DNA of 64,000 nt from an uncultured Actinomycetes bacterium (GTDB taxonomy: Bacteria; Actinomycetota; UBA4738; HRBIN12), in NCBI GenBank assembly GCA_963792215.1, contig CAWBVL010000007.1, forward strand, positions 855,710 through 919,709, given 5' to 3'. The position numbers were made by a program, and so were the translations under genes. A model generated the notes under the pieces. The model was given only the letters and a program-made list of their open reading frames with translations. It was not told where the DNA came from and did not search any database. How positions within the stretch are numbered: the stretch's first letter is position 1; every line of letters starts with the position of its first letter. Below are positions 1 to 64,000 of the stretch, piece after piece.

Positions 1-1082
1 GTCGCGACCTCGTCGTGCGGGGCCCGGGGGAGGACACGTACGGGGCGCTGCTCGGCGATGTGGTCGAGCGGTTCGGCTTCGACGCCGGCGCGCTGTTCGT
101 GAGCGTGCCCGAGGGCGGGCTGGACGAGCGGGTCGTCGTCGGCGCGCCCTCGGGATCGATCAGTCCGTCGTGGAACCCGGCGGACCCGGGGCGCGCGCCA
201 GAACGGCTGCCGCTGTCGGTGGGGAACCGCACGCTGGGCCTGGTGGTGCTGACCGGCTCGCGTGAAGCGCTCGACCCGGCCGAGACCCGGGTCCTGCGGG
301 CCGTGTGCGACCAGCTCGCGCTCGTGTTGGAGCGCGACCGGCTCTTGCGCACCGCCACCGATGCCGAGATCCTGCGGCAGACCGAGACGGCCCGACGGAC
401 GATGCTCGCGGCGGTCTCGCACGATCTGCGGAGCCCCCTCGCGGCGATCAAGGCATCGGTGACCGATCTGCTCGACACTGAGGTCCAGCGTTCGGCAGCG
501 GATCGTGATGCCGTCCTCCGCGTCGTCGACCGCGAGGCCGACCGGCTCGATGCGCTCGTCGCGAACCTGCTCGACCTCTCGCGGATCGAGGCGGGCGTGG
601 TCCAGGCCAATCTCGAACACGTCGACCTCGCCGAGGCGGTGACCGCCGAGGTCGACGCTGCATCCATGCGGTGGCCGGATGTCACGATCGCGATGGCGAT
701 CGACGACGGCCATGAGGTTGTGATCGCCGATCCGGTGTTCGTCCCCCGGGTGGTGTCCAACCTGTTGGACAACGCCGCGCGTGCCGCGACGGCCGCCGCC
801 AAGCCCTCGGTCGAGATCGAGATCGGCCCCACGTCCCACGGGAAGCGCAACGCGCAGGTGGCCGTCAAGATCGTCGACCACGGGGCGGGGCTCACGACGA
901 TGGAGCGGACCCAGCTGTTCCTGCCGTTCGCCCGGTTGGACGAGCGCACCACGAAGCTGGGCTCGGGTCTCGGTCTCGCGATCGCACGCGGATTCGTCGA
1001 CCTCATGGGCGGCGAGATCTGGCTGGAGGACACGCCGGGCGGCGGCGCGACCTTCGCCTTCTCGCTGCAGGAGGCGTCGTGA
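1..1082 (+). CDS. KdpD-like sensor histidine kinase (GAF–HisKA–HATPase C-terminal portion), 5'-truncated by window edge
   Basis: H-box 'AAVSHDLRSPLAAIKASV', HATPase motifs 'DNAARAA', 'DHGAGL', 'GSGLGLAIARGFV'. The ORF reaches the window start without an upstream TM segment, so the N-terminus probably lies outside the window. Stop overlaps the next gene's start (GTGA at 1079-1082). Confidence 0.8.
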   Translation, partial: RDLVVRGPGEDTYGALLGDVVERFGFDAGALFVSVPEGGLDERVVVGAPSGSISPSWNPADPGRAPERLPLSVGNRTLGLVVLTGSREALDPAETRVLRAVCDQLALVLERDRLLRTATDAEILRQTETARRTMLAAVSHDLRSPLAAIKASVTDLLDTEVQRSAADRDAVLRVVDREADRLDALVANLLDLSRIEAGVVQANLEHVDLAEAVTAEVDAASMRWPDVTIAMAIDDGHEVVIADPVFVPRVVSNLLDNAARAATAAAKPSVEIEIGPTSHGKRNAQVAVKIVDHGAGLTTMERTQLFLPFARLDERTTKLGSGLGLAIARGFVDLMGGEIWLEDTPGGGATFAFSLQEAS

Positions 1083-1777
1083 CCAAGATCTTGGTCGTTG
1101 ACGACGAGCCGCAGATCCGCGAGGCGATCGAGCGGTCGCTCGTCGCGCGCGGCTACACGGTGGAGCTGGCCGGCGACGGCGCCGTGGCGCTGGACCTCGC
1201 GGCCGCGGCGCCGCCCGACCTCGTCGTGCTCGACCTCAACATGCCGGTGCTCGACGGGCTCGAGTTCTGCCGGCGGATCCGCGCGTGGAGCAGCGTGCCG
1301 ATCATCGTGCTGTCGGTCCGTGACGAGGAGCCCGACAAGATCGCGGCGCTCGACCTCGGCGCGGACGACTACCTGACCAAACCGTTCGGAACCGGGGAGC
1401 TGCTCGCCCGGGTGCGTGCGCTGCTGCGGCGCGGCGAGGGCACGCCGGCTGAACGGCCGCCCGTCTATCAGCTCGACGGCGTCGCGATCGACATGCAGGC
1501 GCACCGCGTGACCCGCGGCAACGGCGACGTCCACCTGACCAAAACCGAGTGGGCCCTGCTCGAGGCGCTGACGGCGTACCCCGGCAAGCTGCTCACCCAC
1601 CGGTGGTTGCTCGAGCGCGTGTGGGGCGACACGTATGGCGAAGACGTCGAGGTGCTGCGGGTGTTCGTCAGCCAGCTCCGTCGCAAGATCGAGCCCGATC
1701 CGCGAAGGCCTCGCGCGATCGTGACGGAACCGGGCATCGGCTACCGCTGGAGCGAACAGCCGGTGGAGGGACGCTAG
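1079..1777 (+). CDS. OmpR/KdpE-family response regulator
   Basis: Receiver 'ILVVDDEPQIR…DLVVLDLNMP…LSVRDEEPDKIAALDLGADDYLTKPF' plus winged-helix C-terminus 'VFVSQLRRKIEPDP…IVTEPGIGYRW'. GTG start translationally coupled to the upstream kinase. Confidence 0.85.
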   Translation: MTKILVVDDEPQIREAIERSLVARGYTVELAGDGAVALDLAAAAPPDLVVLDLNMPVLDGLEFCRRIRAWSSVPIIVLSVRDEEPDKIAALDLGADDYLTKPFGTGELLARVRALLRRGEGTPAERPPVYQLDGVAIDMQAHRVTRGNGDVHLTKTEWALLEALTAYPGKLLTHRWLLERVWGDTYGEDVEVLRVFVSQLRRKIEPDPRRPRAIVTEPGIGYRWSEQPVEGR

Positions 1778-4254
1778 ACCGACGCCGGGAGCGGCGCGTC
1801 GTCGGGGTCGGCTGGGGGCGGCTGAACGCCGCGGACGTAGTACGGGATGTCCGCGACGTCGATATGCGCGTAGCGACCAAGCGAGCGCTCGATCTTCCGG
1901 CTGGTGCGGTCGTGCAGCAGCCGTTGGCGCAGCTGCGGATAATCGCGCCGGGGCATCACGACGGTGATCTCGGTGCCCTCGGACGCCATCCCGACGATGT
2001 AGCGCTCGATCGCCCGCGGCACGTCGCGGTCCCAGCACTCGATCACGTCCAGCGGCACCGGCGCGCGGAGCTCCGACCACCGGTTCGCGAGCTGGGTCGC
2101 TCGATCGGGGTCCGCGGCCGCGTGCACGGCGCGCACGGTCCGGGTCCCGAGCCCGAGCGCGTACGAGACGGCCTGGAGCGTCGCCCGGTCGAGCTTGTCG
2201 ACCAAGACGACTACATCGTGGGTCTGACGAGCGGTGAGCCGGACCACGGGCTTGCCGGCCTCATCGCGCTGCAAAGGATGGACGCCGTCGGGGTGGTCGC
2301 GGACCATCGTGACACGCACGTGGCCGTACGGCAGCAGCGCGCGGTGCAGGCGCGCGCCGGCGCGCCGGTCGGCGACGTGTTCGCGGAGTGACCGCTCGTG
2401 CGGCACGGGAACGATCACGATCGCGTCGCGGTCCTCGCGCTCGTATGCGGCGAGGAAGCCGGCGAGCCGCGCCGCCTGGTCGCCTCGGCCGCGCACGATC
2501 CGGAGCGGGATCGCATCGAGGCCCGCGGTCCGCCACGCGGCCTGCAGCGCTTCGGTTCGGGCGTGATCGTCCTCGACGTGCACGGCGATCGTCCGTTCCG
2601 ACCGGATCGTTCGCGCGTACTGCAGCGCATGCACGGTCTTGGGGTCGAGGTCCTCGACCAGCAGGATCGTGATCGGCGGCCGGTTCTGGGGCGGCGAGAA
2701 CGCCTTCAGGTCCCGCTCGAGCTCGCGCTTCTCGCGGTCGTACTGGTGGTTCATCCGGACCAGCAGGACCACCAAGACCGGCACGAGGATCAAGATGACC
2801 CAGGCTCCCTCGGCGAACTTGGTCCGGGCGACGATCGCGAGCACGACCCCGGTCGCGATCGCACCGACCCCGTTGATCGCCAGCCCGACGCGCCAGCCCT
2901 GTTCGCGCAGGCGCAGGTGGCGCTTCGCCATCCCGGCCTGCGACAGCGTGAACGACGTGAACACGCCGATCGCGTAGAACGGGATCAGCTTCGTGACATC
3001 CGCGTGGAAGGCGATCACGAGGACGATGGCTGCCGCCGACAGCGCCAAGATTCCGTTCGAGAACACCAGCCGGTGCCCGCGAGTCGTGAACTGCCGCGGC
3101 AGGAAGTCGTCGCCGGCGTGGAAGTTCGCCAGGCGCGGGAAGTCGGCGTAGGCGGTGTTCGCCGCCAGCACCAGGATCAACGCGGTCGCGATCTGCAGGA
3201 GCGCGAAGGCGGCGTGGCCGAGCGGGCTCGACCCGTAGACGGCGTGGCCGATGTCGGCGACGACCGTGGACCGTCCCGAGAAGTCGGGCCTGATCTGCAG
3301 CTTCGCAGCGAGCCAGGAGATCCCGAGGAACATCGTCGAGAGAAGGAGCCCGAGGGCGACGAGGGTCTGCCGCGCGTGCTTCCACTCGACCGGCCGGAAC
3401 GCGGGCACGCCGTTGGAGATCGCCTCGACGCCGGTCATCGCGGTGCTCCCGGAGGCGAGCGCGTGCAGCACGATGAACATCGGCACGAGGGCGAACGCCG
3501 ACATCGCACCTCCGCTGGTCGCGGGTGGTGGGACGACGATCGATCCCGTGGCCGCCCGCACCACGCCGACGATGATCAGCGACAAGATGCAGAAGATGAA
3601 CACGTAGGTCGGCGCGGCGAAGATCTTGCCCGACTCGCGGACGCCCCGGAGGTTGCCGTACGCGATCAGCACGATCGAGACGACCGCCATCTCGACGCGG
3701 AACGGCGCCGTCGCCGGGACGAGCGCGATGATCGCTGCCACACCCGCCGACACCGACACGGCGACGGTCAGCACGTAGTCGGTGAGCAGCGCCACGCCGG
3801 CGACCTGGGCGGGGATCAGACCGAAGTTGTCCTTCGTGACGATGTACGCGCCACCAGCCGACGGGTACGCCTTGATCGTCTGGCGATAGCTGAAGACGAG
3901 GATCGCGAGCACGGCGACGATCGCTGCCGACAAGGGCACGATCAGGGAGAACATCAGGATGCCAACGCCCGCGATCGCGAGCGTCTTCAGCATCTCTTCC
4001 GTCGCATACGCGACGGACGACAGCGCGTCGGAGCTGAAGATCGCGAGCGCGGCGATCTTGCCGAGGCGCTCGTGCACCAGGTGGGCGGTCGGGAGCGCCC
4101 GGCCGAGGATCGCCCGCTTGACCGCGTAACCGTTGCTGCGGGGGAGGGGTGGTCGCGAGCTCGGACGCGACGGCGAGGCGGTCGTCCCAGACCGGGCGGC
4201 CGCCGTCTTGGGCCCCGCGCCCTTCTCGGAGGAGGCTTCGTCGGTCTGCATCAC
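1774..4254 (-). CDS. KimA-like K+ transporter (APC superfamily, 12-TM core plus large cytoplasmic C-terminal domain)
   Basis: N-terminal motifs 'FSSDALSSVAYATEEML', 'FSYRQTIKAYPSAGGAYIVTKDN', 'LLTDYVLTVAVSVSAG', 'LTGVEAISNGVPAF' match B. subtilis KimA (YdaO) nearly position-for-position. A ~330-aa soluble C-terminal domain follows. Stop converges on the RR at 1777. Confidence 0.8.
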   Translation of the reverse strand: MMQTDEASSEKGAGPKTAAARSGTTASPSRPSSRPPLPRSNGYAVKRAILGRALPTAHLVHERLGKIAALAIFSSDALSSVAYATEEMLKTLAIAGVGILMFSLIVPLSAAIVAVLAILVFSYRQTIKAYPSAGGAYIVTKDNFGLIPAQVAGVALLTDYVLTVAVSVSAGVAAIIALVPATAPFRVEMAVVSIVLIAYGNLRGVRESGKIFAAPTYVFIFCILSLIIVGVVRAATGSIVVPPPATSGGAMSAFALVPMFIVLHALASGSTAMTGVEAISNGVPAFRPVEWKHARQTLVALGLLLSTMFLGISWLAAKLQIRPDFSGRSTVVADIGHAVYGSSPLGHAAFALLQIATALILVLAANTAYADFPRLANFHAGDDFLPRQFTTRGHRLVFSNGILALSAAAIVLVIAFHADVTKLIPFYAIGVFTSFTLSQAGMAKRHLRLREQGWRVGLAINGVGAIATGVVLAIVARTKFAEGAWVILILVPVLVVLLVRMNHQYDREKRELERDLKAFSPPQNRPPITILLVEDLDPKTVHALQYARTIRSERTIAVHVEDDHARTEALQAAWRTAGLDAIPLRIVRGRGDQAARLAGFLAAYEREDRDAIVIVPVPHERSLREHVADRRAGARLHRALLPYGHVRVTMVRDHPDGVHPLQRDEAGKPVVRLTARQTHDVVVLVDKLDRATLQAVSYALGLGTRTVRAVHAAADPDRATQLANRWSELRAPVPLDVIECWDRDVPRAIERYIVGMASEGTEITVVMPRRDYPQLRQRLLHDRTSRKIERSLGRYAHIDVADIPYYVRGVQPPPADPDDAPLPASV

Positions 4255-4310
4255 GTTCCACGGTAGGAACGCGGGATAAGGGATCCGTAAGGGCGACTAT
4301 CGTTGCGAGC

Positions 4311-5717
4311 GTGGATCGAACGGCGGTCGTCTCGGCCCGGGTACTGGGTGTTCGCCGGCCCTCGTGGAGCAACTGGGCCGCCTATCTCGTGGCGACCGTT
4401 GGCAGCATCGTGATCGCCGCCGTCATGGAGCCCTTCCGGGTCCAGCTGTCGCACACCCTGACGGCGTTCGCGTTCCTCGTCCCGGTCGTGGTGGCCTCAT
4501 GGCTCGGCGGCGTCATCCCCGGGATCGTCGCCGCGGTGGTCGGGTCCGCCCTCTACAACGTGGGGTTCCTGCCGCCCTATGGAACGTTCAACCTCGAGCG
4601 GACCGAATACGTCGTCGCCTTCCTCGCGTTCATCGCGATGTCGCTGTTGATCTCGTGGCTGGTCGGCGTCGCTCACGAGCGCGCGACCGCCGCCGAGGAT
4701 CGCGAGGCTGAAGTTCGGCTGCTCTTCGACCTGAGTCACGTGCTCGTGTCCGAGCGCGCGGAGGGGCTCACGCCGGCGCTCGGCCGCGCCGCGGAACGCC
4801 TGGGCTTCGTCCTTGCGTCGGTGCGTGACGAGACGGACCCGGCGGCGTCCTCTGCGACCGCGTTCCCGTTGCGTGTCGGACCCGCGCGCGTCGGCTCGCT
4901 CGTGTTCGTCGGCGACCGGCCGCCGCTGACCGCTGCAGAGACGCGCGTGGTGCGCACGTTCGCCGACGAGGTCGCGCTGGTGGTCCAGGCCGAGCGCTTG
5001 GAGCAAGAGCTGCGCGAAGCCGAGCTGTACAAGCGGACCGAGGACATGCGGCAGTCGCTCCTCGCGGCGGCGTCACACGAGCTGAAGAGCCCGATCGCCG
5101 CGATCACGGCGTCGGTTACCGACGTGCTCGACCGTGCGGCGTTCGACCGCGAGAGCGTTCGAGTGGTGCTCGAGGATGTGCGTGCCTCTGCCGGCCGGCT
5201 CGCGCAGCTGATCACGAACCTGTTGGACATGTCGCGGATCGAGTCGGGCACGCTCGTTGCCCACGACGACCTCGTCGACCTCGACGACCTCGTTGGTCCG
5301 GCCGTCGACGGCGTGCGCGAACGATGGCCCGGCGTCGAGATCGAGGTGCGCGTTGCCGACGACGCGGTGCGGATCCGTGGCGACGTGTTGTTCGTCGAGC
5401 GGGTCGTAACCAACCTCGTGGAGAACGCGGCACGGGCCGTGCGAGGCGCCGCGGACCGGCGGATCGAGCTCGGCGCAGAGCGGGCCGACGGCGTGGTCGT
5501 CGTCCAGGTGGTCGACCACGGGCCGGGGCTCGCGTTCGGCGACCAGCAGTTGCTCTTCACGCCGTTCTACAAGCTGCAGGAAGGATCGCCGCGCCTGTCG
5601 GCCGGCCTTGGCCTCGCGATCTGTAAGGGCTTCGTCGAGGCGATGGGAGGCGAGATCTGGGCGACCGACACGCCCGGCGGCGGCACGACCATGGGGTTCC
5701 GGCTCCGGGCGGCATGA
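4311..5717 (+). CDS. KdpD-like sensor histidine kinase (4-TM DUF4118-like segment, GAF, HisKA, HATPase) lacking the KdpD N-terminal/Usp domains
   Basis: TM block 'WAAYLVATVGSIVIAAV…LTAFAFLVPVVVASWLGGVIPGIVAAVVGSALYNVGF…YVVAFLAFIAMSLLISWLVGV', H-box 'AAASHELKSPIAAITASV', 'GLGLAICKGFVEAMGGEIW'. The six-frame ORF begins at 4149 but overlaps the divergent permease, so an in-frame GTG at 4311 is proposed; start uncertain. Confidence 0.75.
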   Translation: MDRTAVVSARVLGVRRPSWSNWAAYLVATVGSIVIAAVMEPFRVQLSHTLTAFAFLVPVVVASWLGGVIPGIVAAVVGSALYNVGFLPPYGTFNLERTEYVVAFLAFIAMSLLISWLVGVAHERATAAEDREAEVRLLFDLSHVLVSERAEGLTPALGRAAERLGFVLASVRDETDPAASSATAFPLRVGPARVGSLVFVGDRPPLTAAETRVVRTFADEVALVVQAERLEQELREAELYKRTEDMRQSLLAAASHELKSPIAAITASVTDVLDRAAFDRESVRVVLEDVRASAGRLAQLITNLLDMSRIESGTLVAHDDLVDLDDLVGPAVDGVRERWPGVEIEVRVADDAVRIRGDVLFVERVVTNLVENAARAVRGAADRRIELGAERADGVVVVQVVDHGPGLAFGDQQLLFTPFYKLQEGSPRLSAGLGLAICKGFVEAMGGEIWATDTPGGGTTMGFRLRAA

Positions 5718-6406
5718 GCGACCCGTTGATCCTGGTCGTCGACGATGAGCCGCAGATCCTCCGCGCCGTCGAGCGAACGCTGCTCGCGCGTGACTTCCGC
5801 GTCGAGGCTGCGACCGACGGCCGCGCGGCGATCGGCGCGGTCCGAGACCTCGAGCCCGATCTCGTGGTGCTGGACCTCAACCTGCCGCATGTCGACGGGC
5901 TCACCGCGTGCCGGGAGATCCGGCGGTTCAGCGGTGTGCCGATCCTCGTGCTGTCGGTTCGAGACGCCGAGCAGGACAAGGTGGCGGCGCTCGATCTCGG
6001 CGCCGACGACTACCTGACGAAGCCGTTCGGCGCGGCCGAGCTGCTCGCTCGCGTGCGCGCGCTGCTCCGCCGAGCCGCGCCCGAGCCGAGCGGCACGCGC
6101 TTCGCGGTCGAGGACATCACGATCGATCTGAGCGCGCGGTCGGTCCGCCGTGGCGACGACCAGGTGCACCTCACGCCGACCGAATGGCGGCTGCTCGAAG
6201 CGCTCGCGAGCGCGCCAGGCGTGCTCCGCACGCACGAGTGGTTGCTCGCCGAGGTGTGGGAGGGCGACGGCGTGCCCGATGTCGAGGCGCTTCGGGTGTT
6301 CGTCAGCCAGCTGCGCCGAAAGATCGAGCCGGATCCGCGGCATCCGCGCGCGATCGTCACCGAATCGAGGATCGGGTACCGCTGGCAGCTCGAGCCGACG
6401 GGCTAA
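5714..6406 (+). CDS. OmpR/KdpE-family response regulator
   Basis: 'LILVVDDEPQILRAV…DLVVLDLNLP…LSVRDAEQDKVAALDLGADDYLTKPF…VFVSQLRRKIEPDPRHPRAIVTESRIGYRW'. ATGA overlap with the upstream kinase. Confidence 0.85.
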   Translation: MSDPLILVVDDEPQILRAVERTLLARDFRVEAATDGRAAIGAVRDLEPDLVVLDLNLPHVDGLTACREIRRFSGVPILVLSVRDAEQDKVAALDLGADDYLTKPFGAAELLARVRALLRRAAPEPSGTRFAVEDITIDLSARSVRRGDDQVHLTPTEWRLLEALASAPGVLRTHEWLLAEVWEGDGVPDVEALRVFVSQLRRKIEPDPRHPRAIVTESRIGYRWQLEPTG

Positions 6407-6415
6407 GGCGCCGCG

Positions 6416-7081
6416 TCAGTCGCCGACGATCGCGGACTGAAGCGCCTGCTCGGTCCCCACGCCGGCGAGCGCCACGAGCTCGTCGCCCGTGCCGAGCACC
6501 GTCTCGGGTTGCGGGATGACGACGTGCGCGTCCCGCACGATCGCAACGATCGCCGCGTCGTTCGGCAGCCGCAACTCGTAGATCGGCCGTCCGACCGCCG
6601 GCGAGTCGGCGGCGAGCTTCATCTCCACGATCGAGATCTGCCCGCCCTCCAGGCGCAGCAGCTGCACGAGGTCGCCGGTGGTGACGGCTTCCTCGACCAT
6701 CGACGTGAGCATGTGCGGGGGCGAGACCGCCGTGTCGACGCCCCATTGATCGGTGAACAGCCACTCGTTCTTCGGATGGTTCACGCGCGCGAGCACGCGC
6801 GGCACCGCGAACTCCTGCTTGGCGAGCAGCGACGTCACGAGGTTGTCCTCGTCGTCGCCGGTTGCGGCGACCACGACGTCGGAGCGCGCGAGGTCCGCCT
6901 CTTCGAGCACCCACGGCTCGCACGCGTCGCCGAGCATGATGGTCACACCGGGGATCTCCACACGGAGGTCCTCGACTGTTTGCTTGTCCTGCTCGATCAG
7001 CGTGACCTCGTGGCCGCGCGTGGTGAGGTCGGCGGCCACGTGCCGCCCGATCGCGCCCCCGCCGGTGACGACGACCCGCAT
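6416..7081 (-). CDS. trkA: TrkA-family K+ uptake regulatory protein (NAD-binding RCK-N plus RCK-C), ceoC-like
   Basis: 'MRVVVTGGGAIGRHVAADL' Rossmann GxGxxG, then an RCK_C-like C-terminus. ATGA overlap with the upstream trkA paralog. Confidence 0.8.
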   Translation of the reverse strand: MRVVVTGGGAIGRHVAADLTTRGHEVTLIEQDKQTVEDLRVEIPGVTIMLGDACEPWVLEEADLARSDVVVAATGDDEDNLVTSLLAKQEFAVPRVLARVNHPKNEWLFTDQWGVDTAVSPPHMLTSMVEEAVTTGDLVQLLRLEGGQISIVEMKLAADSPAVGRPIYELRLPNDAAIVAIVRDAHVVIPQPETVLGTGDELVALAGVGTEQALQSAIVGD

Positions 7082-7740
7082 CAGTGGTGCTCCGCCGGCT
7101 CGAGTATGGCGTCGAGTTCGTCCATGTAGTCCTTACCCATCGTGACGATCAGAAAGTCTCCCTCTTGCAGGGTGCTGTCGCTCGCCGGGATGAAGCCCTT
7201 GCCGCCGCGCGACACGCCGGCGACGAGGATGTGCCCGTCGACGTTCAACGTCGAAACGGGCTTGCCGACCAAGTGGCTCGGCACCGGCACGCGCACGCGG
7301 AGCAGCTCGCCGCCGCCGAGGCTCTCGCGCACCTCCTTGCCGGTGTGCAACAGCATCAGCTGGAACTGCTTGACGCCCCAGGTGGTGGTCGCGACCGTCG
7401 GGATGTTCAGCTGCTCGTAGATCTCGGCGCGGCGCGGATCGAAGATGCGCGCGATCACCTTGGGCACGTGGTAGTGCTCGAGCGCGACGCGTGCCGACAC
7501 GATGTTGGAGTTGTCGCCGCTCGAGACCGCGATGAACGCGTCGGCCTCGCGGATGCCCGCTTCCTCGAGCACGTCGCGGTCGAACCCGAGCCCGACGATG
7601 GTTCGGGCTTGCTCGCCGGGCGGATACCGGTCGAACGCCGCGGCGCGCTTGTCGATCACGGTGACCTCGTGGCCCGCGTCGAGCAGTGCGTGCGAGAGCT
7701 CGGAGCCGACGCGTCCGCATCCCATGATCAGCACCCGCAT
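7081..7740 (-). CDS. trkA: TrkA-family K+ uptake regulatory protein, ceoB-like
   Basis: 'MRVLIMGCGRVGSELSHAL…VTVIDKR' Rossmann, and an RCK_C-like 'GKPVSTLNVDGHILVAGVSRGG'. The six-frame ORF extends to 8355, but a 219-aa product from the ATG at 7740 fits the family size. Confidence 0.8.
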   Translation of the reverse strand: MRVLIMGCGRVGSELSHALLDAGHEVTVIDKRAAAFDRYPPGEQARTIVGLGFDRDVLEEAGIREADAFIAVSSGDNSNIVSARVALEHYHVPKVIARIFDPRRAEIYEQLNIPTVATTTWGVKQFQLMLLHTGKEVRESLGGGELLRVRVPVPSHLVGKPVSTLNVDGHILVAGVSRGGKGFIPASDSTLQEGDFLIVTMGKDYMDELDAILEPAEHH

Positions 7741-8082
7741 GGCCGGGAAGCGTACCCGCGCGCGAACCGCCTGACAGCGCCAAGCGGATGGAGAGAGAGA
7801 ACGGAACGGACCCCAGATATGCCTGCGGGCCGACAGCTGGAGGGAGCTGCCGGCCCCGCAGACGGGCTCGGAGGAAAGTAGGTTCGTTGGTGCCCTGTCC
7901 CGCGTCGTCCGATGCCGGGGGTGACGGTCCGACACCAGGGTCAGCGAGACCCTTCTTTCCGTGGATAAGGGTCGGACTCCGCGCGTGAGTGCGGCGTGAA
8001 GGATGCCGAACACCGCGTGAAGAACCCGTGAACGACCCGGCGGCCATCCGGGCGCCAAGATCACGCTCGACCAGGCGGTAGC

Positions 8083-9531
8083 GTGTCCGTCGTGGCCACG
8101 GACCGCAGGGATCCCCGGGTGGACCAGCTGTCGGTTCGCGCGTTGGCGATCGGGGTCGGGGCTGCCCTGTGCGGCGCGATCCTTGTGGCCCTGACCAGGG
8201 AACTTGGCCCAGGCGCGGGGGTCGCGATCCTGATGCTGGCGGTCACGATCTCGGCCGTCAGCGGCGGCATCTGGGCCGGGATCATCACGGCGCTGCTCTC
8301 CTCGGTCGCGCTGCCCTGGATCGAGCAGCCCGGCGTGGGGTTCCAGTTCGAGCAACTCCGCGACGTGATCGCGGCGGTGGTCTTCTTGGCGATCGCCGCG
8401 GTGGTCGGACTGGTCGTCGGCAACGCCGCGGCGGAGCGCCGGCGGGCGACGGAGCGCGAGCGGGAGGCCCGGTTGCTGGCGCTGTTGTCAACCAAGCTGC
8501 TGACTGGCGACGTCCCCGACCGGGTGCTCGACGAGTTCGTCGCGCTGTTGCTCGATCCGTTCAACCTCGCGATGTGCAGCGTGCAGGTAGTGCTCGACGG
8601 TCATGAGATGAGCGCGATCGCGACGCGCGAAGGCGTCGAGCTCGGTGGGCCGAGCGAGATCCTCCCGGTGGTGATCGCGTCGGTGCCGCTCGGCACGCTG
8701 ACCACGGAGCGCCCGGCCCGCGCCCGATCGTTCACCCGCAGGGAACGAGAGCTGCTCGAGGCGGCGACCCGGCAGGCGGCGGTCGCGTTGGACCGCGCGC
8801 GACTCGACGCCCGCGCGCGACTCGCACAGCTCGACGCCGAGACCAACGAGCTGCGCGCCGCGATGTTCTCCTCGGTGACCCACGACCTGCGGACCCCGCT
8901 CGCGTCGATCAAAGCGGGCGTCACGAGCCTGCTCGACACGACCACGGTCCACGACCCGACCCAGCAACACGAGCTGCTCGTCACCATCCTCGAGGAGACC
9001 GACCGGCTGAACCGGCTGGTCGGCAACATCCTCGACCTCGCCCGGATCCGGGCCGGCGCGTTGATCCCGCGCCGGGTTCGGACCGACGTGCAGGAGGTCG
9101 CCGAGGCCGTGCTCGCGCGGATGCGGCCGCAGCTCGAGCGTGTGCGCGTCGAGCTGGCGGTGCCCGACGACCTCCCAGAGATCGCCGCGGACCCGATGCA
9201 GCTCGATCAGGTCCTGACCAACCTCGTCGAGAACGCCGCCCGCCATTCGCCACCCGGCGGGGCGATCCTGATCCACGTATCGCGCGAGGACGCAGCGGTG
9301 CGCGTGCGCGTGAGCGACGAGGGTCCGGGGATCCCGCTCACGCAGCGCGAGAAGGTGTTCGAGCCCTTCTATCGTGGCCAGGAGGAGCCGGAGCGCCCCG
9401 GCAGCGGGCTCGGGCTGTCGATCGCGCGGGCCGTGGTGGTCGCGCACGGCGGCCGGATCTGGGTCGAGGAGACCGCCGGTGGCGGCACGGCGATGGTCCT
9501 GGACCTGCCGATCGAGGAGGCAGCGGCGTGA
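8083..9531 (+). CDS. KdpD-like sensor histidine kinase (TM–GAF–HisKA–HATPase) lacking the KdpD N-terminal domains
   Basis: TM segments 'ALAIGVGAALCGAILVAL…VAILMLAVTISAVSGGIWAGIITALLSSVALPW…VIAAVVFLAIAAVVGLVVG', H-box 'FSSVTHDLRTPLASIKAGV', 'GSGLGLSIARAVVVAHGGRIW'. Third paralog in the window. Confidence 0.8.
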   Translation: MSVVATDRRDPRVDQLSVRALAIGVGAALCGAILVALTRELGPGAGVAILMLAVTISAVSGGIWAGIITALLSSVALPWIEQPGVGFQFEQLRDVIAAVVFLAIAAVVGLVVGNAAAERRRATEREREARLLALLSTKLLTGDVPDRVLDEFVALLLDPFNLAMCSVQVVLDGHEMSAIATREGVELGGPSEILPVVIASVPLGTLTTERPARARSFTRRERELLEAATRQAAVALDRARLDARARLAQLDAETNELRAAMFSSVTHDLRTPLASIKAGVTSLLDTTTVHDPTQQHELLVTILEETDRLNRLVGNILDLARIRAGALIPRRVRTDVQEVAEAVLARMRPQLERVRVELAVPDDLPEIAADPMQLDQVLTNLVENAARHSPPGGAILIHVSREDAAVRVRVSDEGPGIPLTQREKVFEPFYRGQEEPERPGSGLGLSIARAVVVAHGGRIWVEETAGGGTAMVLDLPIEEAAA

Positions 9532-10211
9532 AGGTGCTGGTGGTCGATGACGAACCACAGATCCGTCGCGCGCTCCGCACGAGCCTCGAGGCGCACGGGT
9601 ACACCGTCGAGACGGTGGGCACCGGCGACGAGGGAGTGGTCGCCGCCGCGAGTCAGCACCCAGAGCTGATCCTGCTCGACCTCGGGCTGCCCGACATGGA
9701 CGGCACCGAGGTGATCACCCGCGTCCGCGCCTTCTCGGAGGTCCCGATCATCGTGCTGTCGGTTCGCGAAAGCCAGAGCGACAAGGTGGCCGCCCTCGAC
9801 GCCGGCGCCGACGACTACGTGACCAAGCCGTTCGGGATGGAGGAGCTGCTCGCGCGTTCCCGAGCCGCGTTGCGGCGCAAAGGCTCCGGTGAACCGGACG
9901 CGCCGGTCCTCACCTTCAACAGCTTGCAGGTCGACCTGGCCAAGCAGCTCGTGACGATCGACGGCGAACAGGTCCACCTGACCCCGACGGAGTACGGGCT
10001 GCTCGAGGTGCTCGTTACGAACCCCGGCAAGCTCCTCACCCACCAATGGTTGTTGCGACGGGTGTGGGGCCAGGGCTACGGCACCGAAACGACGTACCTG
10101 CGCACCTACGTCCGGGCGCTCCGGCGAAAGCTCGGCGACGACGCCGCGGCGCCCGCGTTGATCGTCACCGAGCCGGGCGTCGGATATCGCTGGGTCGCTG
10201 ACACGACATGA
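9528..10211 (+). CDS. OmpR/KdpE-family response regulator
   Basis: 'KVLVVDDEPQIRRALR…LILLDLGLPDMDG…LSVRESQSDKVAALDAGADDYVTKPF…YVRALRRKLGDD…IVTEPGVGYRW'. GTGA overlap with the kinase. Confidence 0.85.
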   Translation: MKVLVVDDEPQIRRALRTSLEAHGYTVETVGTGDEGVVAAASQHPELILLDLGLPDMDGTEVITRVRAFSEVPIIVLSVRESQSDKVAALDAGADDYVTKPFGMEELLARSRAALRRKGSGEPDAPVLTFNSLQVDLAKQLVTIDGEQVHLTPTEYGLLEVLVTNPGKLLTHQWLLRRVWGQGYGTETTYLRTYVRALRRKLGDDAAAPALIVTEPGVGYRWVADTT

Positions 10212-10251
10212 CGTACGGGTCGGGCGTGCTCGGCCGTAGCATCGGGGGCTG

Positions 10252-12588
10252 ATGGGCTCCCAACCGAAAGCGTCGACCGGCTCGGTCGCCAAGCGTGTCC
10301 TCGTCGGCCGCGCGTTCTCGAGCCAACACCTCGAGCACACCTTGCTGCCGAAGATCCTCGCGCTGCCGGTGTTCGCCTCCGACGCGCTGTCCTCGGTGGC
10401 CTACGCGACCGGCGAGATCTTGATCGCGCTCACGCTCGCGACCACCGACCCGGCGAAGTACGTGATGCCGATCTCGTTCGCCATCGCGGCGCTGATGGCG
10501 ATCGTCGTGAGCTCGTACCGCCAGACGGTGCGCGCGTATCCGAGCGGCGGCGGTGCCTACATCGTCAGCAAGGAGAACCTCGGCACGTTCGCCGGGCTCG
10601 TGGCGGCGGCCGCGCTGCTGTTCGACTACATGATGACGGTGATCGTCTCGATCGTGGCCGGCGTGTTCGCCATCGGGTCGGCGTTCCCGTGGGCCAACGA
10701 GCACAAGGTGATCCTGTCGATCATGTTCGTTGCCCTCGTGACGATCGCGAACCTCCGCGGCGCCCGTGAGTCGGGCACGCTGTTCGCGATCCCCACCTAT
10801 GGGTTCGTCGTGTCGATCCTGATCCTGATCGCGGTCGGGGCGGTTCGGTGCGTCGGCGGCTGCCCCGCCGTCGCGCCGCCGAGTCCGCAGATCGCGGCGC
10901 CGGCGGCCGTGGCCGGCATCACGATCTTCGCGTTGCTGAAGGCGTTCTCGCAGGGCGCGACCGCGCTCACGGGGGTCGAGGCGATCTCGAACGGCGTGCC
11001 CGCGTTCAAACGGCCGCAAGCGAAGAACGCCGCCGCGACGCTCGCGATCATGGGGACGATCGCGGTGACGATGTTCCTCGGGATCTCCTATCTGGCGACG
11101 CACGTGCCGGGCCTGGTCGCGAGCGAGGACCGGTCGGCGGTCGCGCAGGTCGCGGTCGCGATCTTCGGGAACAACACGTTCGGGTTCTTCATCGTGCAAG
11201 CGTTCACCGCCGCGATCCTGATCCTCGCTGCGAACACCGCGTACCAGGACTTCCCCCGGCTCGCGTCGATCCTCGGCCGGGACCGATTCATGCCCAGCCA
11301 ATTCGTGAACCGTGGCGACCGGCTGGTGTTCTCCAACGGCGTCGTGGTCCTCGGCCTGCTGTCGTCGCTGATGATCTACATCTTCAAAGCCGACCTGAAC
11401 ACCTTGATCCACTTCTACGTCGTGGGCGTGTTCACGTCGTTCACGTTGTCGCAGAGCGGGATGGTGAAGCACTGGATCGCCGAGGGCCGCAAGGGCGAGA
11501 ACGCGATGAAGGGCTGGCGCCGCTCGATCGTGATCAACATCATCGGCGCGATCACGACCTTCGTGGTGTTGATCGTCGTGATCTTTTCGAAGTTCAAGGA
11601 CGGTGCGTGGCTCTCGATCCTGATCATGGCGCTGCTCGTGCCGCTGTTCTACGCGATCCATCGCCACTACACGTGGGTGCGCGCGGCGGTGCACCGTGGG
11701 ACCGAACGCGTCGGCGTCATCGGCCAGACGCACGTCGTGTTGCTGGTGCGCCAGGTAGACGCGTCGGTCGCCGAGGCCCTCGGATACATCCGATCGTTCC
11801 ACCCGCGGTCGCTGCGGGTGCTCACGCCGATGTCGTCGGTGCCGGACGAGCTCGCGACGGGGTGGGCGGAGCTCGCCGGCGCCGGGGCGCCGCCGCTCGA
11901 GGCGGCCGGGCACGGGAGCATGACCGCAAGCGTTCGCCGCGCGGTCGCGCAGATGGATGTCGCGCCGCACGACATCGTGAACCTCGTCGTCCCGGAGCTC
12001 GTCGGGTCGGGGCTTCCCGCGTACGTGCTGCGGCGCTCCGACCTGGTGCGGCTCAAGGCCTCGCTGCTCCGAACGCCCCACGTGGTCGTCACCGACGTGC
12101 CCGTCGTGATGACCCATGAAGGTGTGCGCGGGGTCGACGGGAAGCCCTTGATCCCCCATCGGACGGTCGCGCTGGTCTTCTTGTCCACCGTGAACGACCT
12201 GACGATCCGCGCGGTCAACTACGCGAAGTCGCTCGACGCGACGATCACCCGGGCGATCTACTTCGATCTCGACCCCGAGGCCGCGCACCGGCTCGAGACC
12301 GCATGGTTCGACGCCGGGCTCGAGGTCCCGTTGGACATCGTCGAGGCGCCGTTCCGCGACCTGACCGGGCCGATGCTCGAGGAGGTGCGGCGCTACTCGT
12401 CGGATCCGGGCACCGTGGTCAACGTGATCGTGCCCGAGGTGATCGTGAACCACTGGTGGCAGCTGCCGCTGCACAACCAGAACGCGTTGTTCATCAAGCG
12501 GCTGTTCCTCTATGAGGACCGGGTAGTCCTGTCGAGCGTCCCGATGCTCGTGTCGGGCACGCCGACCAGCGAAACGGAGACCGTCTGA
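10252..12588 (+). CDS. KimA-like K+ transporter (APC superfamily plus cytoplasmic C-terminal domain), second paralog
   Basis: 'FASDALSSVAYATGEILIAL', 'SSYRQTVRAYPSGGGAYIVSKENLG', 'LLFDYMMTVIVSIVAG', 'LTGVEAISNGVPAFKRP'. Starts 40 nt downstream of the RR, same strand. Confidence 0.8.
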   Translation: MGSQPKASTGSVAKRVLVGRAFSSQHLEHTLLPKILALPVFASDALSSVAYATGEILIALTLATTDPAKYVMPISFAIAALMAIVVSSYRQTVRAYPSGGGAYIVSKENLGTFAGLVAAAALLFDYMMTVIVSIVAGVFAIGSAFPWANEHKVILSIMFVALVTIANLRGARESGTLFAIPTYGFVVSILILIAVGAVRCVGGCPAVAPPSPQIAAPAAVAGITIFALLKAFSQGATALTGVEAISNGVPAFKRPQAKNAAATLAIMGTIAVTMFLGISYLATHVPGLVASEDRSAVAQVAVAIFGNNTFGFFIVQAFTAAILILAANTAYQDFPRLASILGRDRFMPSQFVNRGDRLVFSNGVVVLGLLSSLMIYIFKADLNTLIHFYVVGVFTSFTLSQSGMVKHWIAEGRKGENAMKGWRRSIVINIIGAITTFVVLIVVIFSKFKDGAWLSILIMALLVPLFYAIHRHYTWVRAAVHRGTERVGVIGQTHVVLLVRQVDASVAEALGYIRSFHPRSLRVLTPMSSVPDELATGWAELAGAGAPPLEAAGHGSMTASVRRAVAQMDVAPHDIVNLVVPELVGSGLPAYVLRRSDLVRLKASLLRTPHVVVTDVPVVMTHEGVRGVDGKPLIPHRTVALVFLSTVNDLTIRAVNYAKSLDATITRAIYFDLDPEAAHRLETAWFDAGLEVPLDIVEAPFRDLTGPMLEEVRRYSSDPGTVVNVIVPEVIVNHWWQLPLHNQNALFIKRLFLYEDRVVLSSVPMLVSGTPTSETETV

Positions 12589-12614
12589 GGGGTGGGAGGC
12601 GCTAGCATCGAGCC

Positions 12615-13103
12615 ATGAACATCCGCCCCGTCACGTCCGAGGACCTGCCGTTCCTCCGCAAGATGATGTACGAGGCCGCCCGGTGGAACCCGGACTGGCC
12701 GCGCGAGCCGATGGAAGAGGTGCTCGCCGAGCCGATCCTCCTGCGGTACAGCCAGGGCTGGGGGCGCAACGGCGACGGCGGCGTGATCGCCGAGATCGAG
12801 GGCGAGCCGGTCGGCGCGGCGTGGTACCGGCTGTTCACCGAGGACACGCCTGGCTACGGGTTCGTCGATGAGAAGACCCCGGAGCTGTCGATCGCGGTGG
12901 TGCCGCTGCACCGGCGCAAAGGGATCGGCGAGACCGTGCTGCGCGCGTGCATGGTGCAGGCGCGTGAGGAAGGGTTCCAGGCGTTGTCGCTGTCGGTGGC
13001 CGTGCACAACCGGTCGCGGATGATGTACCAGCGCGCGGGCTTCGAGAAGGTGTCGGAGTCCGGTGACGGCGGCGACCACTGGACGATGGTCGCCAACCTC
13101 TAA
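12615..13103 (+). CDS. GNAT-family N-acetyltransferase
   Basis: Acetyl-CoA binding motif 'VVPLHRRKGIGETVLRACMVQAREEGFQALSLSV…N…SRMMYQRAGF'. Confidence 0.7.
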   Translation: MNIRPVTSEDLPFLRKMMYEAARWNPDWPREPMEEVLAEPILLRYSQGWGRNGDGGVIAEIEGEPVGAAWYRLFTEDTPGYGFVDEKTPELSIAVVPLHRRKGIGETVLRACMVQAREEGFQALSLSVAVHNRSRMMYQRAGFEKVSESGDGGDHWTMVANL

Positions 13104-13106
13104 CCT

Positions 13107-13613
13107 CTAGCCGGCGGCGGTCTCGTCAGTCGTTAGGTCGTACTCGAACATCACCTGACGTCGGCCGTCCCAGCGTCCTCCCGTGGTGCGGTACAGCTGC
13201 ATCGCAGGCTCGTTGTCCTCGTCCGTGAGGACCCAGATCGCCATGCACCCGCGTTCCCGCGCGAGGGCGGTCAACTCCTCGATCAGTGCCCGGGCGACGC
13301 CGTGGCGGCGCGCCTCGTCGCCGACGCCGATCTCGTTCAAGAACAGCTCCGGCTCCTTGTCGGGATGGAAGACCTCGGTCGCAGTGACGAACCCGGCCGG
13401 ACGCCCGTCGAGGTAGCCGAGCAGCAGGTGGTGTCGGTCGTCGCCGAGGAATCGCACGAGGTCGGACGGCCGGATCGGCTCGTCGAACACCGAGGCGAAC
13501 CCGCTCACCTCGTCGGGTGACGCCTCGTTCGCTCGTGCCACCGAGACGGCCGATCGCTGGCCCATACGCCCTGAGCCTAGCGACGCATCGGCACCATCGG
13601 ACGCCGGATCCAC
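13107..13613 (-). CDS. GNAT-family N-acetyltransferase
   Basis: 'IGVGDEARRHGVARALIEELTALARERGCMAIWVLTDEDNEPAMQLYRTTG'. Start may be the internal Met ('MGQRSA'). Confidence 0.65.
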   Translation of the reverse strand: MDPASDGADASLGSGRMGQRSAVSVARANEASPDEVSGFASVFDEPIRPSDLVRFLGDDRHHLLLGYLDGRPAGFVTATEVFHPDKEPELFLNEIGVGDEARRHGVARALIEELTALARERGCMAIWVLTDEDNEPAMQLYRTTGGRWDGRRQVMFEYDLTTDETAAG

Positions 13614-13623
13614 ACCTTGGGTC

Positions 13624-14300
13624 TCAGTCCAGACGGTTGTGCTCGGCCTCGGTCTTGCCTTCGATCAGCGCAGCTGCCGCCCGTCGGCGGGACCAGATCC
13701 ACCACGCGATCGCCCCCACCAACGCGATGGCGGCCGCGATCGAGACCGGGAGGAAGTACTGCTCGAGGGTGTCCCACTGGGCCCCGAGGGCTCTGCCCGC
13801 CAGCGCGAGGCCGAGGCACCACGGGATCACGCCGAGGAGGGTGAACAGGGTGAAGCGGCGGAGATCCATGCGGGCCACGCCCGCGGGGAGGCTCACGAAC
13901 GCCCGGATCAGGGGCACGAGGCGGCCGAGGAATACGACGGCCTCGCCGCGGCGTTCGAACCAGGCATGCGCCCGGTCCACCTCGTGGGGGCGCAACAAGA
14001 GGTATCGGCCCCACCGGTCGATCGCGGGGCGGCCACCCCAGGCTCCCAGGGCATAGGCGAGCCAGGACCCGACCATGCTCCCGACGATCCCCCAGATGAC
14101 CACCCACGGGACCGAGAGGGCCGCGTCGGGGGAGCCGAGAACGCTTGCGGCGAAAGCGGGAGCGCACAGGGCGCCCGCGAAGGCCATCACCACCTCGGAG
14201 GGGATGGGTACGCAGATCGAACCGAGCAACATCAAGAGGAAGACCGCTAGGTAGCCGTTGTCGGCGACCAGCCGTTGGATCGTGTCGGTGAAGACGGCGA
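13624..14300 (-). CDS. DedA/SNARE-associated (TVP38/TMEM64) family membrane protein
   Basis: 'YLAVFLLMLLGSICVPIPSEVVMAFAG…VVFLGRLVPLIRAFVSLPAGVARMDLRRFTLFTLLGVIPW'. The 5' end is uncertain: the ORF's first ATG abuts the divergent topA start, and no clean in-frame ATG/GTG lies just upstream of the conserved core, so a non-canonical start is likely. Confidence 0.6.
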
Positions 14301-14453
14301 GCAGGGGGGAACCTCCCTCGTGACCAGCGGGAACGCTGTGAGCGTACCAATGGGGGTGGATGCAAAGGTCACGGTTCTGTGCTGAGGCGGTGGTACCGTC
14401 CGCCACCGGGAGCCCTCCGACCGAAGGGGTTTCCAGAAAGAGGAACAGCAAGC

Positions 14454-16985
14454 ATGCCGAAGACGTTGGTCGTGGTCGAGTCGCCCGCCAAGGCGAAGAC
14501 CATCGAGCGCTACCTGGGGCCGGACTACCTGGTCCGGGCCTCGTACGGCCATATCCGCGACCTGCCCAAGTCCAAGCTCGGGGTGGACCCGGAGCACGAC
14601 TTCCAGGTCGAGTACGAAGTGCCCGAGCGCTCGAAGGAGCACGTCGCCGTCCTGAAGCGGGCGATGAAGTCCGCCGGCGGCCTGGTCCTAGCCACCGACT
14701 TCGATCGCGAGGGCGAAGCGATCGCGATGCACGTCGCGACGCTCCTCGGTGAGGACGCCAAGCAGGCCGACCGGGTCACCTTCACCGAGATCACCCGCGA
14801 CGCGATCCTCGAGGCCTTCGCCCACCCACGCCGGATCGATGGCAACCTGACCGACGCCCAGGAGGCGCGGCGGATCCTCGACCGGCTGGTCGGCTACAAG
14901 ATCTCTCCTCTCTTGTGGAAGCGCGTGCAGCCGGGCCTGTCCGCCGGGCGCGTCCAGTCGGTCGCGGTGCGGCTGATCGTCGAGCGTGAGCGCGAGATCG
15001 ATGCGTTCGTACCGGTCGAGTACTGGAGCATCGACGTCCGGCTCACGCCGGAGGACCCGGAGTCGCCGTTCGTCGCCCGGTTGGTCCAGGTGCCGGACGG
15101 CAAGCTCGCGACGAGCCCCGACAAGAAGGGCCTCGTCCTCGGCGCGCAGGGCGACGCCGACACGCATGCCGCCGCCCTCCGCGACGCCCGCTACCGCGTC
15201 ACCGCGGTCGAGAAGAAGCAGCGCAAGCGCTCGCCGTCGCCACCGTTCACGACCTCGACCCTGCAGCAGGAGGCCGCGCGCAAGCTCGGGTTCGGCGCGC
15301 GCCGAACGATGCAGATCGCGCAGCGCCTGTACGAAGGCATCGACCTGCCCGGCGAGGGCTCGGTCGGCCTGATCACCTACATGCGTACCGACTCGGTGAC
15401 GATCGCCGACTCGGCGCTCCGCGAGATCGCCGAACTGGTCAGGTCCGAGTACGGCGAGTCGTACACGATCGCCGAGGCGCGGCGCTACAAGACCCGCAGC
15501 CGTAACGCCCAGGAAGCGCACGAAGCGATCCGCCCGACGAGCGCGATGCGCACACCCGGGCGTCTCGGGACCGTGCTCGACCGCGACCAGCTCCGCCTCT
15601 ACACCTTGATCTGGCAGCGCACGGTCGCCACACAGATGGCCGAGGCGAGGTTCGACCAGGTCGGCGTCGACATCGAGGCCACAGCCGGCGCGTCCACCTA
15701 CGGGCTTCGCGCCACCGGCCAGACGCTCGTTTTCGACGGGTTCCTCAAGCTCTACCGCGAGGGCCGCGACGACGAGAAGGTCGACGAGGACGCCGAGTCG
15801 AACCTGCCCGAGCTCACCGCCGAGCAGGCGCTCCGGATGCTCGAGGTCCTGCCCGAGCAGCACTTCACGCAGCCGCCGCCGCGGTACTCCGAGGCGTCGC
15901 TTGTGAAGAAGCTCGAGGAGGAGGGCATCGGCCGGCCCTCGACGTACGCGTCGATCATCTCGACGGTCCAGGATCGCGGCTACGTGCGTCTGGAGGATCG
16001 CCGGTTCAAGCCCGAGGACGTCGGCTACGTCGTCACCGACAAGCTGATCGAGCACTTCCCCGACGTCGTCGATGTCAACTTCACCCGCTACATGGAGAAG
16101 GAGCTCGACGACATCGCCGAGGGCCAACTGGGCAAGGTCCAGATGCTCCATGAGTTCAACGCGCCGTTCGAGCGGGCGCTCGAGAAGGCCGAGGACTCCT
16201 TCGAGCGATATCAAGAAGACCTCGACGAGCTCTGTCCGCTGTGTCCGACCGAAGGGCGTGAGCCCGGCAAGCTGCAGGTGAAGCTCGGGCGCTACGGCAA
16301 GTTCATCGGCTGCCCGAACTACCCGGAGTGCCGCTACATCCGCAACATGGACGGAAGCGAGCGCCCCGAGCCCGAGATGCTCGACGAGAAGTGCCCGGAC
16401 TGCGGACGCCAGCTGCAGCGCCGGGTCGGGCGCTACGGCCCGTTCATCGGATGCAGCGGCTACCCCGACTGCCGGTACATCAAGAAGGACCCGCCGCGGT
16501 CGCTCGAGATCACCTGCCCGCAGTGCAACCAGGGCGAGATCGTCGAGAAGCGCACGCGGTTCGGCGTGTTCTACGGCTGCGACCGGTATCCGGAGTGCGA
16601 CTTCGCGATCAACAACGAGCCGCTGAAGGAGCCCCGCTGCCCGGTCGACGGCTCGCTCTTGGTCCAGCGCCCGAAGTCGATCCGGTGCTGGGGATGCGGC
16701 GCCGAGTTCGACCTCGACATGGTGCAGACCAAGGAGGGCGACCCCGAGGCCGAGGCCGAGGCGCGCGCCGCCAAGTCCGCAGCCCGTGCCGCTCGTGCCG
16801 CGGCGAAGGCCGCGAAGAAGAAGCCGGCCACGCGCAAGAAGGCCGCGGCGAAGAAGAAGCCGGCCGCGAAGAAGAAGACCACGACCAAGAAACGCGCGAC
16901 GGCCAAGAAGAAGGAGTCGCCGGACACCTCGCCGGCGACCGAGCCGGCCGCGGTCGCCGCGGCATCTTCCGGCGACGACGCCTAA
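14454..16985 (+). CDS. topA: DNA topoisomerase I
   Basis: Toprim 'TLVVVESPAKAKTIERYLG', catalytic region 'EGIDLPGEGSVGLITYMRTDS', C-terminal zinc-ribbon-like Cys repeats and a Lys/Ala-rich tail 'KKKPATRKKAAAKKKPAAKKKTTTKKRATAKKK'. RBS-like AGAGGAA lies upstream of the ATG at 14454. Confidence 0.95.
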   Translation: MPKTLVVVESPAKAKTIERYLGPDYLVRASYGHIRDLPKSKLGVDPEHDFQVEYEVPERSKEHVAVLKRAMKSAGGLVLATDFDREGEAIAMHVATLLGEDAKQADRVTFTEITRDAILEAFAHPRRIDGNLTDAQEARRILDRLVGYKISPLLWKRVQPGLSAGRVQSVAVRLIVEREREIDAFVPVEYWSIDVRLTPEDPESPFVARLVQVPDGKLATSPDKKGLVLGAQGDADTHAAALRDARYRVTAVEKKQRKRSPSPPFTTSTLQQEAARKLGFGARRTMQIAQRLYEGIDLPGEGSVGLITYMRTDSVTIADSALREIAELVRSEYGESYTIAEARRYKTRSRNAQEAHEAIRPTSAMRTPGRLGTVLDRDQLRLYTLIWQRTVATQMAEARFDQVGVDIEATAGASTYGLRATGQTLVFDGFLKLYREGRDDEKVDEDAESNLPELTAEQALRMLEVLPEQHFTQPPPRYSEASLVKKLEEEGIGRPSTYASIISTVQDRGYVRLEDRRFKPEDVGYVVTDKLIEHFPDVVDVNFTRYMEKELDDIAEGQLGKVQMLHEFNAPFERALEKAEDSFERYQEDLDELCPLCPTEGREPGKLQVKLGRYGKFIGCPNYPECRYIRNMDGSERPEPEMLDEKCPDCGRQLQRRVGRYGPFIGCSGYPDCRYIKKDPPRSLEITCPQCNQGEIVEKRTRFGVFYGCDRYPECDFAINNEPLKEPRCPVDGSLLVQRPKSIRCWGCGAEFDLDMVQTKEGDPEAEAEARAAKSAARAARAAAKAAKKKPATRKKAAAKKKPAAKKKTTTKKRATAKKKESPDTSPATEPAAVAAASSGDDA

Positions 16986-16991
16986 CGCCCA

Positions 16992-19031
16992 GTGTCGTCG
17001 ATCACCGACGAGGTCGCCGAACTCCGCGGGACCCGTCCGGCCACCATCAAGGACCTTCTGACCAACCGGACGTTCGCGCGCCTGCTGGCCGCGATGTCCG
17101 TGTCGTCGTTCGGCGACTGGGTCGGGTTCGTCGCCGTCACGTCGATCGTTGCCGGCCTCGGCGGCGGCACGGCCGCGCTCGCCGTCTCCGGCGTGATGAT
17201 CGCGCGCACCCTGCCGGCGTTCGTGTTCGGTCCGATCGCGGGGTCGTTCGTCGATCGGTTCAACCGCAAGCAGATCATGATCATCGCCGACATCGGACGG
17301 GCCGGCCTCTACCTCTCGATGGCGTTCCTGAACCGGTTGTGGGCGATCTACCTGCTGTCGTTCGTGATCGAGTGCCTGTCGCTGTTGTGGAGCCCGGCCC
17401 GAGACGCCTCGTTGCCGAACATCGTGCCGCGCCGGCAACTTGCGAACGCCAACTCGCTGGTGCTGGTGAGCGCCTACGCGACGCTCCCCATCGGCGGCGC
17501 GGCGTTCGCCGTGCTGGTCGGCGTGTCGAAGTCCCTCAGCGCGCGCATCCCGATCCTCGCGAGCCAGCCTGAGTCGCTCGCGCTGGTCTTCGACGCGGCG
17601 ACGTTCGTGTTCTCGGCGGCGATGGTCGCCGGCATCATGCTGCGAAGTACCGCCGCCGCCGAACGCGAAGGGCTCGATATGTCTCGCGTCTGGCGCGACA
17701 CCCGCGACGGCCTGCGCTTCCTTCGTGAGGACTCGATCGCGGCCGCGATGACCGGCGGCATCGCGATCGCCTTCGGCGCCGTCGGCGCGGTGCTCGCGAC
17801 GGGTCCCGTGTTCGTCGCGACGACCGTGCACGGAGAGAAGTCGGGCTGGGGGCTCGTCGTCACCGCGTTCGGCGTCGGCATGGCGCTCGGGATGGTGAGC
17901 GCGACACCCGCCGCGCGCGTCGTCGAGCGCGACCGTGTGTTCGTGTGGTCGCTCCTGGCCGCCGCCGCCACGTTGATCGTGATGGCGGCGATGCCCAACC
18001 TGTCGTGGACCGTCGTGTTCTGCGTGTGGCTGGGCGCGTTCTGCGGGCTCGCGTGGGTGAGTGGCTACACCGTGCTCCAGGAGAACGTGGTCGACGAGTT
18101 CCGCGGCCGAACGTTCGCGGCGCTGACCACGCTGTCGCGGATGGTCCTGTTCATATCGCTCGCGCTGTTCCCGCTGCTTGCGCAGCTCTTCGACTGGATC
18201 TCGAATGCCTTCGGCGGCGGCGACTTCTACATCGGGGGCCAGCGGATCGACGTCTCGGGGCCGCGCCTCGCGCTGTGGACCGCGGGGCTCTTGATCGTGG
18301 CCGCGGCGCTCAACACGCGGCGGTTGCTGACGCGGTACCGTCTGTCTCGACCCGTCTCCCTCTCGCTCGTGCCGAAGCTCAAACGTCCACCCGCCACCGG
18401 CGCCTTCATCGCCTTCGAAGGCGTCGAAGGTGCGGGCAAGGGCACCCAGATCGCGATGCTCGAGCGGTACCTGCATGAGGCGAACGTGCCTGTGCTCGTC
18501 ACGCGCGAGCCCGGCGGGACGAAGACGGGAGAGCGCATCCGCGAGCTGCTACTGGATCCAGAGACCGGCTCGCTCGATGCCCGCGCCGAGGCGATGTTGT
18601 TCGCGGCGGCCCGAGCACAGACCGTGGCGTCGGTGATCCGGCCGGCGCTCGCGGAAGGCAAGGTCGTCGTGTGCGACCGCTACGTCGATTCGTCGCTCGC
18701 CTACCAAGGATCGGGGCGCGGGCTCGGCGAGCCCGACATCCTGTCGTTGAACGTCTGGGGCACGCAGGGGTTGTTCCCGGACCTCGTGATCCTGTTGCAC
18801 ATCGAGCCGGAGCTCGGCCTCGCGCGGTCGGGCGACGAGCGCGACCGGATGGAACGGGAAGGCGGGTCGTTCCTCGCGACCGTAGCCGACGCGTACCTGC
18901 GCATCGCGGAGGAACATCCTGAGCGGTTCGTCGTGATCGATGCGGCCCGCGCGCCGGCCGAGGTGTTCGACGACGTCCGTGCGGCGATCGACAAGGCGCT
19001 CCGCGACCGCCACGACCACGGCAACCGCTGA
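16992..19031 (+). CDS. tmk: Fusion protein: N-terminal MFS-like polytopic membrane domain plus C-terminal thymidylate kinase
   Basis: About 450 aa of hydrophobic helices, then a Tmk P-loop and core 'IAFEGVEGAGKGTQIAMLERYL…VTREPGGT…VVCDRYVDSSLAYQGSGRGL'. Position topA–tmk–holB matches actinobacterial synteny. Confidence 0.85.
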   Translation: MSSITDEVAELRGTRPATIKDLLTNRTFARLLAAMSVSSFGDWVGFVAVTSIVAGLGGGTAALAVSGVMIARTLPAFVFGPIAGSFVDRFNRKQIMIIADIGRAGLYLSMAFLNRLWAIYLLSFVIECLSLLWSPARDASLPNIVPRRQLANANSLVLVSAYATLPIGGAAFAVLVGVSKSLSARIPILASQPESLALVFDAATFVFSAAMVAGIMLRSTAAAEREGLDMSRVWRDTRDGLRFLREDSIAAAMTGGIAIAFGAVGAVLATGPVFVATTVHGEKSGWGLVVTAFGVGMALGMVSATPAARVVERDRVFVWSLLAAAATLIVMAAMPNLSWTVVFCVWLGAFCGLAWVSGYTVLQENVVDEFRGRTFAALTTLSRMVLFISLALFPLLAQLFDWISNAFGGGDFYIGGQRIDVSGPRLALWTAGLLIVAAALNTRRLLTRYRLSRPVSLSLVPKLKRPPATGAFIAFEGVEGAGKGTQIAMLERYLHEANVPVLVTREPGGTKTGERIRELLLDPETGSLDARAEAMLFAAARAQTVASVIRPALAEGKVVVCDRYVDSSLAYQGSGRGLGEPDILSLNVWGTQGLFPDLVILLHIEPELGLARSGDERDRMEREGGSFLATVADAYLRIAEEHPERFVVIDAARAPAEVFDDVRAAIDKALRDRHDHGNR

Positions 19032-19062
19032 GCCGTCGGCGTCGCGCGCTACCCTGCCGGCC

Positions 19063-20178
19063 ATGGCAGCCGTCCTCGACGACGTCGCGGGTCAGGAGGA
19101 CGCGGTCGCATTCCTGCGGCGCGCGGCCGAGCGTCCGCATCACGCCTACGTGCTCGCCGGGCCGGAGGGCTCCGGCAAGTCGCTGGTCGCCCGGGCGTTC
19201 GTCGCCGCGCTGCTGTGCCACAACGGCGGATGCGGCGTGTGCCGCGACTGTCAACTCGCGCTCCGCGAGCATCATCCGAACGAGTTCGTCGTCGAGCCCG
19301 AGGGCCGCGACATCCACATCGACACGATCCGCGACGAGGTCTGGCACCACGCGTACCGCACCCCGCCGGAGCCGGGGCGCAAGGTCTTCATCATCCGCGA
19401 GGCGGACCGGCTCTCGCCCGCCGCGGCCGACACGCTGCTGAAGGTCCTCGAGGAGCCGCCGCTCGACACGGTGTTCCTCTTGTTGTCGGCGCGGGCCCAG
19501 GAGTTGCCCGACACGATCGCGAGCCGCTGTCACGTCGTCGTCTTCGCGGCGCTGCCCGAGTCCTTCGTGGTTCAGGAGCTCGAAGGCGAGGGCGTAGACC
19601 GGGTTCGGGCGCAGCTCGTGGCCCGGCTGTCCGGCGGCAACCTCGGACGGGCGCGCCGGATGGCGACCGACCCGGACGGCCTCGGGTTCCGAGACGTCGC
19701 TGCGGATGCGCTGGGCCGGGCGGCCCAAGGGCCGGGCGACGCGCTCGCCGCCGCCGCCGACGTGCTGGATGCAGCCGCGGCCTACAAGAAAGGACTCCGG
19801 GCGGAGCTCGACGAGGAACTGGCGCCGTTCCTCGACGAGAAGGGCCGGCCGGAAGAGGCGTACCGGGGAGCGATCCGGCGGATCGAGGTCCGGTTCGCCC
19901 GGCGCGAACGGCGAGCCGAACGCGACCAGGTCGACCGGATCCTGCTCGCGGCCTCGGCGCTGCTACGGGATCGCATCGCCGCGACGGTCCAGGCGCCGGA
20001 CGACCTGCGCCTCAACCTGGATCGCGAGGCTGTGCCCGCCGGGGAGGTCGGCGGCCTGGTCGCTTCTCTCGCCGCGGTCGAAGGCGCCCGGGCCGACCTG
20101 GCAGACGATGTGAACCGCAACGCGCGGCTCGTTGTCGAGCAAGCGTTCTTGGTCGTGGCCGGCGCGTCGGCAGGTTAG
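19063..20178 (+). CDS. holB: DNA polymerase III delta-prime subunit
   Basis: 'HAYVLAGPEGSGKSLVARAFVAALLC…CGVCRDC', 'KVFIIREADRLSPAAADTLLKVLEEPP'. Confidence 0.85.
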   Translation: MAAVLDDVAGQEDAVAFLRRAAERPHHAYVLAGPEGSGKSLVARAFVAALLCHNGGCGVCRDCQLALREHHPNEFVVEPEGRDIHIDTIRDEVWHHAYRTPPEPGRKVFIIREADRLSPAAADTLLKVLEEPPLDTVFLLLSARAQELPDTIASRCHVVVFAALPESFVVQELEGEGVDRVRAQLVARLSGGNLGRARRMATDPDGLGFRDVAADALGRAAQGPGDALAAAADVLDAAAAYKKGLRAELDEELAPFLDEKGRPEEAYRGAIRRIEVRFARRERRAERDQVDRILLAASALLRDRIAATVQAPDDLRLNLDREAVPAGEVGGLVASLAAVEGARADLADDVNRNARLVVEQAFLVVAGASAG

Positions 20179-20232
20179 GTCTTTCGGCCCAGCCCTTCGG
20201 CTGTTCGCATCGGCCGGACGCGGCGGTATCGT

Positions 20233-21789
20233 GTGCGACGTCTGTGTTTCGGGGGGGCGCGCGTTTCCGTGTTCGATAGGTTCACGCTCGACGAAGTGAG
20301 CGCCAAGATCTGGTGGCCGCTCGCCATGGTGGCGCTGGTCGCATTGGTGCTGACCGTTCCGGCGGCGAACCATGCCGCCGATCGGGCTCGGCGCGAGAGC
20401 GCGGCGAGGGCGATCGTCATCAGTACCCAGCGGATCGAGCCGCTCACCGCCAACGGCGCGTCCGTGGACGAGATGCATACGGCGCTCGCCGGGATCAAAG
20501 CTGCGAATCCGAGCTACGACGCGATCCGCTTGTGGAACACCGAGAACAAGCTGCTCATCGCCTCGTCGATCACGAACGACCCGTTGGGCGACGGCACCGC
20601 CGGCGTGTACGACACCGACATCGACGAGGCGGTCTCGAGTACCTACCGGATGGATGTCACCAACCGGGAGCCGACAGGCGAGCAGGGACCGACGACGGTG
20701 CACACCTTCGTCCGGGTCGACGGCCCGACCGGCAGCCCTGAGGTGGCGGAGTTCGAGGCAAGCGACGCAGCCCTGCTGGCGCAGGTCCACCACGACTGGA
20801 ACGGGTATCGGATCGTCGGGGCCCTCGCCTTCCTGCTCCTGTTCTTGCTCGCGCTGATGTCGATGCGGGAGCCCGTCGCGGACATCGGCGTGGGCGTGCC
20901 GTTCTATCCCGCGTCGCTGCCGCCGAACCTCGCGATCGTCGACGCCGAGCGCGCGATCGTGATCGAGCACGAGGACGACCACGTCCGACAACGCGTCGAA
21001 AGCCTGCAACAGCGATTGGATGAGAGCGAGCGGCAACGCCTGAAGGCCGAGGCGCGGCTGCAGCAGGCGCTCACGACATTGGGCACGGGCGGACGCAACG
21101 TGCCCGGTCTGCCGCCCGAACCGCCGACGCCGACGCTGCCGCCATCGCGTCAGGCAGCGGGTCGCCAGCAAAAGCCTGAGCCGGCCGAGCCCGTTAGCCG
21201 GCCAGCCGCCACGGCCGCGCCGGCGCCTGCGTTCGCCGAGCTCGCAGCAGCAGCATCCGCAGCAGCAGCCGCCGCATCGACGCCCAAGCACGCGTCGAAG
21301 AAGCGAACCTCGCGCCGCAGTACCCAGAAGCCGGCCGCCGAGCGCACGCCCGCGCCGCGCCGATCCCGCGCGGAGGAGCCCACCGAGGTGCCCGCAACCC
21401 CGCCCGCGGCGCCCGAACGTGTGACGGTGTCCGCGGAAGACGTCACCGTGACCGCGCAGCCGGCGGCCAAGCCCGCCGTCGAGAGGGCGGAGCCAACGCA
21501 GACCCGGCCCGAGGTCGTGGTCATCCCCGCTGAGAAGCCAACGCCCGTCGGCGCGTCGAACGCATCCGCGCCGGCTTCTTCCAAGGCGCCCGCGAAGACC
21601 CCCGACGAAGACTCGAACTCAGATGTTCTGCACCGGCTCGTCCCTGAGGACGATGCACAGGTCGAGCCACTCGATGACCCAGGCGATCTCCGGTCCCGGC
21701 TGGCCCGAACAGCCGCGCTGAAGAAGCCGGGCTCGAAAGAGCGCCAGGACCAGCGAGAAGGGCTGCAGCACCGGTCATCCGAACAGTAG
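20233..21789 (+). CDS. Hypothetical bitopic membrane protein (two TM helices flanking a ~190-aa extracytoplasmic domain, coiled coil, Pro/Ala/Thr-rich tail)
   Basis: TM1 'IWWPLAMVALVALVLTV', TM2 'IVGALAFLLLFLLALM', coiled coil 'RVESLQQRLDESERQRLKAEARLQQAL'. High-GC3 codon usage throughout. No recognisable catalytic domain. Confidence 0.5.
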   Translation: MRRLCFGGARVSVFDRFTLDEVSAKIWWPLAMVALVALVLTVPAANHAADRARRESAARAIVISTQRIEPLTANGASVDEMHTALAGIKAANPSYDAIRLWNTENKLLIASSITNDPLGDGTAGVYDTDIDEAVSSTYRMDVTNREPTGEQGPTTVHTFVRVDGPTGSPEVAEFEASDAALLAQVHHDWNGYRIVGALAFLLLFLLALMSMREPVADIGVGVPFYPASLPPNLAIVDAERAIVIEHEDDHVRQRVESLQQRLDESERQRLKAEARLQQALTTLGTGGRNVPGLPPEPPTPTLPPSRQAAGRQQKPEPAEPVSRPAATAAPAPAFAELAAAASAAAAAASTPKHASKKRTSRRSTQKPAAERTPAPRRSRAEEPTEVPATPPAAPERVTVSAEDVTVTAQPAAKPAVERAEPTQTRPEVVVIPAEKPTPVGASNASAPASSKAPAKTPDEDSNSDVLHRLVPEDDAQVEPLDDPGDLRSRLARTAALKKPGSKERQDQREGLQHRSSEQ

Positions 21790-21849
21790 TGCCTGCACCA
21801 CTGTCGGCCGGGGTCGCGTCTGGCAGCCTGGGCTGCAAGGAACCCTGCG

Positions 21850-22218
21850 ATGACCGTCCGCGTGTTGATCGTCGATGACCAGGAGCCGTTCCGGCAGGCC
21901 GCCCGCATGGTGGTCGAGTTGACGGACGGCTTCGAAGTCGTCGGCGAGGCCGAGACCGGCGAGGACTCGGTGACGATGGCGCAGGACCTGCAGCCCGACC
22001 TCGTGCTGATGGACGTGAACCTCCCGGGCATCAACGGGCTCGATGCGACGCGGCAGATCCTGGGCTCGTCGGACACGGTCGTGGTGCTGCTGCTGTCGAC
22101 CTACGAGGAAGCCGAGTACGCGCCGCGCGCCGCCGAGTGCGGCGCCTCCGCCTACATCCCCAAGTCGTCGTTCGGGCCGGACAGGCTCGAGGCCGCCTGG
22201 GAGACCGCCTCCGCCTGA
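21850..22218 (+). CDS. Stand-alone response-regulator receiver domain protein (NarL-like REC, no output domain)
   Basis: 'VRVLIVDDQEPFRQAARMVVE…DLVLMDVNLPGINGLDATRQIL…VVVLLLSTYEEAE'; the product ends after the receiver at 122 aa. Confidence 0.75.
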   Translation: MTVRVLIVDDQEPFRQAARMVVELTDGFEVVGEAETGEDSVTMAQDLQPDLVLMDVNLPGINGLDATRQILGSSDTVVVLLLSTYEEAEYAPRAAECGASAYIPKSSFGPDRLEAAWETASA

Positions 22219-24275
22219 TCGGACGCAGCGGGAACCGTGCCGATGACGGTGGTTCCTGCTCCGATGGCCGACTCGATCAGCAACGAACCACCGACCGCCT
22301 CGAGACGGTCGGCCATGCCTTGCAGTCCGGTCCCCCCGGCCACCGCGTCGGGGTCGAAGCCGCGGCCGTCGTCACGAACCATGAACCGCAACAGGCCGTC
22401 GGTCTGTTCGACGGATACGGACGCCGTCGAGGCTGAGGCGTACTTCGCGATGTTGTTCATCGCCTCGAGGGCGCAGAAGTAGACGGTGGATTCGATGTCG
22501 CGTGGGTAGCGACCGATCGACGCCGCGTCGACGCGGACCGGTGTGATCGCCTTCTGCGCCTGCGCCTCCAGCGCCGCTCGAAGCCCTTGATCGGCGAGCA
22601 GCGGCGGGTAGATCCCGCGTGCGAGGTTCCGGAGGTCGTCGAGCGCCGCGTTGGCGTCGTCTTGGAGCGCGGCGATCGCGTCGTGCGCCCGGACGGGGTC
22701 GCGCTCGATCATCGCGTCGGCCAGGCGCAGCTTCACGGCGAGCGCGACCAACTGCTGCTGGACGCCGTCGTGGATGTTGCGTTCCAGGCGCCGCCGCCCT
22801 TCATCCTGCGCCGCCACGAGCCGTTGCCGGGACGCGCGCAGCTCCTCGATCAGACGGACGTTCCGCAGCGCGAGGCCCGCCTGGTCGGCGAGGTCGCGGA
22901 TCAGCCGCTGGCGTCCGGGCCCGATCGGATCGTTGGCCGGCATCGTCACAGCGAGCGCCCCGAGCAGTTCGCCCCGGTCACGGACCGGTTCCGCCCAATC
23001 GGCCGGAAGCATCGGCAGCTCGTCGCCCTCGAGCGCCATCGCGTCGCCGATCGGACCGTCGCTCGGCCACGCGCCCGCGGGGCGGATCTCGCGCCCGACG
23101 CGGAGCCACACGACGGCGCTCGACGCACCCGTCGCGGTCGCGAGCAGTTGTGCCGTCCGGCCCACGACGTCGTCGGTCGCATACGTCTCGGACATGCGAC
23201 GCCCGAACGTCGTCAGCACCTCGTACGGCGTCGCGCGGCCGCCGTAGACGATCCGGTCCGCGATGCGTCCTGCGAGGCGGAGCGCCGGCCAGAACGCGAT
23301 GCCGATCGCCGCCGCCGCGATGACGGCGGCGCGCTGGCTCCGTCCGAACAGACCGCCGACGACGACCGCCGCCGCGACGAACGTGATCAGGAGGAGCCCG
23401 GCGACCGTCACATACAGCACCGTCTTCTTCACGACGAGGTCGAGGTCGTACAGGCGGTACTTCAGGAGCGCGATCGCGATGGAGCCGGGGATACCCACCG
23501 ACAGGCAGAGGAAGAACAGGACGAAGGCCAGGTCGTTCACCGGGCGGTTCTGGCCCGGTTGCAGGCCGATGCTCGTGATCAACACGAGGATCAGGAACAC
23601 GCCGGCGAGCGCGGCGGAGACCGAGATCCACCGGACCTGTTGCCGTTCCTCCTCGCCGGCCCGCCGATATCGGACCACAAGGGCGGCGACCGCCGCGATC
23701 GACTCGGCGGCGAGGAGGAGCCCGAAGATCCACGCGCTGGCGTTGAGGGACGACCGTAGTGCCTCGATGGCGGTGGGGTTCGGCACAGAGACGCCGTGCT
23801 TCAGCTCGATCGGAACCGGACGGAACATCGCGCCGAGGACGAGGCACACGAGCGTTGCCGCGGTCGCCCACACCAGCCAGCGCCACCGTTCCGACGGCGG
23901 ACGTCCCGTGGGGAAGAGCACGAGTACGATCGGGATCAGTCCGGCCATCACGAAGGTCCAGTTGTTGATCCACGCGGCCCAGTCTCCCGCGGGCAAAGAA
24001 CCAGGGTTCGTGACGAGGGAGTACGTCGCGTACTCCGCGGTGGCGCCGCCGAGCAGCAACCCGACCCCGACGAGCAGGAACAGCCAGCCGATCGGGTTGT
24101 GCGGGACGCGACTCGCCAGGATCGCGCCGGTGATCGCGTAGGTGACGATCGACAAGATGATCAGCAACGTGAACGGGTCGCCGGAGAAGGTGCCGTTCAG
24201 CGTGCCGAGCCAGAGCGCTTCGACGACGAGCGCGGCACCGACGGCGATCGCGCTCCAGACGCCGATCCGTCTCAC
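22152..24275 (-). CDS. Membrane sensor histidine kinase, HisKA_3 (NarL-partner) type, paralog K1
   Basis: N-terminal multi-TM domain with conserved 'NPIGW', 'FPTGRPPSERWRW', 'KYRLYDLDLVVKKT'; linker 'RIVYGGRATPYEVL'; H-box 'RRRLERNIHDGVQQQLVAL'; HATPase 'DDGRGFD…GTGLQGMADRL'. The 3' end overlaps the convergent receiver gene by 67 nt. Confidence 0.8.
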   Translation of the reverse strand: MRRIGVWSAIAVGAALVVEALWLGTLNGTFSGDPFTLLIILSIVTYAITGAILASRVPHNPIGWLFLLVGVGLLLGGATAEYATYSLVTNPGSLPAGDWAAWINNWTFVMAGLIPIVLVLFPTGRPPSERWRWLVWATAATLVCLVLGAMFRPVPIELKHGVSVPNPTAIEALRSSLNASAWIFGLLLAAESIAAVAALVVRYRRAGEEERQQVRWISVSAALAGVFLILVLITSIGLQPGQNRPVNDLAFVLFFLCLSVGIPGSIAIALLKYRLYDLDLVVKKTVLYVTVAGLLLITFVAAAVVVGGLFGRSQRAAVIAAAAIGIAFWPALRLAGRIADRIVYGGRATPYEVLTTFGRRMSETYATDDVVGRTAQLLATATGASSAVVWLRVGREIRPAGAWPSDGPIGDAMALEGDELPMLPADWAEPVRDRGELLGALAVTMPANDPIGPGRQRLIRDLADQAGLALRNVRLIEELRASRQRLVAAQDEGRRRLERNIHDGVQQQLVALAVKLRLADAMIERDPVRAHDAIAALQDDANAALDDLRNLARGIYPPLLADQGLRAALEAQAQKAITPVRVDAASIGRYPRDIESTVYFCALEAMNNIAKYASASTASVSVEQTDGLLRFMVRDDGRGFDPDAVAGGTGLQGMADRLEAVGGSLLIESAIGAGTTVIGTVPAASDQAEAVSQAASSLSGPNDDLGM

Positions 24276-26353
24276 GACGACGATCCTCCGGCGGCCATGA
24301 CGGGCACGGTACCCATCACGACGGTGCCGTTGCCCGGCTCACTCTTCACGGTGATCGAGCCGCCGACCGCATCGAGACGGTCGGCCATGCCCTGCAACCC
24401 GGTTCCGTAGGACGTCGTTGCCGTGTTGAAGCCGGCGCCGTCGTCGTGGACGGCGAAGCGAAGATGTTCGTCGTCTTGCGCGAGCTCGATCGTTGCCCGA
24501 TCCGCCTGCGCGTACTTCGCGACGTTGTTGAGCGCCTCGAGCGAGCAGAAGTAGATCGCCGACTCCACCGCCTGGTCGTACCGCCCGACCCCATCGGACG
24601 TCACGGTCGTGGGCACCGCCGCCTTACGCGCCTGCGCCTCGAGCGCCGCAGCCAGGCCTTGGTCGGCGAGCAGCGGGGGGTAGATCCCGCGCGCGAGGTC
24701 GCGGAGGTCCTCCAGTGCTTCGGTGGCGCGGCCCTGGAGCTGTTCGGCCATCGCCGGCACCTTGGACGGATCGCGATCGGCGGTCCTGCTCAGCAGTCCA
24801 AGCTGCACGTTGAGCGCGACCAGCTGCTGCTGCACGCCGTCATGCAGGTTGCGCTCGATCTTCCGCCGTTCATCGTCTTGTGCGGCAACCAGGCGTTGTC
24901 GCGACGCCCGGAGCTCCTCGATCAGCCGCACGTTCCGCAGGACGAGGCCGGCCTGTGCCGCGAGGTCGCCCATCAGCTTCTCCTTGGCGGGGTCGATCGG
25001 GTCTGAGGGTGGCATCGTGACGGAGAGCTCGCCGAGCTCCACACCCTGGTGCACGACGGCGACCGCGTGGTCCCGTCCGGGCGGTTCATCCGCCGGGAAC
25101 GTCGCGATCGGATGGAGGTCTGCGTCGACGCGGAGCCATACGGTCGCGGAAGACGCGCCGGTGCCTTTCGCCAGCACCTGCGCCATCCGAGGCAGGACGT
25201 CGTCGGCGTCGTACGCGTCGCCGACCCGTGAGGAGAAGTCCGCGAGGACCTCGTACGGCGTCGCGCGCTTCCCGTAGACGAGCCGGTCGGCGACCTTTCG
25301 TGCCCGTTCCCGCGCCGGTTGGAACGCGATGGCCAAGACCGCGGCGGCGACGAACGAGAGCGTCGCGTCGTGGTGTCCGACGAGCGCGCCGATGCCGCTG
25401 ACGACGGCCGCGTACACGACGGTGATGAACACCGCCAAGAGACCGAACACCACCGTCTTGCGGATCACGAGATCGAGGTCGTACAGGCGATACTTCACGA
25501 TCGCGATACCGCACGCGATGGGGATGCCACCCAACAGCGTGACGAACCAGACGGTGAAGACGATCGAGCCGACGAGCTGCCCGAGCGGTGTCTGGTCGCC
25601 GAGGAGCGCCGTGGTCACGATGCCGATCACGAGCTCGGCGGTGAACAGCATGCCGACGAACGCCAGCCATCGGATCTGCTGGCGGACCTCGCCCGTCGCG
25701 CCTCGGTAGCGGACGACGATGGCCGCGCACGCGGGGAACACCATGAGGAACGTGATGATGCCCGCGACCTCGGTCAGGACGTGGAGCAGACCGGCGAGCG
25801 CATCGACCCCGAGCGGGTTCATCACGATGACGTCGGTCAGATCGGCGAACGCCCCGGTCATCGGTCCGGGCGTCAGCGCGAAGGCGATCACGGTGATCGC
25901 CGGGGCGATGATCGTGACCCAGAGCACCGGTCGCCACCGAGGTGACGGCACCCGCCCGTCGGGGAAGAGCAGGAAGACGGGGATGAAGCTCGTGAGCACC
26001 AACACGATGAGCCACCGGTCGAACCACGCCGCGGCGTATCCGAACGGCAGCGAGCCGGGGTCCTTCTTCAGCGCCTGTGTCGCGTAGTCGCCGCAGAACA
26101 AGGCGAACGCTCCGACGAGCGGGATCGCCAGCAGGATCCATCCGATCGCGTTGCGTGCGTGCCGTATCACGATCGACCACCCGACGAACAGCAGCATCGC
26201 GGGGAAGAGGATCACGCCCCCGGCGTAGATCGTGTTGATCAACCACCCGGCTTGATCGGTCAGGCTTCCCGTCGAGAGTGCGAGCGTGAACCGGACGACG
26301 AGCAAGACCGTCGTCGCCACGACCATCGCCGTCGCGATCCTGCGGGCATTCAT
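24272..26353 (-). CDS. Membrane sensor histidine kinase, HisKA_3 type, paralog K2
   Basis: 'RNAIGW', 'FPDGRVPSPRWRP', 'KYRLYDLDLVIRKT', 'RLVYGKRATPYEVL', 'RRKIERNLHDGVQQQLVAL'. ATGA overlap with K1. Confidence 0.8.
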   Translation of the reverse strand: MNARRIATAMVVATTVLLVVRFTLALSTGSLTDQAGWLINTIYAGGVILFPAMLLFVGWSIVIRHARNAIGWILLAIPLVGAFALFCGDYATQALKKDPGSLPFGYAAAWFDRWLIVLVLTSFIPVFLLFPDGRVPSPRWRPVLWVTIIAPAITVIAFALTPGPMTGAFADLTDVIVMNPLGVDALAGLLHVLTEVAGIITFLMVFPACAAIVVRYRGATGEVRQQIRWLAFVGMLFTAELVIGIVTTALLGDQTPLGQLVGSIVFTVWFVTLLGGIPIACGIAIVKYRLYDLDLVIRKTVVFGLLAVFITVVYAAVVSGIGALVGHHDATLSFVAAAVLAIAFQPARERARKVADRLVYGKRATPYEVLADFSSRVGDAYDADDVLPRMAQVLAKGTGASSATVWLRVDADLHPIATFPADEPPGRDHAVAVVHQGVELGELSVTMPPSDPIDPAKEKLMGDLAAQAGLVLRNVRLIEELRASRQRLVAAQDDERRKIERNLHDGVQQQLVALNVQLGLLSRTADRDPSKVPAMAEQLQGRATEALEDLRDLARGIYPPLLADQGLAAALEAQARKAAVPTTVTSDGVGRYDQAVESAIYFCSLEALNNVAKYAQADRATIELAQDDEHLRFAVHDDGAGFNTATTSYGTGLQGMADRLDAVGGSITVKSEPGNGTVVMGTVPVMAAGGSSS

Positions 26354-28338
26354 CGGGCTGATCCCGCCATGCTCCGATCCGATGCCGGAACCGCGACCAT
26401 CACGGTGGTGCCGGATGCCCCGCTCGTGACGGCGAGCGAACCTTCGAGGGCGTCCACGCGATCCTGGATGATCTGCAGCCCCATGCCGCGCGGCGTCGTC
26501 CTCGCATCGAACCCCGGTCCTTCGTCGGTGATCTCGAAGGTCAAGACATCGCCGTCGAGCGACAGTCGCACCGTGCTCGGTGCGTTCGCGGCGTGACGCA
26601 GCACGTTCTGGATCGCCTGCAGACAGCAGAAGTAGACGCAGGCCTCGACGTCCGCATCGAACCTGCGGTTGGCGACCGAGGGATCGGCTTCGACCGTCGT
26701 CTGGGCGCCGACTTTGCGGATGTGTGCTTGCAGAGCGGGAACGATCCCTTGATCGGCCAGTAGCGGAGGGAACACCCCGCGCGCGAGGTCGCGAAGTCCT
26801 TCCAGGGTGTCGTTGGCGCGCTCGATCAGCGGGTCGAGCTCAGCCGGCTCGTTGACCGCGCGCACCGCGCGGCCGATCTCCAGGAGCTGCCGTTCGGGTC
26901 CCTCCTGGATGTCGCGCTGGAGCCCGCGACGCTGCGCGTCGCGGGCGGTCACCAAGCGCTCACGCGAGACCCGAAGGGCCGCCGCCTGCACGTCGAGCTC
27001 CCGCAACCGGACCCCGAGCTCTTCCGTGAGTCGGACGTTGTGCACGGCAAGGCCTGCCTGAGCGCCGAGGTCTTCGAGCAGCGCGCGTTCTGCCGGCGTG
27101 AGCGGGTCGTTCGCCGGCTTCGTCACGGTCAAGGTGGCGACGGGCTCGCCTTGGTGCACGATCGTCGTGGTCCACGGCTCCGCCGTTCGCCCGCCGGCGC
27201 TCGGTCCTTGCCAGCGCTCCACACGCTCGCCGCCGTCCGGAAGCGCGACGCGGATCGTCACTTCGGCGGCGCCCACGCCGGTGCCGGCCGCCTCGGCCAT
27301 CTGCGGAAGCACCTGTTCGGTCGAGACCGCGTCGGCGACCCGCTCTGAGAAGCCGGCCATCACCTCGTACGGGGTCGCGCGCTCGCCGAACACCAGCCGG
27401 TTGGCGAGCCGCCGTGCCCACACGCGCGCCGGCTGGAACAGCACGGCCGCGATCACGGTGGCAAGCAGGGACGAGGCGCCGGTGAGCGAACCGATCGCCG
27501 CGACCACTGCCACGTAGACCACCGTGATGAACGCCGCGAGCATTGCGAACACGAGCGTCTTCGACAAGACGAGGTCGATGTCGTACAGGCGGTAGCGCAG
27601 GATCGCGATGCCGGCCGCGATCGGGATCAGCGGGACCAAGAGCGCGAACGCCAGGTCGGGCCTCGGGAGTGCGAACACGCCGACCGCGACCCCCACGGCT
27701 GCGACCGCGCTCGCGGCGGTGAACCACTTCATCTGTGCGCGTTCGAGGCCGGCAGAGCGCCGGAACCGCACGACGAGCGAGACGGCGGACGCAAGGAAGA
27801 TCACCGCGTTCAGCAGACCGCCGAACGAGTTCAGCTCATCCGCGAACGATGGCGAGACGAGCTGCATCGGATGCGTCACCCCGGGGAAGTTCTGCGTGAA
27901 GTCCGACGTCACGCCGATGGCGGGCGCGATGAGGACGAACGCGATCGATCCGAGGGTGATCCACACGAGCGCGCGCCAGCGCGGCGTCAGCGGCGAGCCG
28001 GTCGGGAACAGTTGCAGGATCAGGTACACCGCTCCCGAGAGACCGATCGCCGATTGGAAGACCACTCCAACCCACCCCACGCCGGGCAGGTTCCGGGCGG
28101 TCGCTTGATGCGCGTACCCCAGGAGCGCGATGTCGACGGCGACCGACGCGCCGACGAACATCAGCAGCGGGCCGATCGCACGCCCGGCGCGCCGATACCA
28201 CAGCAGCGCGCCGACCGCGGTGGACGCGGCGACGAGCGGGATCCACATCAGGTCGCTCGGCACGTCTTCCAACATGGCACCAGCGACGAGTACCGCCAGC
28301 GACACGACCGGGATCGCCACGGCGAACGCGCGTCTCAT
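26350..28338 (-). CDS. Membrane sensor histidine kinase, HisKA_3 type, paralog K3
   Basis: 'FPTGSPLTPRWRA', 'RYRLYDIDLVLSKT', 'RLVFGERATPYEVM'. H-box diverged to 'RRGLQRDIQEGPERQLLEI' (Gln at the usual His position). ATGA overlap with K2. Confidence 0.75.
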   Translation of the reverse strand: MRRAFAVAIPVVSLAVLVAGAMLEDVPSDLMWIPLVAASTAVGALLWYRRAGRAIGPLLMFVGASVAVDIALLGYAHQATARNLPGVGWVGVVFQSAIGLSGAVYLILQLFPTGSPLTPRWRALVWITLGSIAFVLIAPAIGVTSDFTQNFPGVTHPMQLVSPSFADELNSFGGLLNAVIFLASAVSLVVRFRRSAGLERAQMKWFTAASAVAAVGVAVGVFALPRPDLAFALLVPLIPIAAGIAILRYRLYDIDLVLSKTLVFAMLAAFITVVYVAVVAAIGSLTGASSLLATVIAAVLFQPARVWARRLANRLVFGERATPYEVMAGFSERVADAVSTEQVLPQMAEAAGTGVGAAEVTIRVALPDGGERVERWQGPSAGGRTAEPWTTTIVHQGEPVATLTVTKPANDPLTPAERALLEDLGAQAGLAVHNVRLTEELGVRLRELDVQAAALRVSRERLVTARDAQRRGLQRDIQEGPERQLLEIGRAVRAVNEPAELDPLIERANDTLEGLRDLARGVFPPLLADQGIVPALQAHIRKVGAQTTVEADPSVANRRFDADVEACVYFCCLQAIQNVLRHAANAPSTVRLSLDGDVLTFEITDEGPGFDARTTPRGMGLQIIQDRVDALEGSLAVTSGASGTTVMVAVPASDRSMAGSAR

Positions 28339-30434
28339 GCGGTGCGCACCTCCGAGATGGGCACGCGCCCGCGCACGATCGTGCCCTTCCCGCGAGAGGA
28401 CTCGATCGTCGCGTCCCCGCCGAACACGGCGAGCCGGTCACGGATGCCGGCGAGGCCACTGCCTCCTCCGGTCGCGGCGGGATCGAACCCGACGCCGTCG
28501 TCGCGCACCGAGAAGCGCAGCGCTCCGTCGTCCGCCGCGATCACGATGGTGATCTCGTTCGCGTGCGCGTACTTGGCGGCGTTCTGCAACGCCTCGAGCG
28601 CGGCGAAGTACACGGCCGCTTCGATCTCGATGGGATAGCGGCCCGTCCCGTCCGCCTCCATCCGCACGGGCAGCCCGGAGCGCACGTACTGAGCCGCCAG
28701 CGCGGGGGCGATCCCTTGTTCCTCGAGCAACGGCGGGTAGATCCCGAGCGCAAGGGCCCGCAGCGTGTCGAGCGCGGCGTCGATCTCACCGCCGATCTCT
28801 TCGAGCATCGCGCGGCCGCGAGCAGGATCGGCGGCGATCGCCGTCTTGGCGAGCCGGAGCTTCACCGCAAGGGCGACCAGGTGCTGTTGCGCGCCGTCGT
28901 GGATGTTGCGCTCCAGCCGGCGGCGCTCCTCGTCCTGGGCGGTGACGATCCGCTGACGGGACGCGCGAAGCTCCGCGGCCTGGACCCCGATCTGATCGAG
29001 CCGCGCCTCCAGGTCGGCGGTCAGACCGGCGTTCGCGAGGATCAAGCCGGCCTGGTCGGCGAGTCGGTCGACCAACTCGGCCTCGCCGGGCGTGAGCGGT
29101 TCGCTCGCGCGCTTGTGGACCGCGATCGCGCCGAGCAGATCGCCGTGGTGGCGGACCGCGGCGACGCGATCGGCCTCGATCGGCATGACGTCATCGGCGA
29201 CCGGCAGGGATCGCCGTTCGTCCATATCGGGCCACGAGGCCGCCAACCGAAGCTCGTCGCCCACCCGGAGCCACACCTCCGCGCGGACGGCCGACGTTCC
29301 TTCCGCGATCACGCGCGCCACCCGCGGCAAGACGTCGTCACTCGCGTACGTTTCGCCGACGCGGTCGCCGAACCGAGCGAGCACCTCGTACGGCGTCGCA
29401 CGCGCACCGTACACGAGCCGGTTCGCCCAGCGGTTCGCACGGTCGCGCGCCGGCTGGAACGCGATCGCGACGACCGCGGTCGCGGCGATCCGGAGCGCCG
29501 GCGAATCGGCGAACGAACCGAGCCCGACGACGATCGCGACGTAGATCAGGCCGATGAACGCCGCGAGCACGCCGACCACGACGGTCTTGCGGATCACCAC
29601 GTCGATGTCGAAGAGGCGGTACTGCAGTATCGCGATGCCGATCGCGATCGGGATCAGCATCAACACGAACCCCTGGATGAAGTCCGCGATCCCGCCGGTG
29701 CCGTGGTTCAGCGGGAGCATGAACCACGCGAGGGCGACCGCGCCGGCGAACATCAACCACCGGATCTGCTCGCGTTCGACGCCTCGGGACCGGCGGTACC
29801 GGACCACGAGCGCCGCGACGCACGCCCCGACGGCGAGGAGCACGAAGAAGCTGACGAGGACGCGAGCGGCGTCGAACACCGGCGCGAACCGGTGCCACGT
29901 GTACGGGTTGATCGCCGGGTGGTTGTTGCCGTCGGTGTAGTCGTTCTGTTCGAACGCGAACGACATCGACCACAGCACCATGACGACCGCGACGCCCCAC
30001 GCCACGGGTCGCCACCGCCGGCTCGGGAGCCGTCCGTCGGGGAACAGCAGGAGTGGATACGTGAGGAGCAGGGTGAATATCGGGACCCACGCCCAGTTCC
30101 CGAGCCAGTTGAGGAACACCGCCCCCGGCGCGCCGGGGTGGTCGATCGTCGCCCACTGCACGTAGGTCCCGGCGAAGGAGAAGACCGCCGAGACGCCGAC
30201 CCACACCGCGAGGAAGATCCACCCGATCGGGTTCCTCGGTTCGCGCAACGCGATCGCGAGACCGACCACGCCATACGCGGTGAAGGCGAGACCCTCGGAG
30301 ATCGTCGACAACGGCGTCGGCAGATGATGGGCGAGCCCGAACGCGAGCGACCCGACGAACACCACGGTCGATGCCGTCCACAGCGACCAGGCCAATGCAC
30401 GCCGGGACGGCGCCGGGTGCGCGGCACCCGGCAT
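28335..30434 (-). CDS. Membrane sensor histidine kinase, HisKA_3 type, paralog K4
   Basis: 'RNPIGW', 'FPDGRLPSRRWRP', 'QYRLFDIDVVIRKT', 'RLVYGARATPYEVL', 'RRRLERNIHDGAQQHLVAL'. Start set at the Met of 'MPGAAHPAPSRRALAW' by paralog alignment; the ORF could extend to 30530. Confidence 0.75.
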   Translation of the reverse strand: MPGAAHPAPSRRALAWSLWTASTVVFVGSLAFGLAHHLPTPLSTISEGLAFTAYGVVGLAIALREPRNPIGWIFLAVWVGVSAVFSFAGTYVQWATIDHPGAPGAVFLNWLGNWAWVPIFTLLLTYPLLLFPDGRLPSRRWRPVAWGVAVVMVLWSMSFAFEQNDYTDGNNHPAINPYTWHRFAPVFDAARVLVSFFVLLAVGACVAALVVRYRRSRGVEREQIRWLMFAGAVALAWFMLPLNHGTGGIADFIQGFVLMLIPIAIGIAILQYRLFDIDVVIRKTVVVGVLAAFIGLIYVAIVVGLGSFADSPALRIAATAVVAIAFQPARDRANRWANRLVYGARATPYEVLARFGDRVGETYASDDVLPRVARVIAEGTSAVRAEVWLRVGDELRLAASWPDMDERRSLPVADDVMPIEADRVAAVRHHGDLLGAIAVHKRASEPLTPGEAELVDRLADQAGLILANAGLTADLEARLDQIGVQAAELRASRQRIVTAQDEERRRLERNIHDGAQQHLVALAVKLRLAKTAIAADPARGRAMLEEIGGEIDAALDTLRALALGIYPPLLEEQGIAPALAAQYVRSGLPVRMEADGTGRYPIEIEAAVYFAALEALQNAAKYAHANEITIVIAADDGALRFSVRDDGVGFDPAATGGGSGLAGIRDRLAVFGGDATIESSRGKGTIVRGRVPISEVRTA

Positions 30435-30614
30435 CGTGGTCGCGACGTGTTGCTGCATACGGGTCGATGCTCGCAGCGCGGGGCTCCGCCACCAAGGAGG
30501 GGGTCGCCACCGTTGCCGGCGTGCTGGCACTACCCGCCAACCGTGGTGTCCGCCGGGTCGTTCCCGCAGGTCACGCGGCCTACCGTTCAGTCAGTGATTG
30601 GAGGCGAACGAGAG

Positions 30615-31022
30615 ATGGCAACGATCGTGGTAGGAACCGACACCTCGGCGGCAGCCGATCTGGCGGTCGACGAGGCCGGGCGGCTCGCTCGGGCCAACGG
30701 CGCGGAGCTCGTGGTGCTCCTCGTGCGGCCCGACGGTGATCTTCGCGCGGTGGTCGACCCAGCCAAGGCAGCCGACCCGGAACGACACCTGACCCAACTG
30801 ATCCAACGGTTCCCCGATGTGTCCGTGAAGGCGCGAGTGGAGCACGGCGACGCGGCCGAGCGGATCTGTGAGGTCGCCGGCGAGCTCAAAGCCGAGACCA
30901 TCGTGGTCGGCAACCGCGGCACGAAGGGCTCGTGGTGGAAGGTGAAGGACAGCGTCCCGAACCTCGTGCTCCGGCACGCGCCGTGCAGCGTCTACATCGT
31001 CGACACCCGGCGGGCTCAGTGA
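30615..31022 (+). CDS. Universal stress protein (UspA family)
   Basis: 'MATIVVGTDTSAAADLAVDEAGRLA…ELVVLLV…ETIVVGNRGTKG…VPNLVLRHAPCSVYIV'. GGAGG RBS 12 nt upstream. Embedded at the 3' end of a long antisense ORF. Confidence 0.75.
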   Translation: MATIVVGTDTSAAADLAVDEAGRLARANGAELVVLLVRPDGDLRAVVDPAKAADPERHLTQLIQRFPDVSVKARVEHGDAAERICEVAGELKAETIVVGNRGTKGSWWKVKDSVPNLVLRHAPCSVYIVDTRRAQ

Positions 31023-31047
31023 GCCCAAGGAGGCAAGACCGGTGACG

Positions 31048-31731
31048 CTACGCGAGCTCGGTCTCCCGCAGGAACGCGAGCACGGCCATCACGCGACGGT
31101 GCACGTCGGGTTCTTCGGTGAGACCGAGCTTGTGGAACATCGAGTTGATGTGCTTCTCGACCGCGCGGTCGGTGAGGAACAAGGCCTTCGCGATCGACGC
31201 GTTGTTCATCCCTTGCGCCATGAGCGACAGCACCTCGCGTTCGCGGTCGGTGAGCTGCGCAAGCGGGGAGTGGGCGAGCCGGTCCTTCGCGGCGACGAGC
31301 GACTCGACGACCTTGGGATCGAGCACGCTGCCACCGCGGGAAACCTCGTAGAGGGCGCGGACGACTTCGTCGAGGTCGGCGACCCGCTCTTTCAACAGGT
31401 ACCCGAGCCCGGCGGCGCCGTCCTTCAGCAGGTCGTAGACATAGGCCTCGTCGGCGTATTGGGACAGCACGACGACGCCGGTGTCGGGGTGCTCGGCGCG
31501 GATCTGCCGCGCGGCGCGGATCCCTTCGTCCGTGCCGGTGGGCGGCATGCGGATGTCGGTGAGGACGGCGTCCGGGGTCTGGTCGGCGACCGCGGCGAGC
31601 AGCTCGTCGTAGGAGGCGGCGGTGCCCACGATGGCGACGTCCTCGGCCTCGTGCAGCAGCGCCGCGGTGCCCTCCCGCACAAGGTAGTTATCCTCGGCGA
31701 ACACGATGCGCAGCACGGCCGCATCGTACAC
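31048..31731 (-). CDS. NarL/FixJ-family response regulator (REC plus LuxR-type HTH)
   Basis: 'LRIVFAEDNYLVREG…DAVLTDIRMPP…VVVLSQYADEAYV', HTH 'LTDREREVLSLMAQGMNNASIAKALFLTDRAVEKHINSMFHKLG'. Confidence 0.85.
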   Translation of the reverse strand: MYDAAVLRIVFAEDNYLVREGTAALLHEAEDVAIVGTAASYDELLAAVADQTPDAVLTDIRMPPTGTDEGIRAARQIRAEHPDTGVVVLSQYADEAYVYDLLKDGAAGLGYLLKERVADLDEVVRALYEVSRGGSVLDPKVVESLVAAKDRLAHSPLAQLTDREREVLSLMAQGMNNASIAKALFLTDRAVEKHINSMFHKLGLTEEPDVHRRVMAVLAFLRETELA

Positions 31732-31748
31732 GGGGAGCTACGGGCGAC

Positions 31749-33029
31749 ATGACGATCCGAGTGGTGCTCGGCGAGGACAATGTGCTGGTCCGCGAGGGTG
31801 TCCGCGCACTGCTCGACTCCTACGAGGATGTCGAGGTCGTCGGCGTCGCGTCCGACGCGCCGACCTTGATGGCGGCCGCGCATGAGCATGTTCCGGACGT
31901 CGTCGTCACCGATATCAAGATGCCGCCGTCGTTCCAGCTCGAGGGGATCGACTGCGCGCACGCGATCCGCGAGCAGCACCCGGACACCGGTGTGGTCGTC
32001 CTGTCGGCGCACGACGACGCCGAGTACGCCGTCGCGCTGCTGGGCGAAGGGCACAGCGGCCTTGCCTACCTCTTGAAGGACCGGATCGCGCAGGGCGACG
32101 AGCTCGTCCGCGCGATCCACGAGGTGCATGAGGGCGGCAGCGTCGTCGATCCGACGATCGCCGAGCGGCTCACCGGGAGCCAGCACGCCGACGACCAAGA
32201 CCGCAAGGTGCTGGACATGATGGCCCAGGGCCTCGGCTATCAGGAGATGGCGGCCGCGCTCGGCACGACGCAGGAGGCGGTCGACCGCCGCGTCACGGAT
32301 CTGTTCCGTCGGATGGCCGGTGGCAGCGAGGCCGGCAACGTGGACGATCTGAAGCGGCTGCACGCCGCCGTGGTGCAAAGCTCAGCGTCGTTCGAGACGC
32401 TTCGCTCGTACGTGCCGCAACAGGTGGTCGACGGACTCGCGGCAGACGCGAGCCTCGCCGAGCAGCGCGAGGTTGAGGTGACGGTGTTGTTCAGCGACAT
32501 CCGCGGCTTCTCGACGTTGTCGGAACGGCTCGCGGCGCGCGAGATCGCCGATGTGATCGGGCGGCATCTGCAGGCGATGGCCGAGGTCGTCGCCTCCCAC
32601 GGCGGCACGATCGACAAGTTCCAGGGCGACGCGGTGATGGCGGTGTTCGGCGCGCCGGTGCCGATGGACGATCACGCGCGCTGCGCGGTCGCGTGCGCGC
32701 TCGAGATGCAGTCGCGTCAGCGCGAGCTCAACGCCGAGGGTTGGGGGATCGAGAAGGTCGAGCGCCTCGACGTCGGGATCGGCCTGAACACCGGCATCGT
32801 GATGGCGGGCGCGATCGGCGGTGGCGGCCGGCTCGAGTACACGGTGATCGGCGACGCGGTCAACGTCGCGCAGCGCTTGCAGTCCGAGGCCGCCGGCGGA
32901 GAGATCGTCGCCGCAGCGAGCACGGTCCAGGCATGCGCCGACATCGAGGTCGAGTCGATCGGGGCCCGATCGGTGAAAGGCCGGGAAGAGCCCGTCGAGG
33001 TCTTCCGGGTCCTCATCGCGGACCGATGA
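31749..33029 (+). CDS. Response regulator with REC plus LuxR-type HTH fused to a C-terminal class III nucleotidyl cyclase (CHD) domain
   Basis: REC 'IRVVLGEDNVLVREG…DVVVTDIKMPP…VVVLSAHDD'; HTH 'DRKVLDMMAQGLGYQEMAAALGTTQEAVDRRV'; cyclase 'VTVLFSDIRGFSTLSE', 'IDKFQGDAVMAVFGAP', 'IGLNTGIVMAGAIGG', 'YTVIGDAVNVAQRLQS'. Confidence 0.8.
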   Translation: MTIRVVLGEDNVLVREGVRALLDSYEDVEVVGVASDAPTLMAAAHEHVPDVVVTDIKMPPSFQLEGIDCAHAIREQHPDTGVVVLSAHDDAEYAVALLGEGHSGLAYLLKDRIAQGDELVRAIHEVHEGGSVVDPTIAERLTGSQHADDQDRKVLDMMAQGLGYQEMAAALGTTQEAVDRRVTDLFRRMAGGSEAGNVDDLKRLHAAVVQSSASFETLRSYVPQQVVDGLAADASLAEQREVEVTVLFSDIRGFSTLSERLAAREIADVIGRHLQAMAEVVASHGGTIDKFQGDAVMAVFGAPVPMDDHARCAVACALEMQSRQRELNAEGWGIEKVERLDVGIGLNTGIVMAGAIGGGGRLEYTVIGDAVNVAQRLQSEAAGGEIVAAASTVQACADIEVESIGARSVKGREEPVEVFRVLIADR

Positions 33030-35113
33030 CCATCTCCGACCGAGGCCTCCGCGTCCTGACGTGGGTGGTCCTCGGCGTGATGTTGCTGACCGCGGTCGTG
33101 AGCCTGCTGATGGACAGCGTCAGCGGCTACAAGACCGACTGGGGCTTCGCGGTGATCATCCTTGCGTTCCCGTTCACCGGGTTCGTCGTGCTCCAGAAGC
33201 GACCGCGGAACACCCTCGGCTGGCTGATGCTCGGCATGGGCTTCATCGTGGCGATGCCCTTCCAGGACTACGCCGAGTACGCGCTCGTGAAGGGCCTGCC
33301 CGGTGCGGGCGTCGGCCTGGCGATGTCCGAGTGGTCCTGGGTCCCGTTCATCGGGATCTCCGGGTTCCTGTTGATGTTGTTCCCCGACGGGCATCTGCCG
33401 ACGCCGCGATGGCGGTGGTTCGCCTGGACGTGCGGGATCGGTCTCGTGTCGCTCGCGGCTGTGATCGCGTTCGCGCCGGGGAACTTCGCCGACCTGGGCC
33501 ATCCGGAGATCACGAACCCGCTGGGGTTCCATCCGCTCGATGTGCTCGGCGGCTGGATCTACGTGGTGACGATCTTCGCGCCGGCCGCGGTCGTCGGAGG
33601 AGCGGTCGCGATCATCCGGCGTCTCCGGCGTTCGACCGACCAGATCGAACGCCAGCAGCTGAAGTGGCTCGCGTGGGCGGCGGGCATCATCGCGGCGACG
33701 TACGTGTTCGCGTTCATCCCGGAGCTGGCCCTGGGAACGAGCACGTCCAACTGGAACGACTGGATCGCGCGGATCGCGGTGGGGTCATTCATCCTGATCC
33801 CGATCACGATCGGCATCGCGATCTTGCGCTATCGCCTGTACGACATCGACCTGGTGATCCGTAAGACCGTGGTCTTCGCGGTGCTCGCGGGGTTCATCGC
33901 GGTCGTGTATGTCGCGATCGTCGCCGGGATCAGCGTGGTCGTCGGGAACCTGTCCAGCACCGTCGCGTCGGCCATCGCCGCGGCGGTGGTCGCGCTCGCG
34001 ATCCAACCGGTGCGCCGGTGGGGCCAGCGCACCGCCGACCGCATCGTGTACGGCAAGCGCGCGACGCCGTACGAGGTGCTCACCGAGTTCGGCGAGAACC
34101 TCGCCGAGACCTACGGAGCCGACGACGTGCTCGCGCGCCTCGCCCGCGTGCTCGGTGAAGGCGTCGGCGCGCAGCGTGCGCGTGTCTGGCTCGGCGCAGA
34201 CGGGACGCGGCGCGTCGTCGCGAGTTGGCCTGACGGTGCCCCCGCATCCGGCGGCGACGATCTCGTCGAACCCGTTCGGCACCAGGGCCAGGTGCTCGGG
34301 GCTCTGTCCGTCGCGATGCCGCCGAACGATCCGATCGATGAGCCGCGGACCAAGCTGGTCGACGGGCTCGCTGCGCAGGCCGGCCTGGTGCTCCGCAATG
34401 TCGGCCTCCTCGAGGATCTGCGTGAGTCGCGGCGACGCTTGGTCGCCGCACAAGACCTCGAGCGGCGCAAGCTCGAGCGGAACATCCACGACGGCGCGCA
34501 GCAGCAGCTCGTCGCGCTGACCGTGAAGCTTCGATTGGCGCGTCAGGTCCTCGTGAAGGACCCGTCGCGCGTCGACGGCATGCTCGACGAGCTGGCCGGC
34601 GAGACGCAGCAGGCGCTCGAGGATCTCCGCGACCTGGCGCGCGGCATCTATCCACCGTTGCTGGCGGACCAGGGGCTCGGGGCGGCGCTGGAGGCCCAGG
34701 CGCGCCGGTCGGCGGTGCCGGTGACCGTCGAGTCCGACGCGATCGGCCGGTATGCACCGGAGGTGGAGGCAGCTGTCTACTTCTCGTGCCTCGAGGCCTT
34801 GCAGAACATCGCGAAGTACGCCGGCGCCACCGCCGCGACGATCCAGCTCACGGGTGCGCCGGGCCGCCTCGAGTTCCGGATCAACGACGACGGGGTCGGG
34901 TTCGACGCCGGCGCGACCTCGTACGGAACTGGGCTGCAGGGGATCGCGGACCGCCTGGCGGCGCTCGGCGGGGCGCTCGCCGTCGCCTCGACGCCCGGCA
35001 GCGGGACCGCGATCACCGGGTCCTTGCCCGCCCAGGAGGCCGATGCGAAGGTGAGCCCCGACGGTGCGCCGCCCGCCGTACCGGCGGCGCCGATGGGCGC
35101 TGCGCGCCCGTGA
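33026..35113 (+). CDS. Membrane sensor histidine kinase, HisKA_3 type, paralog K5
   Basis: ATGA overlap with the cyclase-RR stop. 'RNTLGW', 'FPDGHLPTPRWRW', 'RYRLYDIDLVIRKT', 'RIVYGKRATPYEVL', 'RRKLERNIHDGAQQQLVAL', 'DDGVGFD…GTGLQGIADRL'. Confidence 0.8.
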   Translation: MTISDRGLRVLTWVVLGVMLLTAVVSLLMDSVSGYKTDWGFAVIILAFPFTGFVVLQKRPRNTLGWLMLGMGFIVAMPFQDYAEYALVKGLPGAGVGLAMSEWSWVPFIGISGFLLMLFPDGHLPTPRWRWFAWTCGIGLVSLAAVIAFAPGNFADLGHPEITNPLGFHPLDVLGGWIYVVTIFAPAAVVGGAVAIIRRLRRSTDQIERQQLKWLAWAAGIIAATYVFAFIPELALGTSTSNWNDWIARIAVGSFILIPITIGIAILRYRLYDIDLVIRKTVVFAVLAGFIAVVYVAIVAGISVVVGNLSSTVASAIAAAVVALAIQPVRRWGQRTADRIVYGKRATPYEVLTEFGENLAETYGADDVLARLARVLGEGVGAQRARVWLGADGTRRVVASWPDGAPASGGDDLVEPVRHQGQVLGALSVAMPPNDPIDEPRTKLVDGLAAQAGLVLRNVGLLEDLRESRRRLVAAQDLERRKLERNIHDGAQQQLVALTVKLRLARQVLVKDPSRVDGMLDELAGETQQALEDLRDLARGIYPPLLADQGLGAALEAQARRSAVPVTVESDAIGRYAPEVEAAVYFSCLEALQNIAKYAGATAATIQLTGAPGRLEFRINDDGVGFDAGATSYGTGLQGIADRLAALGGALAVASTPGSGTAITGSLPAQEADAKVSPDGAPPAVPAAPMGAARP

Positions 35114-35127
35114 CGAGAGGGGATCCG

Positions 35128-35928
35128 ATGGATCCGCAGACCGCGCCGACCGTTTCACGAGGCCGAGTGCTCGCGTACAGGATCATCGCGGGCATCTTCG
35201 GTGTGTTCGTGCTCATCTCGAACGTCGCGTTCTCGGTCCCGCAGTTCTTCAGCACGACCGACAAGATCCACTCCTTCCATGACCTCGCGTCGATGCCGGC
35301 GTTCCTCATCCTGCTCGGCTTCGCGTTGATCGTGATGATGCTGCGGCCCGACGACGTGGTCGCGCTCCGTGTCGGATGGGCGGTGGTCCTCGGCACACTG
35401 ATCGCGGGCATCATCGGCCACGACTACATCTCGGGGACGTACTACATCACGCTCGTCGTGATCGGCGTGCTGACCATCCTCGCGCCGGCACGAGCGGAGC
35501 TGCTCCGGTTCGGCTCGCCGAACGTCGCGATGCTCTGCTTGGCGGTCGTCGCGGCGATCCCCGCGATCGTGTTCGCGTGGGACAACGCGCGCATCATGTT
35601 GCAGATGGACCCGGCGATGGACATGAGCGGCCACTGGAAGTACCACCACTGGACCGGCGTTGCCGCGTCCGCGCTCGGCGTCGTCCTCGCGGCGATCGTC
35701 GTGTCTTTCCGCTCACCGGGCGACCGCATGTGGACCTGGGTGGTCGGGTTCTCGACGATGTTGTTCGGGCTCGCGGGCATCATCTTCAGCGACGCCGTCC
35801 GCTACCCGAGCTCGGTCGGAACGCTCTGGGGCGTCGGCGTCTTCTTCGTCGGACTCGTCTACATCGTTGTGGCCGAGGTCAGCGAGGGCGAGGAAGTGGA
35901 AGCCGGAGCGCAAGCGGTGGCGACATGA
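35128..35928 (+). CDS. Hypothetical polytopic membrane protein (6–7 TM)
   Basis: Starts 15 nt after the K5 stop and is preceded by GAGAGGGGA. Hydrophobic helices throughout ('IIAGIFGVFVLISNVAF', 'FLILLGFALIVMML', 'VVLGTLIAGIIG'). High-GC3 codon usage. Confidence 0.55.
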   Translation: MDPQTAPTVSRGRVLAYRIIAGIFGVFVLISNVAFSVPQFFSTTDKIHSFHDLASMPAFLILLGFALIVMMLRPDDVVALRVGWAVVLGTLIAGIIGHDYISGTYYITLVVIGVLTILAPARAELLRFGSPNVAMLCLAVVAAIPAIVFAWDNARIMLQMDPAMDMSGHWKYHHWTGVAASALGVVLAAIVVSFRSPGDRMWTWVVGFSTMLFGLAGIIFSDAVRYPSSVGTLWGVGVFFVGLVYIVVAEVSEGEEVEAGAQAVAT

Positions 35929-36155
35929 GCGCGCGCCCGGGCGCCGCCCGTCCCAAAGGCATACGCCGTCTCGAGCGGTGGTTCGTCGGCGTGATGATGG
36001 GCATCATCGCGTTCGCGCTCGAGAAGATCGTGCTGCGGTCCGTGAAGAAGAAGCATCCGGAGACCGGGCCAGAGGCGTCGACGCTCACGTCCAAGGGTGG
36101 CGACGTCGACCTGGAGGACCTGCGCCTCGGGAAAGGCTTCGGGAAGAGCTCCTAG
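35925..36155 (+). CDS. Small hypothetical single-TM protein (76 aa)
   Basis: ATGA overlap with the preceding gene. One TM ('WFVGVMMGIIAFAL'). GC3-rich codons. No homology recognised. Confidence 0.4.
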   Translation: MSARPGAARPKGIRRLERWFVGVMMGIIAFALEKIVLRSVKKKHPETGPEASTLTSKGGDVDLEDLRLGKGFGKSS

Positions 36156-38266
36156 AGGATCCGGTCGCGGCGGTCGCGCACCAGGTCCATCACCAAGCCG
36201 ATCACGAACAGGAGCCCGATAGCGCCGAGGGTCAGCGGCACCCATAGATCGACGCGGGTGGACGTCGCGGTGATCGCGGTGCCGAGCAGCGCCGCGGATG
36301 CGACGAGGCCGATCGCCAAGCGGCGGCCGGCGCGGCGCACCGTCCGCTCGAGCGAGGCCGCACGGAAGTTGACCTCGAGCTTCTGTCCCGGTCGCGCGCC
36401 GATCAGTCGCTCGACCGCCTCGATCACGCGGCCGGCGCGGACCCGCAGCCGCTGCACCTGATAGAAGATCGTCTTCGGGTCGAGCTTCGTGCCCATCCCG
36501 GTCATCACGCTTCGCATCAGGAACTTGCCCGCGACGTCGAACGGGTCAACCGTCGGATCGAGTTGCGAGGCGGCGAGCTGCATCTGCGCCAGCGCTTTGG
36601 CGGTCAGCGTGAGCGATGCGGGCAGCGGCACCCCGTAGCGGAGCGAGATCTCGGTCATCTCTTGCAGCACCGGGCCGAGCTGGATGTCCTGGATCGAGGC
36701 GCCCTGATACTTCGCGACCAGCGTGCCGATCTCCCCCTGGAACGCGTCGACGTCGAGGTCGCTTCGGTCGATCGCGCCGGCCATCATCAGCGTCACGTCG
36801 GTGAGGAAACCGACGTCGTCCTGCCAGAACGCCATCAGCAGCAACATCATCGACTCGCGAAGCTCCGAGCCGACCTCGCCGGCCATCCCGAGGTCGAGGA
36901 AGTACAGCTTGTTCTCCTCGGGCTGCCACATCAGGTTGCCGGGGTGCGGGTCGGCATGGAAGAAGCCGTCGACCATGACCTGCTTGTAGAAGGACTCGAG
37001 CAGCTGCTTCGCCGCCTCGGTGCGGATCGGCCCCTCGGGCGCGATCGTGATCGGGCCGCCGCCGACGTCGCCCATCACGAGCTGGCGCCCCGTCGAGTAG
37101 TCGCCGTAGATCGACGGCACGGCGAGGCGGTCGAAGGGCGCGATCACCTCGCGCATCCGCTCGACGTTGCGCGCTTCGTTGCGGAAGTCGAGCTCACGGT
37201 GCAGCGACGTCGACAGGTGTTCGAACACCGCCTTGAGGTCGATCACCTGTTTGAGGCCGGCGCGGTCGCCCGCCTTCTCCGCGAACACCTCGAGGAGCGC
37301 AAGGTCCTGCCCGATCAGCTCGCGCGCGTCGGGCCGCTGGACCTTGATCACGGCCTTCGCGCCGTTGGCCATCACCGCTCGGTGCACCTGCGCGATCGTG
37401 CCGGCGGCGAGTGGCTCCGGCTCGACATGATCGAACACGTCCTCCCACGGCACGCCGAGCTCTTGTTCCATCACCTGGACGACCTGTTCCTCCGACAGCG
37501 GCGGCACGTGGTCCTGCAGCTGCGCGAGCTCGGTGATGAACTCCGGCGGCAGCAGGTCGGGGCGCGTCGACAGGATCTGGCCGAGCTTGCAGAACGTCGG
37601 GCCGAGCTCCTCGAGCGCCTCGCGGAGGCGTTTGGCGCTTCTGGCCCGGCCCATCGTGCCCTCTTCGTCCGGGCGGCCGAACGCTTCACGCAGGCCGTGC
37701 TTGGCGAAGACCGTCGCGATCTTGGAGCCGCGCGCCATCAGGTGTGGCTGGGTCTCGGGCGGCGCGGCACCCGCCCGGAGCACCGTGCCGCCGGGCGCGG
37801 CGGGCATCGCACTCGTCACGCCATCGGTCGTGTTGACGATGATCACGGTGCAGCGAGCGTTGTGGCTGATCCTGTTCGGGACGTTGCCGAGCAGGAACTC
37901 CTTGCGTCCGGCCATCCCGGCGTTGCCGACCACCAGCACATCGATCGCCGCGTCATCGGCGGCGCCGACGATCGCCATCGCGGGGTCCTCGTCGACCACG
38001 ACGTGCGCCTTGCCGCGGACGCCGGCGAGCCGCTCGGCTTCTGCTTGGAGCGCCTCGGCCGCGGCCGCGGCTCGCGTGCGCTCGGCCGCCCCGAACTCGG
38101 TGTCCGATGGGCTGGTCGGGATGATGACCTGCACCAGATGGAGCTCGGCTCCGAACCGCTCGGCCAGGTCGTTGGCCCACCCGACGGCTCGCGAGGCGGT
38201 CTGGGACAGGTCGGTGCCGACCATGACCCGCTCGATGGGTCCCGCGAGACCAGGTTGTGCGTTCAC
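36152..38266 (-). CDS. Fusion: N-terminal universal-stress-protein domain plus UbiB/ABC1 (AarF) atypical kinase with C-terminal TM helices
   Basis: USP 'VMVGTDLSQTASRAV…VLVVGNAGMAGRKEFLLGNVPNRISHNARCTVIIV'; ABC1 'LGPTFCKLGQILSTRPDLLPPEF…LAAGTIAQVH…FFHADPHPGNLMW…LDLGMAGE'; C-terminal TM 'LGAIGLLFVIGLVMDL'. Confidence 0.8.
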   Translation of the reverse strand: MNAQPGLAGPIERVMVGTDLSQTASRAVGWANDLAERFGAELHLVQVIIPTSPSDTEFGAAERTRAAAAAEALQAEAERLAGVRGKAHVVVDEDPAMAIVGAADDAAIDVLVVGNAGMAGRKEFLLGNVPNRISHNARCTVIIVNTTDGVTSAMPAAPGGTVLRAGAAPPETQPHLMARGSKIATVFAKHGLREAFGRPDEEGTMGRARSAKRLREALEELGPTFCKLGQILSTRPDLLPPEFITELAQLQDHVPPLSEEQVVQVMEQELGVPWEDVFDHVEPEPLAAGTIAQVHRAVMANGAKAVIKVQRPDARELIGQDLALLEVFAEKAGDRAGLKQVIDLKAVFEHLSTSLHRELDFRNEARNVERMREVIAPFDRLAVPSIYGDYSTGRQLVMGDVGGGPITIAPEGPIRTEAAKQLLESFYKQVMVDGFFHADPHPGNLMWQPEENKLYFLDLGMAGEVGSELRESMMLLLMAFWQDDVGFLTDVTLMMAGAIDRSDLDVDAFQGEIGTLVAKYQGASIQDIQLGPVLQEMTEISLRYGVPLPASLTLTAKALAQMQLAASQLDPTVDPFDVAGKFLMRSVMTGMGTKLDPKTIFYQVQRLRVRAGRVIEAVERLIGARPGQKLEVNFRAASLERTVRRAGRRLAIGLVASAALLGTAITATSTRVDLWVPLTLGAIGLLFVIGLVMDLVRDRRDRIL

Positions 38267-38273
38267 GCGCGCA

Positions 38274-40046
38274 TCATGGCAGCGCCGGGGCTATGGAGGA
38301 AGGGAGGCCCTCGCGCGTCGTGTGGGTGGTGGTGGCACCCCGGCCGCCCGATGCGCGCCACCTCCGGGCGCGGCTCGTCGCCATCGCGGCGAGCAACCCT
38401 GCGCCAGCGACGGCAGCGATCACGCCGATCGCGACGGGTCGGGAGCCGAGGCGAAGCCCCATGCGATCGGCGATGGCGCCCGCGAGGATCAGGCCGCCCA
38501 GCCCGGTCCCGGTCGCTCGCTCCACCAACGCGACTCCTCGGTGCCCGGCTGCCGCGCACCAACCTGTCCCTGCGACGCCGCTCGTCGCGAACCAGGCGAT
38601 CGTCGCGAAGAACGCGGACGCGACGGGAAGAGGAGGCGCCGGTGGCGCCGCCGGTGGCGCCGCCGGTGGCGCCGTCACCTCCGTGGAGCCGGGAACGAGG
38701 GCCCGCGTGGCTGCGTCCTCGCTGGCGCGCCAGAGGCTCTCGGCATCGGGGTCTCCGTCGGCCGGAGCCGGATAGCGAAGCACGATGTCTCGAACTCGGT
38801 CGCCGGGCACCGCGGCCCGAAGAAGGTTGAGCGACCGGATCACCGCGACCGCCGTCATGCCGCGATCGGACGGCATGTCGACGACCACCGGCCCGGGCAT
38901 CACCGCGATCGAGGGGACGACCGCGGCCACTGCGTCGGCGGCGGGGTCCTGATACGGCCGGGGCGCTCGAACCCAGAGCCAGCCCGCGCTCACTGCGATC
39001 ATCCCGACGACGCCGATCGCGATCGGCTTCGCCAGCCGCGGGAAACGATCGCCGATCGCACCGAGGCCGATCGCGGCGAGCAGTGGCAGGCAGAACGCGA
39101 AGGCCACCACCCGGTGCGGCGGGAACCACCTGCCAACGAGCCCGGCGATCACGCCGGCGATCGAGACGATCGCCCAGGCGAGGAGCAGTCGGCCGCGTCG
39201 CCCGCGGAGTTTCGGGATCGCGACGGCGGCCAGCGGCAGCCACGCCCATAACGCGTAGCCCGCGATCTTCGGGGTGAACCGTTCGAGGAACAACTGGTGT
39301 AACCGGTCCAGCTGATGGGTCTGCAGCAAGAACAGGTCGAGCGACGTCGGCACGTCGAAGGCCGCGCCACCGGTCGTCGCGGCGAGCAGCCCGATCCCCG
39401 CGATGGCTGCACCCGCCACACCGACCGCCGCGGTCGTCCCGGCCTCGCGCCTGCGGCCGGCGAGCAAGGCTAGGGCCGTCGCGATCACGAGGATCGCGAC
39501 CGCGAACCACAGGAACTCCGGGTGGGCGATCCCGGCGGCGCCGACCAGGGCGGCAGCGACCGCCGATCCCCAGCCGCGCTCGCTGAGGAGGAACGCGAGG
39601 GCCAGCACGAAGAGCACGGCGAACACGGCGTTCGAGAGATGTCCGGCCGCAAGGTAGGTCGCGAACAGGCCGGTAAGGACCAGCCCCAGAAGCGGGACGG
39701 CGCGGCGTTCGGGATCGCCTCGCAGCACGGCGCTCCCGGCAAGTCCGACCATGGCGATCAACGCACAACCGAGACCCGCAACCGTCGCCGTCTCGGGAAG
39801 GCCGAACGCCTTCGCGATCACCTCGGTGATGTCGGGAACGCCTGGCCGGAACGCCACAACGGACGAACCCGCGGCGCCGACCACGCGTGCCCACCAGACG
39901 TAGACCGGCGTGTCAGCGCCGACCGGCGCGCCGTCGTGGCGCACGAGTGCGACGACGATGGGGAACGCCGCGAGCACGGCCGCCGCGATGATCGTCGCAG
40001 CCGCGTCGCGCGCGCCGTCCATCCGGCGCGACGACGCCAGGGGCAT
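38274..40046 (-). CDS. Hypothetical polytopic membrane protein (about 12 TM; possibly a GT-C-type glycosyltransferase)
   Basis: Long series of hydrophobic helices, a Pro/Ala linker 'APPAAPPAAPPAPP', then further C-terminal TMs. Stop is 7 nt upstream of the USP–UbiB gene on the same strand. Confidence 0.5.
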   Translation of the reverse strand: MPLASSRRMDGARDAAATIIAAAVLAAFPIVVALVRHDGAPVGADTPVYVWWARVVGAAGSSVVAFRPGVPDITEVIAKAFGLPETATVAGLGCALIAMVGLAGSAVLRGDPERRAVPLLGLVLTGLFATYLAAGHLSNAVFAVLFVLALAFLLSERGWGSAVAAALVGAAGIAHPEFLWFAVAILVIATALALLAGRRREAGTTAAVGVAGAAIAGIGLLAATTGGAAFDVPTSLDLFLLQTHQLDRLHQLFLERFTPKIAGYALWAWLPLAAVAIPKLRGRRGRLLLAWAIVSIAGVIAGLVGRWFPPHRVVAFAFCLPLLAAIGLGAIGDRFPRLAKPIAIGVVGMIAVSAGWLWVRAPRPYQDPAADAVAAVVPSIAVMPGPVVVDMPSDRGMTAVAVIRSLNLLRAAVPGDRVRDIVLRYPAPADGDPDAESLWRASEDAATRALVPGSTEVTAPPAAPPAAPPAPPLPVASAFFATIAWFATSGVAGTGWCAAAGHRGVALVERATGTGLGGLILAGAIADRMGLRLGSRPVAIGVIAAVAGAGLLAAMATSRARRWRASGGRGATTTHTTREGLPSSIAPALP

Positions 40047-40107
40047 CGGCGCATCATTCCACAGTGCTTCCAGGGCCGCTCCAGACGTCCGGTATCCTGA
40101 CGGCTCC

Positions 40108-40179
40108 GCCGGAGTAGCTCAGGGGTAGAGCAACCGCCTCGTAAGTGGTAGGTCGGGGGTTCGAATCCCCCCTCCGGCT
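40108..40179 (+). tRNA. tRNA-Thr (anticodon CGU)
   Basis: Manual cloverleaf: acceptor GCCGGAG/CTCCGGC, D-arm GCTC-AGGGGTA-GAGC, anticodon arm ACCGC-CTCGTAA-GTGGT (anticodon CGT), T-arm GGGGG-TTCGAAT-CCCCC, discriminator T. CCA is not encoded. Confidence 0.85.
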
Positions 40180-40244
40180 CTCCCGGACGGGTTCGGAGGT
40201 CTGTGGTTGCCGGTATCGAGCTCAGCTTGCGAGAATCCCGCCCG

Positions 40245-40931
40245 ATGAAGGCGATCCGTCGAGCCCTCGCCGTCGCGGCCGGTGCCATGATCCTGATCGC
40301 GGGCTCTGGAACCGCCGCATCCGCGCAGACGGGCATCCGGCCGACCATCACGCCGGTGCTGACCAACGGCGGGTGGATCTACTGGCTGGCGTTCCTCAGC
40401 CTCGGACTGGGCCTGCTCCTTCTGATCTTCCTGATCGCGGCCTACATGCGGTTCGCGCCACGCTTCTCCAAGGACGAGGACCAGGCGAGGGTGGTGCGCG
40501 CCGACCGGGTCGTCCCCGGTCGGGAGGCGCCGCGCCGGCTGGTCGACGTGACCCAGGCCGTGCCCGTCGTGGCGCAGCCGCCGGCGGTCGTCGCATCCGC
40601 TCCGGCCGCAGCTACAGCGCCCGCACCTGCCGCGGCCGCGCCGGCGCCAGCAGCAGCGCCCGCACTTGCCGCGGCCGCGCCGGCGCCAGCAGCAGCCCCC
40701 GCCGAGGCGCCCGCAGCCGCTGAGGCGCCGGCCGCCGCCGCACCAGCCGCGCCCGCACCCGCTGCCGCTGCACCGGCTCCGCCGGCGGAGCGGCCCGAGG
40801 TCTCCTTGGACCAAGAGGTGTATGAGCAGACGTTGAAGGAGCTGCTCGACAGCGGCACCGACCGGCGGATCGCGGAGGGCAAAGCCAAGCGCACCGCCAT
40901 GATCGCGGCGCGCAAGAAGGCCGAAGGCTAG
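40245..40931 (+). CDS. Secreted/anchored Ala/Pro-rich repetitive protein
   Basis: Signal peptide 'MKAIRRALAVAAGAMILIAGSGTAASA', a TM 'WIYWLAFLSLGLGLLLLIFLIAAY', then an Ala/Pro repeat tract 'APAPAAAAPAPAAAPALAAAAPAPAAAPAEAPAAAEAPAAAAPAAPAPAAAAPAPP'. Confidence 0.55.
   Translation: MKAIRRALAVAAGAMILIAGSGTAASAQTGIRPTITPVLTNGGWIYWLAFLSLGLGLLLLIFLIAAYMRFAPRFSKDEDQARVVRADRVVPGREAPRRLVDVTQAVPVVAQPPAVVASAPAAATAPAPAAAAPAPAAAPALAAAAPAPAAAPAEAPAAAEAPAAAAPAAPAPAAAAPAPPAERPEVSLDQEVYEQTLKELLDSGTDRRIAEGKAKRTAMIAARKKAEG
40619..40696 (+). repeat. Tandem direct repeat, 2 × 39 nt (one mismatch) within the Ala/Pro-rich CDS
   Basis: gcccgcac(c/t)tgccgcggccgcgccggcgccagcagcagc repeated head-to-tail. Confidence 0.6.
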
Positions 40932-40941
40932 GCGCGCCGCG

Positions 40942-42027
40942 GTGCCCCCCGACCCGGCCGTCGAGCTCGACTGGTCGCTCGGGTCCTACGCGGCCCGGCT
41001 CGCCGATTGGGACGTCGCCGTCCGCACCGCGCGATCCATCTCCGGTTCCGGTCCGAAGGTGTCGCACGCCGAACGCGCGGTGATGCGAGAGCAGCTGACC
41101 CAACAGGTCGAGCGGGCAGAAGCCCTCGTCGCGGAGTGCACCGGGATCACCGTGGGTGGCTTCCGATCGCGTGCGTGGGTGATGGGCCGCGGCGACTGGT
41201 CGCGGCAGAACCTCAAGGGCTTGCAGCGAGCGATCGAACCGCTCGCCCGTCGCATCGCGGAACGCCGCCCGAGCACCACGACCGAGAAGCACACGATCGC
41301 GCGCAAGGCGCTCGGCGTGCAGGTGGGTGGCCTTCTCGGCTACGTCTCCCGCCGCGTGCTCGGCCAGGTTGACATGTTCCTGCCGCCCGATGACGACGGC
41401 CTGATCTACTTCATCGGCCCGAACCTCGTCGAGGTCGAACGCGCCTTCTCGTTGTCGCCGGCCGACTTCCGCCTCTGGGTCGCGATCCACGAGGTGACGC
41501 ACCGCGTGCAGTTCTCCGGCGCACCGTGGCTCCGCGCCGAGCTGATGCGGATGGTCGACGCGTACCTCCAGAGCGTGCAGCTCGACACGAAGGAGCTGAT
41601 GGAGCAGCTCGGCCGCGCCGTCCAGGAGCTTCGCCCCGGCGGTGGCTCGCCCGGCGGGATCCTGCGGATGCTGACGCCCGAGCAACGCGAGCTCTTCCAT
41701 CGGACGCAGGCCGTGATGTCGCTGCTCGAGGGACACGCCTCGTATGTGATGAACGCGGTCGCGAAGGACGTCGTCGAGGATCTGCCGCGGTTGCAGGGGG
41801 CGCTCGCTCGCCGGCGCGCGGTCGGCGGGTTCGAGAAGCATCTGCAGCGCGCGATCGGCTTCGACCAGAAGGTCGCGCAGTACGACGCCGGCGAGCGTTT
41901 CGTCGGGTCGGTCGTCGAACGGATCGGGATGCCGGGGTTCAACTTGGTGTGGTCCGAGCCGGGCAACATGCCGCGGCCGGACGAGATCGACGAGCCCGAC
42001 CGCTGGATCGCCCGCGTCGTGGGCTGA
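40942..42027 (+). CDS. Zinc-dependent metalloprotease-like protein (HExxH; actinobacterial DUF2342-like family)
   Basis: 'LWVAIHEVTHRVQFSG' HExxH motif. Position immediately upstream of tilS as in mycobacteria. Confidence 0.6.
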   Translation: MPPDPAVELDWSLGSYAARLADWDVAVRTARSISGSGPKVSHAERAVMREQLTQQVERAEALVAECTGITVGGFRSRAWVMGRGDWSRQNLKGLQRAIEPLARRIAERRPSTTTEKHTIARKALGVQVGGLLGYVSRRVLGQVDMFLPPDDDGLIYFIGPNLVEVERAFSLSPADFRLWVAIHEVTHRVQFSGAPWLRAELMRMVDAYLQSVQLDTKELMEQLGRAVQELRPGGGSPGGILRMLTPEQRELFHRTQAVMSLLEGHASYVMNAVAKDVVEDLPRLQGALARRRAVGGFEKHLQRAIGFDQKVAQYDAGERFVGSVVERIGMPGFNLVWSEPGNMPRPDEIDEPDRWIARVVG

Positions 42028-42030
42028 CCG

Positions 42031-43062
42031 ATGCCGCGCCTGCCGCCGGCGGTTGCCCGCGTCCTCACGCAAGCAACGGCCACGATGCGTGCGCACGAGA
42101 TGGTTGCGCCCGGCGACCTCGTGCTGGTTGCCGTGTCCGGCGGTCCCGACAGCGTGTGCCTCTTGCACACGATGCACGAGCTCCGTCGCCTGTTCCGGAT
42201 GAAGCTCGCGGTCTTCCACTTCGATCATCGGCTCCGTGAGGACAGCGTCGCCGACGCGGCGTACGTGGGCCGGCTTACCGACCGGCTCGGGTTGCCGCTG
42301 CACGTTCGGGTTGCCGAGGGCTCGCCGGCCAAGGGCGAGTCCGTGGAGGCGTGGGCGACCGGCCAGCGCGGGAACGCGGCCAACGACGTGCGCCGGCAGA
42401 TCGGCGCCGAGCACACGGCCGAGGGGCACACGCTCGACGATCAGGCCGAAACCGTCCTGCTCAACCTCCTGCGGGGCACCGGGATCGAGGGACTCTCTGG
42501 CATCGAGCCGGGCGGGCCCAACCAGGGCCCTCTGATCCAGCCGCTGCTTGCGGTGACGCGTGATGACGTTGAGGCGTTCTGCCGGGCGCTGCATCTGAAG
42601 CCGCGCCGCGACCCGATGAACGAGGATCGGCGGTACCTCCGTGCGTCGATCCGCCACGACGTGTTGCCGATGCTCGAGCAGGCGACGGGGCGCGGTGTCC
42701 GGGAACCGATCGCGCGCACCGCCGACACGATCAGACGCGACCGTGATGAGCTGTGGGAGCGGACGTTCGTGCTCTACAAGGACCTCGTCGAGAAGTCGGA
42801 CGGCTCCGTGCGCTTCGATGCTGCGGGGCTTGCCGCGCTGACGGAGCCGGTCGCCGCCCGGCTCGTCCGCTTCGCCGCGTACCAGGTGTTGAGCATCGAC
42901 GCGCCGGCCCCCTGGACCAAGGACGGCATCGAGGCCGTACTCGATCTCGCGCGCGGTCGGCCAGGGCGGCACCGCGATCTCCCCGACGGCAGGGTCGCCC
43001 GGCGTGACCGGACGCACGTCGTCGTCTCACCGGTGGGATACGGCGAACCAGACGGCGAGTAG
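42031..43062 (+). CDS. tilS: tRNA(Ile)-lysidine synthetase
   Basis: PP-loop 'LVAVSGGPDSVCLLH'. Upstream of hpt as in Actinobacteria. Confidence 0.9.
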   Translation: MPRLPPAVARVLTQATATMRAHEMVAPGDLVLVAVSGGPDSVCLLHTMHELRRLFRMKLAVFHFDHRLREDSVADAAYVGRLTDRLGLPLHVRVAEGSPAKGESVEAWATGQRGNAANDVRRQIGAEHTAEGHTLDDQAETVLLNLLRGTGIEGLSGIEPGGPNQGPLIQPLLAVTRDDVEAFCRALHLKPRRDPMNEDRRYLRASIRHDVLPMLEQATGRGVREPIARTADTIRRDRDELWERTFVLYKDLVEKSDGSVRFDAAGLAALTEPVAARLVRFAAYQVLSIDAPAPWTKDGIEAVLDLARGRPGRHRDLPDGRVARRDRTHVVVSPVGYGEPDGE

Positions 43063-43076
43063 ACTCGCGCCCTCGC

Positions 43077-43625
43077 ATGGATGCTTTCACCGACGACATC
43101 GAAAAGGTCCTGATCCCCGAGCATGAGATCCAGGCGAAGCTCGCCGAGATGGGCGAGAAGATCACCTCGGATTACCGCGACCGCAGCCTGCTTCTCGTCG
43201 GCGTGTTGAAAGGCGCCTTCGTCGTGATGGCCGACCTCGCGCGCCACATCGATCTGCCGTTGCAGTTCGACTTCATGGCGGTCTCGTCCTACGGCGCGGC
43301 GACGAAGACCTCGGGCGTCGTCCGCATCCTGAAGGACCTCGACCACGATCTGCGCGATCGCGACGTGCTCGTCGTCGAGGACATCGTGGACTCGGGGCTC
43401 ACGCTCAAGTACCTGCTGAAGAACCTGGCCGGACGCAAGCCGGCGACGCTCGAGGTCGCCGCACTCCTGCGCAAGGAAGGCATCCAGCAGGTCGACCTCG
43501 ATGTCCGCTACGTCGGGTTCGACATCCCGAACGAGTTCGTCGTGGGCTATGGCCTCGACTACGCCGAGAAGTACCGGAACCTGCCGTTCATCGGGATGCT
43601 GAAGCCGTCCGCGTACGCGAGCTGA
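43077..43625 (+). CDS. hpt: Hypoxanthine-guanine phosphoribosyltransferase
   Basis: 'VLVVEDIVDSGLTL' PRPP-binding motif, ~180 aa. Confidence 0.9.
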   Translation: MDAFTDDIEKVLIPEHEIQAKLAEMGEKITSDYRDRSLLLVGVLKGAFVVMADLARHIDLPLQFDFMAVSSYGAATKTSGVVRILKDLDHDLRDRDVLVVEDIVDSGLTLKYLLKNLAGRKPATLEVAALLRKEGIQQVDLDVRYVGFDIPNEFVVGYGLDYAEKYRNLPFIGMLKPSAYAS

Positions 43626-43663
43626 TCGGGAACCCGGAAGGCCGCCCCGCGCGTCTCACCCCT

Positions 43664-44032
43664 ATGCGTCGTGCGGCCGTGCTCATGGTGTTGGTGCTGG
43701 CGGCGGCGTGCGCGTCCAACGCAGGGAGTGCACCATCCGGCGGGATCGAAGGTCACGTCACGATCGGTCCGACGTGTCCGGTCGAGCGCGAGGGCTCTCC
43801 CTGTCCGCCGGGCACGTGGAGCGGCACCGTTCGCGCGACGGCCTCGGACGGCAGCGTCCAGGACACGGTGACCGCCGCCGACGGTTCCTATCAGCTCGCG
43901 CTCGCGCCGGGCACCTACACCGTGACGCCGGTCGTCGCCGGCGCCGGTCCGCCGATCGCGAAGCCGGTGACCGTTTCGGTCACGTCCGTGATGCAACAGC
44001 TCGACCTGCAGCTGGACTCCGGTATCCGCTGA
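43664..44032 (+). CDS. Putative lipoprotein with carboxypeptidase-regulatory-like beta-sandwich
   Basis: Lipobox 'LVLAAAC'; '[10 protein letters not shown]…[21 protein letters not shown]' resembles CarboxypepD_reg repeats. Confidence 0.5.
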
Positions 44033-44066
44033 CCTCGACATCGACGGCCGCGGTAGCATCCCGCAC

Positions 44067-44642
44067 GTGAACGACCGGTTCGACGCCGCCGCGATCGAAG
44101 AAGGTGTCCGCATGATCCTGCGCGGGATCGGCGAGGACCCCGAGCGAGGGGGCTTGCGCGAGACGCCCGCTCGAGTCGCCCGGATGTACGAGGAGATCTT
44201 CGGCGGGATCGACGTCGACGCCTCGCAGATCGTGACCGTCGTCGAGGGCGCCGACTTCGACGAGATGATCATGGTGCGCGATATCCCGCTGTACTCGATG
44301 TGCGAGCACCACCTGATCCCGTTCAACGGCAAGGCCCACGTCGCCTACATCCCGAACAAGTCGCAGCAGATCACCGGGCTGTCGAAGATCGCCCGCGTGG
44401 TCGACACGCTCGCGAAGAAGCCGCAGGTGCAGGAACGCCTGACGACGGAGATCGCCGAGTCGATCGAGCAGGCGCTCAGCCCGCGCGGCGTCTTCGTCGT
44501 GATCGAGGCAGAGCACCTGTGCATGACCATGCGCGGCATCAAGAAGCCCGGGGCGGTGACGGTGACGTCGGCGGTGCGCGGTCTGTTCCGCAACGACGCC
44601 CGCACCCGCCAAGAGGCGATGCAGCACATCGGGATGCGCTGA
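44067..44642 (+). CDS. folE: GTP cyclohydrolase I
   Basis: '[31 protein letters not shown]…[28 protein letters not shown]…[12 protein letters not shown]'. GTG start. Confidence 0.9.
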
Positions 44643-44698
44643 CCCGGCCGCCGAGCCGCGGCTCGGCCGTCCACGCCGGTCCTCACTACGATGGCGGC

Positions 44699-45550
44699 GT
44701 GACCGAACGGATCTGGCGGTGCGGGGATCACGCTCTGAGCCTGGGTGGGCGGACGCTGGTGATGGGCATCGTGAACGTCACGCCGGACTCGTTCAGCGAC
44801 GGCGGGATGTTCGACGACGCGTCAGCGGCGATCGCCCACGGCGCCCAGCTCGCAGGTGAGGGGGCCGACCTGGTCGACATCGGGGGAGAGTCAACGCGTC
44901 CGGGCGCGGAGCCGGTGCCGGCAGCAGAGGAGCGCCGCCGCGTCCTGCCGGTGATCGAGGGATTGCACGCGCAGCTGCCCGACCTGCCCATCAGCATCGA
45001 CACGCGTCACGCGGCGATCGCGACGGACGCCCTTACGGCAGGCGCGTCGGTCGTGAACGACATCTCGGGAGGCGCCGACGAGCAGATGTTGCCGATCGTC
45101 GCGAAGGCCGGCGCCGGCCTCGTGCTGATGCACATGCGCGGCGAGCCGGGCACGATGCAGGACGCGCCCCTCTACGAGGACGTGGTCGCGGAGGTGCACG
45201 AGTACCTGCGCGAGCGCGTCGAGGCGGCGATCTTCGCGGGCGTCGAAGCCGACAGGCTCTGCGTCGACCCGGGTATCGGCTTCGGGAAGACGGTCGACCA
45301 CAACCTGCAGCTGCTGCGCTCGGTCGGCGTGTTCCGTGATCTCGATGCGGCGGTGCTCGTCGGTGCGTCACGCAAGCGGTTCGTCGGCGCCCTGTCGGGC
45401 GCCGACGAACCGCGGGACCGGCTCGAGGGTTCGCTCGCCGCCGCGATCCTCGCGGCGGCGAGCGGCGCCGACATCGTGCGCGTCCACGACGTGCTGGCCA
45501 CCGTTCGCGCGCTCCGCGTCGCCGACGCGATCACCCGAGGCTCCGCGTGA
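44699..45550 (+). CDS. folP: Dihydropteroate synthase
   Basis: 'TLVMGIVNVTPDSFSDGG…LVDIGGESTRPG…VDPGIGFGK'. GTG start at 44699 within the longer track ORF. Confidence 0.85.
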   Translation: MTERIWRCGDHALSLGGRTLVMGIVNVTPDSFSDGGMFDDASAAIAHGAQLAGEGADLVDIGGESTRPGAEPVPAAEERRRVLPVIEGLHAQLPDLPISIDTRHAAIATDALTAGASVVNDISGGADEQMLPIVAKAGAGLVLMHMRGEPGTMQDAPLYEDVVAEVHEYLRERVEAAIFAGVEADRLCVDPGIGFGKTVDHNLQLLRSVGVFRDLDAAVLVGASRKRFVGALSGADEPRDRLEGSLAAAILAAASGADIVRVHDVLATVRALRVADAITRGSA

Positions 45551-46482
45551 ACCGCGCCGACACGTCGGCCGGCGCGCTCGCCTACCACGACGAGGGCAGC
45601 GGTCCGGCCGTCGTGCTGCTGCACGGGTTCCCGCTGTCGTCGTACCTGTGGCGCGGGCTGATCCCCGCGCTCGCGTCGAGGCATCGCGTGATCGCCCCCG
45701 ATCTGCTCGGACTCGGCGCGTCCGACAAGCCGCCTGGGGCGCCGCTCGGTATCCGCGCGCAAGCGGGGTACGTGAGCGAGCTGCTCGCGCAGCTCGAGGT
45801 CGATCGCGTGGCGCTCATCGGGCACTCCACCGGCGGCGGCATCGCACAGCTGCTGGTCGAGCAACGCGACGACGTCGAGGCGCTCGTCCTGATCGACAGC
45901 ATCGCGTTCGACCGATGGCCGACCAGGGCGATCGGTGAGATCCAGGTGGTGCCCGCCGACGATGAGACGCACGATGCGGCCGAGCTCGTCGTGCGCTCGG
46001 CGCTTCGACTCGGGACGGTCGAGGACCAGCTGACCGACGGCGACGTGCGCGCATACCTCGAGCCGTGGAACCCGCCGGCGCCGGTCGACCCGCTCTTCCG
46101 GTTCGCGCGGGCGCTCGACGGCGTCGGCCTCAAGCAGCTCGAACCCGCGATGGCGAACTGGGACCTCCCGACGCTGTTGCTCTGGGGTGAGGAGGACCCG
46201 TTCCATCCGGCGGACATCGCCGAGCGGTTGAACGCGGCGATCCCGTCCTCGGCGCTCGGCCTCGTGCCCGGATGCGGCCACTTCCTGCCGGACGAGGCGC
46301 CCGAGACGGTCTTCCCGATCATGGCGGAGTACCTTCGCGCCAACTACCTGCGGATCCCGCACGGGCACCAGCCGCCCGGGCCGGTCCTTGTCCCCCTCGG
46401 CGGGGTGCCGTACGAGATCGACGACGAAGACGACCCGGAGCCGGTGATCGCGAACGATCAGGAGGTGGGACCGAACGCATGA
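45547..46482 (+). CDS. Alpha/beta-fold hydrolase
   Basis: 'VVLLHGFPLSSYLWRGLIPAL', nucleophile elbow 'LIGHSTGGGIA', C-terminal 'GCGHFLPDEAP'. Overlaps folP stop and folB start. Confidence 0.75.
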   Translation: MNRADTSAGALAYHDEGSGPAVVLLHGFPLSSYLWRGLIPALASRHRVIAPDLLGLGASDKPPGAPLGIRAQAGYVSELLAQLEVDRVALIGHSTGGGIAQLLVEQRDDVEALVLIDSIAFDRWPTRAIGEIQVVPADDETHDAAELVVRSALRLGTVEDQLTDGDVRAYLEPWNPPAPVDPLFRFARALDGVGLKQLEPAMANWDLPTLLLWGEEDPFHPADIAERLNAAIPSSALGLVPGCGHFLPDEAPETVFPIMAEYLRANYLRIPHGHQPPGPVLVPLGGVPYEIDDEDDPEPVIANDQEVGPNA

Positions 46483-46826
46483 GAGCGCGGCTGTTCCTGT
46501 CAGGGATCCGGGGTGAAGGGCATCACGGCGCACGGCCGGGGGAGAAAGACGCGGCCCAGCCGTTCGTCGTCGATCTCGACCTCGAGGTCGAAGTGACCGG
46601 CGACGGCATCGACGGGACCGCGGACTATCGCGGCATCACCGAGGCGGTCCGCACAGTGATCGAGGACGGCTCGTTCGACCTGATCGAGTCGATGGCCGCG
46701 GCGATCGCGGATAGGTGTGTCGCGTTCGAACCGATCGCGCGGGCAACCGTCGTCGTCCACAAGCCGAACGCCGCCACGCGGCTTGAGATCGACGGCGTCG
46801 CGGCTGCGGTCACCCGGCCGGAGTGA
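46479..46826 (+). CDS. folB: Dihydroneopterin aldolase
   Basis: 'RARLFLSGIRGEGHHGARPGEKDAAQPFVVDLDLEV…DYRGI'. ATGA overlap with the hydrolase. Confidence 0.8.
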   Translation: MRARLFLSGIRGEGHHGARPGEKDAAQPFVVDLDLEVEVTGDGIDGTADYRGITEAVRTVIEDGSFDLIESMAAAIADRCVAFEPIARATVVVHKPNAATRLEIDGVAAAVTRPE

Positions 46827-46830
46827 GCCG

Positions 46831-47328
46831 GTGGCGCGGGTCTTCCTCGGGATCGGCGCGAACCTTGGCGACCGGCTCGCGAGCCTGCAGCGCGCGGTCG
46901 ACCTACTGGCCGAGCGCGGCGTTCGCACCGTTGCGTGCTCGCGTGTGTGGGCGACGGCGCCGCTCGCCGGCCCACCCGACCAACCCGAGTTCCTGAATGT
47001 CGTCGTCGAGGTCGATCCCGGCTCGCTCGAGCCCACGGAGGTCCTCGCAGCCGCGAACGCCGTCGAAGCGGAGCTCGGGCGCGTGCGCGAGGTGCGCTGG
47101 GGCCCGCGCACGATCGACATCGATGTGCTGCTCTGGGATGACCTTCGCTCCGATGACCCCGCGCTGACCCTTCCGCATCCTCGGATGCACGAGCGCGCGT
47201 TCGTCGTCCTGCCACTCCTCGACCTCGACCCGGACCCACGGCTGCCCGACGGCCGCCGACTGGTCGAGCTCCCTGCGCCGGCGGGCGAGGCGCGACCGTA
47301 CGCGCCACCGCTCGCCGTACCCGTCTGA
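46831..47328 (+). CDS. folK: 6-hydroxymethyl-7,8-dihydropterin pyrophosphokinase
   Basis: 'VFLGIGANLGDR…RVWATAP…QPEFLNVVVEVD…WGPRTIDIDVLLWDD…LPHPRMHERAFVVLPL'. GTG start. Confidence 0.8.
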   Translation: MARVFLGIGANLGDRLASLQRAVDLLAERGVRTVACSRVWATAPLAGPPDQPEFLNVVVEVDPGSLEPTEVLAAANAVEAELGRVREVRWGPRTIDIDVLLWDDLRSDDPALTLPHPRMHERAFVVLPLLDLDPDPRLPDGRRLVELPAPAGEARPYAPPLAVPV

Positions 47329-47340
47329 TCGGACGAGCCG

Positions 47341-48576
47341 ATGGTGGCCAAGGTGTGCCTGCGCTGCGACTGGTCGGGCACGACGACGTCGTCCGCGTGC
47401 CCACGATGCGGCGCGCCGCTGTACGCGCGCGGGGCCCCAGCTCCGAAAGACGCCGCGCCGTCTGACCACCCGGGATCCGACGACTCGACGCGCCGACCCT
47501 GGCGCGCGTGGATGGCAACGGCCCTCGTCGTCGCGATCGCCGCGGCTGCGTTCGTGACGATCCAGTTCCTCACGCCGTCCCAGCCGCCGCCGCACGCGCT
47601 CGCTTTGACCGGTTTCCAGGGCTATCTCGTCTATGCGGCGCCCGACGAAGGGCAGCAGCGACTGTGGATCTGGGATCTCGCGACCGGCACCGTCCAGCCG
47701 GGGCCGGAGATCCACGCCGCGCCGAGCGCCATCGTGTCGACGTACGCGGTCGAGGACACGTGGATCGGGCTTACGGTGCCGACCGGCATCGGCACGTCGG
47801 CGGCCTCGGTGTTGCGCAGTGCGGACGCCGGCACCGATCCGGTGGAGCTCGGGGAGGGTCAGTTCGTCGCCTGGCCCGACGGGGGCGCGTTCGTCAGCAT
47901 CCTGCGTTCCGACCGGGTGGCGGGGTGCCGCGAACATCTGCAGGTGACCACGGCGTCTCTGGTCACTCGGGTTTCCTTGCGGTCCCTCAACCGGGATGTG
48001 TGCGGGCACGCGATCGGACTCTTGCGCGACGGGACGTTCACGTACGTAACGAGCCGCGGGGGCGCGCTCTCGATCGACCGCGTGAGCGGACATCGGCTGA
48101 CGACGGTCCTGGAGGGCTACGTCCCGCTCGGTGTCTCGGCCAACGGCGACTTCCTCGTCCGAACCCCCGACGGTCGTGCCGGGATGTACTACCCCAGCGC
48201 GCGGTCGCAGGCGGCCACGATGATCTCGCTGCACCACCAGCCGCTCCGCGCGACGCGGCTGCTCGCGTGGAGCACCGACGGCAACATCGCCTACGTCCTC
48301 GGGTCGGTCGGCGGTGTGGCCGGCGTCTACGCGGTCACGGTAGGCCCGAGACCCGAGCCGGGCACGCCGACGCTGATTTTCGGCACGCACAGCCGCCATG
48401 TGTCCGCGTCGATCACATCGACGAACGATCTGTTCTTGCTGACGGGCGGGCTCGTGCGCTTCGTGCACGACGGCTCGTTGGAGAACGCGCTGCCACCGCC
48501 GACGGGCGCACCGGTGCCGAACGGGCCGGTGCTCTGGGTGCTCTCGTTGCCATACTCGCCGTCGGTGACGCCATGA
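47341..48576 (+). CDS. Hypothetical membrane-anchored protein (N-terminal zinc-ribbon, one TM, extracytoplasmic beta-rich domain)
   Basis: 'CLRCDWSGTTTSSACPRCGAPLY' zinc ribbon, then TM 'MATALVVAIAAAAFVTIQFL', then a ~330-aa domain with beta-strand-like periodicity. Confidence 0.5.
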   Translation: MVAKVCLRCDWSGTTTSSACPRCGAPLYARGAPAPKDAAPSDHPGSDDSTRRPWRAWMATALVVAIAAAAFVTIQFLTPSQPPPHALALTGFQGYLVYAAPDEGQQRLWIWDLATGTVQPGPEIHAAPSAIVSTYAVEDTWIGLTVPTGIGTSAASVLRSADAGTDPVELGEGQFVAWPDGGAFVSILRSDRVAGCREHLQVTTASLVTRVSLRSLNRDVCGHAIGLLRDGTFTYVTSRGGALSIDRVSGHRLTTVLEGYVPLGVSANGDFLVRTPDGRAGMYYPSARSQAATMISLHHQPLRATRLLAWSTDGNIAYVLGSVGGVAGVYAVTVGPRPEPGTPTLIFGTHSRHVSASITSTNDLFLLTGGLVRFVHDGSLENALPPPTGAPVPNGPVLWVLSLPYSPSVTP

Positions 48577-49424
48577 AGATCGCGATCGTCGGTGCGGGCA
48601 CGGTGGGAACCGCCGCCGCGGTCCGATGGCGCGACGCCGGTTACACGATCACGGCTGTCTCTGGACGAGCTGCGACATCCGATCGCGCCGCGCGATGGCT
48701 GCCCGGGGTTGAGGTGGTTCCCTTGGCGAACGCGCCGACCGGCGCGGACGTCGTCGTGCTCGCGGTGCCGGACGACACGCTGCCCGAGATCGTGGCGTCG
48801 CTCGTGGGACGGTTCGACCCCGGCTCCTCCGCGCTCCACCTCTCCGGCGCACTCGGGCTCGACGCGCTCCGGCCGTTGGAAGCTGCAGGTATCCGAACCC
48901 TCGCCGTGCATCCGCTCCAGACGTTCGCCGAGGTCGGGGGAGCCATCGAGGCGCTTCCGGGCGCTGCGATCGCCGTCACGGCGCGCAACGACGAGGGAAC
49001 CGCGCTCGGAGACCAGCTGGCGCGCGACCTCGGCGGCCGCCCGTTCCGGCTCGCCGACGAGGATCGCCCGCTGTATCACGCGGCCGCGGTGTTCGCGTCG
49101 AACTACCTGGTCGCCGTGTCGGGGGCGGCGCTCGACCTCTTCACGGCCGCAGGCGTGCCGGATGCCGCCGACGCGATGCACCCCCTCCAGGCGGCGACGC
49201 TCGCCAACGTCCACCGGTTGGGACCGCAGCAGGCGCTGACCGGGCCTGCGGTCCGCGGCGACTCCGGCACGGTCGCACGGAACCTCGACGCGGTGGCCGC
49301 CGCGTCGCCCGCGCTCGTGCCGGCGTACATCGCGTTGTGCCGAGCCGCGATGGACGTCGCGGGCTCCCGGCTGCCCGACGATCGCCGTCGAGCCGTCGAG
49401 GAGGTGCTCGCCCGGTGGAGGTGA
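48573..49424 (+). CDS. Rossmann-fold NAD(P)-binding protein (DUF2520-like) of the pantothenate cluster
   Basis: 'MKIAIVGAGTVGTAAAVRW'. ATGA overlap upstream and TGATG overlap with panC downstream. Same position as the conserved gene upstream of panC in mycobacteria. Confidence 0.6.
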   Translation: MKIAIVGAGTVGTAAAVRWRDAGYTITAVSGRAATSDRAARWLPGVEVVPLANAPTGADVVVLAVPDDTLPEIVASLVGRFDPGSSALHLSGALGLDALRPLEAAGIRTLAVHPLQTFAEVGGAIEALPGAAIAVTARNDEGTALGDQLARDLGGRPFRLADEDRPLYHAAAVFASNYLVAVSGAALDLFTAAGVPDAADAMHPLQAATLANVHRLGPQQALTGPAVRGDSGTVARNLDAVAAASPALVPAYIALCRAAMDVAGSRLPDDRRRAVEEVLARWR

Positions 49425-50275
49425 TGCGTGAGGCTTCGGCGTTCCGCGACGCCACCGACGCCGCGCGCGACGGCGGCGCATCGATCGGGTTCGTCCCGAC
49501 GATGGGTGCGATGCACGAAGGCCATCGATCCCTCCTTCGCGCCGCGCGCGCGCAGACCGATCGTGTCGCGGTCTCGATCTTCGTGAACCCGATGCAGTTC
49601 GAGGACCCCGACGACCTCGCGCGCTATCCGCGCGACGAGGGGAAGGACCTTGCGATGTGCGAGGCGGAGGGAACGGATCTCGTGTGGGCGCCGCCGGTCG
49701 AGGAGGTGTATCCGCTCGGCGTGGAGCTCGCACATCCCGATGCGGGCGAGGTCGGCGACCTGTACGAAGGCGCCGCGCGGCCGGGACACTTCGCGGGCGT
49801 CTTGCTCGTCGTGCACCGGCTGTTCGACGTCGCCGGTCCGTGCACCGCGTTCTTCGGCGAGAAGGACGCCCAACAGCTCTTCTTGGTTCGGCGGATGACG
49901 GATCAGGAACCCGCGCTGGGGGTGACGATCGTCGGCTGTCCGACGCAGCGGGAGCCGGACGGACTTGCGCGCTCTTCGCGGAACGCGGCGCTTGCACCCG
50001 CGGAACGCGAGCAAGCGGCCTGCCTGTTCCTCGCGCTTACGGAGGCGGCGGAACGCGCGCGGTCCGGCGAACGCGACGCGAACGCGCTCGTCGCGGTGAT
50101 GGCCCGCGAGATCGGCGCCACGCCGCTCGCGCGCCTGGACTACGCCGCCGTCGTCGACGAGGCGACGTTCGAGCCGATCGGGGTGCTCGACCGTCCCGCG
50201 CGCGCGATCGTCGCCGCGCGGTTCCCGAGCGCGCGGCTGATCGACAACGTGGCGCTCCCGGAGCCCGCTCCGTGA
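49424..50275 (+). CDS. panC: Pantoate–beta-alanine ligase
   Basis: 'GFVPTMGAMHEGHRSLL', 'VSIFVNPMQF', 'FGEKDAQQ'. Confidence 0.85.
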   Translation: MREASAFRDATDAARDGGASIGFVPTMGAMHEGHRSLLRAARAQTDRVAVSIFVNPMQFEDPDDLARYPRDEGKDLAMCEAEGTDLVWAPPVEEVYPLGVELAHPDAGEVGDLYEGAARPGHFAGVLLVVHRLFDVAGPCTAFFGEKDAQQLFLVRRMTDQEPALGVTIVGCPTQREPDGLARSSRNAALAPAEREQAACLFLALTEAAERARSGERDANALVAVMAREIGATPLARLDYAAVVDEATFEPIGVLDRPARAIVAARFPSARLIDNVALPEPAP

Positions 50276-50733
50276 GCGCCGCGCCGCCGGATCGCGCAAC
50301 GATCGCCGCCGCGGTGATGGACGACCTCGTCACGATCACCCTCGATACCGACGACGACGCGGTCGGTGTGGCGCGGATCGTGGCGACCCGGGCGGGCGTC
50401 TTCGCCGGAGCACCGATCGTCCGCGAGATCATGGGCCGCGTCGCCGTCCGGACGCGGGCGCTCGTCGCCGAGGGTGAGGCCGTCGACCTCGGCATCGCCG
50501 TTCTCGAACTCGGCGGGCCGCTCGCCGCGATCCGTGGCGCCGCGCCGCTCGCCCTGACCTGGGTGACCCGTTGCGGCGCCGTGGCGAGCGGCGCGACCCC
50601 GCCCGAGGCGGGCAACCCCATCGATGCGTACGCCGCGCGGTTGTCGGCGCGGGCCGCGGTCGGCCACGATGAGCCGTCCTTCCGTCTGGAGATCGAGCCA
50701 GACGAAGGATCCGAAGAGAGGACAGAGGGGTAA
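50272..50733 (+). CDS. Hypothetical protein resembling only the N-terminal domain of quinolinate phosphoribosyltransferase (NadC)
   Basis: 'TRAGVFAGAPIVREIMGRV…VRTRALVAEGEAVDLGIAVLELGGPLAAIRGAAPLALTWV' parallels the NadC N-domain 'RENGVFCGKRWVEEVF…[32 protein letters not shown]'. No TIM-barrel catalytic half follows. GTGA overlap with panC; sits where panD is expected. Confidence 0.4.
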   Translation: MSAAPPDRATIAAAVMDDLVTITLDTDDDAVGVARIVATRAGVFAGAPIVREIMGRVAVRTRALVAEGEAVDLGIAVLELGGPLAAIRGAAPLALTWVTRCGAVASGATPPEAGNPIDAYAARLSARAAVGHDEPSFRLEIEPDEGSEERTEG

Positions 50734-50735
50734 CC

Positions 50736-51512
50736 GTGCTGCTCACTGCCGACGTCGGGAACACCGAGATCGTGCTCGGCGTGTTCGACGGCGCGGAGCT
50801 CCGCCACACCTGGCGCTCTTCGACCCATTCCGAGCGCACGTCCGACGAGCTCGCGCTGTTGCTCGCTGGGTTCCTCGAGCACCGCGATCTCGACCTGCGC
50901 AAGGACATCACCGGCATGTGCATCGCGAGCGTCGTGCCCGATGTGACCGGCCAGTTCCGCGAGATGGCGGCCGCCTACCTCACCCACGAGCCCGTGATCG
51001 TCGGTCCCGGTATGAAGACCGGCGTGTCGGTCGTGACCGACAACCCGCGCGAGGTCGGCGCCGACCGGGTGGTCAACACGCTCGCCGCGTTCACGGCGTT
51101 CGGCGGCCCTGCGATCGTCGTCGACTTCGGCACGAGCACGAACTTCGACGTCGTCTCCGAGAGCGGCGAGTTCCTCGGGGGCGTGATCGCGCCCGGGCTG
51201 CAGATCAGCGCCTCCGCGCTCGTCGGGCGCACCGCTCGCCTCACCCGCGTCGACCTGCAGCCGCCGCGGTCGCCGGTCGGCCGATCCACGGTCGAGGCGA
51301 TCCAATCCGGGCTGATCTACGGCACGGCCGGTGAGGTCGATGGCATCGTCGAGCGGATCCGCGACGAGCTCGGCGCGCCCGACGCAACGGTGGTCGCGAC
51401 CGGCGGCCTCGCGCCCGTCGTGATCCCGCACTGCCGCACCGTCGACCGGTACGAGCCCTGGCTCACCCTCGAGGGGCTCCGGCTCGTCTACGAGAAGAAC
51501 GTCGATGCCTGA
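50736..51512 (+). CDS. coaX: Type III pantothenate kinase
   Basis: 'LLTADVGNTEIVLGVF', 'IVVDFGTSTNFDVV', 'TGGLA'. Confidence 0.85.
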   Translation: MLLTADVGNTEIVLGVFDGAELRHTWRSSTHSERTSDELALLLAGFLEHRDLDLRKDITGMCIASVVPDVTGQFREMAAAYLTHEPVIVGPGMKTGVSVVTDNPREVGADRVVNTLAAFTAFGGPAIVVDFGTSTNFDVVSESGEFLGGVIAPGLQISASALVGRTARLTRVDLQPPRSPVGRSTVEAIQSGLIYGTAGEVDGIVERIRDELGAPDATVVATGGLAPVVIPHCRTVDRYEPWLTLEGLRLVYEKNVDA

Positions 51513-53067
51513 GGAGCCGACCGGACGCCCAACGGGGCGGGAAGCCGAGGTGCTCGCGGCGCGCCGCGAGAGCTTGGCCCGCCTGGGCAACCGGCGTGCG
51601 TTCGCGATCACGCTCGCGGACGTGCTCGACGTGTCCGAGCCCACACGCTCCGGCGTCGTGCGCGCTGCGCATCCTGATCTCGCCGCCGACACGCAGACCG
51701 ACGACGTCGTCACCGTCGCGGGTCGTGTCGTGCTGAAGCGCGATATGGGCAAGCTCGTGTTCGCGACGCTCCGCGATCCGGACGGCGACCTCCAGGTCGT
51801 CGTCAACGCCGCGAACCTGCCCGCGGACGACTTCGCGCTGTTCCAAGAGGTGGACCTCGGGGACATCATCGGCGCGACCGGCACCGTCGGCACCACGCGC
51901 AAAGGCGAGCTCAGCGTGTTCGTCACGCGGTGGGCGATGCTCACGAAGGCGCTACGGCCGCTCCCGGAGAAGTGGGCGGGCCTGCAGGATCCGGATCTGC
52001 AACAGCGACGTCGTTACCTCCACCTGATCACCGACGAGGAGCCGCGCAAGCTGTTCCTCGCGCGCGCCGCCGTGCTCAAGACGATCCGCCGGGTGCTCGA
52101 CGAGCGCGGCTTCGTCGAGTTCGAAGGCCCGATGCTGCAGACGATCGCCGGCGGCGCGAACGCGCGCCCGTTCACGACGCATCACTTCGCCCTCGACATG
52201 CCGATGAAGCTCCGCATCTCGCTCGAGCTCTATCTGAAGCGGATGCTCGTCGGCGGTGTCGACCGTGTGTTCGAGCTCGGACGCAACTTCCGCAACGAAG
52301 GCATCGACCGCGACCACAACCCCGAGTTCACGATGCTCGAGGCATACCAGGCCTACGGCGACTACCACTCGATGATGGAGCTGTCGGAGACGTTGGTGCG
52401 CGAATCCTGCCGCACCGTCAACCCGATCCTCGGGCGGCCCGCGGACGACCTCGTGATCCCTGCGCGCGGTCAGATGGTCGACCTGGCCGAGCCGTTCCAG
52501 CGGATCACCGTGCTCGGCTCCGTCTCGGAGGCCGTCGGCGAGGAGGTCACGCTCGACCATCCCGACCTCCGCGGCGTCGCCGCGCGTAACGACGTTCCCG
52601 TCGAACCGGCGTGGGGACCCGGCAAGATCGTGCAGGAGCTGTTCGAGAAGCTCGTCGAGGACACGATCGTGCAGCCGACGTTCGTGTGCGATTTCCCGCG
52701 CGAGGTCTCGCCGCTCGCGCGGCCGCACCGCGAGAACCCCGGGCTCACCGAGCACTTCGACCTGGTCGCCGCGGGCATCGAGCTCGTCACCGCGTTCAGC
52801 GAGCTGACCGACCCCGACGAGCAACGCGCCAAGTTCGAGCTCCAGCAGCAGATGAAGGAGGTGCTCGGCGACGAGACGCACCCGTACGACGAGGAGTTCC
52901 TGCGGGCGCTGGAGCAGGGGATGCCGCCCGCCGGCGGCCTCGGCATGGGCATCGATCGACTCCTGTTGCTGCTCACCGACGCGCAGAGCCTGCGCGACGT
53001 GATCATGTTCCCGGCGCAGCGACCGGAAGGACGGCCGGACGGAGCGTCGGAGGGACAGCCCGAGTAG
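51505..53067 (+). CDS. lysS: Lysyl-tRNA synthetase (class II)
   Basis: Class II motifs 'RNFRNEGIDRDHNPEFTMLEAYQAY', 'GGLGMGIDRLLLLLT'. Overlaps coaX stop. Confidence 0.9.
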   Translation: MPEEPTGRPTGREAEVLAARRESLARLGNRRAFAITLADVLDVSEPTRSGVVRAAHPDLAADTQTDDVVTVAGRVVLKRDMGKLVFATLRDPDGDLQVVVNAANLPADDFALFQEVDLGDIIGATGTVGTTRKGELSVFVTRWAMLTKALRPLPEKWAGLQDPDLQQRRRYLHLITDEEPRKLFLARAAVLKTIRRVLDERGFVEFEGPMLQTIAGGANARPFTTHHFALDMPMKLRISLELYLKRMLVGGVDRVFELGRNFRNEGIDRDHNPEFTMLEAYQAYGDYHSMMELSETLVRESCRTVNPILGRPADDLVIPARGQMVDLAEPFQRITVLGSVSEAVGEEVTLDHPDLRGVAARNDVPVEPAWGPGKIVQELFEKLVEDTIVQPTFVCDFPREVSPLARPHRENPGLTEHFDLVAAGIELVTAFSELTDPDEQRAKFELQQQMKEVLGDETHPYDEEFLRALEQGMPPAGGLGMGIDRLLLLLTDAQSLRDVIMFPAQRPEGRPDGASEGQPE

Positions 53068-53146
53068 GTGACTTGCCCACCAGCCGGTTCGGTGCCAACG
53101 TAACGCCCTGCGCCGGCCCGGCGCCCGACCGACGAGGGGATCCACG

Positions 53147-53569
53147 ATGGACGAGAGCGAGATCGCCAAGCTGTTGAGCTCCGTGCCTCTGTTCGCCCAG
53201 ATCGAGCAGCACGACCTCATGCTCGTCGCCGCGCGCATGAAAGAGGTGCACTTCGAGCCCGGGCGCGTGATCGCCAAGCAGGGCGACTCGGGTGTCGGGT
53301 TCCATCTGATCGTCGAGGGCCAGGCCGAGGTGTCGGGCGAGGGCGTGCCCAGGCACTCGATGGGTGCCGGCGGCTACTTCGGCGAGATCGGTCTGATCGA
53401 CGGCGGCGTGCGCTCCGCGACGGTCAGCGCGGCGACCGATCTGACGACGCTGGCGCTCGTGTCGTGGGACTTCCAGCCGCTGTTGGACAATCCCGTGTTC
53501 GCGAAGGGACTGCTGATGGGGTTGTGCCAACTCGTGCGGGACTATCGGGAGTCCGCGGCCGGCAACTAG
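53147..53569 (+). CDS. Stand-alone cyclic-nucleotide-binding (cNMP/CAP effector) domain protein
   Basis: 'VIAKQGDSGVGFHLIVEGQAEVS…GAGGYFGEIGLIDGGVRSATVSAATDLTTLAL' canonical cNMP-binding fold; no HTH follows. RBS GAGGGGA upstream. Confidence 0.7.
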   Translation: MDESEIAKLLSSVPLFAQIEQHDLMLVAARMKEVHFEPGRVIAKQGDSGVGFHLIVEGQAEVSGEGVPRHSMGAGGYFGEIGLIDGGVRSATVSAATDLTTLALVSWDFQPLLDNPVFAKGLLMGLCQLVRDYRESAAGN

Positions 53570-53971
53570 CTACGCCTCGTCCGGCTCCGCGGCTTCGTGC
53601 AGCACGATCACGAGATCGTGCAATCCGGTGCCCTTCGCGAGGAATCCCGACGCACCCGCCTCGCGCGCCTCGCGCTCCACGCCCTCGTCGGCGTGCGCGG
53701 TCAAGATCACGACCGGAAGATCGGGCCGCCGCGCATGGATCCGCTTCATCGCGTCGATCCCCGACAGATCGGGCATCGACAGATCCATGATGATGATGTC
53801 GGGGTGGAGTTCTTCCGCCTCGGTGCACGCATCGACACCCCCCCCGGCCTCGCCGGCGACCTCGATGTCGGCGACGAGGTTGAGCGCGGACGACAGCGCC
53901 TTGCGGAACGCAGGGTGGTCGTCGACGACGAGCACGCGCACCGGTGTTTCCTCTCCGTACGTGAGGTCCAC
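53570..53971 (-). CDS. Stand-alone response-regulator receiver domain protein
   Basis: 'VRVLVVDDHPAFRKAL…DIIIMDLSMPDLSGIDAMKRI…VVILTAHADEG'; ends after REC. Confidence 0.7.
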   Translation of the reverse strand: MDLTYGEETPVRVLVVDDHPAFRKALSSALNLVADIEVAGEAGGGVDACTEAEELHPDIIIMDLSMPDLSGIDAMKRIHARRPDLPVVILTAHADEGVEREAREAGASGFLAKGTGLHDLVIVLHEAAEPDEA

Positions 53972-54368
53972 GGCGGACGTGGGGGACCTCCTTCCCGCCA
54001 GTGGTTTCGGCGTGTCGTCGACCGGACTTGACAGGTTGCCAGCCGGCGTGCAGCGCTCGCATGACCCATCCGGGGGGATTCCGGATGGTCCCTATGGCGC
54101 ACCCCGCTCGCGCGCAGCCCTCCAGCGCGCGTTCGACGTATCTGTATGAGAGACGGACTCATCCACACCCATCGACGTGCCGAAGGGAACACGGAGTACC
54201 GGTGCGGATCAGTTGGTTCGTTCCGGGTGAACGGAGGGCCACGGGTATACTCGGTGCAGAGGCGCTGGGGACGACCCGGCGCCCGACGTACCTCGGGGGG
54301 AGGACGCAGCGCCTGCGATCCTCGAGGGCAGGTGAGAGGAACGGGCTTCGGCTCGGAGGACGGACGCT

Positions 54369-56864
54369 ATGTTCGAGCGTTTCACGGATCGCGCCAGGCG
54401 CGTCGTGGTTCTCGCCCAAGAAGAAGCGAGGATGCTCAACCACAATTACATCGGCACCGAGCACATCCTGCTCGGTTTGATCCACGAGGGCGAGGGCGTC
54501 GCCGCGAAGGCGCTCGAGTCCATGAACATCTCGCTCGACGCGGTTCGCGAACAGGTGCAGGAGATCATCGGCCAGGGGCAGGCGGCCCCGACCGGGCACA
54601 TCCCGTTCACGCCTCGAGCCAAGAAGGTCTTGGAGCTGTCGCTGCGCGAAGCGCTGCAGCTCGGCCACAACTACATCGGCACCGAGCACATCCTGCTCGG
54701 GTTGATCCGCGAGGGTGAGGGCGTCGCCGCCCAGGTGCTGCAGAAGCTCGGCGCCGACCTCAACCGCGTGCGTCAGACGGTGATCCAGCTGCTGTCGGGC
54801 TACACCGGCGGCAAGGGTGAGCAGGTCGCCGCCGGCGGCACAACCGAGGCGCCGCAGGGCGGGTCCGCAGTGCTCGATCAGTTCGGACGAAACCTCACGC
54901 AGCTCGCTCGAGAATCCAAGCTCGACCCGGTGATCGGGCGCGAGAAGGAGATCGAGCGCGTGATGCAGGTGCTGTCGCGCCGCACGAAGAACAACCCGGT
55001 GCTGATCGGCGACCCTGGCGTCGGCAAGACCGCCGTCGTCGAGGGCCTCTCGCAAGCGATCGTGAAGGGCGAGATCCCCGAGACGCTGAAGGGCAAGCAG
55101 ATCTACACACTCGACCTCGGCGCGCTCGTGGCCGGCTCCCGCTACCGCGGCGACTTCGAGGAGCGCCTGAAGAAGGTGCTGAAGGAGATCAAGACGCGCG
55201 GCGACATCGTGCTGTTCATCGACGAGCTGCACACGCTCGTCGGCGCCGGCGCGGCCGAGGGAGCGATCGACGCGGCCTCGATCCTCAAGCCGATGCTCGC
55301 GCGCGGTGAGCTCCAGACGATCGGCGCCACGACGCGCGACGAGTATCGCAAGCACCTTGAGAAGGACGCCGCCCTCGAGCGCCGGTTCCAGCCGATCGAC
55401 GTCGCGGAGCCGACGGTCTCGCACACCATCGAGATCCTGAAGGGCCTGCGCGACCGCTACGAGGCGCACCACCGCGTGACCTACACCGACGACGCGATCG
55501 TCGCGGCCGCGAACCTCGCCGACCGCTACATCTCCGACCGCCAGCTCCCCGACAAGGCCATCGACCTGATCGACGAGGCCGGCAGCCGGATGCGCATCCG
55601 CCGCATGACCGCGCCGCCCGACGTCCGCGAGATCGACGAGAAGATCGCCGAGGTCCGGCTCAAGAAGGAATCCGCGATCGATGGCCAGGACTTCGAACTC
55701 GCGGCTCGGCTGCGCGACGAGGAGCGTCAGCTCCAGGAGGAGCGCGGCCGGCGCGAGCAGACCTGGAAGGCCGGCGAGATGGACGTGCTCTCCGAGATCG
55801 ACGAGGAGGAGATCGCCGAGGTCCTGTCCGTGTGGACGGGCATCCCGGTCTTCAAGCTCACCGAGGAGGAGACGGAGAAGCTGCTCCGCATGGAGGACGA
55901 GCTCCACAAGCGGATCATCAGCCAGGAAGAGGCGATCGGCGCCGTCTCGCGCGCGATGCGCCGCACGCGCAGCGGTCTGAAGGACCCGCGGCGTCCGTCC
56001 GGCTCGTTCGTCTTCCTCGGCCCCTCGGGCGTCGGCAAGACCGAGCTCTCGAAGGCGCTCGCCGAGTTCCTGTTCGGCGACGAGGACGCGCTCATCCAGC
56101 TCGACATGTCGGAGTTCCATGACCAATACACGGTGTCGCGGTTGATCGGGTCGCCACCCGGCTACGTCGGCTACGACGAAGGTGGACAGCTCACCGAGGC
56201 CGTTCGGCGCAAGCCGTTCTCGGTCGTGCTCTTCGACGAGATCGAGAAGGCGCACCCGAACGTGTTCGACACGTTGCTGCAGATCCTCGAAGACGGCCAC
56301 CTGACCGACGGCCAGGGCCGCACGGTCGACTTCAAGAACACGATCATCATCATGACCTCCAACCTCGGCACGCGGGACATCCAGAAGGGCGTCTCGGTCG
56401 GGTTCACCTCGAACACCGACGAGCGCGGCGACTACGAGCGGATGAAGGGCAAGGTCGAGGAGGAGCTCAAGAAGTCCTTCCGGCCGGAGTTCCTGAACCG
56501 GATCGACGAGGTCATCGTGTTCCACTCGCTGTCGATGGACGACGTGAAGCTGATCGTCGACCTGCTCATGCGCCGCGTCGAGGACCAGTTGAAGACCAAG
56601 GACGTCGACATCGAGCTGACCGACGCCGCCAAGACGCTGCTGGCCCAGCAGGGCTGGGACCAGGCGCTCGGCGCGCGGCCGCTCCGCCGCACGATCCAGC
56701 GGATGGTCGAGGACCCGCTCGCGGAGAAGCTCCTGCACAAGGAGTATCGCGCGGGCGAGACGATCCTCGTCGATGCGGTCGACGGCGAGATCGTGTTCAG
56801 TTCTACGTTTGGGCTCGTCCCACCGGACGCCCCACCCGTTGAGCTCGCAGGCGAACCCGGCTAG
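54369..56864 (+). CDS. clpC1: ATP-dependent Clp protease ATP-binding subunit ClpC1
   Basis: Clp_N repeats '[14 protein letters not shown]' ×2, Walker A '[16 protein letters not shown]' and '[15 protein letters not shown]', UVR-like middle domain. Confidence 0.95.
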
Positions 56865-56902
56865 GGCCGCCTGCGTACCGCCCCTTCGGGGGCATCAAGG
56901 CC

Positions 56903-56933
56903 GAAGCCCGGCCCCGCGAGGGGACCGGGCTTC
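56903..56933. terminator. Bidirectional stem-loop between convergent clpC1 and anti-sigma genes
   Basis: Perfect inverted repeat GAAGCCCGG…CCGGGCTTC. A second hairpin CCCCTTCGGGGG lies just upstream (about 56880–56893). Confidence 0.5.
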
Positions 56934-56964
56934 TCGGCATCTGGAACTCGCAGGGATCTCGTGC

Positions 56965-58119
56965 CTACGCGCCCTTGGCCGGCACACGCATCACGAAGAT
57001 GTGTTGGGCATCGAGCCACACCGGCGTGTTCCGATCGGTGCCCATGCCCACGTTCCGGAGCTTGGTCACCTTGCCTGTCGCAAGGTCGACGAGCGACACG
57101 ATCACGACAGGCCGGTCGCCGTAGTCGTAGCCGAGTTGCACCGTCGGGCGACTCAGCACGTTCTTGTAGTACGTGAACGCGATCGTCTTGCCGTCCGGCG
57201 AGAAACGCGGAGTGAAGGCCGAGGGCGCCGCGACGGCGACCTGCCTGTAGTGGCTCCCGTCGGGCTTCATCATCGAGAGCCCGAGGAAAGACTCGTCCAC
57301 GATCGACTTGCCGTTCGGGGAGTACGACGGCGCTGCATCGTTCCCACGGTTGTGCGTGATCCGGGTCGGGGTGCCGCCATCCGCGGGAACCGTGAAGATC
57401 TCCGCAGTCTTCGAGAATTGAGGATCTGCGATCTCTTCCTTCTTGCCGGCATCGTCGTAGACGATCGTCGAACCGTCCGGTGACCACGCGGGGTACTGGT
57501 CCGTGTGTGGGTCATGGGTCAGACGGAGAAGGCCCGTCCCGTCGCTGTTGACGACGAAGATGTCGGTGTTTCCTTCGACCGTTCCCTCAAGCGCGATCCG
57601 CGTTCCGTCAGGCGATATCGCGACCGTGCCGACATCGATGTTCGGCGTCGACACGAAATGAGCTTCGGTGCCGTCCGTGTTCATCGCGACGACCTGGTTG
57701 TAGCCGAGCTCATTCGGGGATGCGACGAACGCCATCTTCGTTCCGTCGAGCGACACGGACGGCGCGTACGCATCCAGCGGGACGCCGCTCATCGTCGACG
57801 TCTGCCTCCCTTGCAGGTCGACAGTGGCCGGCACCTGCGGCGTCGCGCCATCGGGGAGGGACTGGAGGAAGGTCCAGTTCTCCGTGCTCGGTGTACTCGT
57901 TCCATGGTTGTCCGACACCTTGTCGTTCTTCTCGACGGCGCTGGAGATCGCGAAGATGGCGACTCCCAGCACGACGAGCACCGCTGCGACTGCAATGTAG
58001 GCCCGGACACGGCTCTTGCGGACCTCGGCGCGCTGGCGACGGACCTGCCGCTCCAGCGCGTCGGGGTCTGGCTTCACCTTGTTGGTGGCCAAGCGGAACA
58101 CCTCCTGCACGTCAGGCAT
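56965..58119 (-). CDS. Putative anti-sigma factor: cytoplasmic N-terminus, one TM, periplasmic TolB-like (PD40) beta-propeller
   Basis: TM 'AYIAVAAVLVVLGVAIFAI'; PD40-like repeats 'SLDGTKMAFV', 'SPDGTRIALE', 'SPDGSTIVYD', 'SPNGKSIV', 'SPDGKTIAFT'. Start ATG chosen where it overlaps the sigma stop (ATGCCTGA). Confidence 0.6.
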   Translation of the reverse strand: MPDVQEVFRLATNKVKPDPDALERQVRRQRAEVRKSRVRAYIAVAAVLVVLGVAIFAISSAVEKNDKVSDNHGTSTPSTENWTFLQSLPDGATPQVPATVDLQGRQTSTMSGVPLDAYAPSVSLDGTKMAFVASPNELGYNQVVAMNTDGTEAHFVSTPNIDVGTVAISPDGTRIALEGTVEGNTDIFVVNSDGTGLLRLTHDPHTDQYPAWSPDGSTIVYDDAGKKEEIADPQFSKTAEIFTVPADGGTPTRITHNRGNDAAPSYSPNGKSIVDESFLGLSMMKPDGSHYRQVAVAAPSAFTPRFSPDGKTIAFTYYKNVLSRPTVQLGYDYGDRPVVIVSLVDLATGKVTKLRNVGMGTDRNTPVWLDAQHIFVMRVPAKGA

Positions 58120-58660
58120 CCCGGTCTCCTTCCGCACCTCGGATCGCGCGTCGCCCTTGTGTGGCGAGGGCCCGAACGGTCGAAGGACGCACGCCCAGGA
58201 TGCGGGCTGCCTGCTCGGACGGATAGCCGAGCAGATCGACGAGCACCAGGGCGGCTCTCTGGCGTGCCGTGCACCCGAGCAGCAGGCCGCGGACGTCCGC
58301 CCGCATCTCCGCATCGGTGAACGGATCGCGTTCTTCGTGCACCGGCGTGAGCTTCCGGAGCGCGACCGCCGCTCTGCGGTGCCGCGACCGGAACGCGTTC
58401 AGGGCGACCCGGAAGAGATACGCGGTCGGATCGTCGATCCGCTCGATGTCATGCCAGCGTTCCCATAGCCGCAGGAACGCCTCTTGCATGAGCTCTTCCG
58501 AGTCTTCCCGGTTGCCGGTGACGAAGTAGAGAGCCTTGAAGAGGCGTTCGTGTTCCTCCGCGAAGAACGCGTCGAATCGGGCCCACCCTTCGGCGCGCTC
58601 CCTGGGGAACCGAACGACCTCACCTTCTGCTCGCACGGTCCATGGACGCACGGCGCCCAT
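58112..58660 (-). CDS. ECF-subfamily RNA polymerase sigma-70 factor
   Basis: Region 2 'EELMQEAFLRLWERW…DPTAYLFRVALNAF', region 4 'LTARQRAALVLVDLLGYPSEQAARILGVRPSTVRALATQGR'. Confidence 0.8.
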   Translation of the reverse strand: MGAVRPWTVRAEGEVVRFPRERAEGWARFDAFFAEEHERLFKALYFVTGNREDSEELMQEAFLRLWERWHDIERIDDPTAYLFRVALNAFRSRHRRAAVALRKLTPVHEERDPFTDAEMRADVRGLLLGCTARQRAALVLVDLLGYPSEQAARILGVRPSTVRALATQGRRAIRGAEGDRDA

Positions 58661-58692
58661 CGTGCGCTTATGCGGATGAGGCCGCTACCGGC

Positions 58693-59460
58693 TCACGAGA
58701 CGTCGGTGGCCAAGCCGCGGAGCTCCTCGGGGACCAGGTCGGCGAACGTCCAGGCGGTCCACAGGTCGTCGGCGATCTGCTCCCACGGCAGGACCAAGCC
58801 CTGGCGCTCGAACCATTCGCCGATCCGGCGGACGTCGCGCTCCAGGAACGCGGCGGCGTGGCTGTTCTTCTTCGGATCGACCGCCTGCGGGAAGTCGATG
58901 AGGTACACGTCGCCGTCCCACACGAGCACGTTGTATGCGGAGAGGTCGCCGTGGACGACGTCGCGGTACAGGAGCTGCGTGAGCGTGTCGTGGATGCGCG
59001 ACCAGATCGCCTCGACCTCGTCGCGATCCTCCACCGCGTACTCGTGCAAGCGCGGTGCGGCGCTCGACCGGTCGCCGATGTAGGTCATCAGGATCGCATC
59101 GTCGGTGCGCTCGATCGGCCGCGGCACCGGCGCCCCGGCATCGGACAGCGCGCGCAAGGTCTCCCATTCGCGGGAGACCCAGAGGCCGCCTTGCACTTGG
59201 CGGCCGAAGGCCGTCTTGTGTTCGAGCGCCACACGCACGCGGCGCTCCTTGATGAACTCGCCGTCGCGATAGAGCTGCTCGTCACGGAAGTCCCGCTTAT
59301 CGAGCGGGTGGTAGAGCTTCAATGCGACCAGCGACTCGCCCGTGGTGCGCGGGTTCGCGCGACACAGGTGAACGCTGGCCTCTTTCCCATGTTTCAGCGG
59401 CGCGATGACCGCTTCGATGAGCCCTTCGTCGAAGAAGTGCTCGAACGCTTCGTCGTGCAC
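58693..59460 (-). CDS. RIO-type atypical serine protein kinase
   Basis: 'GKEASVHLC', 'LVALKLYH', catalytic loop 'VVHGDLSAYNVLV', 'DVYLIDFPQAV'. Confidence 0.7.
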   Translation of the reverse strand: MHDEAFEHFFDEGLIEAVIAPLKHGKEASVHLCRANPRTTGESLVALKLYHPLDKRDFRDEQLYRDGEFIKERRVRVALEHKTAFGRQVQGGLWVSREWETLRALSDAGAPVPRPIERTDDAILMTYIGDRSSAAPRLHEYAVEDRDEVEAIWSRIHDTLTQLLYRDVVHGDLSAYNVLVWDGDVYLIDFPQAVDPKKNSHAAAFLERDVRRIGEWFERQGLVLPWEQIADDLWTAWTFADLVPEELRGLATDVS

Positions 59461-59673
59461 TGTGTGCTCCTTCGTCAGGATGCGGACATAGGTCGACCGC
59501 GTTCCGAGGCCAGGAGCGACGTGATCAGGTCAGCGCATGACGGAGGGACGCGGTGTGGTGAACACCGAGGCAGAGGTCATGGTCATCTGCTCATCCCTCC
59601 TTCCGAGGAGCGTCCGGGTGGCGCTGTTCCGAGCGAGCACCATACCACGAGGCCATCCCCGCACCGGGCTTTG

Positions 59674-59979
59674 TTAGGTGCGGACGTCGAGCCGTTCGAC
59701 GCGCTCGACGATCGATATCGGGATGTGCGTGACCGCGCGGAACCCGTCGCCGTCGGGCAAGATCTCCTGCGCGAGGGAGACGAACCGGGGTCCCTCGGCC
59801 ACCAGGAAGCCCACGGTGTGGACCAGGTAGTCGGGCCGGATGTCCTCGGCGTCTGACTGATCGAAGTCGAAGAAGGCGTCTCGCCAGATCACCAGGACCG
59901 TGGGGTGTTCCAACTGGATCCGGTCGAGTTCGATCTGAGGGTCTTGGTCTCCTCCCTGATCGATCTTGACGACTCGCAT
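59674..59979 (-). CDS. Hypothetical small protein (about 100 aa)
   Basis: ORF with GC3-rich codons. Start taken at internal Met 'MRVVKIDQGG'. No domain recognised. Confidence 0.35.
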   Translation of the reverse strand: MRVVKIDQGGDQDPQIELDRIQLEHPTVLVIWRDAFFDFDQSDAEDIRPDYLVHTVGFLVAEGPRFVSLAQEILPDGDGFRAVTHIPISIVERVERLDVRT

Positions 59980-60199
59980 CGGCTCCACCTCACCCGCTTG
60001 ATATCGGCATCTGGGGGCCGCGGGCGAGGGGTGCGGCCGCAATCACAACCTTCAGACCTGGAGTGAGCCGAAGAACCTCACCCGGGGTCGGGCGCCACCG
60101 TACCCTCCGACCCTGACACGGCTCCGGGTGGAGCCAGACGGTGGCCACCCGAGTTGGCGGGTCCGCCGAAGTGTCAGTGACGGCGGCTACGGTCGCCGC

Positions 60200-61552
60200 A
60201 TGCCCAAGCACGCCGTCTTCGTGTGTGAGGCCTGCGGTCAGCACGCGTCCCAGTGGGCCGGACGGTGCGCGGGCTGTGGCGCCTGGGGCGAGATCCGCGA
60301 GCGGTCGCCGGAGCCCCAGCGCCGCCAAGGCCGGTCCGAGACGGTGGTGCCGCTGATCGACCCCGCCGCCACGGAGCCGGCAAGGCTCCACACCGGACTG
60401 ACCGACCTCGACCGGGTGCTCGGAGGGGGGCTCGTCCCAGGCTCGGTGCTCTTGCTCGCGGGCCCGCCAGGGATCGGGAAATCGACGCTGTTGTTGCAGT
60501 GGCTCGCGGCGATGGCCGCATCCGGCCGTCCCGGGCTCCTCGTGTCCGGCGAGGAGTCGCGCGCCCAGGTAGCCGCCCGAGCCAGGCGCATCGGGGTCGA
60601 GGCCGACGCCGTCTCGTTCGCGCCGGGCCGTGACCTCCACCCGGTGCTCGCCGCCGCGAGGGCCGAGCGGCCGACGGTGCTGGCGGTCGACTCGATCCAG
60701 ACGCTCCGCGACCCCGAGGCGACCACCCAGCCCGGCGGCGTGGCGCAGGTTCGTGGGTGCGTCGACGCGCTCGTGGAGCTGGCCAAGACCGACGACATCA
60801 CGGTGGTCGTCTCCGGCCACGTCACCAAGGACGGAGACCTCGCCGGTCCCCGAGCCCTCGAGCATGCCGTGGACGTGGTCCTCACGTTCGAGGGAGACCC
60901 CCGCTCGGGCCTTCGGATCGTCTCCGGGGGCAAGAACCGCTTCGGGGCAGAGGGCGAGACCGCTTGGTTCGAGATGAGCCCGGCGGGCTTGGCCCCGATC
61001 GACCCCGCGGGGTTGCTCTGCTCGGGCGAGCGGCACCCCGGCGCCGCCGTGGCCCTCCCGCTGGCCGGCCGCAGGGCGCTCGCCGTCGAGGTGCAGGCGC
61101 TCGTTGGCGGCGACGACGGGCCTAGCCGGCGCCAGGTCACGGGGCTCGACCTCCGGCGGTTCCAGCAGGTCGCGGCGGTGCTCGAGCGCTCGATCGGCCT
61201 CCCGCTGGGGCGATCGGAGCTCTTCGGCGCCGTCGGGGGTGGGATCAAGGTCGACGACCCCGCCGGCGACCTCGCCGTGGCGGCGGCCCTGGCCTCCGCC
61301 GCGACCGGCCAGGCGCCGCCGGAGGCAGCGGCCTTCGTGGGCGAGATCGCCCTCACTGGCCAGGTCCGGCCCGCGCCGGCGATGGAGCAGCGGATCGCGG
61401 CCGCTCGGGCGGCGGGCTGCTCGATGCTGTTCGGGCCCGAACGTGCAGGTCCGCTGGACGGTTTGCAACTGGTCACGGTGGGTCATATCTCTGAAGCCGT
61501 GGGTTGGGCGCTCTCACCTGCGGGAACGGTTCCGCGCCGCCGCGCCTCATAG
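60200..61552 (+). CDS. radA: DNA repair protein RadA
   Basis: Zinc finger 'FVCEACGQHASQWAGRCAGCGAWG', Walker A 'LLAGPPGIGKSTLLLQ', KNRFG motif 'GGKNRFG', Lon-like C-terminal domain. Confidence 0.9.
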   Translation: MPKHAVFVCEACGQHASQWAGRCAGCGAWGEIRERSPEPQRRQGRSETVVPLIDPAATEPARLHTGLTDLDRVLGGGLVPGSVLLLAGPPGIGKSTLLLQWLAAMAASGRPGLLVSGEESRAQVAARARRIGVEADAVSFAPGRDLHPVLAAARAERPTVLAVDSIQTLRDPEATTQPGGVAQVRGCVDALVELAKTDDITVVVSGHVTKDGDLAGPRALEHAVDVVLTFEGDPRSGLRIVSGGKNRFGAEGETAWFEMSPAGLAPIDPAGLLCSGERHPGAAVALPLAGRRALAVEVQALVGGDDGPSRRQVTGLDLRRFQQVAAVLERSIGLPLGRSELFGAVGGGIKVDDPAGDLAVAAALASAATGQAPPEAAAFVGEIALTGQVRPAPAMEQRIAAARAAGCSMLFGPERAGPLDGLQLVTVGHISEAVGWALSPAGTVPRRRAS

Positions 61553-61688
61553 GTCGATGGGACCACGGGGACGGCGCCTATAGCCCTCTGACCTGCAGAT
61601 TTGGGTTGCGCCGGAAAGGGTCACCGTGCTACCCTCTTGACTAGTCACCGCACTTCTTGCGGTTCCACTTCTTCCACCGGGAGGGTTC

Positions 61689-62204
61689 GTGGCGTTCAGG
61701 AAAGGCGACACGGTCGTGCACCCCGAACACGGGGCCGCAGTAGTCGAAGAAGTGCGTGAGAAGGAATTCCTGGGCGAGAAGCGCAAGTATCTGGTGCTGC
61801 GTGTCGTCTACGGCGACCTGACGGTCCTCGTGCCCACCGACTCGACCGACCAGGTCGGTCTGCGGCCCTGCGTCAGCAAGAACGAGGCGAAGAAGATCCT
61901 CAAGGTCCTGACCGAGGACGAGAGCTCGGTGGCAGCCAACTGGAGCCGCCGCTTCAAGAACAACCTCGAGAAGCTGCACTCCGGCGACCCGTACGAGGTG
62001 GCCGAGGTCCTTCGGAACCTCGCGATCCGGGACCGGGAGAAGGGGCTGTCCGCGGGTGAGAAGCGGATGATCACCAAGGCCCGGCAGATCTTGATCTCCG
62101 AGCTCGCCTTCGCGACCGACAAGTCCGAGGAAGAGGCCGAGGCGACGATCGACGCCACCCTCGACGACGCCCACGGCGTCAAGGTCGCGGCCGCCGAGGC
62201 CTGA
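61689..62204 (+). CDS. carD: CarD-family RNA-polymerase-binding transcriptional regulator
   Basis: 'FRKGDTVVHPEHGAAVVEEVREKEFLGEKRKYLVLRV' TRCF-RID-like N-terminus and a helical C-terminal domain. Confidence 0.85.
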   Translation: MAFRKGDTVVHPEHGAAVVEEVREKEFLGEKRKYLVLRVVYGDLTVLVPTDSTDQVGLRPCVSKNEAKKILKVLTEDESSVAANWSRRFKNNLEKLHSGDPYEVAEVLRNLAIRDREKGLSAGEKRMITKARQILISELAFATDKSEEEAEATIDATLDDAHGVKVAAAEA

Positions 62205-62254
62205 TCTAGCCCTCCTCCAGGCCCGCCCTCAGGTGCCCCGCCGGGGCGTCCGAT

Positions 62255-63373
62255 GTGTCCAATGGAGGCTCGATCCTTCCTGGGTCGACGTATGGGCAGA
62301 TGACAGACGACAGCCGAACGACCCGGCTCCGCGGGCGCGTGGTGGAAGGCGTCCGCCTGATCTTCATGGCCCTGCTCGGCGCGGTCGGGTACCAGCTCGG
62401 GGCGGCCCGGATCGACGCCAGCGACCGGAGCACGGTCCTGTACGTCTTCCTCGGCGCGGCCAGTGGCTACGTGCTGGGCGGCGTCTTCGGGCGGCTGACC
62501 CTGGAGGCCGTCTCCGGCCTCGAGCGTGAGCTCCACCGGCGGCCGGCGGCGCAGATCGCCGGCGGGGTGGTCGGGCTGATCGTCGGGCTGGTCGTCGCGA
62601 CGCTGTTGTCGGTGCCGCTGTTCTTCATGCCGACGTTCTACGGGTGGCCCGCGGCCCTGTTCCTGTTCATCGTGCTCGGGTCGCTCGGCACCCGCGTGGG
62701 CCAGGACAAGCACGAGGACATCTTCGCGTTGGTCGGCATGAAGCCGCGCGTGAGTGCGCGCGCGACCGGCGACCTGCACGTGCTCGATACGAGCGCGTTG
62801 ATCGATGGGCGCGTGGCGGACCTGGTCGAGACAGGGTTCATCTCGGGAACGCTGCTGGTGCATGAGGGCGTGCTCGGCGAGCTGCAGGCGATCGCCGATT
62901 CGTCCGATCCGCAACGCCGCACGCGCGGACGCCGCGGCCTCGATGTCCTGGTCGAGCTGCAGAAGTCGCCGCTCGTGCAGATCCAGTTGGTCGAAGAGGC
63001 CGGCATCGTCGACGTCGACGCTGCGCTCGTGCGGCTCGCACGGGAAAGCGGTGCCTCGTTGATCACCGTCGATCACAACCTCGCGCTCGTCGCGGAAGCG
63101 TTGCGGGTGCCCGTGGCGCAGGTCAACACCTTGGCGTCGCGGTTCCGCACGCCGGTCTCGGCCGGCGACGAGCTCCAGGTGCGGCTCGTCCGCGAGGGCC
63201 GCGACGCCGGCCAGGCGGTCGGCTACCTCGATGATGGAACGATGGTGGTCGTCGAAGAGGCGACCGACGCGATCGGGTCCCAGGTGGCGGCCCGGGTTCG
63301 CAACGTGATCCAGACGACCACCGGTCGCATGATCTTCGCGACCCTCGAGGCGACCGCGCCGGCTCCGTCGTAG
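62255..63373 (+). CDS. PIN/TRAM-domain membrane protein (YacL-like)
   Basis: N-terminal TMs, PIN 'VLDTSALIDGRVADLVETGF…LLVHEGVLGELQAIADSSD', C-terminal TRAM-like 'GDELQVRLVREGRDAGQAVGYLDDGTMVVVEEA'. Lies upstream of ispD as yacL does in Bacillus. Confidence 0.7.
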   Translation: MSNGGSILPGSTYGQMTDDSRTTRLRGRVVEGVRLIFMALLGAVGYQLGAARIDASDRSTVLYVFLGAASGYVLGGVFGRLTLEAVSGLERELHRRPAAQIAGGVVGLIVGLVVATLLSVPLFFMPTFYGWPAALFLFIVLGSLGTRVGQDKHEDIFALVGMKPRVSARATGDLHVLDTSALIDGRVADLVETGFISGTLLVHEGVLGELQAIADSSDPQRRTRGRRGLDVLVELQKSPLVQIQLVEEAGIVDVDAALVRLARESGASLITVDHNLALVAEALRVPVAQVNTLASRFRTPVSAGDELQVRLVREGRDAGQAVGYLDDGTMVVVEEATDAIGSQVAARVRNVIQTTTGRMIFATLEATAPAPS

Positions 63374-63413
63374 CGCGCATACGAGCCCCGGCGGTGTCTG
63401 CCATGCTGCGCGC

Positions 63414-64000
63414 ATGGACCCCGATACCCAAGCGGCGGCGGTGATCCTCGCTGCCGGCGCGGGCAGGCGGCTCGGCGGTGAGATCCCAAAGGCGTTCCTG
63501 AGCATCGGTGACCGGCCGATCCTGGCGGTCGCCGCGGCGGCGGCCGCGGCCTCGCCGGCGATCGCGGCGATCGTGGTGACGGCACCGCCCGGATACGCCG
63601 ACGCGGCCCAGGCCTGTCTGGAGGGGCTCCCGGTCCCGGCCACGGTCGTGGACGGCGGCGCGACCCGGCAGGCGTCAGTCCGCGCGGCGCTGGCGGTCCT
63701 CGAAGGACCGCAGATCGTGGCGGTGCATGACGCCGCCCGGCCCTTCGCGCCGCCGGATCTGTTCACCGAGGTCGTCCGCGCCGTTGCCGGCGGCGCCGAC
63801 GGTGCGATCCCGGTCGTGGCGGCCTCCGACACGGTGAAGCGGCTCGACGGCTTGCGTGTTGTGGACACGATCCCGCGCGACGACCTCGGGCTCGCGCAGA
63901 CGCCGCAGGCGTTCCGCGTGGCGGCGTTGCGTGCCGCACACGATGAGGCGACGAAGGCAGGGTATGACGTGACGGACGACGCGATGCTGTTGGAGCAACT
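63414..64000 (+). CDS. ispD: 2-C-methyl-D-erythritol 4-phosphate cytidylyltransferase, 3'-truncated by window edge
   Basis: 'AAVILAAGAGRRLGGEIPKAFL', 'VHDAARPF', 'TVKRL…QTPQAF'. No stop codon before the window end. Confidence 0.8.
   Translation, partial: MDPDTQAAAVILAAGAGRRLGGEIPKAFLSIGDRPILAVAAAAAAASPAIAAIVVTAPPGYADAAQACLEGLPVPATVVDGGATRQASVRAALAVLEGPQIVAVHDAARPFAPPDLFTEVVRAVAGGADGAIPVVAASDTVKRLDGLRVVDTIPRDDLGLAQTPQAFRVAALRAAHDEATKAGYDVTDDAMLLEQ

Follow-up and report, generated by a model that had tools for sequence, protein, structure and literature searches.

In the window, by which we mean the whole stretch of 64,000 nucleotides that was analysed, a short open reading frame, here called mini-nadC, lies between panC and coaX, with lysS following coaX. 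Its coordinates and those of the features discussed below are collected in Table 1. The GC content at the three codon positions of mini-nadC is 0.77/0.57/0.87 and follows the coding pattern also shown by panC, coaX and lysS. Homologue alignments of PanC begin at 49415, while the longest ORF extends from 49337. The GC content of the window is 70% and long spurious ORFs are common in it, for example an antisense frame of 635 aa at 50037-51944.

Table 1. Genes, protein elements and nucleotide features at the mini-nadC locus; positions are those of the window
Feature	Positions	Strand	Description or evidence
panC (pantoate-beta-alanine ligase), upstream partner	49415-50275	+	Pfam and NCBIfam; Pantoate_ligase E = 1e-86
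panC junction	50260-50275	+	GGAG at 50260-50263 within the 3' end of panC, then GTGA at 50272-50275
mini-nadC ORF	50272-50733	+	153 codons and TAA stop; NadC N-lobe without the alpha/beta barrel
N-lobe core, residues 1-108	50272-50595	+	AlphaFold2 secondary structure; aligns to NadC residues ~1-120
Suppressed synonymous change	50497-50780	+	mini-nadC codons ~76-153 and the first ~15 codons of coaX
GC-rich hairpin of 13 bp within the ORF	50541-50595	+	arms 50541-50553 (CGCGCCGCTCGCC) and 50583-50595 (GGCGAGCGGCGCG); loop of 29 nt
Pro92 codon, position of the NadC N-lobe active-site Arg ('ER' of ERxALN)	50545-50547	+	HMMER against 1x1o and 1qap
Helix 116-127 (NPIDAYAARLSA), remnant of the first NadC barrel helix (PGLRxLEKYAxxxGG)	50617-50652	+	BLASTP, hhalign
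C-terminal beta-strand 136-141 (SFRLEI), probable NadC beta10	50677-50694	+	DSSP on the AlphaFold2 model; hhalign
coaX junction	50725-50738	+	GAG GGG (Shine-Dalgarno), TAA at 50731-50733, 2-nt gap, GTG at 50736
coaX (type III pantothenate kinase), downstream partner	50736-51512	+	Pfam and NCBIfam; E = 3e-69

At E ≤ 1 the mini-nadC protein was matched by a single Pfam family, QRPTase_N (PF02749), over residues 22-87 with 30.0 bits (E = 6.3e-7), above the gathering cut-off of 27; neither QRPTase_C (PF01729) nor an aspartate decarboxylase was found. The precomputed PF02749 label is also present on most of the homologues. The equivalog model for NadC (EC 2.4.2.19), TIGR00078, scored 29.2 bits, below its cut-off of 198.4, and aligned at model positions 21-103 of 269 only. 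No QRPTase_C barrel follows mini-nadC because coaX begins 2 nt past its stop. Comparison of a family profile with solved quinolinate phosphoribosyltransferases (QPRTases) gave E = 3e-10 for 1x1o, the match being confined to the N-terminal ~80 residues. The AlphaFold2 model, computed from the family alignment alone, reached a pLDDT of 88.7. Its best 48 Foldseek matches in the PDB were exclusively QPRTase chains, with query-normalised TM-scores of 0.6-0.69, and human NAPRT (4yub) appeared as a weak match at rank 50. Taken together, the Pfam, profile and Foldseek matches identify mini-nadC as a relative of NadC that consists of the N-terminal domain and lacks the C-terminal barrel, in agreement on both points with the original prediction. 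The alternative of a non-coding frame without similarity to the N-terminal domain of NadC did not hold, given the profile matches and the coding-type GC pattern.

ModD and the nicotinate and nicotinamide phosphoribosyltransferases have the two-domain type II design in common with NadC and are much farther from mini-nadC, as judged for ModD from the match lists. All significant sequence and fold matches were to NadC, and the NCBIfam and Pfam results contained no model of ModD. To our knowledge, these other enzymes always carry the barrel. A stand-alone N-lobe derived from any of them was not found described in the literature.

In the model, the N-lobe core consists of a helix at residues 8-19, strands at 31-40, 60-63 and 76-83 and a long helix at 84-106. 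With NadC (1x1o, 1qpr, 4kwv, 2jbm) the protein shares a homologous N-lobe, an open-faced alpha/beta sandwich made up of three strands from the N-terminus, the long helix and, probably, the strand at the C-terminus. The order of the predicted secondary structure elements is that of the published QPRTase N-lobe, which takes in the C-terminal strand of the enzyme (PMC4726147, PMC3633916). For the last 20 columns of the family alignment, the sole and best hhalign match was the NadC C-terminus at 264-283, with P = 0.02-0.03. Strand 136-141 is therefore probably the C-terminal strand of NadC that completes the N-lobe sheet, and the modelled protein would contain all parts of the N-lobe fold, three N-terminal strands and the C-terminal one, backed by helix. 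An origin of this strand in the barrel interior, suggested by an hhalign match with E = 0.058 (C-terminal 46 columns against mixed NadCs), is less likely, as the C-terminus was the best match against the closest NadC clade. Between core and strand, helix 116-127 could be attributed to the first barrel helix. BLASTP alignments of the deep-branching family members P0135 and P0141 with the full-length NadC P0150 span the LEKYA helix (PLEQYAAEVG and VLEKYAAAIG, E = 5e-31), and a global hhalign alignment agrees with this assignment.

Unlike NadC, the protein lacks the entire alpha/beta barrel (~150 residues, about 130 net) and with it every catalytic residue of the barrel. In the pig enzyme, the barrel residues binding quinolinate and PRPP are Arg138, Lys139, His160, Arg161, Lys171, Glu201 and Asp222 (PMC3633916). 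The corresponding motifs TRKT and KDNH are present in 27/27 full-length NadCs encoded in the same gene slot and in 0/126 mini-NadCs. The N-lobe dipeptide is ER in all 27 slot NadCs and AP in 112 of the 126 mini-NadCs. The arginine of the N-lobe ERxALN motif, which presumably extends into the active site of the partner subunit as in the M. tuberculosis and human structures, is replaced by proline in 119 of them. The window protein has Ala91-Pro92, and ER or RR persists in a few deep-branching members. As all barrel motifs are lost and the N-lobe arginine is exchanged for proline, mini-NadC is to be regarded as a catalytically dead cap domain. Judged by its residues, it is unable to catalyse the quinolinate phosphoribosyltransferase reaction.

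The ORF had been described as an orphan. Instead, about 125 protein clusters of 141-169 aa (about 25 at 50% identity) make up its family, which has conserved synteny, is under purifying selection and occurs in uncultured soil Actinomycetota; a word search returned 121 homologues of 141-179 aa. A search of genome contigs with the single window protein gave two loci, and a metagenome search with patterns built on family alignment A1 gave about 50 independent loci from many samples. Wherever the flanking sequence sufficed, the gene was found between panC and coaX, and the coupled junctions were the same. Nearly all of the about 50 loci have an intact ORF; non-standard ORFs were seen in three, with an in-frame stop in L023, a length of 125 aa in L046 and a lost stop with read-through into coaX in L044. 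Two apparent fusion proteins, P0142 and P0147, were set aside since frameshifted gene calls in error-prone assemblies seem to underlie them.

In the closest lineages that have a full gene (L006, L052, L053/L054), the slot X in the order DUF2520-panC-X-coaX-lysS is occupied by full-length nadC. For the full-length proteins P0150, P0315 and P0317 the order is folP-abhydrolase-PNPOx-folB-folK-DUF2520-panC-nadC-coaX-lysS, and more distant contigs carry panC-nadB-nadC-coaX (L055/L056) or nadC-birA-coaX. In the sister lineages, full-length nadC shares with mini-nadC the slot adjoining coaX and the coupled operon layout. The NadCs of this slot (P0150 = MGH2738958.1 and P0295-P0320, from uncultured Actinomycetota) are also the closest relatives of the family by sequence, with 42-54% identity between the deep-branching mini-NadCs and P0150 over the N-lobe. 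Both groups have the N-terminal 'LDRxxIL' helix, R56/R60/R62, DUF2520-panC upstream and coaX-lysS downstream. The slot NadCs differ in their length of 278-304 aa, in having QRPTase_C and in their intact ER, TRKT and KDNH motifs. In a neighbour-joining tree of the N-lobe the mini-NadCs were monophyletic in 297 of 300 bootstraps, a value possibly inflated by long-branch effects if they evolve faster. They grouped with the slot NadC clade in 270/300, and the full-length clade was monophyletic in 0/300. Monophyly within the slot nadC clade points to one deletion event at the origin of the family. By position, mini-nadC descends from nadC, the barrel having been deleted in frame.

This also changes the reading of the slot. 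The original prediction had taken it as the place of panD, after the order panC-panD-coaX, which we take to be the mycobacterial one (Rv3602c-Rv3600c in M. tuberculosis), and had considered the ORF a possible marker of a relocated or replaced panD. Since the slot of the sister lineages holds nadC, it is nadC and not panD that mini-nadC replaces; the slot need not hold panD, and the ORF is uninformative on the source of beta-alanine. The option of a domain remnant, in turn, was right as far as the origin is concerned, and that of a new regulatory subunit may still apply. The ORF itself is unlike PanD, as had been stated: besides the Pfam result, tblastn searches that used the PanD sequences of E. 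coli and M. tuberculosis found no PanD-like sequence in the 64-kb window (best E = 0.19), and the same queries found none in the related loci at E ≤ 1e-3.

Mini-nadC is under purifying selection. The pooled pN/pS was 0.41 for 15 roughly independent pairs (binomial p = 3e-35) and 0.36 for the N-lobe core. In the 5' half of the gene, pS was normal (~0.39) and pN was ~0.12-0.20. The gene evolves faster than its neighbours and has the highest pN/pS of the operon (panC 0.19, coaX 0.11; pairwise NG86), which fits a weak constraint or the mere avoidance of misfolding in an obligatorily translated spacer. The remains of a decaying pseudogene, or an ORF due to mis-assembly or to chance, as is common in such GC-rich DNA, would likewise evolve fast, but can practically be dismissed in view of the coding-type GC3 in frame, the same intact frame in about 50 independent loci from many samples with only three exceptions, the low and highly significant pN/pS and the confident fold obtained from the family alignment alone.

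The two junctions of mini-nadC are conserved as well. The mini-nadC start, GTG at 50272, runs into the panC stop (TGA, 50273-50275), and this GTGA overlap agrees with the translational coupling to panC that had been proposed. The 4-nt overlap (A/G)TGA was found in all related loci carrying the junction except L047, with ccGGAGcc upstream in most of them. On the other side, the arrangement '...GAGGGG TAA/TAG nn GTG/ATG' is kept in most loci. Over the 3' half of mini-nadC and into coaX, pS fell from ~0.40 to 0.11-0.14. The major-codon fraction in this zone was 0.80-0.91, compared to 0.62-0.74 over the 5' half; panC, coaX and lysS had 0.73-0.78. An overlapping gene was rejected as an explanation of the frozen synonymous sites: no alternative frame is unusually open at such GC content, and CoaX begins with the canonical DxGNT.

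The hairpin lies within the same zone, and its arms are nucleotide-invariant throughout the main clade. Pairing was kept in 93% of cells, compared to 27-52% in slid controls, and 0 of 500 shuffles matched the observed value. Changes on both sides were seen in 7 of the 13 pairs, a covariation that comes from few divergent sequences, the same ones from which the stem was defined. Rfam 15 covariance models gave chance-level matches only (E > 1) over 49800-51300, and a wider conserved RNA fold was not indicated, the structure conservation index being only 0.1-0.3. A small hairpin occluding the Shine-Dalgarno sequence at the coaX start was discarded because its stability equals that of shuffled sequence (z near 0). 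A sigma-70-type promoter and an intrinsic terminator were looked for, and neither was found.

We consider it rather probable that mini-nadC is an in-place descendant of nadC with the barrel excised, translated in the middle of the chain, dead as an enzyme and retained for other roles. An ancient in-frame deletion would have cut the catalytic alpha/beta barrel from the nadC gene between panC and coaX. The N-lobe of NadC is discontinuous, made of the N-terminal ~110 residues and the C-terminal strand, and the deletion would have turned it into a contiguous protein of ~145 residues. Mini-nadC would then act as the middle link of coupled translation, its start overlapping the panC stop and its last codons serving as the ribosome-binding site of coaX. 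What keeps the gene is best read as two layers. The folded cap domain may be kept for a non-catalytic role, for example in binding or regulation, and the 3' half may carry cis elements for the expression of coaX, namely the Shine-Dalgarno sequence, the hairpin and the frozen synonymous sites.

The most serious alternative, possible though on balance unlikely, is that mini-nadC is a translated spacer and nothing else. Ribosomes would read through from the panC stop to coaX (and lysS), the 3' half would host the Shine-Dalgarno sequence and the hairpin, and the protein would be functionless, the amino acid constraint reflecting that an obligatory polypeptide must fold and stay harmless. This would account for the panC overlap and the GAGGGG-TAA-nn-GTG arrangement kept in nearly all loci, for the frozen synonymous sites and the conserved hairpin, for the top pN/pS of the operon and for the loss of the active-site arginine. 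It does not explain why codons 1-75, where nucleotide-level constraint is absent, have nevertheless been retained at every locus, their pN lying well below pS. Nor does it explain why a length of 141-169 aa is held down to 28% identity despite the deletion bias that is usual in bacteria. What has been retained, moreover, is precisely what the N-lobe fold needs to be complete, and for coupling, panC could as well be joined directly to coaX, with no spacer between.

A bolder form of the preferred reading, in which a retained cap has a function of its own, can be put forward as a speculation that we hold to be improbable. The NadC cap would have been reused as a small regulator or adaptor of the pantothenate/CoA operon, and independently of this the 3' half would be an undescribed cis-regulatory or processing element for coaX-lysS. 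With PanC, CoaX or a pyridine nucleotide as its binding partner, for example, such a cap may tie NAD status to CoA synthesis. A split enzyme, in which the N-lobe acts in trans on a barrel-only QPRTase or another type II phosphoribosyltransferase encoded elsewhere in the genome, so that the active site regains its inter-subunit cap, is very unlikely. The ER or RR of the few deep-branching members would fit it, but nearly all mini-NadCs, the window protein included, have proline at the arginine position, and barrel sequence is absent from the window and from the examined flanks of the loci that carry the gene. Nor did a barrel-only family turn up in the searches aimed at mini-nadC.

Mini-NadC resembles pseudoenzymes and other domain-loss derivatives in general, in that the chemistry is gone from the scaffold and selection persists. 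It departs from a typical pseudoenzyme in that the catalytic domain was not inactivated by point mutations but cut out as a whole, and in that a discontinuous domain was made contiguous. The family offers a natural case in which an inserted catalytic domain was removed and the leftover was selected over deep divergence, and it bears on domain autonomy, on the origin of pseudoenzymes and on annotation. Nothing relevant was found in the literature on nadC together with panC and coaX or on QRPTase_N/PF02749. If the series panC-nadB-nadC-coaX, panC-nadC-coaX and panC-mini-nadC-coaX reflects a historical order, it would describe a stepwise erosion, at one conserved locus, of the genes for de novo NAD synthesis. 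The frozen synonymous sites and the hairpin together make a testable candidate for a cis element upstream of an essential gene. Finally, some databases label members of the family as 'nicotinate-nucleotide pyrophosphorylase', which would falsely credit their hosts with a step of de novo NAD synthesis.

The ORF between panC and coaX (mini-nadC, here the mini) has three bases in common with the panC stop at its GTG start, and coaX begins 2 nt past its own stop. GC at its three codon positions (0.77/0.57/0.87) matches that of the neighbouring real genes and is uniform over the whole ORF. Pfam detected one family, QRPTase_N (PF02749), at residues 22-87 (E=6.3e-7, 30 bits; gathering cut-off 27 bits), flanked by a clear PanC upstream and a type III pantothenate kinase downstream, and the NCBIfam nadC equivalog was matched at model positions 21-103 of 269 only (29 bits vs a 198-bit cut-off). 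Since frame, codon-position GC, Pfam and NCBIfam results agree, the original prediction of a coding ORF resembling the N-terminal part of NadC was an accurate description. Its view of the ORF as an orphan was not borne out, however: 121 homologues (43-100% identity) came out of a search through 5.8 billion proteins, 141-163 aa in length when fragments and one 179-aa call are set aside. Most are labelled QRPTase_N alone, and their source names are "hypothetical" or, wrongly, "nicotinate-nucleotide pyrophosphorylase". The latter is the JGI call for many minis (P0014, P0018, P0025 and others) despite the absent catalytic domain, and pathway reconstructions relying on it would be misled.

Coordinates of the features discussed in the text
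Feature	Position	Strand	Remarks
Kinase, regulator and transporter genes	1-12588		
topA	14454-16985		
679-aa ORF	16992-19031	+	
DNA polymerase III delta' gene	19063-20178		
Histidine-kinase paralogues	22152-30395	-	
LuxR-type response regulator	31048-31731		
Response-regulator/adenylate-cyclase fusion	31761-33029		
Histidine-kinase paralogues	33026-35113	+	
411-aa ORF	47341-48576	+	between folK and DUF2520 gene
Rossmann-like/DUF2520 gene	48573-49424	+	directly upstream of panC, overlapping it
panC stop/mini start	50272-50275		GTGA
mini-nadC ORF	50272-50733	+	153 codons + TAA, open frame, GTG start
Frozen synonymous zone	50497-50780	+	mini 3' half and first ~15 coaX codons; pS 0.11-0.22 vs ~0.40 upstream
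Inverted repeat	50541-50553 / 50583-50595		inside mini; 13 bp, perfect, GC-rich, 29-nt loop; arms invariant in main clade
cNMP-binding protein; receiver-only response regulator	53147-53941	+; -	between lysS and clpC

In an exhaustive search of 1.84 billion cluster representatives with the 143-position family profile, the matches fell into two tiers. When clustered at 50% identity, the family proper came to ~25 clusters with E<1e-17 and the whole profile covered, and the second tier consisted of ordinary full-length NadCs, mostly at E>=1e-9 (best 2e-12) and mainly at profile positions ~24-110. Every named family member came from uncultured Actinomycetota MAGs.

The profile matched solved quinolinate phosphoribosyltransferases (QPRTases; 1x1o with E=3e-10, 1qap, 4i9a, 2jbm and others) in their N-terminal ~80 residues only. 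An AlphaFold2 model from the family alignment was confident (pLDDT 88.7, pTM 0.84) and showed the element order H8-19, E31-40, H47-55, E60-63, E76-83, H84-106, H116-127, E136-141. In Foldseek against the PDB the best 48 matches were all QPRTases, with query-normalised TM-scores <=0.69. The QPRT N-lobe is built from β1-β3 and the C-terminal strand β10, packed on helices with the longest at the end; in the human enzyme it comprises residues 1-112 and 279-288, the barrel residues 113-278 (PMC3633916, PMC4726147). The same elements are all present in the mini model.

Two deep-branching minis (P0135 and P0141) were compared by BLASTP with P0150 (MGH2738958.1, 281 aa), the full-length NadC closest to the family profile. 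P0135 gave one HSP through the N-lobe and on through PLEQYAAEVG / VLEKYAAAIG (E=5e-31), and P0141 behaved similarly; the HSP omits 13-15 residues, the DTRKT strand among them. Because it extends through this motif, helix 116-127 of the mini is a remnant of the helix that opens the NadC barrel. For the final 20 columns of the family (AVGHDGPSFRLExE) the best and only hhalign match was the NadC C-terminus (S.GAITHaAPWLDFSLev), a match that is weak taken alone (P of 0.02 against the slot NadC clade, i.e. the full-length NadCs nearest to the minis, and 0.19 against mixed NadCs). The segment is colinear with NadC and is a DSSP strand in the model, all other strands of which belong to the N-lobe; strand 136-141 is thus probably the NadC C-terminal strand. 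The net loss amounts to ~130 residues, including the TRKT and KDNH motifs, which were present in 27/27 slot NadCs and 0/126 minis. An N-lobe dipeptide reads ER in all 27 slot NadCs vs AP in 112/126 minis, a few deep-branching minis still having ER, RR or ES. In a neighbour-joining tree on 116 N-lobe columns (300 bootstraps) the minis grouped together in 297 replicates and were nested within the slot-NadC clade in 270, while the full-length clade was monophyletic in none. This topology points to a single deletion event.

The P0150 locus reads folP-abhydrolase-PNPOx-folB-folK-DUF2520-panC-nadC-coaX. A further ~26 clusters are 60-86% identical to P0150, and of the three whose genomic position was checked, P0315 and P0317 lie in the same slot with coaX and lysS next, whereas P0312 sits elsewhere in its genome. 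The original prediction had regarded the slot as that of panD, but it holds a full-length nadC in the P0150, P0315 and P0317 loci, and panC-panD-coaX, which we take to be the M. tuberculosis order (Rv3602c-Rv3600c), does not hold as a rule for this clade. The order in the window (tilS, hpt, folE, folP, abhydrolase, folB, folK, 411-aa ORF, DUF2520, panC, mini, coaX, lysS, clpC, radA, carD, ispD) is a gene-for-gene match to the slot-nadC loci; no NAD or beta-alanine synthesis genes were found within the 64 kb. Since more distant NadCs occur as DUF2520-panC-nadB-nadC-coaX (L055/L056) and nadC-birA-coaX-fusA (L057/L058), nadC beside coaX is a widespread arrangement, and these neighbourhoods suggest that cofactor genes for NAD, biotin and CoA have long been linked around coaX. 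The DUF2520 gene keeps its position in all related loci; DUF2520 proteins presumably include PanG-type ketopantoate reductase, and its product may be the operon's ketopantoate reductase. The 411-aa ORF has no Pfam match, and at its start stands a CxxC...CxxC motif resembling a zinc ribbon; in the related locus L003 its slot is taken by an unannotated gene of comparable size (335 aa).

A metagenome scan gave 43 further mini loci, and the order (DUF2520)-panC-mini-coaX-(lysS) was found in every locus with enough flank. Both junctions are almost invariant. On the 5' side the mini start and the panC stop overlap as (A/G)TGA, usually preceded by ccGGAGcc, and the 3' side reads GAG GGG TAA/TAG, 2 nt and the coaX start codon. 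Translation of the mini is thus coupled to that of both neighbours, as the middle link of a chain from panC to coaX. Because GAG GGG ends the mini just before the coaX start, its terminal Glu-Gly codons also serve as the coaX Shine-Dalgarno sequence. No gene of the cluster evolves faster than the mini: window and L003 share 43% identity in the mini, 63% in panC, 78% in coaX and 68% in lysS, and median pairwise dN/dS is 0.48 for the mini, 0.31 for DUF2520, 0.19 for panC, 0.11 for coaX and 0.14 for lysS.

Synonymous divergence is unevenly distributed. It is normal at mini codons 20-70 (pS ~0.40, like panC with 0.41), drops to 0.22 at codons 81-100 and 0.11-0.14 at codons 121-150, and is 0.20 in the first 20 coaX codons before returning to ~0.33. 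At conserved amino acids the commonest codon has a share of 0.80-0.91 in codons 76-150 vs 0.62-0.74 in codons 1-75, and of 0.73-0.78 in panC, coaX and lysS. Within this zone lies the inverted repeat, whose arms code for A91-P92-L93-A94 and A105-S106-G107-A108 and whose stem is nucleotide-invariant throughout the main clade. Among 33 distinct sequences, 93% of cells are paired, with both-side changes at 7/13 pairs; the observed pairing was reached in 0/500 shuffles, and slid controls pair at 27-52%, but the covariation amounts to few events and the same sequences had served to define the stem. Some compensatory changes occur in divergent minis, and the corresponding codons of the P0135 lineage (R-V-A, A-T) make a different 7-bp stem, CGTGGCC/GGCCACG, with three pairs flipped compared with the main clade. 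Structure conservation is low in the wider region (SCI 0.1-0.3), and the frozen region gave no Rfam match, sigma-70 promoter or terminator. No alternative reading frame stands out that would make an overlapping gene the cause. As the cause of the frozen sites, the obvious candidate is a cis element that acts on coaX expression.

The mini is a NadC N-lobe that has lost the barrel and is catalytically dead, yet is conserved and under purifying selection. As to why it is kept, we favour, with some confidence, a dual explanation in which the folded cap domain would have a role other than catalysis and cis elements would lie in the 3' half. A pure translated spacer without protein function appears rather unlikely to us: the 5' half is free of nucleotide-level constraint, yet no locus has dropped it and its pN lies well below pS, and what is left of NadC is precisely what the N-lobe fold needs to be complete, both of which argue for a role at the protein level. 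That the mini complements a barrel encoded elsewhere, as a split enzyme, is quite improbable and is weakened by its Arg-to-Pro change. A pseudogene or artefact can be dismissed almost entirely, random drift being ruled out by a pooled pN/pS of 0.41 over the whole mini (binomial p=3e-35, 15 roughly independent sister pairs; 0.36 for residues 1-108) and a non-standard ORF in only 3 of ~50 loci. These three carry an in-frame stop (L023), a lost stop with the frame reading into coaX (L044) and a truncation to 125 aa (L046), which may be either sequencing errors or true decay.

A literature search returned no paper that deals with QRPTase_N as a stand-alone protein or with the panC-mini-coaX neighbourhood. 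Fold and ancestry of the mini are already known, and it is the architecture that is undescribed: excision of the catalytic domain has joined the parts of a discontinuous domain into one stretch, which was then conserved. The mini makes a neat case for evolution and for annotation, and it offers a candidate cis element that can be tested.

Elsewhere in the window, the receiver-only response regulator between lysS and clpC, next to a stand-alone cNMP-binding protein, is kept in the related loci L003 and L005; in mycobacteria we assume lsr2 to hold this position. Four tandem histidine-kinase paralogues of ~660-710 aa (HisKA_3 and HATPase_c in three, HATPase_c only in one), with a fifth nearby, flank a Usp protein, the LuxR-type response regulator and the adenylate-cyclase fusion. 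The 679-aa ORF between topA and the delta' gene combines an N-terminal MFS transporter domain with a C-terminal thymidylate kinase and is an unusual fusion unless the ORF call has merged two genes. Finally, the first genes of the window include three histidine-kinase/OmpR-type regulator pairs (two kinases with DUF4118, KdpD-like), two TrkA-type proteins and two AA_permease_2 proteins of unusual length (826 and 778 aa), which together look like a potassium or osmotic regulation cluster.
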